Assembly (NCBI GenBank): GCA_002269645.1
Contig: NIVC01000244.1
Span: forward strand, 1-64,000
Length of the DNA stretch: 64,000 nt
Source of the DNA: Macrostomum lignano
Lineage: Eukaryota
Direction of reading: 5' to 3'
Shown: one piece after another, positions 1 through 64,000 of the stretch
Layout: the number at the start of each line of letters is the position of its first letter
How positions within the stretch are numbered: the first letter of the stretch is position 1
Made by a program: the position numbers and the translations under genes
The notes under the pieces: model-generated
The model's database searches: none
Told to the model about the DNA's origin: nothing
Seen by the model: the letters and a program-made list of their open reading frames with translations, nothing else

Positions 1-1187
1 CTAGAAAATAGCCAAACATGATTCTTTATATTGCCATCCTACTTACTAGGCCTAGGCTACTTACCTACTATAGAATATTAATGTATAGAGGGGCTACCTA
101 ACCTATGTTTTTAGATAGAGAAAATAGTTTTTATTAGCGTCTTATCCTACTGTATTTGTATTTATTTGTGTCTATATGTATTTATAGTGTATTATATTTA
201 TTATAATACAAATACAATAGGATAAGACCTAATAAAAACTTTTTTATAAGAAAAGGTTTTTATATTGTAAACAAGTTTTGACAACAAAAAATCTATTTTT
301 TTAACACTACAAGTATACTTATATATACTATCCATATTATTTTATAGTCATTTTGTATAAATTTAAACGCCATAGTCAGGAAGAAAGACATGTATGCTTT
401 TTTCTAGAGTATATTCAAGAATTTTAGCATATATGTTTATACAAAAAGTTATTTTGGGCTTTTTGTATATGTATTTAATATTTTGATATATGATGTACCA
501 AAAATACATTATCATTTTATCTATAATCTAGTCACAATTAGTTGTCTAGATGCATATATATTATATAATCTTAACATTTGATAACTATTTAACACTAAAC
601 TAACTTCCATGTTTTTACAAAGTAAGGATTTAAAAAATTAACAAAAAATGCACCAATTTTACTTTTGTTCTTTATTGTTTATATAAAACATTATACAAAA
701 ATAACTATTATTTTTATTTTTAACTTTGTCTAATTGACAATTTAGAGCTTTGTGTAAGGTAATGTCTGTGTGTATCAGTGTAAACCAAAAAAAAAGATTT
801 TTTTCTACTTTCTACTTTTTCTACATATAGTGTTCTAAACTATAGATTAATTAATCTATTCCAAATGCATATATTAGCCAAATTGACCACACTAATCTAT
901 GTGGTATTGTACATAATGTATATAAGTCACACTTAAATCCATTATATATGCTAAAAATTATAGTTTATAAGCCATCTTAGAGATTCTAGTCTAAAAATTA
1001 AAATCTCACTGAGACGCAGAACAATAGAAGTATTGGATGACTGCATGTGTTGAGTGTCAGACTAGAAAAAGTTGAGCTAGACATATTTGGCAACTGTCTC
1101 ATATTCCCTGCCTCTGTAACACCAAGAATACGGGAATCGCTCAGCGGCCCAAGACGGCAGGCAGGTCTTCCTTCACATCCAGCACAA

Positions 1188-4100
1188 ATGGCCGACATAT
1201 TTGTTGGCTGCGAGTTTCCAACCTATCGCGAACTGCAGGCAGCGGCGGATTGCCTGTCTGACCCACTGGCAGCCGCCTAGTGAAGAGCACAGGCACCCGC
1301 AGCGCCGGCTGCCCACAATTCCATAGTCAAAGCGCCCTACATGCGCATTGATGAGGCCAGTTTGCGCTACAGCTTCCTTAACTTGGCCTGTCGCTGGCGC
1401 CAGACTGCCAGTTTGGCCTACGCGCCAAAGCCTGTCCGAAGCGCCAGGCGCTGGTTATTGTCCAGCTGTGCCTGGCGCACTCCGGACACGATTCCCCGGC
1501 CCTGTCGGCTGTCGGCCTGCGCGCTCTTGGCTCCATGGCGCTTCGGGAGGCCAGTCTGTGCGGCGACTTGCCAGCGGCGCGCCGCCTTCTGACTAGCGGC
1601 TATTCGGCCGACTCCGCCTGCCCCGCCACGGGCCTGGCGCCGTGCACTGGCGCGCTATCGGCTGTCAGCGGGCGCTATCCAGCCTACTGTTGAAGGCCGG
1701 CGCCGATCCCGGCCAGACTGATTCGGCGGACTGACGCCGAGAGATCGAGCTCGGGACCAAGCTACAATAGAGGCGCTGATGGTGGAACGACAGCCGTGCC
1801 TTAGTAGCAGCAGCGGGAGCTCCACGCCGACTGTGAGAAGAGCGGAGACACCGACCGCTGCTACGGCTTCCATCCAGGCTTCGTTCGCGGTGGAATCAGG
1901 CTCCGCTGGGGCTGACGTCACCGCTCCAGCGGCTCATGAGCAGCCGGATGCTGAGACTGCTGATGATGCTGAATCGCTGTCTACAATGGCCTGTCTGACT
2001 GTGCCTGATTCATCGTTGGCTTTGCCAACCACTCCGCAGGCGGATACCAGTCAGTTGACAGATGTGCGACCAAACAGCGCCAGGTGAGATTTTGGTCTCA
2101 ATTCCCACCCTAGTATGTAAGACCTATATATTATGTATAACAAAACCTACTTTTTTAATCGGGGTAGTTTGGCCTTAAATCTTATTTTTGTATCATTTAT
2201 AAGTATTGTCTATCCACAGATAGCTAAAACCTATCCGATGAGAGGTTGTGTCACAATATGCATCTATTTTGGCTCCTTTTTATTGAGACAGCCGGTATAT
2301 TGCGCTAAAAAACAGTTACAACAATTATTGATTTTTTTCTTTTCGCTTCCTCGCTCAAAATAACTGCTATTTTCTTTCCTTACTACTACTTGAATAGAAT
2401 CTTGAACCTAAGAGCCTTAAATTATTTAAAAATAGTATCCGTGCTCATAAAGGTCTATGTTTTATTGGGCCCAGGATTGCAACAAGTTCATAAGCTGTGC
2501 TTTGTGGGACTTCGTCTATAATATTATATATTACTATTATTATTGTATGCCAACTCACCATGGCAGTGGTCAATGACACCAATGCGTTCCCCATAGCCAC
2601 GACGAGGTAAAGCCGGAAAGGAAGTGAAAGAAAACAAAAGGAGAGAATGGAAGGCGAACAAGACAAAGGAAAAAAGCCAAATGCTTCCATAATTTACAGT
2701 GTGCGGGGATGAAGCACTGCTTCTGTGGCTCTGCTCTAGAGAAAGGAAGCCTAAAGGAGAAGCTGGGCTGTTTGCTGCTAGAACGGAGACCATTAGTGTG
2801 ATTGTGGACAGAGAGGAGCTGCTAGAGTTCACTGGAGCCTTTATTCTATAAGCATGATTTAATAAAATCTAATCCGTAACAACAGGCGTTCCAGCTCGAA
2901 TTGTGGCGGCGAAATCAGGCAGCAGCGTCTGCGGCAGCCGCATTGCTCAGCCGGCAGCGGCAGCAGGCGCCGGCGCTGCCTGACGCCGTTCGAAATCGAC
3001 CCCGAACGGCATTTGCGCTGTCCGGCCGCTGTCGCCGGCCATCCGACCGCGCTCCTTGCCGCTTGGCGGGCCGAGGCGCCTCGTTTATTGGCTGAACGAG
3101 TCGCCGCGGGTGCCAGCGGTGCTGCCGGGGCGAACAAGGCCAGCCTGATCTGCTGTTGGCAGTGCGCCGGCGCTCTGCTAACTGGCCTGGAGGCCGCCAC
3201 CGGGGCCAACCTGCTAGTGACTAACTCTGTGTCGATTGAGAGCTACTTATCCAGGCATCCGGGCTCTGGTAATTGCTGGTTGTCTGTTGATGGTATTGAA
3301 TTCAATAGCCAGTTACTATCAGTATCTGTTTTAGCTCGTTATGCGTCTAAACTCAGGGGTCGGCAAACCCCGGGTTTGTCTCTTCTCGGCTCTCTTCTGT
3401 CTCCTCTTCTCTCTTCTCTCTTCTCCTCTTCTCCTTCTCTCTTCTCCTCTTCTCTCTTCTCTCTTCTCCTCTCTTCTTCTCCTTCTCTCTTCTCCTCTTC
3501 TCTCTTCTCTCTTCCCTCTTCTCCTCTTCTCTTCTCTCTTCTCCTCTTCTCTCTTCTCTCTTCTCCTCTTCTCTCTTCTCCTCTTCTCTCTTCTCTCTTC
3601 CCTCTTCTCCTCTTCTCTTCTCTCTTCTCCTCTTCTCTCTTCTCTCTTCTCCTCTTCTCTCTTCTCCTCTTCTCTCTTCTCTCTTCTCCTCTTCTCTCTT
3701 CTCCTCTTCTCTCTTCTCTCTTCTCCTCTTCTCTCTTCTCCTCTTCTCTCTTCTCTCTTCTCTCTTCTCCTCTTCTCTCTTCTCCTCTTCTCTCTTCTCC
3801 TCTTCTCTCTTCTCTCTTCCCTCTTCTCCTCTTCTCTTCTCTCTTTCTCTTCTCTTCTTCTCTCTCTTCTCTCTTCTCTCTTCTCCTCTTCTCTCTTCTC
3901 TCTTCTCCTTTCTCTCTTCTCCTCTTCTCTCTTCTCTCTTCTCCTCTTCTCTCTTCTCCTCTTCTCTCTTCTCTCTTCTCTCTTCTCCTCTTCTCTTTCT
4001 CCTCTTCTCCTCTTCTCTCTTCTCCTCTTCTCTCTTCTCTCTTCTCTCTCTCTTCTCCTCTTCTCTCTTCTCTTCTCTCTTCTCCTCTTCTCTCTTCTCT

Positions 4101-7100
4101 CTTCTCTCTTCTCTCTTCTCTCTTCTCCTCTTCTTTCTTCTCCTCTTCTCTCTTCTCTCTTCTCCTGTTCTCTCTTCTCTCTTCTCCTCTTCTCTCTTCT
4201 CTCTTCTCTCTTCTCTCTTCTCCTCTTCTCTCTTCTCCTCTTCTCTCTTCTCTCTTCTCTCTCCTCTTCTCTCTTCTCCTCTTCTCTCTTCTCTCTTCTC
4301 CTCTTCTCTCTTCTCTCTTCTCTCTTCTCCTCTTCTCTCTTCTTCTCTTCTCTCTTCTCTCTTCTCCTCTTTCTTTCTCTTCTCCTCTTCTCTCTTCTCC
4401 TCTTCTCTCTTCTCTCTTCTCCTCTTCTCTCTTCTCCTCTTCTCTCTTCTCTCTTCTCTCTTCTCCTCTTCTCTCTTCTCTTCTCTCTTCTCCTCTTCTC
4501 TCTTCTCTCTTCTCTCTTCTCTCTTCTCCTCTTCTCTCTTCTCTCTTCTTTCTTCTCCTCTTCTCTCTTCTCTCTTCTCCTGTTCTCTCTTCTCTCTTCT
4601 CCTCTTCTCTCTTCTCTCTTCTCTCTTCTCTCTTCTCCTCTTCTCTCTTCTCCTCTTCTCTCTTCTCTCTTCTCTCTCCTCTTCTCTCTTCTCCTCTCTC
4701 TCTTCTCTCTTCTCTCTTCTCTCTTCTCTCTTCTCCTCTTCTCTCTTCTCTCTTCTCTCTTTTCTCTTCTCTCTTCTCTCTTCTCCTCTTCTCTCTTCTC
4801 TCTTCTCCTCTTCTCTCTTCTCCTCTTCTCTCTTCTCTCTTCTCTCTTCTCTCTTCTCCTCTTCTCTCTTCTCCTCTTCTCTCTTCTCTCTTCTCTCTCC
4901 TCTTCTCTCTTCTCCTCTTCTCTCTTCTCTCTTCTCCTCTTCTCTCTTCTCCTCTTCTCTCTTCTCCTCTTCTCTCTTCTCCTCTTCTCCTCTTCTCTCT
5001 TCTCCTCTTCTCTCTTCTCTCTTCTCTCTTCTCTCTTCTCTCTTCTCTCTTCTCTTCTCTCTTCTCCTCTTCTCTCTTCTCTCTTCTCTCTTCTCTCTTC
5101 TCCTCTTCTCTCTTCTTTCTTCTCCTCTTCTCTCTTCTCTCTTCTCCTCTTCTCTCTTCTCTCTTCTCCGCTTCTCCTCTTCTCTCTTCTCTCTTCTCTC
5201 TTCTCCTCTTCTCTCTTCTCCTCTTCTCTCTTCTCTCTTCTCTCTCCTCTTCTCTCTTCTCCTCTTCTCTCTTCTCTCTTCTCTCTTCTCCTCTTCTCCT
5301 CTTCTCTCTTCTCTCTTCTCCTCTTCTCTCTTCTCTCTTCTCCTCTTCTCTCTTCTCCTCTTCTCTCTTCTCCTCTTCTCTCTTCTCCTCTTCTCTCTTT
5401 TCCTCTTCTCCTCTTCTCTCTTCTCCTCTTCTCTCTTTTCCTCTTCTCTCTTTTCCTCTTCTCTCTTTTCCTCTTCTCTCTTCTCTCTTCTCCTCTTCTC
5501 TCTTCTCTCTTCTCCTCTTCTCTCTTCTCTCTTCTCCTCTTCTCCTCTTCTCTCTTCTCCTCTTCTCCTCTTCTCTCTTCTCTCTTCTCCTCTTCTCTCT
5601 TCTCTCTTCTCCTCTTCTCTCTTCTCCTCTTCTCTCTTTTCCTCTTCTCTCTTTTCCTCTTCTCTCTTCTCTCTTTTCCTCTTCTCTCTTCTCTTCTCTC
5701 TTCTCTCTTCTCCTCTTCTCTCTTCTCTCTTTTCCTCTTCTCTCTTTTCCTCTTCTCTCTTCTCTCTTCTCCTCTTCTCTCTTCTCTCTTCTCTTCTTTC
5801 TTCTCTTCTCTCTTCTCTTCTCTCTCCTCCCCTTCTCTCTTCTCCTCTTCTCATCTCTCGCTGTACACCCTGTGTGAGCGTGTATGAGTGCCGTGCCTGC
5901 GTACAGTATTAGAGGGCTTGTATTGTGCTCAGGAGTCAGCGGAATGGGCAGAATTGCCTCAGCGATCTCGTCGAAGGCGTTAGGCCAGGGTGTCCGCAGC
6001 CTTGCCATTGTTGTGAGGCCTCCCATCTTCTAGCTTTCTTATTGTAGCAAGTCCGCTATCTTCCCAGTGTGACCCATTGTTTTGACATCGCTATCCCCCC
6101 AAATTCCCCATTTTCATCGGTTAAAATAATTTTTTTACTGTCTTTCAAAATTTCACAGGTAGATTGGCCGATCTAATTCATCTAAAATATGCCCAGGTGT
6201 TTGTGCTGTGCGATCATTCGCCTAGGCTGGGCCATCGCAGGCCTACTAGGCTGCCCAGGGCCAGGCTGAACTGTCCATTTCAGCTGGTGCTACGCCTTGC
6301 CGCTGCTCAGCGGGCTCTGTACGTGGCGGCTCACAGCAGTTTGGAGCACAACCATCCTGTGGGCAGGTGAGATTTTTGGCCGCTATCTGCCAGTGTCCAT
6401 TGTAGTGAGGCCGCTATCTGCCAGTGTCCATTGTAGTGAGGCCGCTATCTGCCAGTGTCCATTGTAGTGAGGCCGCTATCTGCCAGTGTCCATTGTAGTG
6501 AGGCCGCTATCTGCCAGGGTCCATTGTAGTGAGGCCGCTATCTGCCAGTGTCCATTGTAGTGAGGCCGCTATCTGCCAGTGTCCATTGTAGTGAGGCCGC
6601 TATCTGCCAGTGTCCGTTGTAGTGAGGCCGCTATCTGCCAGTGTCCGTTGTAGTGAGGCCGCTATCTGCCAGTGTCCATTGTAGTGAGGCCGCTATCTGC
6701 CAGTGTCCGTTGTAGTGAGGCCGCTATCTGCCAGTGTCCATTGTAGTGAGGCCGCTATCTGCCAGGGTCCATTGTAGTGAGGCCGCTATCTGCCAGTGTC
6801 CATTGTAGTGAGGCCGCTATCTGCCAGTGTCCATTGTAGTGAGGCCGCTATCTGCCAGTGTCCATTGTAGTGAGGCCGCTATCTGCCAGTGTCCGTTGTA
6901 GTGAGGCCGCTATCTGCCAGTGTCCATTGTAGTGAGGCCGCTATCTGCCAGGGTCCATTGTAGTGAGGCCGCTATCTGCCAGTGTCCGTTGTAGTGAGGC
7001 CGCTATCTGCCAGTGTCCATTGTAGTGAGGCCGCTATCTGCCAGTGTCCATTGTAGTGAGGCCGCTATCTGCCAGTGTCCGTTGTAGTGAGGCCGCTATC

Positions 7101-9084
7101 TGCCAGTGTCCATTGTAGTGAGGCCGCTATCTGCCAGTGTCCATTGTAGTGAGGCCGCTATCTGCCAGTGTCCATTGTAGTGAGGCCGCTATCTGCCAGT
7201 GTCCGTTGTAGTGAGGCTGCTATCTGCCAGTGTCCATTGTAGTGAGGCCGCTATCTGCCAGTGTCCATTGTAGTGAGGCCGCTATCTGCCAGTGTCCATT
7301 GTAGTGAGGCCGCTATCTGCCAGTGTCCATTGTAGTGAGGCCGCTATCTGCCAGTGTCCATTGTAGTGAGGCCGCTATCTGCCAGTGTCCATTGTAGTGA
7401 GGCCGCTATCTGCCAGTGTCCGTTGTAGTGAGGCCGCTATCTGCCAGTGTCCATTGTAGTGAGGCCGCTATCTGCCAGTGTCCATTGTAGTGAGGCCGCT
7501 ATCTGCCAGTGTCCGTTGTAGTGAGGCCGCTATCTGCCAGTGTCCATTGTAGTGAGGCCGCTATCTGCCAGTGTCCATTGTAGTGAGGCCGCTATCTGCC
7601 AGTGTCCATTGTAGTGAGGCCGCTATCTGCCAGTGTCCGTTGTAGTGAGGCCGCTATCTGCCAGTGTCCATTGTAGTGAGGCCGCTATCTGCCAGTGTCC
7701 GTTGTAGTGAGGCTGCTATCTGCCAGTGTCCATAATTGAGAGGCCGCTTTCTCCCATGATCCCTAATTGTGAGGCCGCTATCTGCCATGATCCCCAATTG
7801 TGAGGCCGCTATCTGCCATGATCCCCAATTGTGAGGCCGCTATCTGCCATGATCCCCAATTGTGAGGCCGCTATCTGCCATGATCCCCAATTGTGAGGCC
7901 GCTATCTGCCATGATCCCTAATTGTGAGGCCGCTATCTGCCATGATCCCCAATTGTGAGGCCGCTATCTGCCATGATCCCTAATTGTGAGGCCGCTATCT
8001 GCCATGATCCCTAATTGTGAGGCCGCTATCTGCCATGATCCCTAATTGTGAGGCCGCTATCTGCCATGATCCCTAATTGTGAGGCCGCTATCTGCCATGA
8101 TCCCTAATTGTGAGGCCGCTATCTGCCATGATCCCTAATTGTGAGGCCGCTATCTGCCATGATCCCTAATTGTGAGGCCGCTATCTGCCATGATCCCTAA
8201 TTGTGAGGCCGCTATCTGCCATGATCCCTAATTGTGAGGCCGCTTTCTCCCAGCGTCCCCAAGTATGAGGCTGCCCCAGGCACACATGTACACACGAGCC
8301 GCAAACCACAGCATCGCCGACCCTACTGAAACCGCCTGCCCGCAGGCCAGCCGACCGGCTCAGCCGCCGGGTTGGCTACAGCCGTCTCGGCACCCAACGC
8401 TTGCAGCCGTCGAGGTCGTCGCAGCCTCGGTCACCACCACCGGAGGATGTCGGCGTCGATTTCAACCTGGCCGACGGAGACTCCGCCGTCGACGACACCG
8501 AAGGCGTGGCCAACATTGGCGTCTGCTTTGACTTGGCCGCCGCCGATGACCAACGGCGTAGAATGAAGACAGCCTACCCCATTGTGCCGTTCGCGCCGCC
8601 AGAGATGCGTATAGTAAAGTTTATGGCTATGGGATTTCGTCAGGATGGGCGCCAAGATGAAGCTACGCAGCAGGTGCTGCAGCAGCGTCCAAGGCCGCCG
8701 AGGAAACCGCAGCAGCAGCAGCAGCCGTCGCCGTGGCCGGCTGCTTCAGTCCGTTGGAGCGATCGAGCGGCCGGGTTTCCCGTGCTAAAAGTTTATCGCG
8801 GCGGAGCGGCACAAAGCGGAGCCGCTGTCCCGGCTGTTGTGACTGCCGTTCCGGGCCGATGCGGTGCAGCTCAGCAGCAGCCGGGTGTCTCCCAGAGACC
8901 TGGTGCGCTCAGCCTGTTGGCAACTGCTCAGAAGCAGCCAGTTGATCCTCAGATTCAGAAGCTCTGGGACATCGGCGAGTCCGACTTAACGGCAGCTACA
9001 GATTCCGCGGCCACGGCCGACAGTCCGTCTGAAGTGGCCGGATCCGACTTGTCCGCTTGGATTGTCCGCCTGTCTGACAGTTGA
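1188..9084 (+). CDS. Putative protein with two ZSWIM3-N/FAR1-like Zn-finger modules and ankyrin repeats, 4 exons; exon 1 frameshifted
   Basis: Exons ~1188-2083, 2886-3268, 6159-6366, 8280-9084, joined by GT-AG introns in phases 2, 1, 2. Exons 2+3 splice to SIESYLSRHPGSGRLADLIHLKYAQVFVLCDH...LNCPFQLVLRLAAAQRALYVAAHSSLEHNHP (C..C..HxH). Exon 1 needs several 1-nt corrections to read MADIFVGCEFPTYREL...LRYSFLNLAC...DCQFGLRAKACPKRQALVIVQLCLAHSGH followed by the ankyrin-like LREASLCGDLPAARRLL...GLAP(L)HW...LLLKAGADPGQTDSA(G)LTP. Confidence 0.62.
3378..5858 (+). repeat. 2.5-kb polypyrimidine/polypurine (CTCTT/CTC)n tract in intron 2 of gene 1
   Basis: Almost exclusively C/T on the + strand; G appears only around 3400, 4168, 4582 and 5170. 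Confidence 0.98.
5858..5975 (+). mobile_element. SINE family B 3' fragment (a further fragment lies at ~59380-59510)
   Basis: cgctgtacaccctgtgtgag...gtgcctgcgtac...gctcaggagtcagcggaatgggcag aligns with the reverse complement of 56360-56460 and with ccgctgtacaacctgtgtgagtg...gatcagcggaattggca at 59432-59500. Confidence 0.55.
6378..8250 (+). repeat. 31-bp minisatellite filling intron 3 of gene 1, in two sub-arrays
   Basis: About 43 copies of tgaggccgctatctgcca+gtgtccattgtag, then about 16 copies of tgaggccgctatctgcca+tgatccc(c/t)aattg. Confidence 0.97.
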
Positions 9085-9429
9085 GCAAATATTAATCAAC
9101 AAAATCATTTTTGGCGCCTCGCATTTCTGCTGCCGATTGGCCTGTATGTACAATATTAACTTAATTGCATGCAGTAGCAGCAGACTTCTACAGACTTCCT
9201 AGTCTTTCAGTGACACTGCCAGCCTGAGAACTGCTTTGCTGGTGCATAGTTTTGCTTTCAAAATGCTTTTCATAACTCCTGTTAATTTATTTCTCTACAG
9301 TTGCATTTTGGTGTATAGTTGCAGCATTAAAGTACAGAACTAATTTTCATTTGAATTTCTTTCGCTTGTCTTTTTCTTTTCAGTTTTTCTGCCAAGAAGA
9401 AATACATCCTTTTTTCTTGTATTGAGTAC

Positions 9430-10495
9430 AAGATCCCCAGTTGCTGGGCCAGCCTCCCAGATCCTCAGTTGCCGGGCCAGCCTCCCAAATCCTCAGTTGC
9501 CAAGCCAGCCTCCCAAATCCTCAGTTGCTGGGCCAGCCTCCCAGATCCTCAGTTGCCGGGCCAGCCTCCCAGATCCTCAGTTGCTGGGCCAGCCTCCCAG
9601 ATCATCAGTTGCTGGGCCAGCCTCCCAGATCATCAGTTGCTGGGCCAGCCTCCCAGATCATCAGTTGCTGGGCCAGCCTCCCAGATCAGCTGGGCCATCC
9701 TCCCAGATCAGCTGGGCCAGCCTCCCAGATCAGCTGGGCCAGCCTCCCGGATCCTCAGTTACTGGGCCAGCCTCCCAGATCCTCAGTTGCTGGGCCAGCC
9801 TCCCAGATCCTCAGTTGCTGGGCCAGCCTCCCAGATCCTCAGTTGCTGGGCCAGCCTCCCAGATCCTTAGTTAACTGGGCCAGCCTCCCAGATCCTCAGT
9901 TGCTAAGCCAGCCTCCCAGATCCTCAGTTGCTAAGCCAGCCTCCCAGATCCTCAGTTGCTAAGCCAGCCTCCCAGATCCTCAGTTGCTGGGCCAGCCTCC
10001 CAGATCCTCAGTTGCCGGGCCAGCCTCCCAGATCCTCAGTTGCTGGGCCAGCCTCCCAGATCATCAGTTGCTGGGCCAGCCTCCCAGATCATCAGTTGCT
10101 GGGCCAGCCTCCCAGATCATCAGTTGCTGGGCCAGCCTCCCAGATCATCAGTTGCTGGGCCAGCCTCCCAGATCATCAGTTGCTGGGCCAGCCTCCCAGA
10201 TCATCAGTTGCTGGGCCAGCCTCCCAGATCATCAGTTGCTGGGCCAGCCTCCCAGATCAGCTGGGCCAGCCTCCCAGATCAGCTGGGCCATCCTCCCAGA
10301 TCAGCTGGGCCAGCCTCCCAGATCAGCTGGGCCAGCCTCCCAGATCAGCTTGGCCAGCCTCCCAGATCCTCAGTTGCTGGGCCAGCCTCCCAAATCCTCA
10401 GTTGCCGAGCCAGCCTCCCAAATCCTCAGTTGCTGGGCCAGCCTCCCAAATCCTCAGTTGCTGGGGCAGCCTCCCAGATCCTCAGTTACTGGCCC
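9430..10495 (+). repeat. 28-bp minisatellite (gatcctcagttgctgggccagcctccca)
   Basis: Period 28, with 22-bp deletion variants. Confidence 0.95.
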
Positions 10496-11094
10496 GATTT
10501 TCAGACATTTAAATTAAACTATTTGTAAAAAAACGAACGGCAAAAAGGCTTTTATTTGTGTTGTATCAGCAACAAAACAAACATAAGTATATGCAAAACT
10601 AGCATTTGTAGCTGTGGCATTCAAGAATTTATTCAAACTAATATCAATCAAGATCCACCTTGACACCTTTCAATCATTTGTCATTTTACATTCGCAGCCA
10701 AGTCTGCTTGATTTGGGCGGAAAAGTTCAATTTTGTGGGTTAAGCGAAAGTTAAATGGCTGAGCGTGAACGATAGGTAATGCTTAGTAAAATTCAGACGC
10801 GGCCGATATGTGCAGTTTTTTTTCTTTACGCGTCAAATGAAAATGCATGGCAATTTGAATCAATTTGTCGTAGTTTTTGCCTGCGGCTTCTTATCTGTAA
10901 ACTTGTAGCACGGAAGAACTGAAGGGCACTCTTGGCGGTCAGTCGTGATGGTGCTCCTTGCCGGATACTTCTGAAATTAATGGGATTGAAGAGTTTGTCC
11001 TTCAGTTGTACGATTCTTTACATTTCTATCATTGAGTCTGCTTTGGATTTATGTAGTTTTAGTCCAGGGTCTAGATAGGATCAGCGTCTGGGTA

Positions 11095-11400
11095 GCATCT
11101 TTGTACTTTTGCCCCAGGGTAGCACTTTTGTACTTTTACTCAAGGACAATAGCATTTTCGTACGCTCGTACTTTTACCCCAGGATCAGCTGGTAGCATTT
11201 TCGTACTTTTACCCCAGGATCAGCTGGTAGCATTTTCGTACTTTTACCCCAGGATCAGCTGCTAGCATTTTCGTACTTTTACCCCAGGATCAGCTGGTAG
11301 CATTTTTGTACTTTTACCCCAGGATCAGCTGGTAGCATTTTCGTACTTTTACCCCAGGATCAGCTGCTAGCATTTTTGTACTTTTACCCCAGGATCAGCA
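11095..11400 (+). repeat. 35-bp minisatellite (ttttcgtacttttaccccaggatcagctggtagca)
   Basis: About 8 copies. Confidence 0.9.
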
Positions 11401-12184
11401 GGTATTTTTCAGGACAGGAATTTTTCAGGGTTCACCCAGTCTCAGGTTGTTAATTATGGGGAGGTAAGCGCATGTGTCGCCGCAGATGTGTGAGCAGTTA
11501 AACGCATTAGAACAAAACCAAATTCAATCTAGTTATTTAAACCACAAAATTTGCTATAGTCTACAATTATTTCAAATTGTTTACGCTCGTATTAGTACAC
11601 AAATTCCAAACTCGCTACTTATAGTAAGCCACTGCAAGTTCTACGAGCGTGGTTGCCTCACCTTGTGGCCCTATATATTTATTAATTGGTGACACCTGTG
11701 AAAAATAATTTTTACAGGTAAATAATAACTTACATATTGCTGCACAGTATGTTCTGGTTTATTATATGCTTTATTTGCCCCGTGCTCCCCGAGTTCAATT
11801 TTTCCTGAATATCATGCGACATCACGAGCGGGTCGAATAATTGGAGAAGTGGGGGATAAAAATGAATAATTCATCCGTTTTAGGCGGTTTGAGCCTGTCC
11901 GAGAAATTCACTAGCAGTAACTAACTAACTGGGGTGACAGCTGCAATACAAAATTCTAAATTATCTCTTTAGTGGCAGCACATCAGCTAAGATATACGCT
12001 CGTAGGATGAGGCCACTACATAAGTTGAGCAAAGTAAAGAGCTACTTAAGCTTTAAATGAGATTGCAAAGCGCTTAGAATTTTTCCTGCATGTACATTAA
12101 AGAGCTGGTGCCACGAAAACGTCTGCAAATCCGCTTGGAAAACTAAATTCAGTTTCGAGGGATTTAGAGGGCTTCAAGGGTGTA

Positions 12185-15100
12185 GACAGACAGACCTTAG
12201 ACACAGGTGATAAAGTGACTGGCAGACAGACAGTGACACAGGTGAAAAAGTGACAGGCAGACAGACAGTGACACAGGTGAATAAGTGACTGGCAGACAGA
12301 CAGTGACACAGGTGAATAAGTGACTGGCAGACAGACAGTGACACAGGTGAATAAGTGACTGGCAGACAGACAGTGACACAGGTGAATAAGTGACTGGCAG
12401 ACAGACAGTGACACAGGTGAATAAGTGACTGGCAGACAGACAGTGACACAGGTGAATAAGTGACTGGCAGACAGACAGTGACACAGGTGAATAAGTGACT
12501 GGCAGACAGACAGTGACACAGGTGAATAAGTGACTGGCAGACAGACAGTGACACAGGTGAATAAGTGACTGGCAGACAGACAGTGACACAGGTGAATAAG
12601 TGACTGGCAGACAGACAGTGACACAGGTGAAAAAGTGACAGGCAGACAGACAGTGACACAGGTGAATAAGTGACTGGCAGACAGACAGTGACACAGGTGA
12701 AAAAGTGACTGGCAGACAGACAGTGACACAGGTGAATAAGTGACTGGCAGACAGACAGTGACACAGGTGAATAAGTGACTGGCAGACAGACAGTGACACA
12801 GGTGAATAAGTGACTGGCAGACAGACAGTGACACAGGTGAATAAGTGACTGGCAGACAGACAGTGACACAGGTGAATAAGTGACTGGCAGACAGACAGTG
12901 ACACAGGTGAATAAGTGACTGGCAGACAGACAGTGACACAGGTGAATAAGTGACTGGCAGACAGACAGTGACACAGGTGAATAAGTGACTGGCAGACAGA
13001 CAGTGACACAGGTGAATAAGTGACTGGCAGACAGACAGTGACACAGGTGAATAAGTGACTGGCAGACAGACAGTGACACAGGTGAATAAGTGACTGGCAG
13101 ACAGACAGTGACACAGGTGAATAAGTGACTGGCAGACAGACAGTGACACAGGTGAATAAGTGACTGGCAGACAGACAGTGACACAGGTGAATAAGTGACT
13201 GGCTGACAGACAGTGACACAGGTGAATAAGTGACTGGCAGACAGACAGTGACACAGGTGAATAAGTGACTGGCAGACAGACAGTGACACAGGTGAATAAG
13301 TGACAGACAGTCAGACCTTAGACACAGGTGAATAAGTGACTGGCAGACAGACAGTGACACAGGTGAATAAGTGACAGACAGTCAGACCTTAGACACAGGT
13401 GAATAAGTGACTGGCAGACAGACAGTGACACAGGTGAATAAGTGACTGGCAGACAGACAGTGACACAGGTGAATAAGTGACTAGCAGACAGACAGTGACA
13501 CAGGTGAATAAGTGACTGGCAGACAGACAGTGACACAGGTGAATAAGTGACTGACAGACAGACCTTAGACACAGGTGAATAAGTGACTGACAGACAGACC
13601 TTAGACACAGGTGAATAAGTGACTGACAGACAGACCTTAGACACAGGTGAATAAGTGACTGACAGACAGACCTTAGACACAGGTGAATAAGTGACTGACA
13701 GACAGACCTTAGACACAGGTGAATAAGTGACTGGCAGACAGACAGTGACACAGGTGAATAAGTGACTGGCAGACAGACAGTGACACAGGTGAATAAGTGA
13801 CAGACAGTCAGACCTTAGACACAGGTGAATAAGTGACTGGCAGACAGACAGTGACACAGGTGAATAAGTGACTAGCAGACAGACAGTGACACAGGTGAAT
13901 AAGTGACTGGCAGACAGACAGTGACACAGGTGAATAAGTGACAGACAGTCAGACCTTAGACACAGGTGAATAAGTGACAGGCAGACAGACAGTGACACAG
14001 GTGAATAAGTGACAGACAGTCAGACCTTAGACACAGGTGAATAAGTGACTGGCAGACAGACAGTGACACAGGTGAATAAGTGACAGACAGACAGACCTTA
14101 GACACAGGTTAATAAGTGACTGGCAGACAGACAGTGACACAGGTGAATAAGTGACAGACAGACAGACCTTAGACACAGGTGAATAAGTGACAGGCAGACA
14201 GACAGTGACACAGGTGAATAAGTGACTAGCAGACAGACAGTGACACAGGTGAATAAGTGACTGGCAGACAGACAGTGACACAGGTGAATAAGTGACAGAC
14301 AGACAGACCTTAGACACAGGTGAATAAGTGACTGGCAGACAGACAGTGACACAGGTGAATAAGTGACAGGCAGACAGACAGTGACACAGGTGAATAAGTG
14401 ACAGACAGACATACCTTAGACACAGGTGAATAAGTGACTGGCAGACAGACAGTCACACAGGTGAATAAGTGACTGGCAGACAGACAGTGACACAGGTGAA
14501 TAAGTGACTGGCAGACAGACAGTGACACAGGTGAATAAGTGACTGGCAGACAGACAGTGACACAGGTGAATAAGTGACTGGCAGACAGACAGTGACACAG
14601 GTGAATAAGTGACTAGCAGACAGACAGTGACACAGGTGAATAAGTGAGTGGCAGACAGACAGTGACACAGGTGAATAAGTGACAGACAGTCAGACCTTAG
14701 ACACAGGTGAATAAGTGACTGGCAGACAGACAGTGACACAGGTGAATAAGTGACTAGCAGACAGACAGTGACACAGGTGAATAAGTGACAGACAGACATA
14801 CCTTAGACACAGGTGAATAAGTGACTGGCAGACAGACAGTCACACAGGTGAATAAGTGACTGGCAGACAGACAGTGACACAGGTGAATAAGTGACTGGCA
14901 GACAGACAGTGACACAGGTGAATAAGTGACTGGCAGACAGACAGTGACACAGGTGAATAAGTGACTGGCAGACAGACAGTGACACAGGTGAATAAGTGAC
15001 TGGCAGACAGACAGTGACACAGGTGAATAAGTGACTGGCAGACAGACAGTGACACAGGTAGACAGAGTGACACTGGCAGATAGAGTGACACAGGTAGACA

Positions 15101-15522
15101 GTGACACTGGCAGACAGACAGAGAGATACAAACAGAGTGACACTGGCAGACAGTCCGAGTGACACTGGCAGACAGGCAGAGTGACACTGGCAGACAGGCA
15201 GAGTGACAATAGCAGACAGGCAGAGTGACAATAGCAGACAGGCAGAGTGACACTAGCAGACAGGCAGAGTGACACTAGCAGACAGGTAGAGTGACAATAG
15301 CAGACAGGCAGAGTGACACTGGCAGACAGGCAGAGTGACACTAGCAGACAGGCAGAGTGACACTAGCAGACAGGCAGAGTGACAATAGCAGACAGGCAGA
15401 GTGACACTAGCAGACAGGCAGAGTGACACTAGCAGACAGGTAGAGTGACAATAGCAGACAGGCAGAGTGACAATAGCAGACAGGCAGAGTGACACTAGCA
15501 GACAGGCAGAGTGACACTGGCA
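12185..15522. repeat. 35-bp minisatellite (about 80 copies) grading into a related 22-bp array
   Basis: gacacaggtgaataagtgactggcagacagacagt to ~15060, then ggcagagtgacactagcagaca up to the donor at 15528. Confidence 0.97.
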
Positions 15523-15528
15523 GCTCAC

Positions 15529-16315
15529 CCGCCGTATAAAAGACCCCCTTGGCGGCCAGGAAGACCACAGCCAGGACTGCCAGCAGCACGGCGGTCAGGT
15601 AGACGCCAACCAGGGCCCGCTGGCGCAGCTTCTTTCGCCTGACGCGTCGCTGCTCTTCCGGCGAGTCCGGCGTCAGCCTCGAGTCCACGTGCAACTCAGC
15701 AGCGGCAGACTCGGCGCAGCCGGTTGCCGCCAGCTGTTGCTGCGTTGACGAAGCGACAGAGGCTGCCAACGAGCGGATCGACGCCTCGATGTGCTGCCGC
15801 TGCTGCCGGAGCTGCTGTAGCTGACGCAGCTCGTCGTCGTCCTCGTCGCCGTGGTAATTGGCGAGGTTTCCGTCGACCGTGTCGTTTGGCAGAGTCAGCA
15901 GAAACGACGGCGGCGTCAGAGTCCGGCCGCCAGTTGACGGCGTCGGCGTTGCCGAATTTGACGACGGCGGGGGCGGCTCGGCCAGCCGGAGGACCCGCAG
16001 GCGCGGGCAGCCGGCGGCCAGGTGCGCCTCCGCCGCGGACGCTGGGTGGTGCAGCTCCACAGAGCCGCCAATGTCACCGGAGCCACCCAGCAGCGACCGG
16101 GAAGCCGACAGGTTCTCGGCCCGGTGGCGCTCCTTGCTGTGCTCGCTGTGCGCGAACCGGAAGCCGCCGCCTGCAGATGAAGATCCGGCGGACGCCCCTC
16201 CAGTTGCCGCCGACACAGAGCCAGCCACAGAGGAGGGCCGCCGGCCGCTGCCGCCGCCGCTACCGCCGCCGCCGCCTCCTCGACCAGCTGAGCCAGTCCA
16301 CAGTGAGGTCTGCAT
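15529..16315 (-). CDS. First coding exon of an uncharacterised single-pass membrane protein (low-complexity N-terminus, C-terminal TM helix)
   Basis: ATG at 16315 opens a 262-codon GC-rich frame. It ends RRVRRKKLRQR-ALVGVYLTAVLLAVLAVVFLAA-KGVFYTA, then a GTGAGC donor at 15528 (phase 1). A tentative last exon at 10970-10939 (acceptor atttcag) would add EVSGKEHHHD*. Confidence 0.65.
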
Positions 16316-16431
16316 TGAAGGGACCGCGCGATCGACTGTAGCAGTTGCAGCGCTTTTGGGTTTTTAATATCGCTTTGGGTCGAGAGGGGGGGCAACTGCT
16401 GCTGTTGTAATTTTGCACTCGCGGGGTCGCC

Positions 16432-16439
16432 TATTTATA
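16432..16439 (-). promoter_or_regulatory. TATA box (TATAAATA) of the orphan membrane-protein gene
   Basis: TATAAATAG on the - strand about 117 nt upstream of the ATG at 16315, with no intervening ATG. Confidence 0.45.
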
Positions 16440-17714
16440 GCTGGCTGCAATTGCGGCTAGCGTGCAAACTGAGCCTCTTAACGGAGAGAGCGCACGGCGA
16501 GCAGCGGCTGAGATGGATGGACTATAGAGAGCCAAACGGTTACTCGCTCGTGGTGCGTGCCACTTGTTTCTCCGCTTCTCTCTGCCTCTCTGTCTGTGCG
16601 CGCGCTGAAGTGCGACTTGCGGCAGAGGTCGCGTTCGGCTCTCACCGAAACTAAAGTAGTTTAAAGGATTTTCTCTCTACTCTTTCGGGTTGCTGCATGG
16701 CTGGCCGCGCACACGAAAGACTGACAGTTGCGAGACAGTAGAGAGCGCACACGATGTGGGCCAAGACAGCGGGGCAGAGAGGGCTGTCGCAGCCAAATCA
16801 AATTGCGGTCTCCTCTGTAATAATTTCTCCCCTTTAATTCTCTCTCTGAATTCTTCTACTGTTTTTCGTTTCCGTTGGTTGGCCGCTGCTCCAAGGTGAA
16901 AGGAAAATACTGAAAAAGTGCTTCTAGCGGTAGTTTAAGTGAGATCTTCATGCTATGGAATTGATTGTTTGCTCTCCAACGGCAAGAGCACCGACTCCCC
17001 TGGGCTACTCGGCAAACACATTCGTTATGGGAATGGAACTAGTGAATATTGGAATTTTATTAACACTCATTTTTAGCGCGTATAGCACGTATATACCTGA
17101 CCGTGCGATTGCTCCATCAACCAGAGGGCTGCTCCATGGCAACCGATATGCCTCTCGAGCTGTTCTCAGCAGCAGTGAAGTCTGCAGTACTACAGAGCCT
17201 CGCTCAGACTGTTAAGAAACGCGTCTGCAATGCGTGCAGTCTGACGCGGCAGTTCAACCGTGAGGGTTTGCAGGAGCCGCGGTAACAGCTGCAGGAGGGA
17301 AGTCCAGCTTTAAATACAGCCCGGGCCAGCCAGAGGCTTCAATATACAGTAAATAGCCACGGCTGAGGGATCAAGCGCAGGGGATTTGAATCCCCTTCTA
17401 AATGCAAATACACGCGGCAGAAGCTGTCGCCCATTCAGCACAGGGGGGGGGGTTGCCAGAGGCCCCGCAGCTCTAACCTCTATGGCTCCCCCGCGTCTCT
17501 CCGTGTGGGAGAGCCTGTGTGCTCACAGCGATCTCATCTTTTATCACTATCACTCTATGCACTCGTTCACCCGCCATTCTTTCACTCTTGCAATCAACCA
17601 ATTCACATCTAAGTGACTCTCCCCAGTACCACATTCACTAGCTCCTACGCTCGTACATGTACAGTTAGGTCCCTCATGAGACCCCTTATTTACTTAGCCG
17701 TACTACACCCCCGC

Positions 17715-19200
17715 CCTGTCACACTGACCCCAATCCCCCAGTAGTCACTCCAGACACGCTGACCCAAACTGACTCCAATCCCCCAGTAGTCACTCCAGAC
17801 ACGCTGACCCCAACCCCCAGTAGTCACTCCAGACACGCTGACCCCAACCCCCAGTAGTCACTCCAGACACGCTGACCCCAACCCCCAGTAGTCACTCCAG
17901 ACACGCTGACCCAAACTGACCCAATCCCCCAGTAGTCACTCCAGACACGCTGACCCCAACCCCCAGTAGTCACTCCAGACACGCTGACCCCAACCCCCAG
18001 TAGTCACTCCAGACACGCTGACCCAAACTGACCCCAATCCCCCAGTAGTCACTCCAGACACGCTGACCCCAACCCCCAGTAGTCACTCCAGACACGCTGA
18101 CCCAAACTGACCCCAATCCCCCAGTAGTCACTCCAGACACGCTGACCCCAATCCCCCAGTAGTCACTCCAGACACGCTGACCCCAATCCCCCAGTAGTCA
18201 CTCCAGACACGCTGACCCCAACCCCCAGTAGTCACTCCAGACACGCTGACCCCAACCCCCAGTAGTCACTCCAGACACGCTGACCCCAACCCCCAGTAGT
18301 CACTCCAGACACGCTGACCCCAACCCCCAGTAGTCACTCCAGACACGCTGACCCAAACTGACCCCAATCCCCCAGTAGTCACTCCAGACACGCTGACCCC
18401 AACCCCCAGTAGTCACTCCAGACACGCTGACCCCAACCCCAGTAGTCACTCCAGACACGCTGACCCAAACTGACCCCAATCCCCCAGTAGTCACTCCAGA
18501 CACGCTGACCCCAACCCCCAGTAGTCACTCCAGACACGCTGACCCCAACCCCCAGTAGTCACTCCAGACACGCTGACCCAAACTGACCCCAATCCCCCAG
18601 TAGTCACTCCAGACACGCTGACCCCAACCCCCAGTAGTCACTCCAGACACGCTGACCCCAACCCCCAGTAGTCACTCCAGACACGCTGACCCAAACTGAC
18701 CCCAATCCCCCAGTAGTCACTCCAGACACGCTGACCCCAATACCCCAGTAGTCACTCCAGACACGCTGACCCCAATACCCCAGTAGTCACTCCAGACACG
18801 CTGACCCCAAACTGACCCCAATCCCCCAGTAGTCACTCCAGACACGCTGACCCCAAACTGACCCCAATACCCCAGTAGTCACTCCAGACACGCTGACCCC
18901 AAACTGACCCCAATCCCCCAGTAGTCACTCCAGACACGCTGACCCCAAACTGACCCCAATACCCCAGTAGTCACTCCAGACACGCTGACCCCAAACTGAC
19001 CCCAATACCCCAGTAGTCACTCCAGACACGCTGACCCCAATACCCCAGTAGTCACTCCAGACACGCTGACCCCAAACTGACCCCAATCCCCCAGTAGTCA
19101 CTCCAGACACGCTGACCCCAATACCCCAGTAGTCACTCCAGACACGCTGACCCCAATACCCCAGTAGTCACTCCAGACACGCTGACCCCAATCCCCCAGA
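17715..19200. repeat. 34/35/44-bp C-rich minisatellite
   Basis: gaccccaacccccagtagtcactccagacacgct, with an optional gacccaaact insert. Confidence 0.95.
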
Positions 19201-19889
19201 CAATCACTCACTTGTCTGACTACCTTAGCAATCAGTCAATCTCATATCATGCATCTATACTAAATGCTCCCCTACTCATTCTCAATTTGGGTGTAGATCC
19301 TGCATGTTGTACTTGCATAACTTAGCAGAACTCACCCCCTCGCATTGGGGAGGTGGCAAGGAACGCCTGAGCACTGCATATTTGCTACTCGCATTGGCAC
19401 AGCATGCGCCCAGACTGACCAGTGAAGCACACAAAAATTCTGCACTAAAACAAAACGATATGATTTATTATTTTCTTCTCGTACCCAATGCTCGTATGCG
19501 TGAGACGCTGGCCGTAGCAACCACAATAACCACCAAATCCAATGCACTGTTCTCAAAGTTATATAAAAAATAGAAGAGGAACTGAGATATTGATTTAATT
19601 TAAAATAGAATTACATTAAGGAAATTTAAGTACTATTACATTCTATTAATTTGTATACTACTTCCATGGTAATAATATTTCGCGAAAGTAAAGGGGTAAA
19701 ATGTCATGAATGATTGCACACAATTCGACACAAATGTGGCTGGGACAAAATAGCAGAAAGAAAGATTGTATAAAACAAGACAATTTTGTCAAACAAGACA
19801 AAATAACACATTTAGACAGGGTAAAATAAAATACCCATCTAAACGAAATTAAGGGAACAAAAATATATGGCGCTGAAATCAACGGGTCT

Positions 19890-20222
19890 CCGATTGGCTG
19901 GCCAATCAGTGCCTATATATCTTTAGCTAGTCTCTAATTGGCTAGAGAATCAGTGCCTACATCTCTAGCTAGTCTCTAACTGGCTGACCAATCAGTGCCT
20001 GCATATCTCTAGCTAGTCTCTAACTGGCTGACCAATCAGTGCCTGCATATCTCTAGCTAGTCTCTAATTGGCTGGCCAATCAGTGCCTGTACATGTATAT
20101 CTCTAGCTAGTCTCTCATTGGCTGGTGAATCAGTGCCTGCATATCTCTAGCTAGTCTTTAATTGGCTGACCAATCAGTGCCTGTATATCTCTAGCTAGTC
20201 TCTAATTGGCTGGCCAATCAGC
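19890..20222. repeat. 44-bp minisatellite carrying CCAAT boxes
   Basis: atctctagctagtctctaa(c/t)tggctg(a/g)ccaatcagtgcctgcat, about 8 copies. Confidence 0.88.
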
Positions 20223-20838
20223 TACTTTACATGAAACACATCAATAGCGGAAGGGATCCAGTGGATGAGAGTAACTGTTGAATAGTAAAAAGCATTCTAA
20301 ATATAAAGATAATAAAAAAAACAAGGCTGAGAGCCCTGAAGCGACTAGAAAACCTTTGCAGTTCGGACTAGAGAGAGAGAGCGCGCGCAGCTGCAAACGA
20401 TAGGAACAGCATTTAGGATATTCACAATGCATGATTGACTCTAACAAATTGAAATATGGATCACAGACTGTGTAAAAATAATTCGTGCGAAATGACTTTA
20501 GCTAAGATAAATAAACTGTACAAAATTCGCTGCGCACCTACTTATAGTAGTAGAATGCTTTAGGTCAGTAATACGCCATCTCTATATGCATAAGTTAGTT
20601 TAGCAAGCTCAGGGATTGAATAACACAGAAATTAATAAAAAAACAGACTCACTTAATGCGGATACAAGTTTAAAAAAACCAGAGTATTTTTAACATCACA
20701 GCAGCGTTATCGGTGGACCGGCGTTATCGGTGGACTTCATGCACCGGCTTTGCCTATGACAGTCGAGTGTGAACTAACTGACTTTGGAAAGCTTTTATCT
20801 TAATGAAGTCTAGAGTGATTGCACATTCTGACCGCAGC

Positions 20839-21442
20839 CACTGAGGATCTGGGAGGCTGGCCCAGCAACTGAGGATCTGGGAGGCTGGCCCAGCAACTGA
20901 GGATCTGGGAGGCTGGCCCAGCAACTGAGGATCTGGGAGGCTGGCCCAGTAACTGAGGATCTGGGAGGCTGGCCCAGCAACTGAGGATCTGGGAGGCTGG
21001 CCCAGCAACTGAGGATCTGAGAGGCTGACCCAGCAACTGAGGATCTGGGAGGCTGGCCCAGCAACTGAGGATCTGGGAGGCTGGCCCAGTAACTGAGGAT
21101 CTGGGAGGCTGGCCCAGCAACTGAGGATCTGGGAGGCTGGCCCAGCAACTGAGGATCTGGGAGGCTGGCCCAGCAACTGAGGATCTGGGAGGCTGGCCCA
21201 GCAACTGAGGATCTGGGAGGCTGGCCCAGTAACTGAGGATCTGGGAGGCTGGCCCAGCAACTGAGGATCTGGGAGGCTGGCCCAGTAACTGAGGATCTGG
21301 GAGGTTGGCCCAGCAACTGAGGATCTGGGAGGCTGGCCCAGCAACTGAGGATCTGGGAGGCTGGCCCAGCAACTGAGGATCTGGGAGGCTGGCCCAGCAA
21401 CTGAGGATCTGAGAGGCTGACCCAGCGACTGAGGATCTGGGA
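20839..21442 (-). repeat. 28-bp minisatellite, reverse complement of the 9430-10495 array
   Basis: ctgaggatctgggaggctggcccagcaa, about 21 copies, starting about 10 nt after the predicted par-3 stop. Confidence 0.95.
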
Positions 21443-21452
21443 GACAGGCGAT

Positions 21453-24400
21453 TCAAGCAAGCAGAGGTGCAGCTGCAGTCAAAAGCACATTATTAAAAGA
21501 ATTATTAGGAGTCGCTAACTGGCTGCAGTTTCCGATTCTTGATGACGGTGGCGTAGAGCTCTTCGCCAACCACAGCGCTGACAGAGGGGGCGCCACCAGC
21601 ACTGCCAGCAGCTGCTTCAGCACCGGCCGCGCCAGCCCCGCCTGCGTGCTGTGCGGACTGTAGCGCGCCGGCGGCGGCGGTGGCAACGGCGGCGGAGTCG
21701 GCGGCGGAGGTGGCAGCGGCGGCGGCTGCGTAGGCGGCGGAGGCGGCGGCGGCGGTTGCGGAGGCGGCGGGGACAGCGGCGGCGGGGAGGAGACAAGCCA
21801 GGCGTGGCCCGAATCGGGCCTGAGGCCGCCAGAATTGGACGGCGGCTCCGAGCTGTCCAGCTTGATGGCCAGCGGGCGCGGACTGCCGCCCTGGTTGCGG
21901 TGCTGCTGCGTCAGCTGCTGCTGCTGCAGCTGGTGCTGGTGCTGCGACTTTGACCGACCGGGCCGACGAAGTCTGAGAATAGTGGGGACTTGGTAAATAA
22001 ATATATTTAGCAAAGATATCAGTAAGACTGAGGCACGCGGAACTGGAAACACCACCAGACGAAAGCTCCTTGAAGACACCATCCGTGAGGACCCATTTCT
22101 GAGAAGACACATCTCTGAAGACACAGAATTGAAGACACTCTTGAGGACAAATTTCTAAAGACATTTCTAAAGACACCCCCGAAGCCACATCCTTTAAGAC
22201 AAATCCCGAAAACACATCCCTGAAGACACATTCTTGAAGACACATCCCTGAAGACACATCCCTGAAGACACATCCGAAAGACACATTCTTGAAGACACAT
22301 CCCTGAAGACACATCCCTGAAGACACATCCGAAAGACACATTCTTGAAGACACATCCCTGAAGACACATCCGAAAGACACATTCTTGAAGACACATCCCT
22401 GAAGACACATTCTTGAAGACACATTCTTGAAGACACATCCCTGAAGACACATTCTTGAAGACACATCCCTGAAGACACATTCTTGAAGACACATTCTTGA
22501 AGACACATCCCTGAAGACACATTCTTGAAGACACATTCTTGAAGACACATCCCTGAAGACACATTCTTGAAGACACATTCTTGAAGACACATCCCTGAAG
22601 ACACATTCTTGAAGACACATTCTTGAAGACACATCCCTGAAGACACATCCCTGAAGACACATCCCTGAAGACACATCCGAAAGACACATTCTTGAAGACA
22701 CATCCCTGAAGATACATCCCAAAGACACATTCTTGAAGACACATCCCTGAAGACACATCCGAAAGACACATTCTTAAAGACACATCCCTGAAGACACATC
22801 CCTGAAGACACATCTAAAACGGTACCTAACGGAGTTATTAGGCATGGGAGAGTTTTGATCGGATATCATAGATGTCGATATGAAAAATCAATTATCAATA
22901 AGCCATCAGCTCACTTGAACAGGCCGCGCAAGAAGCCTCTTTTGCCGCCAGACTGCGGCGGCTGAGCATTTAACTGAGTCGCAGGCTGAGGAGTCTGGGG
23001 AGGATGCTGATGGTGCTGCCGCTGCTCCCTAGGCAGACCGGATGGCAGCGGCACAGTAGGTGGCAGAATTGGCGGCAGCGGCACCGGCACAGCCTCCGCC
23101 CGATGCTCCATCAGCACCAGAGCCTGCCGATTGATATGATCGAAGCAGTGCAATCCGCTCTGAGCAGCCGCCCTGAGCACACCAGCCGTGTTCTCATAAT
23201 CGGCCGATGCGGCTTTATTATGGTCACTGCCATTGTTGTCGCTGGAGCCGCCGGACAGAGAAGCAGCGGCGGATGAGGAGGACGAGCGGGAGGACGAGGA
23301 GTCGTAACCAACGTTGTTGTTCACGCTGTAGTACAGCTGCTGCTGCTGCTGCTGGGGACGGCTGGCGCTGCTGAACGGGGCTGCTGTAAAATAATTGCAA
23401 CAGAAAGATGTTCGCTACTGGCTACTATCAGTTGAGTAGTAAGATGGTAGGCTCTGGCCATTCACTGCTGCTCAAGCGCTGCCGCCCTATCGCAGCAGGG
23501 GGACTGGAGCTAAGATCAGTTTTCCATTCTATCACTGTGGCTCCCTGTAGGCGTAGGGGGACCCGAGCATACTAACCACAGCCAACTCTGCTTAACTTGC
23601 AGCACTGGCCCACTCCAGCTTATATTCACTCGCCTAGTTGTGAAGCAAGTTTAAAAACACAAAAATAATTAAATTAAACTTGGGGACTCGAACCTAGGAC
23701 CACCGACGGGAGTTTCCAGGGAAGAGTAAAATACCATTAATTAAATGAAACGAAAATTGGGACTCGAACCTAGGACCACCGACAGGGAGCTTCAAGGCTA
23801 AGAGTAAATACAATCAAATAAATGAAACGAAAATTGGGACTCGAACCTAGGACCACCGACGGGAGCTTAGAGTAAATACCATCAATTAAATGTAACTAAG
23901 CTTGAGACTCGAACCTAGGACCACCGACCGGGGTTCCAAGGCTGCACCTGCTGTTTCCGACGAAGTAGCCGCCGTAGTAGAACTGGCACCGCAGTCGCTG
24001 TTAACATCGGCAGCGACGACTGCCTCGATGGCTGAACGACGCCTGGCTGGTCGATGGGTGCGCAGCTGCACTACGCTGCCGCAACCTGACGGGGGGCTGG
24101 CCACGCTGCTGCGGGGTTAATTAGCCATTGATTGGGAATCATGGCCGAATGGCTAAATACCGGTTGGGGAAGATATCTGTTGGGGATACCTAAATACCGA
24201 TTAGGGATGCCTAAATACCGGTTGGGGAAGATATCTGTTGGGGATACCTAAATACCGATTAGGGATGCCTAAATACCGGTTGGGGAAGATATCTGTTGGG
24301 GATACCTAAATACCGATTAGGGATGCCTAAATACCGGTTGGGGAAGATATCTGTTGGGGATACCTAAATACCGATTAGGGATGCCTAAATACCGGTTGGG

Positions 24401-27400
24401 GAAGATATCTGTTGGGGATACCTAAATACCGATTAGGGATGCCTAAATACCGGTTGGGGAAGACATCTGTTGGGGATACCTAAATACCGATTAGGGATGC
24501 CTAAATACCGGTTGGGGAAGATATCTGTTGGGGATACCTAAATACCGATTAGGGATGCCTAAATACCGGTTGGGGAAGATATCTGTTGGGGATACTCAAA
24601 TACCGGTTGGGGATACCTAAATACCGGTTGGAGATACCTAAATACCGGTTGGAGATACCTAAATACCGGTTGGGGGTACCTAAATACCGGTTGGGGATAC
24701 CTAAATACCGGTTGGGGATACCTAAATACCGGTTGGGGATACCTAAATACCGGTTGGGGGTACCTAAATACCGGTTGGGGATACCTAAATACCGGTTGGG
24801 GGTACCTAAATACCGGTTGGGGATACCTAAATACCGGTTGGGGATACCCAAATACCGGTTGGGGATACCCAATTACCGGTTGGTGATACCTAAATACCGA
24901 TTGGGGATACCCAAATACCGATTAGGGATGTCTTAATACCGGTTAGGGATACCCAAATACCGATTAGGGATGTCTTAATACCGGTTAGCGGTACCCAAAT
25001 ACCGATTAGAGATACCCACAAAATGGCTGGGAAGAACATCTGAAAACCGGTTGGGACGGCACTGAAACACTGAGCAGAGGCAAGCAGCACAAGGAAATCT
25101 TACTCTCTATTATTCGCCCGGTCCTCAAGCAGCAGTTCATCCAGCGAGCAGGACCGCCTCTTTCCGCACTCCTCCTTGGCGTTGCACACTGCGGCGGCCG
25201 TTGCGGCGGCGGCTGCGGCTGCTGCAGCGGCGGCAGCGACTGCATCGCCAATAGTGGCCGAAGATGTCGAAGGTGGAGGCGCTCGAGGAGGCGGTGTTGG
25301 CGGTGCCTCAGTCAGCGGTGCCTCAGTCAGCGGTGTCGCGGCGGCGGGGTGGGGGCAGAGCGTCTGTGGCTTGTCGGCGTGAATCGAAAGCGGCGACCTC
25401 CTGCGAGTTGGCAAGTCGGGATTGGGCTGTCACTTGGCTTAGCTGCTTAAAAAAAAGCCATTAGAAATTTTTGCATGCCAACATGCGTTAACTGCCACTA
25501 TGAGTAGAATATGCCGATTAAAAATTGACATTTGCAAAGATTCTGTCGCTAATTAACGTCGGGTTTCCTTCCTCTTGTAGCCTCATTTTCTGTGCAGGCA
25601 CACGAATGAGGCAACGTAAGCGCACCAAAAATTGGGTGAAAAATGATGCAATTTTCCACGAAAAACAGGTACTCGATTTCAGAATTTCATCTATACTAAA
25701 ATATCAAGAAGCGAAGGGATCTCGTGGTGCTACTAATATATCTTATATTAGCCAATGTTGATTGCCAACGCAAAACGCGAGTTTTATTATTATTAGTAGT
25801 AAACATGCGGCAGCCACAGAAGCGGAGACAGTGGAAAAATAACCTGCTAACTTGTAAAGCTGGGTGGGGCAGGGTAGATGGAGGAATTTTTTAAAGCTCA
25901 ATCCAGCTTCCAAGCTCTTAAATCGGACACCGATATTGCAAAGTTTAAAGATGGCACACGAGATTAACAAAAAAATATGAATGAAAAGCTGCTAAAGCAC
26001 TAACTGACTAGCTTTCACTCAAGACCGTCTCGACAGCGATGATAGCCTCTGAAAAAAAGAGAGAGCAAACAGAAAATCAATAAGCCGTGTAATGAGATTA
26101 GCTAATCCGCAGCCGCAGCATTTTAGCTAAAGCAGAATCAGTTATTAGAGCTTGCGTATTATAAAATGTGCATTGCTAGCGAGTGAGTTCAACTAATCGG
26201 TTAGTGTAGTTGCACCGCACCTTGGCTGTATCCATGGTCACACAATTGGATAAAGCTACCGTTGCTATGCTGTATCCATGGTCACACAATTGGATAAAGC
26301 TACCGTTGCTATGCTGTATCCATGGTCATACACTTGGATAAAGCTACCGTTGCTATGCTGTATCATGGTCACACACTTGTATAAAGCTACTACCGTTGCT
26401 ATGCTGTAGTCATGGTCACACACTTGGTTAAAGCTACCGTTGCTATGCTGTATCATGGTCACACACTTGTATAAAGCTACTACCGTTGCTATGCTGTAGT
26501 CATGGTCACACACTTGGATAAAGCTACCGTTGCTATGCTTTATCCATGGTCATACACTTGGATAAAGCTACCGTTGCTATGCTGTATCCATGGTCACACA
26601 CTTGTATAAAGCTACTACCGTTGCTATGCTGTAGTCATGGTCCCACACTTGGATTAAGATACCGTTGCTATGCTGTATCCATGGTCACACACTTGGATAA
26701 AGCTACCGTTGCTATGCTGTATCCATGGTCATACACTTGGATAAAGCTACCGTTGCTATGCTGTATCATGGTCACACACTTGTATAAAGCTACCGTTGCT
26801 ATGCTGTATCCATGGTCACACACTTGTATAAAGCTACTACCGTTGCTATGCTGTAGTCATGGTCCCACACTTGGATTAAGATACCGTTGCTATGCTGTAT
26901 CCATGGTCACACACTTGGATTAAGATACCGTTGCTATGCTGTAGTCATGGTCCCACACTTGGATTAAGATACCGTTGCTATGCTGTATCCATGGTCCCAC
27001 ACTTGGATTAAGATACCGTTGCTATGCTGTATCCGAGTTCTACATTCAAGTTCTAACCGCTGTAAAGTTGATTCATCAAGCAGTTTTTAGTCTAGCACAA
27101 GTGCTTACCAATCGTGACCTAAAATAGTTTCTTAAAGATTTCTTATATGCATTTCAGCCCACCTCTCTAACTGAATGACGGATTAGCTTCGTGTATGTAT
27201 ATGTATTTACTGACTAAATGTGAGGAGAGAAAGGTTGAAAAATAGGAGGGCAAGAGGGAGAGATTAAGGCTCCAGTGCATAGCCAGAAGGACAGCAGGTT
27301 ATCAAATTAGGCGCCAAGTCAAACTAGCCTAGCACCGAAGGCTACCGTAATCAGAGCTAAAGCCTTCTCCTAGCCCTCAACTGCCCAGCCTGCCAACACA

Positions 27401-30400
27401 GGGTGCGGGATGGATAGAGAGAAAGTTGAAGAGGAAAGAAAAAGCGCAACACTATACTGATGCTGCTGTTTGTGCCGCTGAAGCAGGTTCCCTTTTGCTT
27501 TTTTGTTCAGAATGCTTTAAACAACACTATTTTTACACTCATGCGGTTTATTACCGCAATAGTCAATACTCTAATATACAATTTGTTATAATCCAGTGCA
27601 ATCTCCACCCCCTGCTGAGCCGAACTAGCTTAATTAGCCTAACCTATATCCATTGCAAAATAAATAGATAGACATGAACTCAACAAAAGACAACAGATGC
27701 TCAACTCAATAAATGTAGCAGCAAAAAGAGAAAAATATCGCATCAGTTAGACACCAGGTACTGACTAAATGTGAGCCTCGGCATAAACTGAATGGAACTC
27801 ACTGGAGGCAAAGGAGGCGGCTGTTGCTTTTGCTGTTGCTGTTGCTGCTCCTGCTGTTGCTGCTGCTGCTGAGCTGTGGGCGATGCCAGATGACTGTTCT
27901 CCTCGCTAGAGGCGGAAGTCGATGCCGCAGTCGGTCGACCCTCGGCCAGGGCCGGCAGCAGCGGCGGCGAGTGGTGCACATCAGCGCTGACTGTGACGCT
28001 GCCGCTGCTGCCAACGCTGCTGACTGTGTTGATGCTAGACGCAGGTGGCCAACCGCTGGAGCCGGAGTCCTGCTGCTGATGGTGCCTGCCGTGCTGCGCC
28101 CGCCAGTGCTGCTGGGAGCCCGGCTGCTGCCTCAGCTGACGCCTGGCAATGGACAGGCGGAGGCAGCCGCCCGGGCCGCCGCATTCGCGGATTGCTCGAC
28201 GCAGAGTGGCCGTCGCTTCCGTGTTGTTGACGCCTTCCAGCGAGTAGCCGTTCACGGACAGCAGCTGGTCGTTCTCGCGGAGCCGGCCATCCTGTACAAG
28301 GAGTTCCAGAGACAGCTTTCTGCATGAGGTCATGACCCCGCTGACCCCAGTATCTGCCAGTCTGAGGTCATGACCCCGCTGAACCCAGTGTCTGTCAGAT
28401 ACTGCCAGTCTGAGGTCATGACCCCGCTGACCCCAGTGTCTGTCAGATACTGCCAGTCTGAGGTCATGACCCCGCTGACCCCAGTGTCTGTCAGATACTG
28501 CCAGTCTGAGGTCATGACCCCGCTGGCCGCTGGCCACAGTGTCTGTCAGATACCGCCAGTCCGAGGTCATGACCTCGCTGATCCCAGTGTCTGTCAGATA
28601 CTGCCAGTCTGAGGCCATGGCCTCGCCATAAAACTCAGGGTGCCATAAAGGCCACGAACCTTGTAAGCGGCGCCTCCACTGATGACGCTTTTCACAAAGA
28701 CGCCGCGGCCGCCGGAGTCGCTGCTGGCGCTGCCATTGCTGCCGCTCGACAACGGCAAAGATTTGACGCTGACGCCAAGGCTACCAGCCGCAGCATCAGC
28801 CAGCGGGATGTCCAAGTTCAGTACCAGCCGGTCGGTGTCCTGGGCTGAGCTTGCCGTTGAGGATGCGGCCGCTGCCGCTGCCGCCAATCCAGCGAATGGT
28901 TCGCCAATGTCAGCTGCCAGGCCCAGATACTGCTGGAGGGGGGAGTTGGAATGCTGAATGACTGACTGACTGACTGACTGCCTGCCTGCCTGACTGACTG
29001 ACTAACTGGCTGGCTGACTGACTGACTGACTGACTGACTGACTGACTGCCTGCCTGACTGCCTGACTGGCTGACTGACTGACTGCCTGACTGACTGCCTG
29101 ACTGGCTGACTGACTGACTGCCTGATTGACTGACTGACTGACTGACTGACTGACTGACTGCCTGCCTGCCTGCCTGACTGACTGACTGACTGACTGCCTG
29201 CCTGACTGCCTGACTTGCTGGCTGACTGACTGACTGACTGACTGACTGACTGACTGCCTGCCTGACTGGCTGACTGGCTGACTGACTGCCTGACTGACGA
29301 ATATCAAAATCCAAATGATCAATTCCTAATTGAAACTCATAACAAAGGGCAGCTGGGAATAACTAATCAAAAGACTCAGAATTCCGCGCATAGTGACTAA
29401 TGCCTGCGCATCTGGTGCTGCAAGTGAAATTCAGGCCTGAATAAAGTAAGATCCGAAACCATATCCATATCAACATCCATATCGTTATACTCGCACATTT
29501 ATGATGGCATCTTCTTTTTTGCCTAATTTGAAAAATTTCAAAATTGGCAATGCTCATTAAAACGCGATGGGAGTACATATGCCGTATGTATATATATATA
29601 ACGCTCATACATATATCTATAAAGCTGTAAGAATCGCATGCAATAGTAATGACCTACCAATCATCTCACGAACGCAGACTGTCCACTCACTCCTTTACTG
29701 CCTCTGTCATTCACTCTCTTCCCCGCATCTGTCACTCACTACTTCACCGCATCTGTCACTCCTACTTCACTGCATCTGTCACTCACTACTTCACCGCATC
29801 TGTCACTCACTACTTCACCGCATCTGTCACTCATTCTCCCGCATCTGTCACTCATTCTCCCGCATCTGTCACTCACTACTTCACCGCATCTGTCACTCAC
29901 TACTTCACCGCATCTGTCACTCACTACTTCACCGCATCTGTCACTCATTCTCCCGCATCTGTCATTCACTACTTCACCGCATCTGTCACTCACTACTTCC
30001 CCGCATCTGTCACTCACTCTCTTCCCCGCATCTGTCACTCACTACTTCACCGCATCTGTCACTCACTACTTCACCGCATCTGTCACTCATTCTCCCGCAT
30101 GTCACTCACTACTTCACCGCATCTGTCACTCATTCTCCCGCATTTGTCACTCACTCCTACTTCGTACTGGCCTACGTACGACGCACTACGGCCTACGGAA
30201 AGTCGCTCTCACCGACTTTTCCCGACATGTCACTGTCTTTCCCCCATTTATATATTCGTGTTTGCGATTTGCACTTTTCTGCGTGTACATGGTTTGATCT
30301 TTCTTATTCAAGCGCACTCTTATGTACAGTGCAGCCGTTTCCGTCCTAGGTATGGGGGCTGGCTTGAGCCCCATGCTTAAAATATGTCTCGCACGGTGCA

Positions 30401-33400
30401 TGGTTTGATGCGAAGATTGTGTCGCAAGTGCGTGCCTTTGACTTGTCATTTAATACGAAGATACGAAGCGAATGTGTTTTATGACGTGGCGTGGCTATTC
30501 ATCATGGCAAATCCAGTCTCGGCCCGGCTGCACCAGACACAGCAGAAACACGCAAAAAGCGCTTCTACGGCGCGTCCCTGCTGAATAGCCAGTTTGCGCG
30601 CAAATAATCTCGCATCAGTCCGCCGACGTGCCCTTTCATCGCACCCTTCCGCACTTTTATCCCGCACTGTGTGCTGTATATGCGATTCACTGATTTCAAA
30701 ATAGATTCGCCTTGAACCGCCTGCCTCCCACTGCTGCCTGGATCCGCGAAGTGGATTACGAAGGGAAGTTGAAAGGAACATGGCTTTGTAGAGCTGGCTG
30801 ACAGATACAGATTGCTAGCATATGACTGTCCATACGTCTGTCTTATGTGTCTGCTCGTCTGTCTGTCGTTATGCCTGTCTGCCTCTCCAGTCATTCAGTC
30901 AGTCTGTCTTAGCATTTTGATGTTTGTCTTAGTGTCTTAGTGTCTTAGTGTCAGTCTGTCTGTCTGTCTGTCTGTCTGTCTGTGTCTGTCTGTCTGAATC
31001 TATTAGCCAGTCCCCCCAGGCTTGTGCCAAGCTTAATGAGATAACAACTACACTTAACTTCCCTTATCACAATGAATCTCATTTAGAGCAGCCTCAAGCA
31101 ACCGAACGCTAGTTGCTCTAATGCTGCATTGTAGACCAAAGACCGGACGATAGGCCAAGAGCGAGGAAAACTGATAGCTTACCCGAAGCCAATGGAGAGG
31201 CAAGAGAGGAAAAACAGGAAGTAATTTGGCGCACAAATTTTTGCCCCGCTCGGAGGCAAAGCAGCTATCGAGAAAAAATCCAGCGGCACATATCGGGGGG
31301 CAGTGCGGATTATTAGGGGAAATATATTTTTCTGCGCACGAAACAACTGAATCGAACGGAAGACCAACGGAAGGTCAGCTGTCTCCGCCCTCGGCTTGTA
31401 CAGCCAGCCATTGCGGGCACTTAGCGAACTAGGGGGGGGGGGGGGCAGACCCATAATTAAATTCCAATGCATAGCGCGGCCTAAACTGCAATAGCATTAT
31501 GCAGATATAATTTGCCAAAGCAGTTTATTATGCCTACTGTTGCACTCCCTGACAGTGAAAAAAAACTTCAGGGAGCTTTTTTCTGTCATTGTGAATGAGC
31601 GATATGCTAGCCTTTAAGCTTTCAGGATTGCAGGGCAGTTCAGCAACAAAATGCAAGTCTTTTAAACTCCCACTTGACCTCTTGTGTCTGTTAAACCTTG
31701 ACTTGACTTTAATAAGCTAAGACAACAATCGTACAAGAGCCTTCTTGAACTTGCTGCCCTAAAGTTCCCCCGAAATGCATAAACAAAGACAGGTAACTAT
31801 AATGTTAACAATATCTTTTTTGAGTTTATTGATGGCTCGATTTTATTACAAATCAACTACGAATTCAGTTTGTATATATAGATGGGAATTACTATTACAC
31901 CTAAACCCAATGGGAGCCGGTTGCTAAAGAGACTAAAGGGAGTAGGTTACGGATAGTCTAGTAGGGAGTGGTTTCCTAAGGGAGTAGTTTCCTAAGGGAG
32001 TAGTTTCCTAAGGGAGTAGTTTCCTAAGGGAGTGGTTTCCTAAGGGAGTGGTTAACTAAGGGAGTGGTTTCCTAAAGAATGGTTTCCTAAGAGAGTGGGT
32101 GGTTTTCAAAGGGAGTGGGTGGTTTCCTAAGAGAGTGGGTGGTTTCCTAAGAGAGTGGGTGGTTTCCTAAGGGAGTGGGTGGTTTCCTAAGAGAGTGGGT
32201 GGTTTCCTAAGAGAGTGGGTGGTTTCCTAAGAGAGTGGGTGGTTTCCTAAGGGAGTGGGTGGTTTCCTAAGAGAGTGGGTGGTTTCCTAAGAGAGTGGGT
32301 GGTTTCCTAAGGGAGTGGGTGGTTTCCTAAGAGAGTGGGTGGTTTCCTAAGAGAGTGGGTGGTTTTCTAAGGGATTGGGTGGTTTCCTAAGAGAGTGGGT
32401 GGTTCCCTAAGGGAGTGGGTGGTTTCCTAAGAGAGTGGGTGGTTTCCTAAGGGATTGGGTGGTTTCCTAAGAGAGTGGGTGGTTTCATAAGGGAGTGGTT
32501 GGTTTCCTAAGAGAGTGGGTGGTTTCCTAAGGGAATGGTTTCCTATAAGGGAGTAGGTTCGCATTCCTGCTAGACAGACGGGCTTAGTCTATGTATAAAT
32601 ACTAGTTTGAGCCAGCCACCATCAACTCGCGCCTCTCCTCTCCTAGCTCCCTACTCATCCACCCGCCCATCCAGCTACTAGATTTCATTAAGGTGCTTTT
32701 CGAGACTGCAAGGCTCATTAGTCATAAGCCGGTGAGGAGGAGCTGAGACGGCTAACTAAGCCACCCTAATCGGGGGAGGCGTAGAGGCGGTGGGCCGCTG
32801 TCTAAATGCTCATTATCGGGGGTCGGAGGCACTGCCGCTGCCCGCAATTAGTTGTAGGCCGGGGCCGCAGCACGCAAGCCGCTAGAGCTGGTGCAGCCAG
32901 TCACACACAGACAGAGAGGGGATTTCAAATCGCATGGGAAATGCAAACCATTAAAGGGTTAAAGGCAGACCGAACCTATAGAGGTGTTTCCTAATTTCCT
33001 AGAAGCTTGGTTCGGTCCTCCCGACGAATTAGGGATCAGAGAAATAAGCTAGGCGCGGAGGATAAGCCAATTTAAGCATTGCAATCACGCGTTGGAAAAT
33101 TCTGGCGTTTTATCCAGTCCATGCAGCTGGCGTTTTATCCAGTCTATGCAGATAGCGCCTTATCCAGTCTATGCAGCTGGCGCCTTATCCAGTCTACGCA
33201 GCTGGCGCCTTATCTAGTCTATGCAGCTGGCGCCTTATCCAGTCTATGCAGCTGGCGCCTTATCTAGTCTATGCAGCTGGAGCCTTATCTAGTCTATGCA
33301 GCTGGCGCCTTATCTAGTCTATGCAGCTGGCGCCTTATCCAGTCTATGCAGCTGGCGCCTTATCCAGTCTATGCAGCTGGCGCCTTATCCAGTCTATGCA

Positions 33401-36400
33401 GCTGGCGCCTTATCTAGTCTATGCAGCTGGAGCCTTATCCAGTCTATGCAGCTGGCGCCTCATCCAGTCTATGCAGCTGGCACCTCATCCAGTCTATGCA
33501 GCTGGCGCCTTATCCAGTCTACGCAGCTGGCGCCTTATCCAGTCTATGCAGCTGGCGCCTCATCCAGTCTATGCAGCTGGCGCCTCATCCAGTCTATGCA
33601 GCTGGCGCCTTATCCAGTCTACGCAGCTGGCGCCTTATCCAGTCTATGCAGCTGGCGCCTTATCCAGTCTATGCAGCTGGCGCCTTATCCAGTCTATGCA
33701 GCTGGCGCCTCATCCAGTCTATGCAGCTGGCGCCTCATCCAGTCTATGCAGCTGGCACCTCATCCAGTCTATGCAGCTGGCGCCTCATCCAGTCTATCTA
33801 TTGGGCATAGGATTTATCTATCCTACGCTGTCCTTATACTCTGTGCTTTATCCAGTCGGCATAGTTTGAGGCACAATTCCAGTCTACATTATTTAGCAAC
33901 ACACTGGACAGTCGAGTCGTACGCCCAACAGACAATATAGAAGTTGCAAGGCAAAGGTATGGAGACCCAACCTGCAGCGTGTAGCAAAAACCCCGCATTT
34001 ACAGTGAAAGCATATATCTGATATACTCTTACAAAAAATGTTGCATTGCCCAATGCCATGCGAAGAGGAAGAGAGGGGGGGTAGAAAAATTGAAAGAGAG
34101 AAGTTCATTGACACGCGAGCCATCCATCTTAACACACTATAAAACGAATAGCAATGAAAAACACTGCTACACCCAGCAGTAATATAGTAGTAGTAGTAGT
34201 AGTAGTAGTAAAGCAATAAAGCAACCCGATCGTGATACCCGAAACGCCAAAAGTAATCAGAGAATCTTAATCCAAGATCTCAAATCCCAGTTGAGCCCTG
34301 GATACTGAGAATACTCGGGCACGTTGGCAAGCTGCAGATGATAGAGTAGCAACTGTGGGGGCATGACAGATTTGGATTGAATTTTTTCAGCTTGTCAGAC
34401 TAGCAGATATCTAGTCTAGGCAGACAGGCTGCCTAACAAGAGACGCAGATAAATTATGAAGCCAGTTTTCGTTCCAACGCTCAAGGTTGATGTCTGCAGC
34501 TTCACGCGATTGACGATTCAGAGTTGTTTCTCGCAAACTGCGGCAACTCCTTTTAGAAAGCATTTTAGCACATTGCAACGCTTTTTTTGCGTAATCACTG
34601 GGGTCCTATCCTGATAATCCTGATCTTCACTTCATGGAAATCGATGTTTAAGCATGATTTCAGTGAGCTCATAAATTGAATAACATCACTGAGATATAGA
34701 GAGTCTACTATGAAAGAGGTTGCTGCTGGTATCCTTCTTTGTACTGATGTCTACTATATGGTTGTGGATCTAGGTTGACCTAAATTGATTTTCTATTCAC
34801 AGTCTGTCTTTGTCCTAAAACGCCTATACTTATTCAATTTTGGATTCGAAGTACGAGCGTATTTAGAAGGGGAAAGGGTCAGGGGTGTCTCCTTGTTCAC
34901 AACTTGTTCAGCTCTTCATCTCGGCCATGTCTTATTCACTTTTTCAACTCTACCGATACTATACTGCCGCCACCGCTGCCAAACAGTCTATCTATGAATA
35001 CCAATGAAAGCAGGCCAGCAGATGTGGGGCGGCTGGCGGAGGGGAAGGGCGAAGTCAGATCCTAGAGGGGAGATTCTGTCTGGCAGGAGACAGAAATATG
35101 GTAAGGAGAGCTAAGCGGATCCGGGAGGGATCAAAAAGGCTGAGAGCGGATGAGAACAAGACACGGGCAACCCGGCCCGCCCTGCACACTTCCGGACCAA
35201 GAAGTCAAGGAGATCTACATGTAGATCTATGGGGGGGGGGCGTAGCCCAGTTGTCTAGCGCGGCGCTCTGTGTCAGCGGCCCAGGCTCGATTCCAAATGC
35301 AGTCAAATTATTTCGGGGCTAAATTGGAATTGCGGCTTGGCTCTGCTCGTGCAATTAACGGCCTTGAGGGCAAACCCCCAAGGCAAGTATTTTTCTTGCC
35401 TTGACTGCATTGAGCAGTCCATTGTGCTTAATTAGAGTAATAAAACACCTCAAAACTGTCATAAGGAGTTGCTACTCCCAAGTTATAGATCTAAGAGCTC
35501 CCTGTCTGGCTAAGTGCATCCCTCTACTTATCTCTCTACTAATCTCCATCGCACTCCAGCCAGTGAATGAATAGCTTGCGTAGGTCCTCAGTCTCCTGAT
35601 CAGTATCAGAGCTTGAAAGCATGCCAATTGAAACCCGTCGAACGTTTCACCCGGAATTTTTTCCGGAATTTTGTGATCCGGGCCCGATTTTTAATTGATT
35701 TCCGGGTGAAGGCCCGGATCAGCTTTTTTGGCCCGGAACAGCCCCTTGTTCCGGAAAAAAATCCGGAAATATGATCCGGAAAATTTTCGGGAAAAGGAAA
35801 GCTGTTCCGGTCTGATTTTCCGGAATTTTTCACCCGGAACACTATGGAATTCTGGGTGTAGACCCGAATTTCAGTAGTGTTCCGGGTGAAAATGTTCCGG
35901 GTGAGATTTCGGGAATTGAGTCGGAATTCCCTAGTGATCCGGACCAACTGATCCGGAAAATTCACCCGGATCAGCTCCCTTGACCCGAATTTCAGCCAAG
36001 TTCCGGGCGAAGCTGATCCGGGAAAATTTCGGGACTTGAGTCGGAATTCCCTAGCGATCCGGACCAAATAATCCGGAAAATTCACCCGGATCAGCTCCCT
36101 TGACCCGAATTTCAGCCAAGTTCCGGGCGAAGCTGATCCGGGAAAATTTCGGGACTTGAGTCGGAATTCCCTAGCGATCCGGACCAAATAATCCGGAAAA
36201 TTCACCCGGATCAGCTCCCTTGACCCGAATTTCAGCCAAGTTCCGGGCGAAGCTGATCCGGGAAAATTTCGGGACTTGAGTCGGAATTCCCTAGTGATCC
36301 GGACCAAATAATCCGGAAAATTCACCCGGATCAGCTCCCTTGACCCGAATTTCAGCCAAGTTCCGGGCGAAGCTGATCCGGGAAAATTTCGGGACTTGAG

Positions 36401-39400
36401 TCGGAATCAATCCGGCATCCATTATATAAGTTCCATGGGGATTTTGAGAGGAAGCCTCCGATGGAAAACCGCTGAATACAGACCCCAGCAAATGGCTATC
36501 CCATCAGGCAATCCCTGGCATCCATTTGGTCAACGGCGCTAATTCCTCTTGGAAAGCGAGGGGTAATAAAGCCTCGAAATTGCAATGTGAATTGATCTGC
36601 TTTTCGGCGGCTCTGTAGCGTCCGTAATGTGAGGCTGAGCCCATCCTCCGTACAGGTGACAATTGAAAAATTGTTGCGCCCTGTTTGTGTGCGAGAGGTT
36701 TGACTTCCACTGGCATGTAGTCTATCACAGCTGCTTAGTGTGTCAACGGGCTGAATGATTCTATCGTCATATTTGACGCTTAGAAGCATAAAATCAGCCA
36801 ACCATATTGTTTGGCACAGCTGGGTGTCTAGACGGAGACTGTGGCATGGTTCCAAATAGCTCTAACTGGCCCAGTATGCAAAGCAGCTTTCCTATTAAGA
36901 TAGACGCTAATCCGATTTTTGTCGGTACATGCTTCCAGTGGTTTGTCTAAGGCGTTTGCAGTTGCACCAGCCGTGAGCAGATCACGTCTAGAGTAGTCTA
37001 TACGGACTACTATGGTCGGTAACCATATCGTGTGGCTCAAGGCAGCTGATAAGCTGACCTGCGATGGATAATCAATCCTCGCTTCTGTTGTGGCTCAAGG
37101 CAGCTGATAAGCTGACCTGCGATGGATAATCAATCCTCGCTTCTGTTGTGGCTCAAGGCAGCTGATAAGCTGACCTGCGATGGATAATCAATCCTCGCTT
37201 CTGTTGTGGCTCAAGGCAGCTGATAAGCTGACCTGCGATGGATAATCAATCCTCGCTTCTGTTGTGGCTCAAGGCAGCTGATAAGCTGACCTGCGATGGA
37301 TAATCAATCCTCGCTTCTGTTGTGGCTCAAGGCAGCTGATAAGCTGACCTGCGATGGATAATCAATCCTCGCTTCTGTTGTGGCTCAAGGCAGCTGATAA
37401 GCTGACCTGCGATGGATAATCAATCCTCGCTTCTGTTGTGGCTCAAGGCAGCTGATAAGCTGACCTGCGATGGATAATCAATCCTCGCTTCTGTTGTGGC
37501 TCAAGGCAGCTGATAAGCTGACCTGCGATGGATAATCAATCCTCGCTTCTGTTGTGGCTCAAGGCAGCTGATAAGCTGACCTGCGATGGATAATCAATCC
37601 TCGCTTCTGTTGTGGCTCAAGGCAGTTGATAAGCTGACCTGCGATGGATAATTAATCCTCGCTTCTGTTGTGGCTCAAGGCAGCTGATAAGCTGACCTGC
37701 GATGGATAATCAATCCTCGCTTCTGTTGTGGCTCAAGGCAGCTGATAAGCTGACCTGCGATGGATAATCAATCCTCGCTTCTGTTGTGGCTCAAGGCAGC
37801 TGATAAGCTGACCTGCGATGGATAATCAATCCTCGCTTCTGTTGTGGCTCAAGGCAGCTGATAAGCTGACCTGCGATGGATAATCAATCCTCGCTTCTGT
37901 TGTGGCTCAAGGCAGCTGATAAGCTGACCTGCGATGGATAATCAATCCTCGCTTCTGTTGTGGCTCAAGGCAGCTGATAAGCTGACCTGCGATGGATAAT
38001 CAATCCTCGCTTCTGTTGTGGCTCAAGGCAGCTGATAAGCTGACCTGCGATGGATAATCAATCCTCGCTTCTGTTGTGGCTCAAGGCAGCTGATAAGCTG
38101 ACCTGCGATGGATAATCAATCCTCGCTTCTGTTGTGGCTCAAGGCAGCTGATAAGCTGACCTGCGATGGATAATTAATCCTCGCTTCTGTTGTGGCTCAA
38201 GGCAGCTGATAAGCTGACCTGCGATGGATAATCAATCCTCGCTTCTGTTGTGGCTCAAGGCAGCTGATAAGCTGACCTGCGATGGATAATCAATCCTCGC
38301 TTCTGTTGTGGCTCAAGGCAGCTGATAAGCTGACCTGCGATGGATAATCAATCCTCGCTTCTGTTGTGGCTCAAGGCAGCTGATAAGCTGACCTGCGATG
38401 GATAATCAATCCTCGCTTCTGTTGTGGCTCAAGGCAGCTGATAAGCTGACCTGCGATGGATAATCAATCCTCGCTTCTGTTGTGGCTCAAGGCAGCTGAT
38501 AAGCTGACCTGCGATGGATAATCAATCCTCGCTTCTGTTGTGGCTCAAGGCAGCTGATAAGCTGACCTGCGATGGATAATCAATCCTCGCTTCTGTTGTG
38601 GCTCAAGGCAGCTGATAAGCTGACCTGCGATGGATAATCAATCCTCGCTTCTGTTGTGGCTCAAGGCAGCTGATAAGCTGACCTGCGATGGATAATCAAT
38701 CCTCGCTTCTGTTGTGGCTCAAGGCAGCTGATAAGCTGACCTGCGATGGATAATCAATCCTCGCTTCTGTTGTGGCTCAAGGCAGCTGATAAGCTGACCT
38801 GCGAGGGGTAATAAAGCCTCGCTTTGATGAGACAACTTATCTGCTTTTCGGCGGCTCTGTAGCGTCCGTAATGTGAGGCTGAGCCCATCCTCCGTACAGG
38901 TGACAATTGAAAAATTGTTGCGCCCTGTTTGTGTGCGAGAGGTTTGACTTCCACTGGCATGTAGTCTATCACAGCTGCTTAGTGTGTCAACGGGCTGAAT
39001 GATTCTATCGTCATATTTGACGCTTAGAAGCATAAAATCAGCCAACCATATTGTTTGGCACAGCTGGGTGTCTAGACGGAGACTGTGGCATGGTTCCAAA
39101 TAGCTCTAACTGGCCCAGTATGCAAAGCAGCTTTCCTATTAAGATAGACGCTAATCCGATTTTTGTCGGTACATGCTCCATTGGTTTGTCTAAGGCGTTT
39201 GCAGTTGCACCAGCCGTGAGCAAATCACGTTGTCACGGCTGCTAACAAGAGTACCGGATCCCGGTATTCCGCCACTCTCTGGAAGGGGCCTTTGGATAGA
39301 AAGGCCCAAGCGATTGAAGCGACTGCTTTGGCGCGTGTGCCATCGCAGCAACCGCAGCCGTCACGATGCCCGTCATGCACCACAATGATGGATCAGATTC

Positions 39401-42400
39401 GGGCCCAAGGCGAAGCCGAGGACGAACTGTGTAAGTTTTTTATGCATATACTAGAAGACGTTAGCAGCCTCGTATATATATAAGTGTTGTTGATTCTTAA
39501 GTTTGAATCTGCTTCGCCACTCTCCTCATTTTTATGTACTTAATAGGCCATCAATTGAGCGGAGTTCGTGAAAAGCTGTCGGAGGCTCAAGCCGAAAATC
39601 GTCAGATGAAAGCTGAAGTTCTTCGATTGGAAGCTATCTCCGCTACGAGCTCGTCGGAATCCGACACGACCGTGGCGAGAAGCCAGGCAGTGCTCTTTCA
39701 ATCTCGGCCAGCCGCAGAGCGGCAAAAGAAGGCGGACCAGGTGAAGGCGCGACGAATCGCCAGTGCTGCCGAAAATGAGGGGCCGACTTCTGGAAACATA
39801 TATTTCCAGACGGCGAGCTACTCGAGGAGTGAAATGCGGGCGATGTCCAAGATCGAGTGCATAACACCACCACCGCATTTATTTGCAATTAATTTCTAGC
39901 TTTTTGTTAAGGCCAAATTTGCTGGATTCGATTTCATTAGAAACGCTCTTCGAGACATTGGCTGTCTACATTTATGAGCCCTGATAGGTCCTGGAAAATG
40001 AGACAAAAGTCGTTCCTTAATTTTTGCGGAGATCTTTACAATTCTTAAGCAAGTGAATAGACAAGTCAGCTGACTTGAGTTAACTAGCTAATTAGCTGTA
40101 TAGCGAGTGACCCACCTGACAGATGCAATCAGAGGTAGGCGATGGGGATCCCTGAAGAGTAGCCAATGTCGCGATAAGGTATATAAAACCGTATACGGCT
40201 TCAAAAAAAGTTAATGGTAGCATCGAAGTCCAGCTGCCCATCCGAGTGACATTCAGAAGGTCAGCATTTTTTGTTTCTGAAAGTACGTAGAAGTGCATAG
40301 AAATATACGATTTGCAGTTGTGCACAACTGAATTCAGTATTTCTGTTCGTGGACGGCTAAATCGAATTCGATTCAATTCGTAGTCGTGGAAAATGTATGG
40401 AACAATGACCCGTTCTTTATTTAATTTTCTGCTACTGTGATAAGCCTAAGATTTGGCTGCAAATCCGGTTCAATCATCCAGAATTCACCTGGATTCGTGT
40501 GCTAATCCGGTTCACTCTCCCGGAATTCGCCCGGATTTGTGTGCTGATCCGGTTCACTCGCCCGGAATTAGCCCGGATTTGTGTGCTGATCCGGTTCACT
40601 CGCCCGGAATTAGCCCGGATTTGTGTGCTGATCCGGTTCACTCGCCCGGAATTGTGTGCTGATCCGGTTCACTCGCCCAGAATTAGCCCGGATTTGTGTG
40701 CTGATCCGGTTCACTCGCCCGGAATTAGCCCGGATTTGTGTGCTGATCCGGTTCACTCGCCCGGAATTGTGTGCTGATCCGGTTCACTCGCCCAGAATTA
40801 GCCCGGATTTGTGTGCTGATCCGGTTCACTCGCCCGGAATTAGCCCGGATTTGTGTGCTGTTCCGGTTCACTCGCCCGGAATTGTGTGCTGATCCGGTTC
40901 ACTCGCCCGGAATTGTGTGCTGATCCGGTTCACTCGCCCGGAATTGTGTGCTGATCCGGTTCACTCGCCCGGATTTGTGTGCTGTTCCGGTTCACTCGCC
41001 CGGAATTGTGTGCTGATCCGGTTCACTCGCCCGGAATTGTGTGCTGATCCGGTTCACTCGCCCGGAATTGTGTGCTGATCCGGTTCACTCGCCCGGAATT
41101 GTGTGCTGATCCGGTTCACTCGCCCGGAATTGTGTGTTGATCCGGTTTTCGTCGCCCGGAATTTAGCCCGGATTTGTGTGCTGATCCGTTCCACTCGCCC
41201 GGATCGCACCCGGAACAGTCACCGGATTTTTTTAGCGATCCGGGTCTATTTTCCGGAATTTTTCTTTTTGATCCGGAAATTTCGCCCGGATTCTGTAAAC
41301 TTTCGTTACAGATCCGGAATTTCCACCCGGATCAGATTGCATTACTGGAATAGGAAAAAATTCCGGGTGAACGCAAAAAATTCCGGGCGAAATTCCGGGT
41401 GAAAAGTTCGACGGGAATGAAGCCAGAAGTATCGATGAAGACTGGGGGGACGCTCAACCTGGAATCACTTATTAGTTATTACTCGGAAAAGCATTTGCCC
41501 CGAGAGTCTCTTGAAAATTTAGCCAAGCGGCAATAGTAAAGTCAATGCATGACACTCGATGCTGCTCAGTTGCCTCAAGAGTCGAGGCGGGCGGCAGGCG
41601 GAGCAGTCCATGCTCAGTGCATGCTTCGATGCTTCAGTTGCACGATGTTTCCCGAAAAATCTTTTTTCGTATTGACAACACTCAAATTGATAGCTGATAG
41701 TTACATTGCCAATATTCGTAGAACTTTATACACTATATGCTATTGCGCGGCGCATCTGAAGGCTGCGTACGACTGTTTAATCTAAGGACTGGAGGGTGCC
41801 CACACAAACCCTGAATTACCCCAGCTAACGCTGGCACCCATTTTATAGCTGGGTGAACTGAAGCAATGCTAGACAATTTTAAGTGTCTTGCTCAAGGACA
41901 CAAACTTCAGTTCCGCGTGGATCGAGAATCGAACCCCCGACCTTAAAGTCGTGAGTCCGAAGCTCTAACCACTAGGTTACAACCCCTTGGTATCTGATAG
42001 CTATCCTTTAACTATCCGTAGATGCCCTTAGACTATCCGTAGATACCCTCAAGACTATCTGTAGATACCCTTAGACTATCCGTAGATACCCTTAGACTAT
42101 CCGTAGATAACCTTAGACTATCTGTAGATACCCTTAGACTATCCGTAGATGCCCTTAGACTATCCGTAGATGCCCTTAGACTATCCGTAGATACCCTTAG
42201 ACTATCTGTAGATACCCTTAGACTATCCGTAGATACCCTTAGACTATCCGTAGATGCCCTTAGACTATCCGTAGATGCCCTTAGACTATCCGTAGATGCC
42301 CTTAGACTATCCGTAGATAACCTTAGACTATCCGTAGATACCCTTAGACTATCCGTAGATGCCCTTAGACTATCCGTAGATACCCTTAGACTATCCGTAG

Positions 42401-45400
42401 ATGCCCTTAGACTATCCGTAGATGCCCTTAGAGGCTTAGACTATCCGTAGATGCCCTTAGACTATCCGTAGATGCCCTTAGACTATCCGTAGATACCCTT
42501 AGACTATCCGTAGATAACCTTAGACTATCCGTAGATAACCTTAGACTATCCGTAGATAACCTTAGACTAACCGTAGATAACCTTAGACTATCCGTAGATG
42601 CCCTTAGACTATCCGTAGATAACCTTAGACTATCCGTAGATAACCTTAGACTATCCGTAGCTGCCCGACTATCTGTAGATACCCTTAGACTATCCGTAGA
42701 TACCCTTAGACTATCCGTAGATACCCTTAGACTATCCGTAGATAACCTTAGACCATCCGTAGATCCGTAGACCCTTACATTATTTGTAGACACCGTAAGA
42801 TTATTCTGAGATACTTTTAGATCATTAAAATAGATTTCTGTACGCTGCCAATAAAAAAATTGATGAGCATGAATTATGAACTCAAGAAATACATGCAATA
42901 TTAAATTGTGCCTACAACTGCAGCATTCTTATCTACTCACACTGCACTGCAACACACATACAGAACTGGCTACAGAGCACGCAGCGGTACTCAAGAGTGC
43001 AGCCCAGATTTCCAGCCAAATGCAATAAGGCTGCAGACATTATCAAGTTTACGAGCTTTTTATATGAACCAGTTTTACTCGTAGATACTGTCTATGAATA
43101 ATAAAACAATATACGCAATAATGCTGTTTCCAGCGCAGAGACGGACGGCACATAATTAAATATTGCTCTTTTATTGTCGCCAAAAAGAATCTCCCACTGG
43201 TACTTTTGTCAAGCCTGTGGGGAATTTCGCACAAGGAACCGATGGGTTGCTATGAGCAACTTGGCCCAAGGAAATCTTGAACGAGAAGCTGGATTTTCTG
43301 GAAGCTGGAAGAAACGTCGGTTCCCCCGTCCTACGAGTACTTGAGTAGTTCTTGTGTAAAACACGCATCATCTGTCCTACGAGTACTTGAGTAGTTCTTG
43401 TGTAAAACACGCATCATCTGTCCTACGAGTACTTGAGTAGTTCTTGTGTAAAACACGCATCATCTGTCCTACGAGTACTTGAGTAGTTCTTGTGTAAAAC
43501 ACGCATCATCTGTCCTACGAGTACTTGAGTAGTCATTGTGTAAAACACGCATCATCCGTCCTACGAGTACTTGAGTAGTCCTTGTGTAAAACACGCATCA
43601 TCCGTCCTACGAGTACTTGAGTAGTCCTTGTGTAAAACACGCAGCATCCGTCCGAGTACTTGAGTAGTCCTTGTGTAAAACATCATCATCCGTCCGAGTA
43701 CTTGAGTAGTCCTTGTGTAAAACACGCATCATCCGTCCTACGAGTACTTGAGTATTTCTTGTGTAAAACACGCATTTATCAAAGTTCTATTATGGTTCGA
43801 AATCTGATTATATTTACCGAGACAGTGAGAATCTATTTAGCTTTAGAATGAGACTAAGATTCGGCCTTCTACCATTGCGTGCAAACAGTAAAACCTGAAG
43901 TCTACCGGGTAAGGGGGTAACTGTCTGAGAAATCAAGGCTTTATATGGGAAGACTTTCGCACTCCCAGAATCTGGTTTAAGGCCTCCTTAGATTCAGCAG
44001 CCCCTGTCCCGCCATCTTCCGGCGGTCAAGTCAGTGTAATAAGAGTACAAGCAAGCAGCCCGGCAGTGGCCAGTACAGGACAATGCCAAGTGTCTGACAA
44101 TTGAGCCCATTTACTGTACTATATGTCTGCCTCCTCATTCTTTTCATCATGGTTACAAAAAAATTTTGACTGATTTTTTTGCGTGCGCACACAAAAAAAT
44201 CAAACCGTTGAGCATGGTTGAGCATGATTTCTATTGACTGGATTCGACAGCTATATATTAACATACTTTTCTTCTGGCTAGCTTGCTGCAAAGCTCACCT
44301 GATTGACATCTATTTTTTTCTGTCAGCGTCTGCATTCTTTTTAAAATGCCGTCATTCAATTTGTATGGTCAGTTCAAATACTGTTGACTAGCACAGAATA
44401 TTCAGCATTTGTAATGATAGAATTACAATAGAAATAGTACGTGTAAAAGAGCTGCACCCCAAGCCTTCGGGCTTGGCCCTCATGAGCGAGAGCCGCTCCC
44501 CGAGCAAATATATGCAGAACATATTTAATAAATGAATTAACAACTAACCTCATCGCCGCCCTGACCAAGATGGTTAATGACTGGTGCAGGCGGCGGCTGC
44601 GGTGGCGGCGGCGGCGGCTGGCCACCCACCCGAGACACCAGCATCTTGACGGTGGCGCCAACAGGTATAGCGCGCAACAGACTAACAGCGTCCGCTTGAG
44701 TCTGGCCAGTCAGTTTAAATCCGTCCACCTCTAGCAGCTGATCGCCAGCCTTCAGCCTGCCGTCCTTAACAGCCGAACCTTTGCCTAGAACATTCTTCAC
44801 ATAGATCCCATTGCTATTATCCTGCGACTCTTTAGCTGTAACAGAGAAGCCCAATCCGTCGGCTGATTTGCGTATATCGATAGTGAAAGTGTGCACAATA
44901 GAGCCAGCATCCGCAGTGCCGTCGGTCGGGCCGGATGCGGGGGCGGATGCGGGGGCGGGATCGACAGCAGGGCGCCGATTATTATTTAACAACGGTTTCC
45001 GCAGTCTAGGCATAACTGGAGGCGGCGATGGCGATCGAGGCGGAGTCGATGGCTTCAACTGCACTGCCGGAGGCGGCGGCGGCGGCGGCGGGGACGAAGA
45101 AGACGGAGGTGCCGCAGCGGTGGCAGCAGCCTTAACGACAGTTTTAGTATTACTAATAGGCACATACGGTGGAGGCGGAGGCGGCGGCGGGGGCGGCGGT
45201 GGCGGTGCAACTAGCACAGGTGAGTCGGATCTTTCAGAGTTTTCTGGCTGCTGCATCATAATCGACTGAGTGTGAGCTCGAGCAATTTCGTCTAGATTGC
45301 GGCATAGTTGCTCCTGCGGTTGCTGCTGCTGTTTGAGAATGCGCAGATCTAAGCGCAACTCTTGCACCGCTTCGCGCAACAATTCCTGAGCTCTGTTGGG

Positions 45401-47379
45401 GCGGTTTGAGTTTCACGCATGTACCTGCCTAGTTTTTTCTTTAAATTTTACCTATATAAATAAAAAAAAACGGCCACAATTTACAGTCACACCAGTGACC
45501 ATAGACAATACGGTCACAATGCAAGGTCACACCGATGACCCTAGACAATACGGTCACAATGCAAGGTCACACCGATGACCCTAGACAATACGGTCACAAT
45601 GCAAGGTCACACCGGTGACCATAGACAATACGGTCACAATGCAAGGTCACACCGGTGACCATAGACAATACGGTCACAATGCAAGGTCACCCCGGTGACC
45701 ATAGACAATACGGTCACAATGCAAGGTCACACCGGTGACCCTAGACAATACGGTCACAATACAAGGTCACCCCGGTGACCATAGACAATACGGTCACAAT
45801 GCAAGGTCACACCGGTGACCCTAGACAATACGGTCACAATGCAAGGTCACACCGGTGACCATAGACAATACGGTCACAATGCAAGGTCACCCCGGTGACC
45901 ATAGACAATACGGTCACAATGCAAGGTCACACCGGTGACCCTAGACAATACGGTCACAATGCAAGGTCACACCGGTGACCATAGACAATACGGTCACAAT
46001 GCAAGGTCACACCGGTGACCCTAGACAATACGGTCACAATGCAAGGTCACCCCGGTGACCATAGACAATACGGTCACAATGCAAGGTCACACCGGTGACC
46101 ATAGACAATACGGTCACAATGCAAGGTCACACCGATGACCCTAGACAATACGGTCACAATGCAAGGTCACACCGATGACCCTAGACAATACGGTCACAAT
46201 GCAAGGTCACACCGGTGACCCTAGACCCTAGACTCGCGGTCACAGGCCTAGGTACAGTTAAGTACTACTCTAACTAGCCCAACCCAACCCAGCCAGCAGA
46301 CTCACTGTTGGAATGACACGCCCAACAAAGAGTTGCCATTGATTTCCACAATTCGATCGCCCGGTCTCAATCGGCCGTCCTTGGCAGCCGAACCGCCGGC
46401 ACCCAGGGCCTGAATTTCTAGGCCTGCAGTTCGTTGACTGCGATCTAAAAACGGTTTTGTTGTCATGCCGACCGCATTCCTAGCAGCGCCGGCCGATGCC
46501 CGGTCAATAGAGATGCGAATCAGATAACTGGCCGACTCAAACTCTTGAGCATCGTCCGATTCGAGTTCAGCCTCGCCAGGGGGAGAATCGTATCGCTCAG
46601 CCTCGCCGTCCGACTCGGGCAGTGTAGGCAGAAAATCCGCAGGCGGAGGCGGCAGAAGAGACGGATGATGCAGCTGATGCTGCTGCTGAAACTCCGTCAG
46701 AAGCAGATCGTCTGTGCCATCAGCTGTAGACGCCTCGGACGATGCTGGCCGCGTCTGGGCGATGAGCTGCACAGGAAATATTGATTTAAGTCATTCAGGG
46801 AGACTGCACTTTATCAATGGGAGATTGCACTTTTTCTATGGGAGATTGCACTTTCTCTATGAGAGATTGCAATTTCTCTATGGGAGATTGCACTTTCTCT
46901 ATGAGAGATTGCACTTTCTCTATGAGAGATTGCACTTTCTCTATGGGAGATTGCACTTTCTCTATGAGAGATTGCACTTTCTCTATGAGAGATTGCACTT
47001 TCTCTATGGGAGATTGCACTTTCTCTATGAGAGATTGCACTACGCTGTTGACCCAACTCACCATTTCTCGATCGTCCAGAACATCGGCAACCCGGTCGTC
47101 CCAGTCAAGAATTCCGCCATCCCTGGCCAGAGTCACGCAGGTGACGGTAAACGGCGGCTCAGCCAAGGTGGCGGCGGTGCCATCGCCAGCATCAGTCGGT
47201 GGTGCGGTGGCTACCCCGGCAGCTGGAGAAGAGGTCGAGTTTGATGATGAAGACGCCGCCGCCGCGGCAGCTGATCTGAATCGACTGGTTGCCTTGGCAA
47301 CCAGATCGCGTATGGTGATCTCGCCGGCGCCGCATGGCACCACCAGCTTTGTGGAACCGAAGCTCACCGTCACTTTCAT
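21453..47379 (-). CDS. par-3: Partitioning defective 3 (Par-3/Bazooka) polarity scaffold, 9 exons
   Basis: Exons on the - strand: 47379-47062, 46766-46306, 45392-44549, 28932(or 28929)-28660, 28291-27803, ~25426-25104, 24108-23948, 23383-22915, 21972-21453. Junctions are GT-AG with matching phases; the acceptor of exon 6 is uncertain. N-terminus MKVTVSFGSTKLVVPCG...DGGILDWDDRVADVLDDRE matches Par-3 CR1. PDZ1 GLEIQALGAGGSAAKDGRLRPGDRIVEING, PDZ2 GLGFSVTAKE...IYVKNVLGKGSAVKDGRLKAGD, PDZ3 GSLGVSVK...VFVKSVISGGAAYK|DGRLRENDQLLSVNG. Later motifs RRSCSLDEL (cf. KKSSSLESL) and KRGFLRGLFK. Confidence 0.93.
22090..22815. repeat. ~14-bp gaagacacat(tctt/ccct) minisatellite in the last par-3 intron
   Basis: Direct inspection. 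Confidence 0.93.
23681..23935 (-). repeat. Four tandem ~70-bp units with a tRNA/SINE B-box-like motif
   Basis: ggactcgaacctaggaccaccgac at ~23685, 23760, 23837 and 23905 (- strand: ggtcctaggttcgagtc). Confidence 0.7.
24150..25020. repeat. 21-bp minisatellite with a 59-bp higher-order block
   Basis: Monomer gggatacctaaataccggttg; period 59 from ~24160 to ~24590, then monomers. Confidence 0.93.
26226..27035. repeat. ~44-bp minisatellite
   Basis: ccatggtcacacacttggataaagctaccgttgctatgctgtat with small indel variants. Confidence 0.93.
28326..28615. repeat. 48-bp minisatellite filling par-3 intron 4
   Basis: gaggtcatgaccccgctgaccccagtgtctgtcagatactgccagtct. Confidence 0.9.
28958..29300. repeat. 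(GACT/GCCT)n microsatellite next to the exon 4 acceptor
   Basis: Direct inspection. Confidence 0.95.
29690..30155. repeat. 24/21-bp minisatellite (cgcatctgtcactcactacttcac)
   Basis: Direct inspection. Confidence 0.9.
31965..32545. repeat. 16-bp then 20-bp minisatellite (ggtttcctaagagagtgggt)
   Basis: Direct inspection. Confidence 0.92.
33105..33795. repeat. 25-bp minisatellite (tatccagtctatgcagctggcgcct)
   Basis: About 27 copies. Confidence 0.94.
35231..35388 (+). mobile_element. SINE family B, 5' portion
   Basis: gggcgtagcccagttgtctagcgcg...ccaggctcgattccaa...ggcttggctctgctcgtgcaattaacggccttgag matches the reverse complement of 56500-56656. Confidence 0.75.
35910..36407. repeat. 120-bp subterminal tandem repeat (about 4 copies) of the TIR element
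   Basis: The lines at 36001, 36121, 36241 and 36361 start identically (ttccgggcgaagctgatccggg). Confidence 0.9.
36556..39230 (+). repeat. Pair of ~430-bp direct repeats (36556-36990 and 38802-39230) bracketing the 58-bp array
   Basis: Both begin cgaggg(g)taataaagcctcg and share atctgcttttcggcggctctgtagcgtccg...ccagccgtgagca(g/a)atcacgt. Confidence 0.9.
37031..38825. repeat. 58-bp tandem array, about 30 near-identical copies
   Basis: Unit TGTGGCTCAAGGCAGCTGATAAGCTGACCTGCGATGGATAATCAATCCTCGCTTCTGT, period 58; only a few point variants (e.g. ~37626, ~37652, ~38174). Confidence 0.97.
39250..39899 (+). CDS. Spliced coiled-coil ORF fragment carried inside the TIR element (accessory gene remnant)
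   Basis: Phase-1 donor GTAAGT at 39431 and acceptor taatag/ at 39546 join ...QGEAEDELC to HQLSGVREKLSEAQAENRQMKAEVLRLEA. The start is not defined. Confidence 0.45.
40490..41200. repeat. 31/41-bp subterminal tandem repeat of the TIR element (right arm)
   Basis: Unit cccggaattgtgtgctgatccggttcactcg, with a 10-bp longer variant. Confidence 0.9.
41785..41988 (-). mobile_element. SINE family A, second copy
   Basis: Reverse complement of the 55240-55440 segment (agtgtcttgctcaaggacacaaac...gttccgcgtggatcgagaatcgaacc...tctaaccactagg). Confidence 0.8.
42005..42770. repeat. 21-bp minisatellite (ccttagactatccgtagatac)
   Basis: About 35 copies. Confidence 0.94.
43328..43775. repeat. 46-bp minisatellite (tcctacgagtacttgagtagttcttgtgtaaaacacgcatcatctg)
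   Basis: About 10 copies. Confidence 0.92.
45485..46225. repeat. 40-bp minisatellite filling par-3 intron 2
   Basis: accggtgaccatagacaatacggtcacaatgcaaggtcac, about 18 copies. Confidence 0.95.
46800..47040. repeat. 21-bp minisatellite filling par-3 intron 1
   Basis: ctatgagagattgcactttct, about 11 copies in a 295-nt intron. Confidence 0.94.
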
Positions 47380-49044
47380 TGATTGCTGCAGAATCTGCTG
47401 CCGCTTCTGCGTTTGCTCTTCTCCAAGTCTGCAAGCAACCGCAGCTCCGTGAGCATCCCAAGAGTTTGATCTGGAGAATTTGTGCTCAGATCTGCAATTA
47501 TGGCAGTGAAAAAATCATATAACTGAACGTTGAACTTGTTGTTGCTTAGGAAACTATAAATTAAATATTAAACTAAATTTGAATTTGGCAACTGCCATGA
47601 AAAATTGTACTTAGCCTCTGATACCAGATTGGTCAAACCAAGGTTTCATTAGCGATTTAAATTTCTACACATAGAAGAATAGATACAAGAGACACATACA
47701 AACAACTCATTTTAAGTATATGGATTTAATATTTTTCATTTTAATATATATATGGGAAAATTTAAGATTTACCAATCATTTTTTTTTGTTTGGGATTTTC
47801 ACTGAATTGTTTTAAACAGCAAGGAGATTGTATATACCTTAGCATACTTCAAACATCATTGTTACACAACTGGCAAAAGGCATTACTATATATTCTACTA
47901 ACTCCCTTGAGTAGGCACACACAAAGGAATGTATAGCAACCTTCACTATATTTTTAAGGCATATACAAGTCTTGGGAGTTGTATTTCTTAGCTTTTATAG
48001 CTAAGCTAACTTGGCTTTCAAAGGCATTAATTATAACTAATTAATAACTAATTAATATAAGCAATTAGACCTAAGCCAAAATTCCAATTTAGCTTCAAAA
48101 GTAATTTGATTGCACTTTGAATTGAGCCAAGGCTACTAGCACATAAGAGGCATGCTAGAGCACTAGGTTACTAGCCACTTTTGATGTTGTCATGCTTAGT
48201 CTCTAGTTTCTAGCATAAATTGCTAGGTAGTTATAAAATTTATGACAATATATCAATTAGGATTTTATTAACAAAAAAAGTTAATGCATAAAGATTTGAT
48301 GTTAACAACAATGAATATTTTCACTTAACAACTAGTATTTTACTTAGCAAAAATCCTATTTTAATGAGAAGTATACTTTTTGCAAAAAAATTAATAAATA
48401 AATACCTAAAGCACCTTTTGCAGAAAACACGCTTTTAATCAAGTAGCATTATTGTCAAATTAAATATTACTTATTGCCAAAAAGAAAAATTTCATTAAGT
48501 GGGAAATCACTTAAAGTGACAAATAACCATTCAACATTATATTTTAAGAAATTTATATTAATAATAAACCTTTACAATTAGAAGTATAAAAAACCTAATT
48601 ATAATCCTTAAATCATAGGATTATAGAATATAAGTTTAAATCCTAAACCCAAGGCCAAAGTTTTTACTGAATTTAACTTATATATATTTATTATTAAAAA
48701 TAATATAATGCAAAAACATTAAAAATATCAATATTAAATTAAAAAATATCATTTTAAATTTGAGTAATAAGGATTAATAAATTACTTAACAAGAATAATA
48801 TAGATAAGCTATTTTCTAGGGTTTATAAGTCATTGTAAATATGATTGTAAGCAAAACTTTAATTTTATTTTAATTATTATGCTATTATTTACTTGTCTTT
48901 ATTGATTTATACTATTATTAAAATAATTTTGTTTTATTTTATTTAGCTTAACAATTCAATATAAAAATATTGATATAGTTATAGCTATAAGTCTATAAAA
49001 AAGCATTAAACTTTTATATTTCTTTAGCCATTGGGCATAGGATA

Positions 49045-49710
49045 CTAGTTGTTTTGGTGACAAGTCATTTTGGTGACAGACATTTTGGTGACAAATAGTC
49101 ATTTTGGTGACAAGTTGCTTTTGTAATAGACCACTTCATTTTTGATGAAAAAATAAAGATTTTAAGAGTATATTTATTTTAGTGATAACAGGTGCTTTAT
49201 AATATTAGCTTGAAGTTATATTGTTAAGATTTATGCTTTGTATATATATTTAAATTTTTTGCCAAAAGATTAATATTTTAAGAAAAGAAATCAAACCAAT
49301 TAGATTGTTTTATTTTTGAGCAGATTGTTTTAAATTGTCTTAGAATATTTAGACATAAACTATACTATAAACCTATAAATCCTTATGAAATGTCAACCAT
49401 AAGAAAAGCAGAGATATTCACTGGACACTGTATTATTTGGATTGGAAAACATAAATTCAAAAGATTGCAACCCTGTAATTGTAAATAAACAAAATTAAAT
49501 AAAGCAATATTTAACCATTTCAAAAAATTTTTACATTTTTAGGTTTAATATCCCTTAAGATTTGCAAGGTTATTTTCTATTTAAAAACAGAATGGCTATC
49601 ACTAAAAGGGTATTTTTCTTGTCACCAAAATGACAATTGCTTGTCACCAAAATGACAATTGCTTGTTACCAAAAAGACTATCACCAAAATGTCACCAAAA
49701 TCTAGGGGCC
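49045..49710. mobile_element. MITE-like element with multimeric inverted terminal repeats
   Basis: 4x ttttggtgaca at 49052-49113 and ~5 inverted gtcaccaaaa at 49620-49701, around an AT-rich core. Confidence 0.65.
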
Positions 49711-52700
49711 GGGCTACTAGGGCATAGTTATATTATATAATTACAAATATAAGTCATAAAAATAGTTATTTATATTCATAGTAAATATATCTCTAACTAC
49801 TATATCTTGTCTATACTATTATTATATACCATTTTACTAGCTCCAAAATCAAAATATTTAAACTTAACTTAGAATTTAAATGTACATTATATGGAGAAAA
49901 TAGACCTAGCCTAACATTTATTGCACATTATTGTAGTAGAATAGTACACTTTTTAGCATCTATTATGGATTTTACATTCATTCTCAGTTGAATTTAACTA
50001 AGAAGTGTAACCTAGGTTTAAATTTGGCACCAGAAATGCAGTGACATGTCTGCTCAGGAGTCAGGACCAGGTGACATTTGAGTCAAAAATTAAATAATAA
50101 TATTTTAGGGTCAGTTGTAGGCCTTTACCTGTCAGTCCAGCTATATACAGCACTTATAGTCATACATCAACGATCAGTGTCTTTTTCCTTAAAGCCGCTA
50201 TACGGTATCTATCTATATCTAGGCTATAGGCCATATGCCTATATGATATGATAGTGGGCTGGAGATTATTACTTACGTATGTATATGGAGAAGAAAAATT
50301 TACTTAAAAATGATTTTTATCGGGTAAAGGTATCACATTACGCCTCTTTATTCACTCTTAGAGTCTTAGATGATTCACTTATGTGATTATGTCTTGCATA
50401 GTCGTTGGAAGATCATAGTTTTGTTGATGTTTTCTGTGAAAACCGTATTTTAAAAAGTTTTAAATAACTAAAAAACAAAAGATAAGCACAATAGTAGCTT
50501 TTAGTTAAAGTTAAGAATTCTTGAATGCTTAAGCCTTTTCGTTATCATTTTATGTCAAAATTAGTTTTGCAGTTGAGCCGTATAAATTCGTAACAAAAGA
50601 AATAAAATTAAAATATCAAATCAATGCATGCAAAATTTGTTGAATTTATAGTAGGCGCTTTACTACGCACATAATATTAACACACATGCAAAAAAGTTTG
50701 AATTTCAAGTAATTGACTTTAGATGGCTACTGAAACTACTCGTATTCAAGGACGCTATTTTGAAGTGACATTTATACTAGTGCAGTTCTACTACATGTAC
50801 TTACATGTATTTAGGCGATAACGTATACTCAGTGGTGTGGTCCTGAACCGCCATTGGGCGTAGCCAAAGAGGGTCATGGGGTTCATAGCCCACAGAGACC
50901 CGACTATTGAAATTTAGAATATTGCTTTTTTAATTGTCAGCAAAATTAAATTAAGGTGATCATCGATACACGAAGAACACACGACTTAAAAGCTATAAAC
51001 CCCTCGCCTAGCCTGTGGCGCTAAGTCATTTTATTCAGTGATTCTTGCCTCACTGAAAAATACCCTGGAGCTTGATTATGTCACAGTGACATTGACTATG
51101 AGGAGTGCTATGACTGATCTTGGCTCGCGATCCCTCAGATAAAAATCCGGGTTATGCTATTGTTGACCGAATGGGACCGCGGTACATGTACGTTGTTCAC
51201 CACGCGCGACTGTCTATCTATATCCAACCACGTGATCCCTGAATTATGACTTCATCATCCATTTCATAATGTATAATGCATATACATGTATAGGTAAGGC
51301 GATAAGAGAGCCCTGCAGATCAGTCGACTATTATACAATTGTGAACAGTACATTACATGTATACGATTAATTTACATGGATACCTAAGCGTAAATACACG
51401 TGTATACATTGTGACGGGGCTGCGTTAAAACACATGTGTATAAACACATGGGCTATGGCGCTGAAAATTAATTATACAGTCCCGAGCAGCTTTTTTACGT
51501 AACACGGTGGTCCTGGACGTATCATTTTACGTATCACATATTTACATGTAAGTCGCTATTGGCTGGGAGCAGTCACGTGACTTACATGTGTGTTGCCAAT
51601 AGAAACGGCCGGGGGAATCCCTAGGTTGCGCATGTATGCTTTGTACCATGCGATACCTCGCGGTTTGCAGTTAAGCCGAATAAATTCGTAACAAAAAATG
51701 AAAGCAATTAAAATATCAAATCGATGCATGCAAAGTTTGTTGAATTTTTTTAGTATAGGCGCTCTACTACACACAGTGACTCAATATTAAAAGCTATGTA
51801 TATGCAGAATAAGTTTGAATTTCAAGTACTTGACTTGAGATGGCTATTGAAACTATTCAAGGACGCTTTTGATGAAGTGACATAGAGAAGGCCGGTTGAA
51901 TCGAACCCTAGGTTGCGCCCAAGCATGGTACAAAACAACAAAAATCGGCACGAATTGTAAATTAGACATTACCCCCCCCGTTCGGAAACAAGCAGGGTTG
52001 TGGGGTGACTATATCTACTCGTATTGCGAGACAGTGAATTGAGCGCTAGGACTCAGTTACTGTTCTTGCCTTGAATGGGTCGTGATGGATCCATGCACAG
52101 TTGAAAAACAACAGCAAAAACAGTCACTACATGTACCTCGGTATTTGGCCTTCTGTATTCGCTGTGAATAACAATAACAACAGCAATATAAAAGCAACAA
52201 CAAAAAATGACAACGACAGCTGCCCGCAATCGAAAGAGACCAAGCGCAACATTGACACACGTATAGACACAGCCCTGACTACAAACCTCTTCTTTCATTA
52301 GACTTCCATTTAAGACACGAGACGTGTAGGTATTTAGTAATACGGTTTCAATTTGCCTCAATGTAATGACTGGTTAGAAATCCCTTATTTGTTCTTGCAC
52401 AACTGTTATGGAAAACTTTACGAGGGGTGCATTTAAAACCGAATTTTTTATTCTTAGACAATGATGCAAGTGAGAACTACTTTCTAGGAAATGCAGGACA
52501 GGATTACCGTTCGCCTCAACCCAAGTCAGCTCAAATGATTACAGTGTTACATATTTGCTGAAAGTAACAAAGTAACAGCGGAGTCTTGGCTGTACTACCT
52601 ATGGCCAGTAGCCTTTCAAGGTCAGATAAACTCGTTATTAACCATGCGGCAAAAAAGCAGAAAAGGCCGAAATCAGAAGTCATAATAGGCACCTATTGCT

Positions 52701-52789
52701 TGAATTATTCCTACTAGAGCTTTAAATGATTAATTACTGTAAAAGGTTTACGAATATTTATTTTAATGGATCAATATACATTGGTAGTA

Positions 52790-53390
52790 AATAGAATAGA
52801 ATAGAAGAATAGAGAAGACGCATAGGGTTACAGAATTCTCAGAGGGGCATAGAGCAGTGTCACTCGGGGTCAGGTCAAGGTCGCTGAGTCTGTATAAGCG
52901 AGGCAGCACGGCCTTGGCCACGTCAAGCCGCTCTCGCGATGGGTGAAGCAGCGCCATCGCGAGGGGGTTGGCTTCACCGCGACCGTGCCGTCGCAGAACG
53001 TGGCCGGCGAGGGTTTGTCGCCGCCGCCGCAGGATAACGCTGAGAGGCGGAAGGCCGGTGCGCCGGTCGAGATCGCGGTTCGAGATGGTCTCGGAGAATC
53101 GGATGCCGAGTGTGTAGCGGAGAAGCGCCCGGTAGATGCCGTTTAGTGCGTTTTCCCGCGTTTTCCCGGGTGGTGGTCACCGGTATGGTTTCCAGTCCGT
53201 AGAGCAGGATCGGTTCGACTATGGCGCGGAAAAGCTTGATCTTTGCACGCCAGGCTTGTGCTTTTAGGTCCGTTATGATATCTTCAGGATTCAGGATCAA
53301 GATCAGCGCGCCCAAGTAGCGGAAGTCTTGGCAGGTTGAGATCGTTTCGCCGCTCGGAAGGCTCAGCTCGGTAGTAAATACAGCTTGTAC
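52790..53390 (-). mobile_element. Truncated RTE-clade LINE, 3' end of RT region
   Basis: Translation QDFRYLGALI...KAQAWRAKIKLFRAIVEPILLYGLETIPVT matches the RTE YLGS...KxxLFRAxVExxLLYGxE motif. A (TTCTA)n-like tail lies near 52790-52810. Confidence 0.7.
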
Positions 53391-54367
53391 ATGTATAGTG
53401 TATACAAGGACCACTGAAGTCCTAAGTAGTCCTTGAGTGTATACCGGTATTGTATCAGAAATCCATGTAATATTGCGCTAAATATATCGCAAAATTTAAT
53501 TGCCAGATTTGTTATAATCTATGCGGAATTTCTCAGATGACCAGCAGCTCAAGGGTACATGTAGAGTGCTCAGATGGTCAAGTGTTGAGGAATTAGGAGC
53601 GGGAGATGTATTTTGAATTAATCAGCAAGGTCGATTTACAAAAGGCCGGTACGCCCGGATAATAAAAAATATGTTATTGCATAGCAGCGAAAAAGATTTT
53701 TGTTTGTTTCCAGCAAACCATAATCCTGCAACCCGTGCATCACGGAATCCAGGAATTCTTGTTCTACAATTTAAGATATACATGTAAGGATAATACCCAT
53801 ATAGGCTCGATTCAGGTGTGACGTGTGATTAGCAATACCTAGATTTGGGATGGCACTCTTGGAGAATTGTTACCTATTGCGCTGATGAAAGACAATTTCT
53901 TTGTAAAACTATTCAGCAGTTCTGGTTCCGATGTCCACGAGGATCTTGCAGTGCATTGTGGACTCGCTCAAACAGCAAGTTGACGCAGGCCTGCTGTTCG
54001 CTGCATGTCTTCCAGATCGGCGACGAGCGAGTTTCCAACGCGACACTGCATCGCCTTGGCCGTCCAGACTACCTATCGCTGGCCACTTCTTCTGCGCACG
54101 AGTCGTACTGCCTGATAGTCAGGCAGGAGGTGCAGCAGCTGACGCGACTCGTCGACTGCCAGATGGCAGATCTCAAACACGGCTTTGAGATAACAGAAAA
54201 GTAGCTCGTAGTGCCAGCTTCCCAGAGCAGAAAGCTCGAATCTTATTGGCCACTGCTTCACCCTTCCCGTGGAATGCGCTGAAGAGGATAAATACCAGAC
54301 AGGAGCACAGGCTACGCAAGCTGCTTCCTTGATACAAAAGACGCCAGAACACATCGCCAGCAAAACT

Positions 54368-63574
<9,207 letters not shown>

Positions 63575-63730
63575 GCCTGCCCGGTCCGGCTGAGAGAGAG
63601 GGGGAGAGAGGACAGAAGGATCACAGATACTGGGAATAACTGGATGGGCCATTCAGGCACATATACTTAGTAAAACAGCTTTCTACTTACAGTTCAGTAG
63701 CAAAGAAGAATACATAAGCTATTTTATAAA

Positions 63731-63736
63731 AATAAA
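63731..63736 (+). terminator. Candidate polyadenylation signal of the GPCR gene
   Basis: AATAAA about 160 nt after the stop codon at 63574. Confidence 0.3.
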
Positions 63737-64000
63737 GGCAGCTGAAATGGCTTTGATAAGTTTAGAAGCCCAAGCTTGCAGGCGTAAACAACTTGCTAAT
63801 TGGTCAGCAATAATGTACATTAGCCAGTCCACTGAAATGTACATGGCAGCTTTAGGCTGGAATTCCGAGAAAGGCAATAAAATTGGGGCGGGGCGGGGGA
63901 GGGGTAGTGCGGAAAGGCGCGGTTAGATGCTTTAAGCTGGGGGTAAAGCTAATAAATGAGCCTTGGCTTTAAAAATACATTAAAATGCTTCAGTTTAACT

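Follow-up and report, generated by a model that had tools for sequence, protein, structure and literature searches.

The WRKY-GCM1 superfamily is characterised by two metal-chelating dyads and a four-stranded sheet (Babu et al. 2006, PMC1702500), and the word "ankyrin" is absent from the main text of that paper. Two domains are of interest for the sequence described here: FAR1 (PF03101), found in the plant FHY3/FAR1/FRS proteins and in MULE transposases, and ZSWIM3_N (PF21599), found in vertebrate ZSWIM3 and ZSWIM1, which are MULE-derived. Here we describe a gene of the flatworm Macrostomum lignano whose product is a lineage-restricted ankyrin protein and which may contain, in addition, one diverged module of the above kind. 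The gene lies in the window, i.e. the first 64 kb (64,000 nucleotides) of contig NIVC01000244.1 of the Mlig_3_7 assembly. This assembly was made with Canu from PacBio reads and polished with Pilon using Illumina and RNA-seq reads, and its annotation was built from a genome-guided RNA-seq transcriptome (PMC5730564). On balance, we lean towards a joint reading in which the gene is real, transcribed, protein-coding, four-exon and lineage-restricted, one of four near-identical M. lignano copies, with an ankyrin block and possibly a zinc-binding character of its second Cys/His region (module 2).

A four-exon gene is present on the forward strand

The spliced gene proposed in the preliminary description of this DNA is real, consists of four exons on the forward strand and is annotated. 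It was not hidden, as had been supposed, since GenBank already holds it as PAA87197.1 / BOX15_Mlig016874g2, a hypothetical protein, with a CDS beginning at the in-frame ATG at 1779. Three protein models recur below: P0002 from the window locus, P0005 from a paralogue (L002) and P0001 from the older ML2 assembly, the last labelled in UniProt as an ANK_REP_REGION domain-containing protein.

Exon 1 (1188-2083) starts with the ATG at 1188 and is followed by a donor GT at 2084; after intron 1 (2084-2885, GT..AG) comes exon 2 (2886-3268), which matches P0002 at 100% and encodes an Arg/Ser/Ala-rich linker and then, from 3136, the start of module 2. Intron 2 (3269-6158), first noticed as a 2.9-kb CT-tract intron, is 2,890 bp long, with a CT-rich tandem array at 3390-5852, and it divides the module-2 peptide (...SRHPGS/GRLADL...), which reads exactly as originally quoted. 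Exon 3 (6159-6366) encodes the core of module 2 (...YAQVFVLCDH...NCPFQLVLRL...LEHNHPVG). Intron 3 (6367-8345) harbours a 31-bp minisatellite of about 61 copies at 6378-8258, and exon 4 as annotated (8346-9084, stop TGA at 9082-9084) encodes a Pro/Gln/Ala-rich tail in which Pfam recognised no domain. The GT-AG borders of the first three exons are exact, and the junction phases 2/1/2 hold.

Among the predicted junctions, 2083/2886, 3268/6159 and the donor at 6366 stand, and the last acceptor needs to be moved. P0002, P0005 and P0001 all give ...HNHPVGR/PADRLSRR across the third junction; the acceptor AG is thus at 8344-8345 and exon 4 starts at 8346, which is 66 nt downstream of the exon start at 8280 proposed earlier. 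None of the three protein models uses the latter acceptor, and as both are in frame, it can be at most a minor alternative. No expression or functional data on the gene were found. An exhaustive phmmer search with P0002 against 1.84 billion representative proteins returned the self match alone, i.e. no relatives outside M. lignano.

Four copies of the gene share one neighbourhood

The genome contains four copies of the gene, all between the same neighbour genes, and the window is colinear with L002, introns and flanks included, so that the duplicated block spans at least 23 kb. A gene is called upstream in L002, L003 and L004, the copies whose upstream sequence is available, and in L002 and L003 it matches cathepsin-type families (Inhibitor_I29, plus Peptidase_C1 in L002). 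The corresponding gene of the window copy is not visible because the window begins at the contig end. Downstream, both the window copy and L003 have a called gene of 266 residues on the opposite strand. The four copies do not show the pattern of a mobile element, with copies dispersed in unrelated contexts; because they share one gene neighbourhood, the gene is not a transposon.

The variable codons of the four copies carry 16 synonymous changes and 15 nonsynonymous ones. Variation is lowest in module 2 and exon 3: module 2 has one synonymous and no nonsynonymous change, and the DNA of exon 3 is identical in all four genomic copies. The copies give pN/pS values of 0.16-0.51 per region (0.35 between the window and L002), but their divergence is too low for a test of selection to be firm.

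Exon-1 frameshifts of the window copy are probably consensus errors

The intact 742-codon frame is found in L002 (P0005, PAA87201.1), about 150 kb off on the same contig, and exon 1 is also intact in P0003, P0004 and P0001. The indels suspected in exon 1 of the window copy are indeed there: in comparison to the intact paralogue we found seven one-base indels (at 1262, 1312, 1391, 1642, 1668, 1683 and 1726), with a net effect of -3 (896 nt in the window vs 899 nt when intact). Most likely, they are residual long-read consensus errors and not decay. The opposite view, that the seven indels are real and the window copy is a truly decaying or 5'-truncated paralogue, seems unlikely to us. It would mean that the locus yields a product only from the ATG at 1779, i.e. 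module 2 and the tail without module 1 (the N-terminal Cys/His region) and the ankyrin repeats, and this is where the GenBank CDS starts. Moreover, the indels persist despite the Pilon polishing with Illumina and RNA-seq reads (PMC5730564), degradation of redundant copies is to be expected in a neopolyploid genome, and the indel density of intron 1 between copies is similar to that of the exon-1 region. On the other hand, window positions 1-1730 differ from L002 by about 17 indel events as opposed to about 7 substitutions, whereas the coding sequence after 1736 (1,685 nt) has 0 indels and 20 substitutions. There are no nonsense substitutions, and the affected region lies less than 1.7 kb from the contig end. 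Finally, all but one of the four copies, and likewise the ML2 model, are disrupted by isolated one-base indels that differ from one to the next, which is the signature of long-read consensus errors in duplicated regions with ambiguous short-read mapping.

Ankyrin repeats are present in the intact copies

The ankyrin-repeat region, at 1526-1781 on the forward strand, corresponds to residues ~114-199 and holds roughly two to three repeats. Taking as criterion a score at or above the Pfam curated cut-off (PF00023 / PF12796 / PF13637), we found Ank in P0001 (24.2 bits vs 21.1), and Ank_4 (33.1 vs 22.7), Ank (30.3 vs 21.1) and Ank_2 (27.3 vs 27.3) in the isolated segment. Residues 136-221 of P0005 align over 70-85 residues to DARPins, ankyrin-1 and ankyrin-2 in the PDB, with E values from 6e-36 (many-repeat targets) to about 1e-9. 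The ankyrin repeats which had been recognised from the sequence alone are therefore confirmed by profiles in the intact copies and by solved structures. In the window itself the region is interrupted by the indels at 1642, 1668, 1683 and 1726, and its frameshifted stitched translation gave no Pfam match. The block, most likely a protein-binding surface, is the one recognisable fold of the intact product, whose 742 residues include many Ala, Ser, Arg and Pro and are probably mostly disordered.

Module 2 weakly resembles ZSWIM3_N

Module 2 (3136-3268 and 6159-6366, about residues 384-495) is compact and basic, with a pI of 9.7. The preliminary description expected profile matches to FAR1 or ZSWIM3_N, and these did not appear: Pfam assigned no family to module 2 at E <= 10, either alone or within P0001/P0002, a null which, given the HMMER filters, means roughly E > 0.1-0.25. 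A directed comparison with ZSWIM3_N showed a weak resemblance. The Smith-Waterman alignment to a real ZSWIM3_N sequence is in register over the whole domain (z = 3.1), and the forward scores (HMM and phmmer) beat 99.6-99.9% of shuffles (p 0.0008-0.004). When the whole protein is scanned with the ZSWIM3_N HMM, whose profile was built from only three sequences, the top-scoring windows are module 2; the hhalign comparison gave P 0.048 and a probability of 1%. The ligand layout is C-x20-C-P-F ... H-N-H, and the signature C..CPF..HNH occurs once among the six translated frames of the window and in 5e-5 of shuffled proteins, the regular expression having been written after seeing the sequence.

Single-sequence AlphaFold modelled module 2 at pLDDT 35, which is uninformative, and placed a helix over FQLVLRLAAAQRALYVAAHSS. 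Seeded with ZSWIM3_N rows, it produced a helix and four strands (pLDDT 54, pTM 0.45), a model which is partly circular because of that seeding. In it, C62 ends one strand, C83 begins the next, and HNH lies just past the last strand. The proposed AlphaFold/Foldseek comparison did not bear out the expected fold: among the 50 matches listed against the PDB there was no WRKY or GCM fold, and the best one was a generic cystatin/Adhiron-like helix-on-sheet fold (E = 0.1). Residues ~384-495 might be a highly diverged zinc-binding module with the C...C-P-F...H-N-H layout of FAR1/ZSWIM3_N. Such a module may bind zinc and could lend the protein nucleic-acid or DNA binding and perhaps an adaptor role.

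Possible origins of the Cys/His regions

The preliminary description saw in the gene a putative domesticated transposase derivative which lacks DDE and SWIM domains, has ankyrin repeats and carries two MULE-type WRKY-GCM1 (FAR1/ZSWIM3_N) modules, the other being module 1 (1188-1501 on the forward strand, residues 1-105 of the intact protein). The lack of a transposase core is plain: P0001 and P0002 have no Pfam match besides ankyrin, neither to the MULE DDE / RNaseH-like core (PF10551, PF21056) nor to the SWIM zinc finger (PF04434), while ZSWIM3 proteins taken as controls do carry PF21056. As a whole, the two-module proposal, by which the gene would have shed its DDE and SWIM parts and acquired ankyrin repeats, appears highly doubtful. 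Its stronger half is module 2, with the alignment, shuffle p-values, signature and seeded model described above. For module 1, a MAFFT alignment brings its C, C, H and H into register with those of module 2 and ZSWIM3_N, the N-terminus is the next-best region for the ZSWIM3_N HMM after the module-2 windows (with a score of about 0), and it starts with F-x-T-Y-x-E-L, which resembles F-K-T-Y-E-D-F of ZSWIM3. However, the similarity of module 1 to ZSWIM3_N is not significant (shuffle p 0.14-0.29; hhalign P 0.24), and the same applies to its similarity to module 2 (BLASTP E = 23; Smith-Waterman z = 1.4; p 0.11-0.16, phmmer 0.16). Its spacing, C-x5-C ... H-S-G-H (H-x2-H), departs from the canonical layout, and Pfam detected no family for it, FAR1 and ZSWIM3_N included (E <= 10). 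The claim of two modules is not supported: weak similarity is confined to module 2, and module 1 cannot be shown to be a module of the same kind. No relative within a MULE element was found, and therefore no transposon link is shown; module 2 may still descend from a domesticated transposase, an origin that is unproven and that we treat as a lead and not as a result.

One may also suppose that there is no zinc module at all. The protein would then be an orphan ankyrin protein with the rest fast-evolving and largely disordered, and C..CPF..HNH a chance resemblance in a coding sequence which is GC-rich and encodes much Cys, His, Ala and Arg. We regard this as somewhat unlikely, even though it would account for the missing Pfam matches and homologues, the negative Foldseek result, the hhalign probability of 1% and the single-sequence helix. 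Furthermore, the motif was picked after a scan of about 128,000 codons, and because of this the modest p-values of module 2 shrink after correction. What speaks against chance is that the p-values come from a directed test against a family named beforehand, with the whole domain in register, that the signature lies within a real exon and is read in its true coding frame, and that module 2 and exon 3 vary least among the copies. A bolder version of the resemblance strikes us as speculative and rather improbable: here a flatworm-specific gene would have captured a WRKY-GCM1 zinc module of the MULE/FAR1/ZSWIM3_N type, by now highly diverged, as residues ~384-495 (and maybe 1-105 too) and joined it to ankyrin repeats. 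If it were true, the gene would hold the DNA-binding domain of a domesticated transposase, set in an architecture uncatalogued for the WRKY-GCM1 superfamily, and its product could be a DNA-binding adaptor which recruits partners via the ankyrin block.

Comparison with known systems

A profile built jointly from module 2, module 1 and ZSWIM3_N found a single sequence match in the PDB, at chance level (E = 1.1): the DNA-binding domain of the iron-regulated transcription factor Aft2 (4LMG), a WRKY-GCM1-fold protein. In this alignment ACPFRIRAAY...KWNVVVMNNIHSHE of Aft2 stands against NCPFQLVLRL...ALYVAAHSSLEHNHP of module 2; a PDB sequence search with module 2 alone did not retrieve Aft2. With FAR1, module 2 would share two putative metal-chelating dyads, a Cys pair followed by H-x-H, around a predicted four-stranded sheet with a helix ahead of it, and its LEHNHP ending is similar to the ...HNH ending of the FAR1 type. 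Unlike FAR1, it has no PF03101 profile match, no confirmed fold and no adjacent MULE or SWIM domains.

Residues ~114-199 match both the profiles and the solved structures of generic ankyrin-repeat scaffolds (PF00023 / PF12796). In contrast to these, the repeats of the flatworm protein number only about two to three, and it has neither another recognisable domain nor a homologue detected outside M. lignano. ZSWIM3 has the RNaseH-like PF21056 and the SWIM finger PF04434, whereas the flatworm protein lacks both and has ankyrin repeats instead; identity to module 2 is about 20%, with an hhalign probability of 1% and no Pfam match. Still, module 2 aligns over about 80 residues with a mammalian ZSWIM3_N sequence (P0006), and common to both are Y-x-Q-V-x-x-[VL]-C at a strand end, a basic loop some 20 residues long, C-P-[AF]-x-L-x-L, and then L-x-[VI] and [EQ]-H-x-H.

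Gene model of the locus and its annotation

When the conceptual product was searched for homologues (E <= 0.01), two Macrostomum lignano proteins were the sole matches, P0002 (PAA87197.1, "hypothetical protein BOX15_Mlig016874g2", 544 aa) and P0001 (UniProt A0A1I8HFD8, "ANK_REP_REGION domain-containing protein", 655 aa), the latter being a model from the older ML2 assembly. The window covers bases 1-64,000 of NIVC01000244.1 (552 kb), and an exact-sequence look-up placed P0002 at 1779-9084 of this contig (record bases 1-19084; GCA_002269645.1, Mlig_3_7). The preliminary description had presented the gene as hidden; it is in fact already annotated in GenBank, but the annotated CDS begins no earlier than the ATG at 1779, as a result of the frameshifts in the preceding part of exon 1. 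The exons proposed at that stage do give the quoted peptides when translated, and tblastn of the annotated proteins bears out the end of exon 1 at 2083, exon 2 at 2886-3268 and exon 3 at 6159-6366, together with their GT-AG borders. The third acceptor has to be moved: it had been set at 8280, whereas P0002, P0001 and the paralogue protein P0005 all read ...HNHPVGR|PADRLSRR, which puts the start of exon 4 at 8346 (66 nt separate the two acceptors, and both are in frame). The CT-rich array noted in intron 2 is present at 3390-5852, and intron 3 holds a 31-bp minisatellite (6378-8258).

The Mlig_3_7 annotation was built from a genome-guided RNA-seq transcriptome with StringTie and TACO (PMC5730564), and the annotated junctions therefore have transcript support. 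Neither the searchable literature nor the supplements of four M. lignano papers mention Mlig016874, Mlig022608 or Mlig004464, and no expression or phenotype data for the gene were found in these sources.

The gene is present in four copies within a shared neighbourhood

The 90% cluster of P0002 adds three GenBank proteins. The gene for P0005 (PAA87201.1, 766 aa) lies inverted at 146,782-175,694 of NIVC01000244.1 (locus L002) and has the entire reading frame (module 1, ankyrin repeats, linker, module 2 and tail). Contigs NIVC01000242.1 and NIVC01000243.1 carry the genes for P0003 and P0004 (loci L003 and L004). A called gene lies upstream in each of L002, L003 and L004, with cathepsin-type family matches in L002 and L003, and a called 266-residue gene lies downstream on the opposite strand in the window copy and in L003. 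Colinearity of the window with L002 extends through introns and flanks for no less than 23 kb. A transposon or other mobile element was considered and is excluded by this colinearity and by the gene neighbourhood common to all four copies; the same two features accord with the published figure of 180 Mb for duplicated blocks (>= 95% identity) in the assembly (PMC5730564).

A block about 150 kb further along the contig is duplicated, colinear but inverted, at the contig start: window 1-22939 corresponds to L002 8881-28912 (NIVC01000244.1, 146.8-175.7 kb, reversed) in BLAST pieces that are 92-96% identical and cover introns and flanks. The arrangement may reflect genuine segmental duplication with inversion, or else a homeologous haplotype that was wrongly joined in the assembly. 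At window 2879 (L002 11752), an A-to-G change in the paralogue makes an AG 6 bases upstream of the exon-2 acceptor, and P0005 gains two residues at the start of exon 2 (NSASNRRSSS vs NSARRSSS); this appears to be a copy-specific acceptor shift captured by the transcript assembly. The intronic repeat arrays vary in length among the four copies, the exons being 98-100% identical: in the window, L002, L003 and L004, respectively, intron 2 measures 2890, 4466, 2927 and 2929 bp, and intron 3 measures 1979, 1359, 1421 and 1980 bp.

Exon-1 frameshifts and probable coding constraint

In comparison to L002, exon 1 of the window copy carries seven one-base indels (at 1262, 1312, 1391, 1642, 1668, 1683 and 1726), which sum to -3, so that the frame is restored. 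Window positions 1-1730 show about 17 indel events and about 7 substitutions against L002, and the coding sequence past 1736 shows 0 indels and 20 substitutions. Other isolated one-base indels occur in L003 and in L004, and the annotations of these loci are truncated because of them; P0001, derived from ML2, leaves the P0002 reading frame in exons 3 and 4. It is thus quite probable that the window indels are residual PacBio consensus errors in duplicated sequence, because the indel-only pattern differs from copy to copy and here lies within 1.7 kb of the contig end. Real decay of the window copy is the less likely alternative. The GenBank model of this locus is N-terminally truncated, probably by consensus indels, and the full-length product is readable from the paralogue.

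In the intact copy, a frame of 742 codons runs through four exons. Among the variable codons of this frame in the four copies, 16 changes are synonymous and 15 nonsynonymous (pN/pS 0.16-0.51 by region); the window and L002 differ by 9 of each kind (pN/pS 0.35), module 2 shows 1 synonymous and 0 nonsynonymous changes, and exon 3 does not vary among the copies. Small as they are, these numbers point to a coding sequence that is probably under constraint.

The product contains a short ankyrin block

As the window translation is frameshifted, the Pfam search was rerun on intact copies. The window's own stitched, X-joined translation has zero Pfam matches, ankyrin included, because four of the indels cut repeats. 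In P0001, Pfam Ank scores 24.2 bits against a cut-off of 21.1, in agreement with the ankyrin repeats seen initially, and Ank_4, Ank and Ank_2 are all above cut-off when the segment is isolated. The match falls inside the 742-codon frame. Moreover, in a PDB sequence search, residues 136-221 of P0005 align with DARPins, ankyrin-1 and ankyrin-2, with E down to 6e-36.

Other features of the window

In exon 4, the peptide PPEMRIVKFMAMGFRQDGRQDEATQQVLQQ (8580-8680) includes a short hydrophobic stretch with M-G-F that visually resembles the loop of a UBA domain; Pfam UBA gave no match to it. An identical 28-bp minisatellite occurs at 9431-10492 (plus) and as its reverse complement at 20835-21443, the two inverted arrays flanking a region with a downstream gene annotated at 11682-16315. 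The remaining content fits an animal genome, with a Par3 homologue, an exon of a class C GPCR and numerous minisatellites in introns. The Par3 homologue lies on the minus strand (exons within 27743-47379), with Par3_HAL_N_term at 46795-47379 (E = 4.6e-20), PDZ exons at 46302-46772, 44537-45382 and 27743-28618, and introns full of minisatellites. The GPCR exon is on the plus strand at 60983-61444 (Pfam 7tm_3, E = 3e-24). A 58-bp tandem repeat at 37031-38824 (31 copies, 99% identity) is unusually homogeneous, and G+C falls sharply to 0.24 at 48001-50000 against 0.42-0.57 elsewhere in the window. Two very pure microsatellites, (TGA) at 56036-56291 (about 85 copies) and (AGTC) at 57276-58107 (208 copies, 99% identity), give rise to long open reading frames (poly-His, poly-Asp, poly-Ser and SVSQ) that are artefacts of the repeats. 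Searches of the window for tRNAs and for Rfam families were negative.

Possible weak resemblance of module 2 to the ZSWIM3 N-terminal domain

The preliminary description had proposed two MULE-type zinc-finger modules. Module 1 corresponds to 1188-1501 (residues 1-105 of the intact protein) and module 2 to 3136-3268 and 6159-6366 (residues about 384-495). Pfam at E <= 10 gave no match to either module, whether searched by itself or within the protein, and an exhaustive phmmer search of 1.84 billion representatives found, as relatives of P0002, only P0002 itself. Internal duplication, an impression gained by eye, was rejected as an account of the two modules (BLASTP E = 23; Smith-Waterman z = 1.4 with shuffles; phmmer shuffle p = 0.16).

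We compared the modules with ZSWIM3 proteins, seven of which were retrieved, three of them with PF21599 (ZSWIM3_N), so that the family profile is thin. Module 2 aligns with mammalian ZSWIM3_N over the whole domain and in register (Smith-Waterman score 36, z = 3.1), both having Y-x-Q-V..C, C-P-[AF]-x-L-x-L, L-x-[VI] and H-x-H. Its forward scores (ZSWIM3_N HMM, phmmer) exceed 99.6-99.9% of 5,000 residue and 5,000 six-residue block shuffles, and the HMM run along the full protein scores highest at the module-2 windows; hhalign, however, gave a probability of just 1%, with P = 0.048. Module 1 did not hold up as ZSWIM3_N-like (p = 0.14-0.29; hhalign P = 0.24). The signature C-x10-30-C-[PA]-[AFWY]-x-hydrophobic-x-hydrophobic-x8-25-H-x-H occurs once in the six frames of the window, in exon 3, and this C..C-[PA]..H-x-H pattern, which was written post hoc, in 5e-5 of shuffled proteins.

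PDB sequence searches gave no match for module 1, two chance-level matches for module 2 (E about 0.8) and a spurious match to a BTB protein for the ZSWIM3_N-only profile. The sole match of the joint profile, aligned over CPF...HxH with E = 1.1, was Aft2, a WRKY-GCM1 protein, and we take it as no more than a hint.

The single-sequence AlphaFold prediction for P0002 was unusable (pLDDT 35). Module 2 was modelled from a five-row alignment that included ZSWIM3_N and module 1, so that the alignment seeded the layout: a helix at 4-22 and strands at 26-38, 51-62, 83-92 and 97-105 (pLDDT 54, pTM 0.45), with both Cys at strand ends beside a long loop and HNH after the last strand. The same helix and four-strand layout is described for the WRKY-GCM1 superfamily (PMC1702500). 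For this model, the matches listed by Foldseek against the PDB were generic helix-on-sheet folds, with no WRKY or GCM entry among them; the best was a cystatin/Adhiron-like fold (E = 0.1).

Possible function and comparison with known systems

The locus is a transcribed, lineage-restricted gene in four copies, whose product has a short block of ankyrin repeats and lacks a transposase core. Since protein binding is the general role of the ankyrin fold, we infer that this block would bind a protein partner. The Cys/His module is basic (pI 9.7) and may be a diverged FAR1/ZSWIM3_N-type zinc module contacting nucleic acid, a reading of module 2 whose chances we judge to be roughly evenly balanced. 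The full reading, in which a domesticated transposase contributed both modules, seems rather unlikely.

As the gene and its ankyrin region (flagged by UniProt) are already public, novelty would lie in the assignment of module 2 and in a corrected model of the full-length product, and at present the result is chiefly an annotation correction. To our knowledge, transposase domestications have been little studied in this animal lineage; transgenesis is available in Macrostomum lignano, which makes testing feasible. If module 2 is a real WRKY-GCM1/ZSWIM3_N-type zinc module, it would be, on evidence at present too thin for such a claim, the first domain of this kind joined to ankyrin repeats, and another independent host recruitment of a transposase DNA-binding domain.
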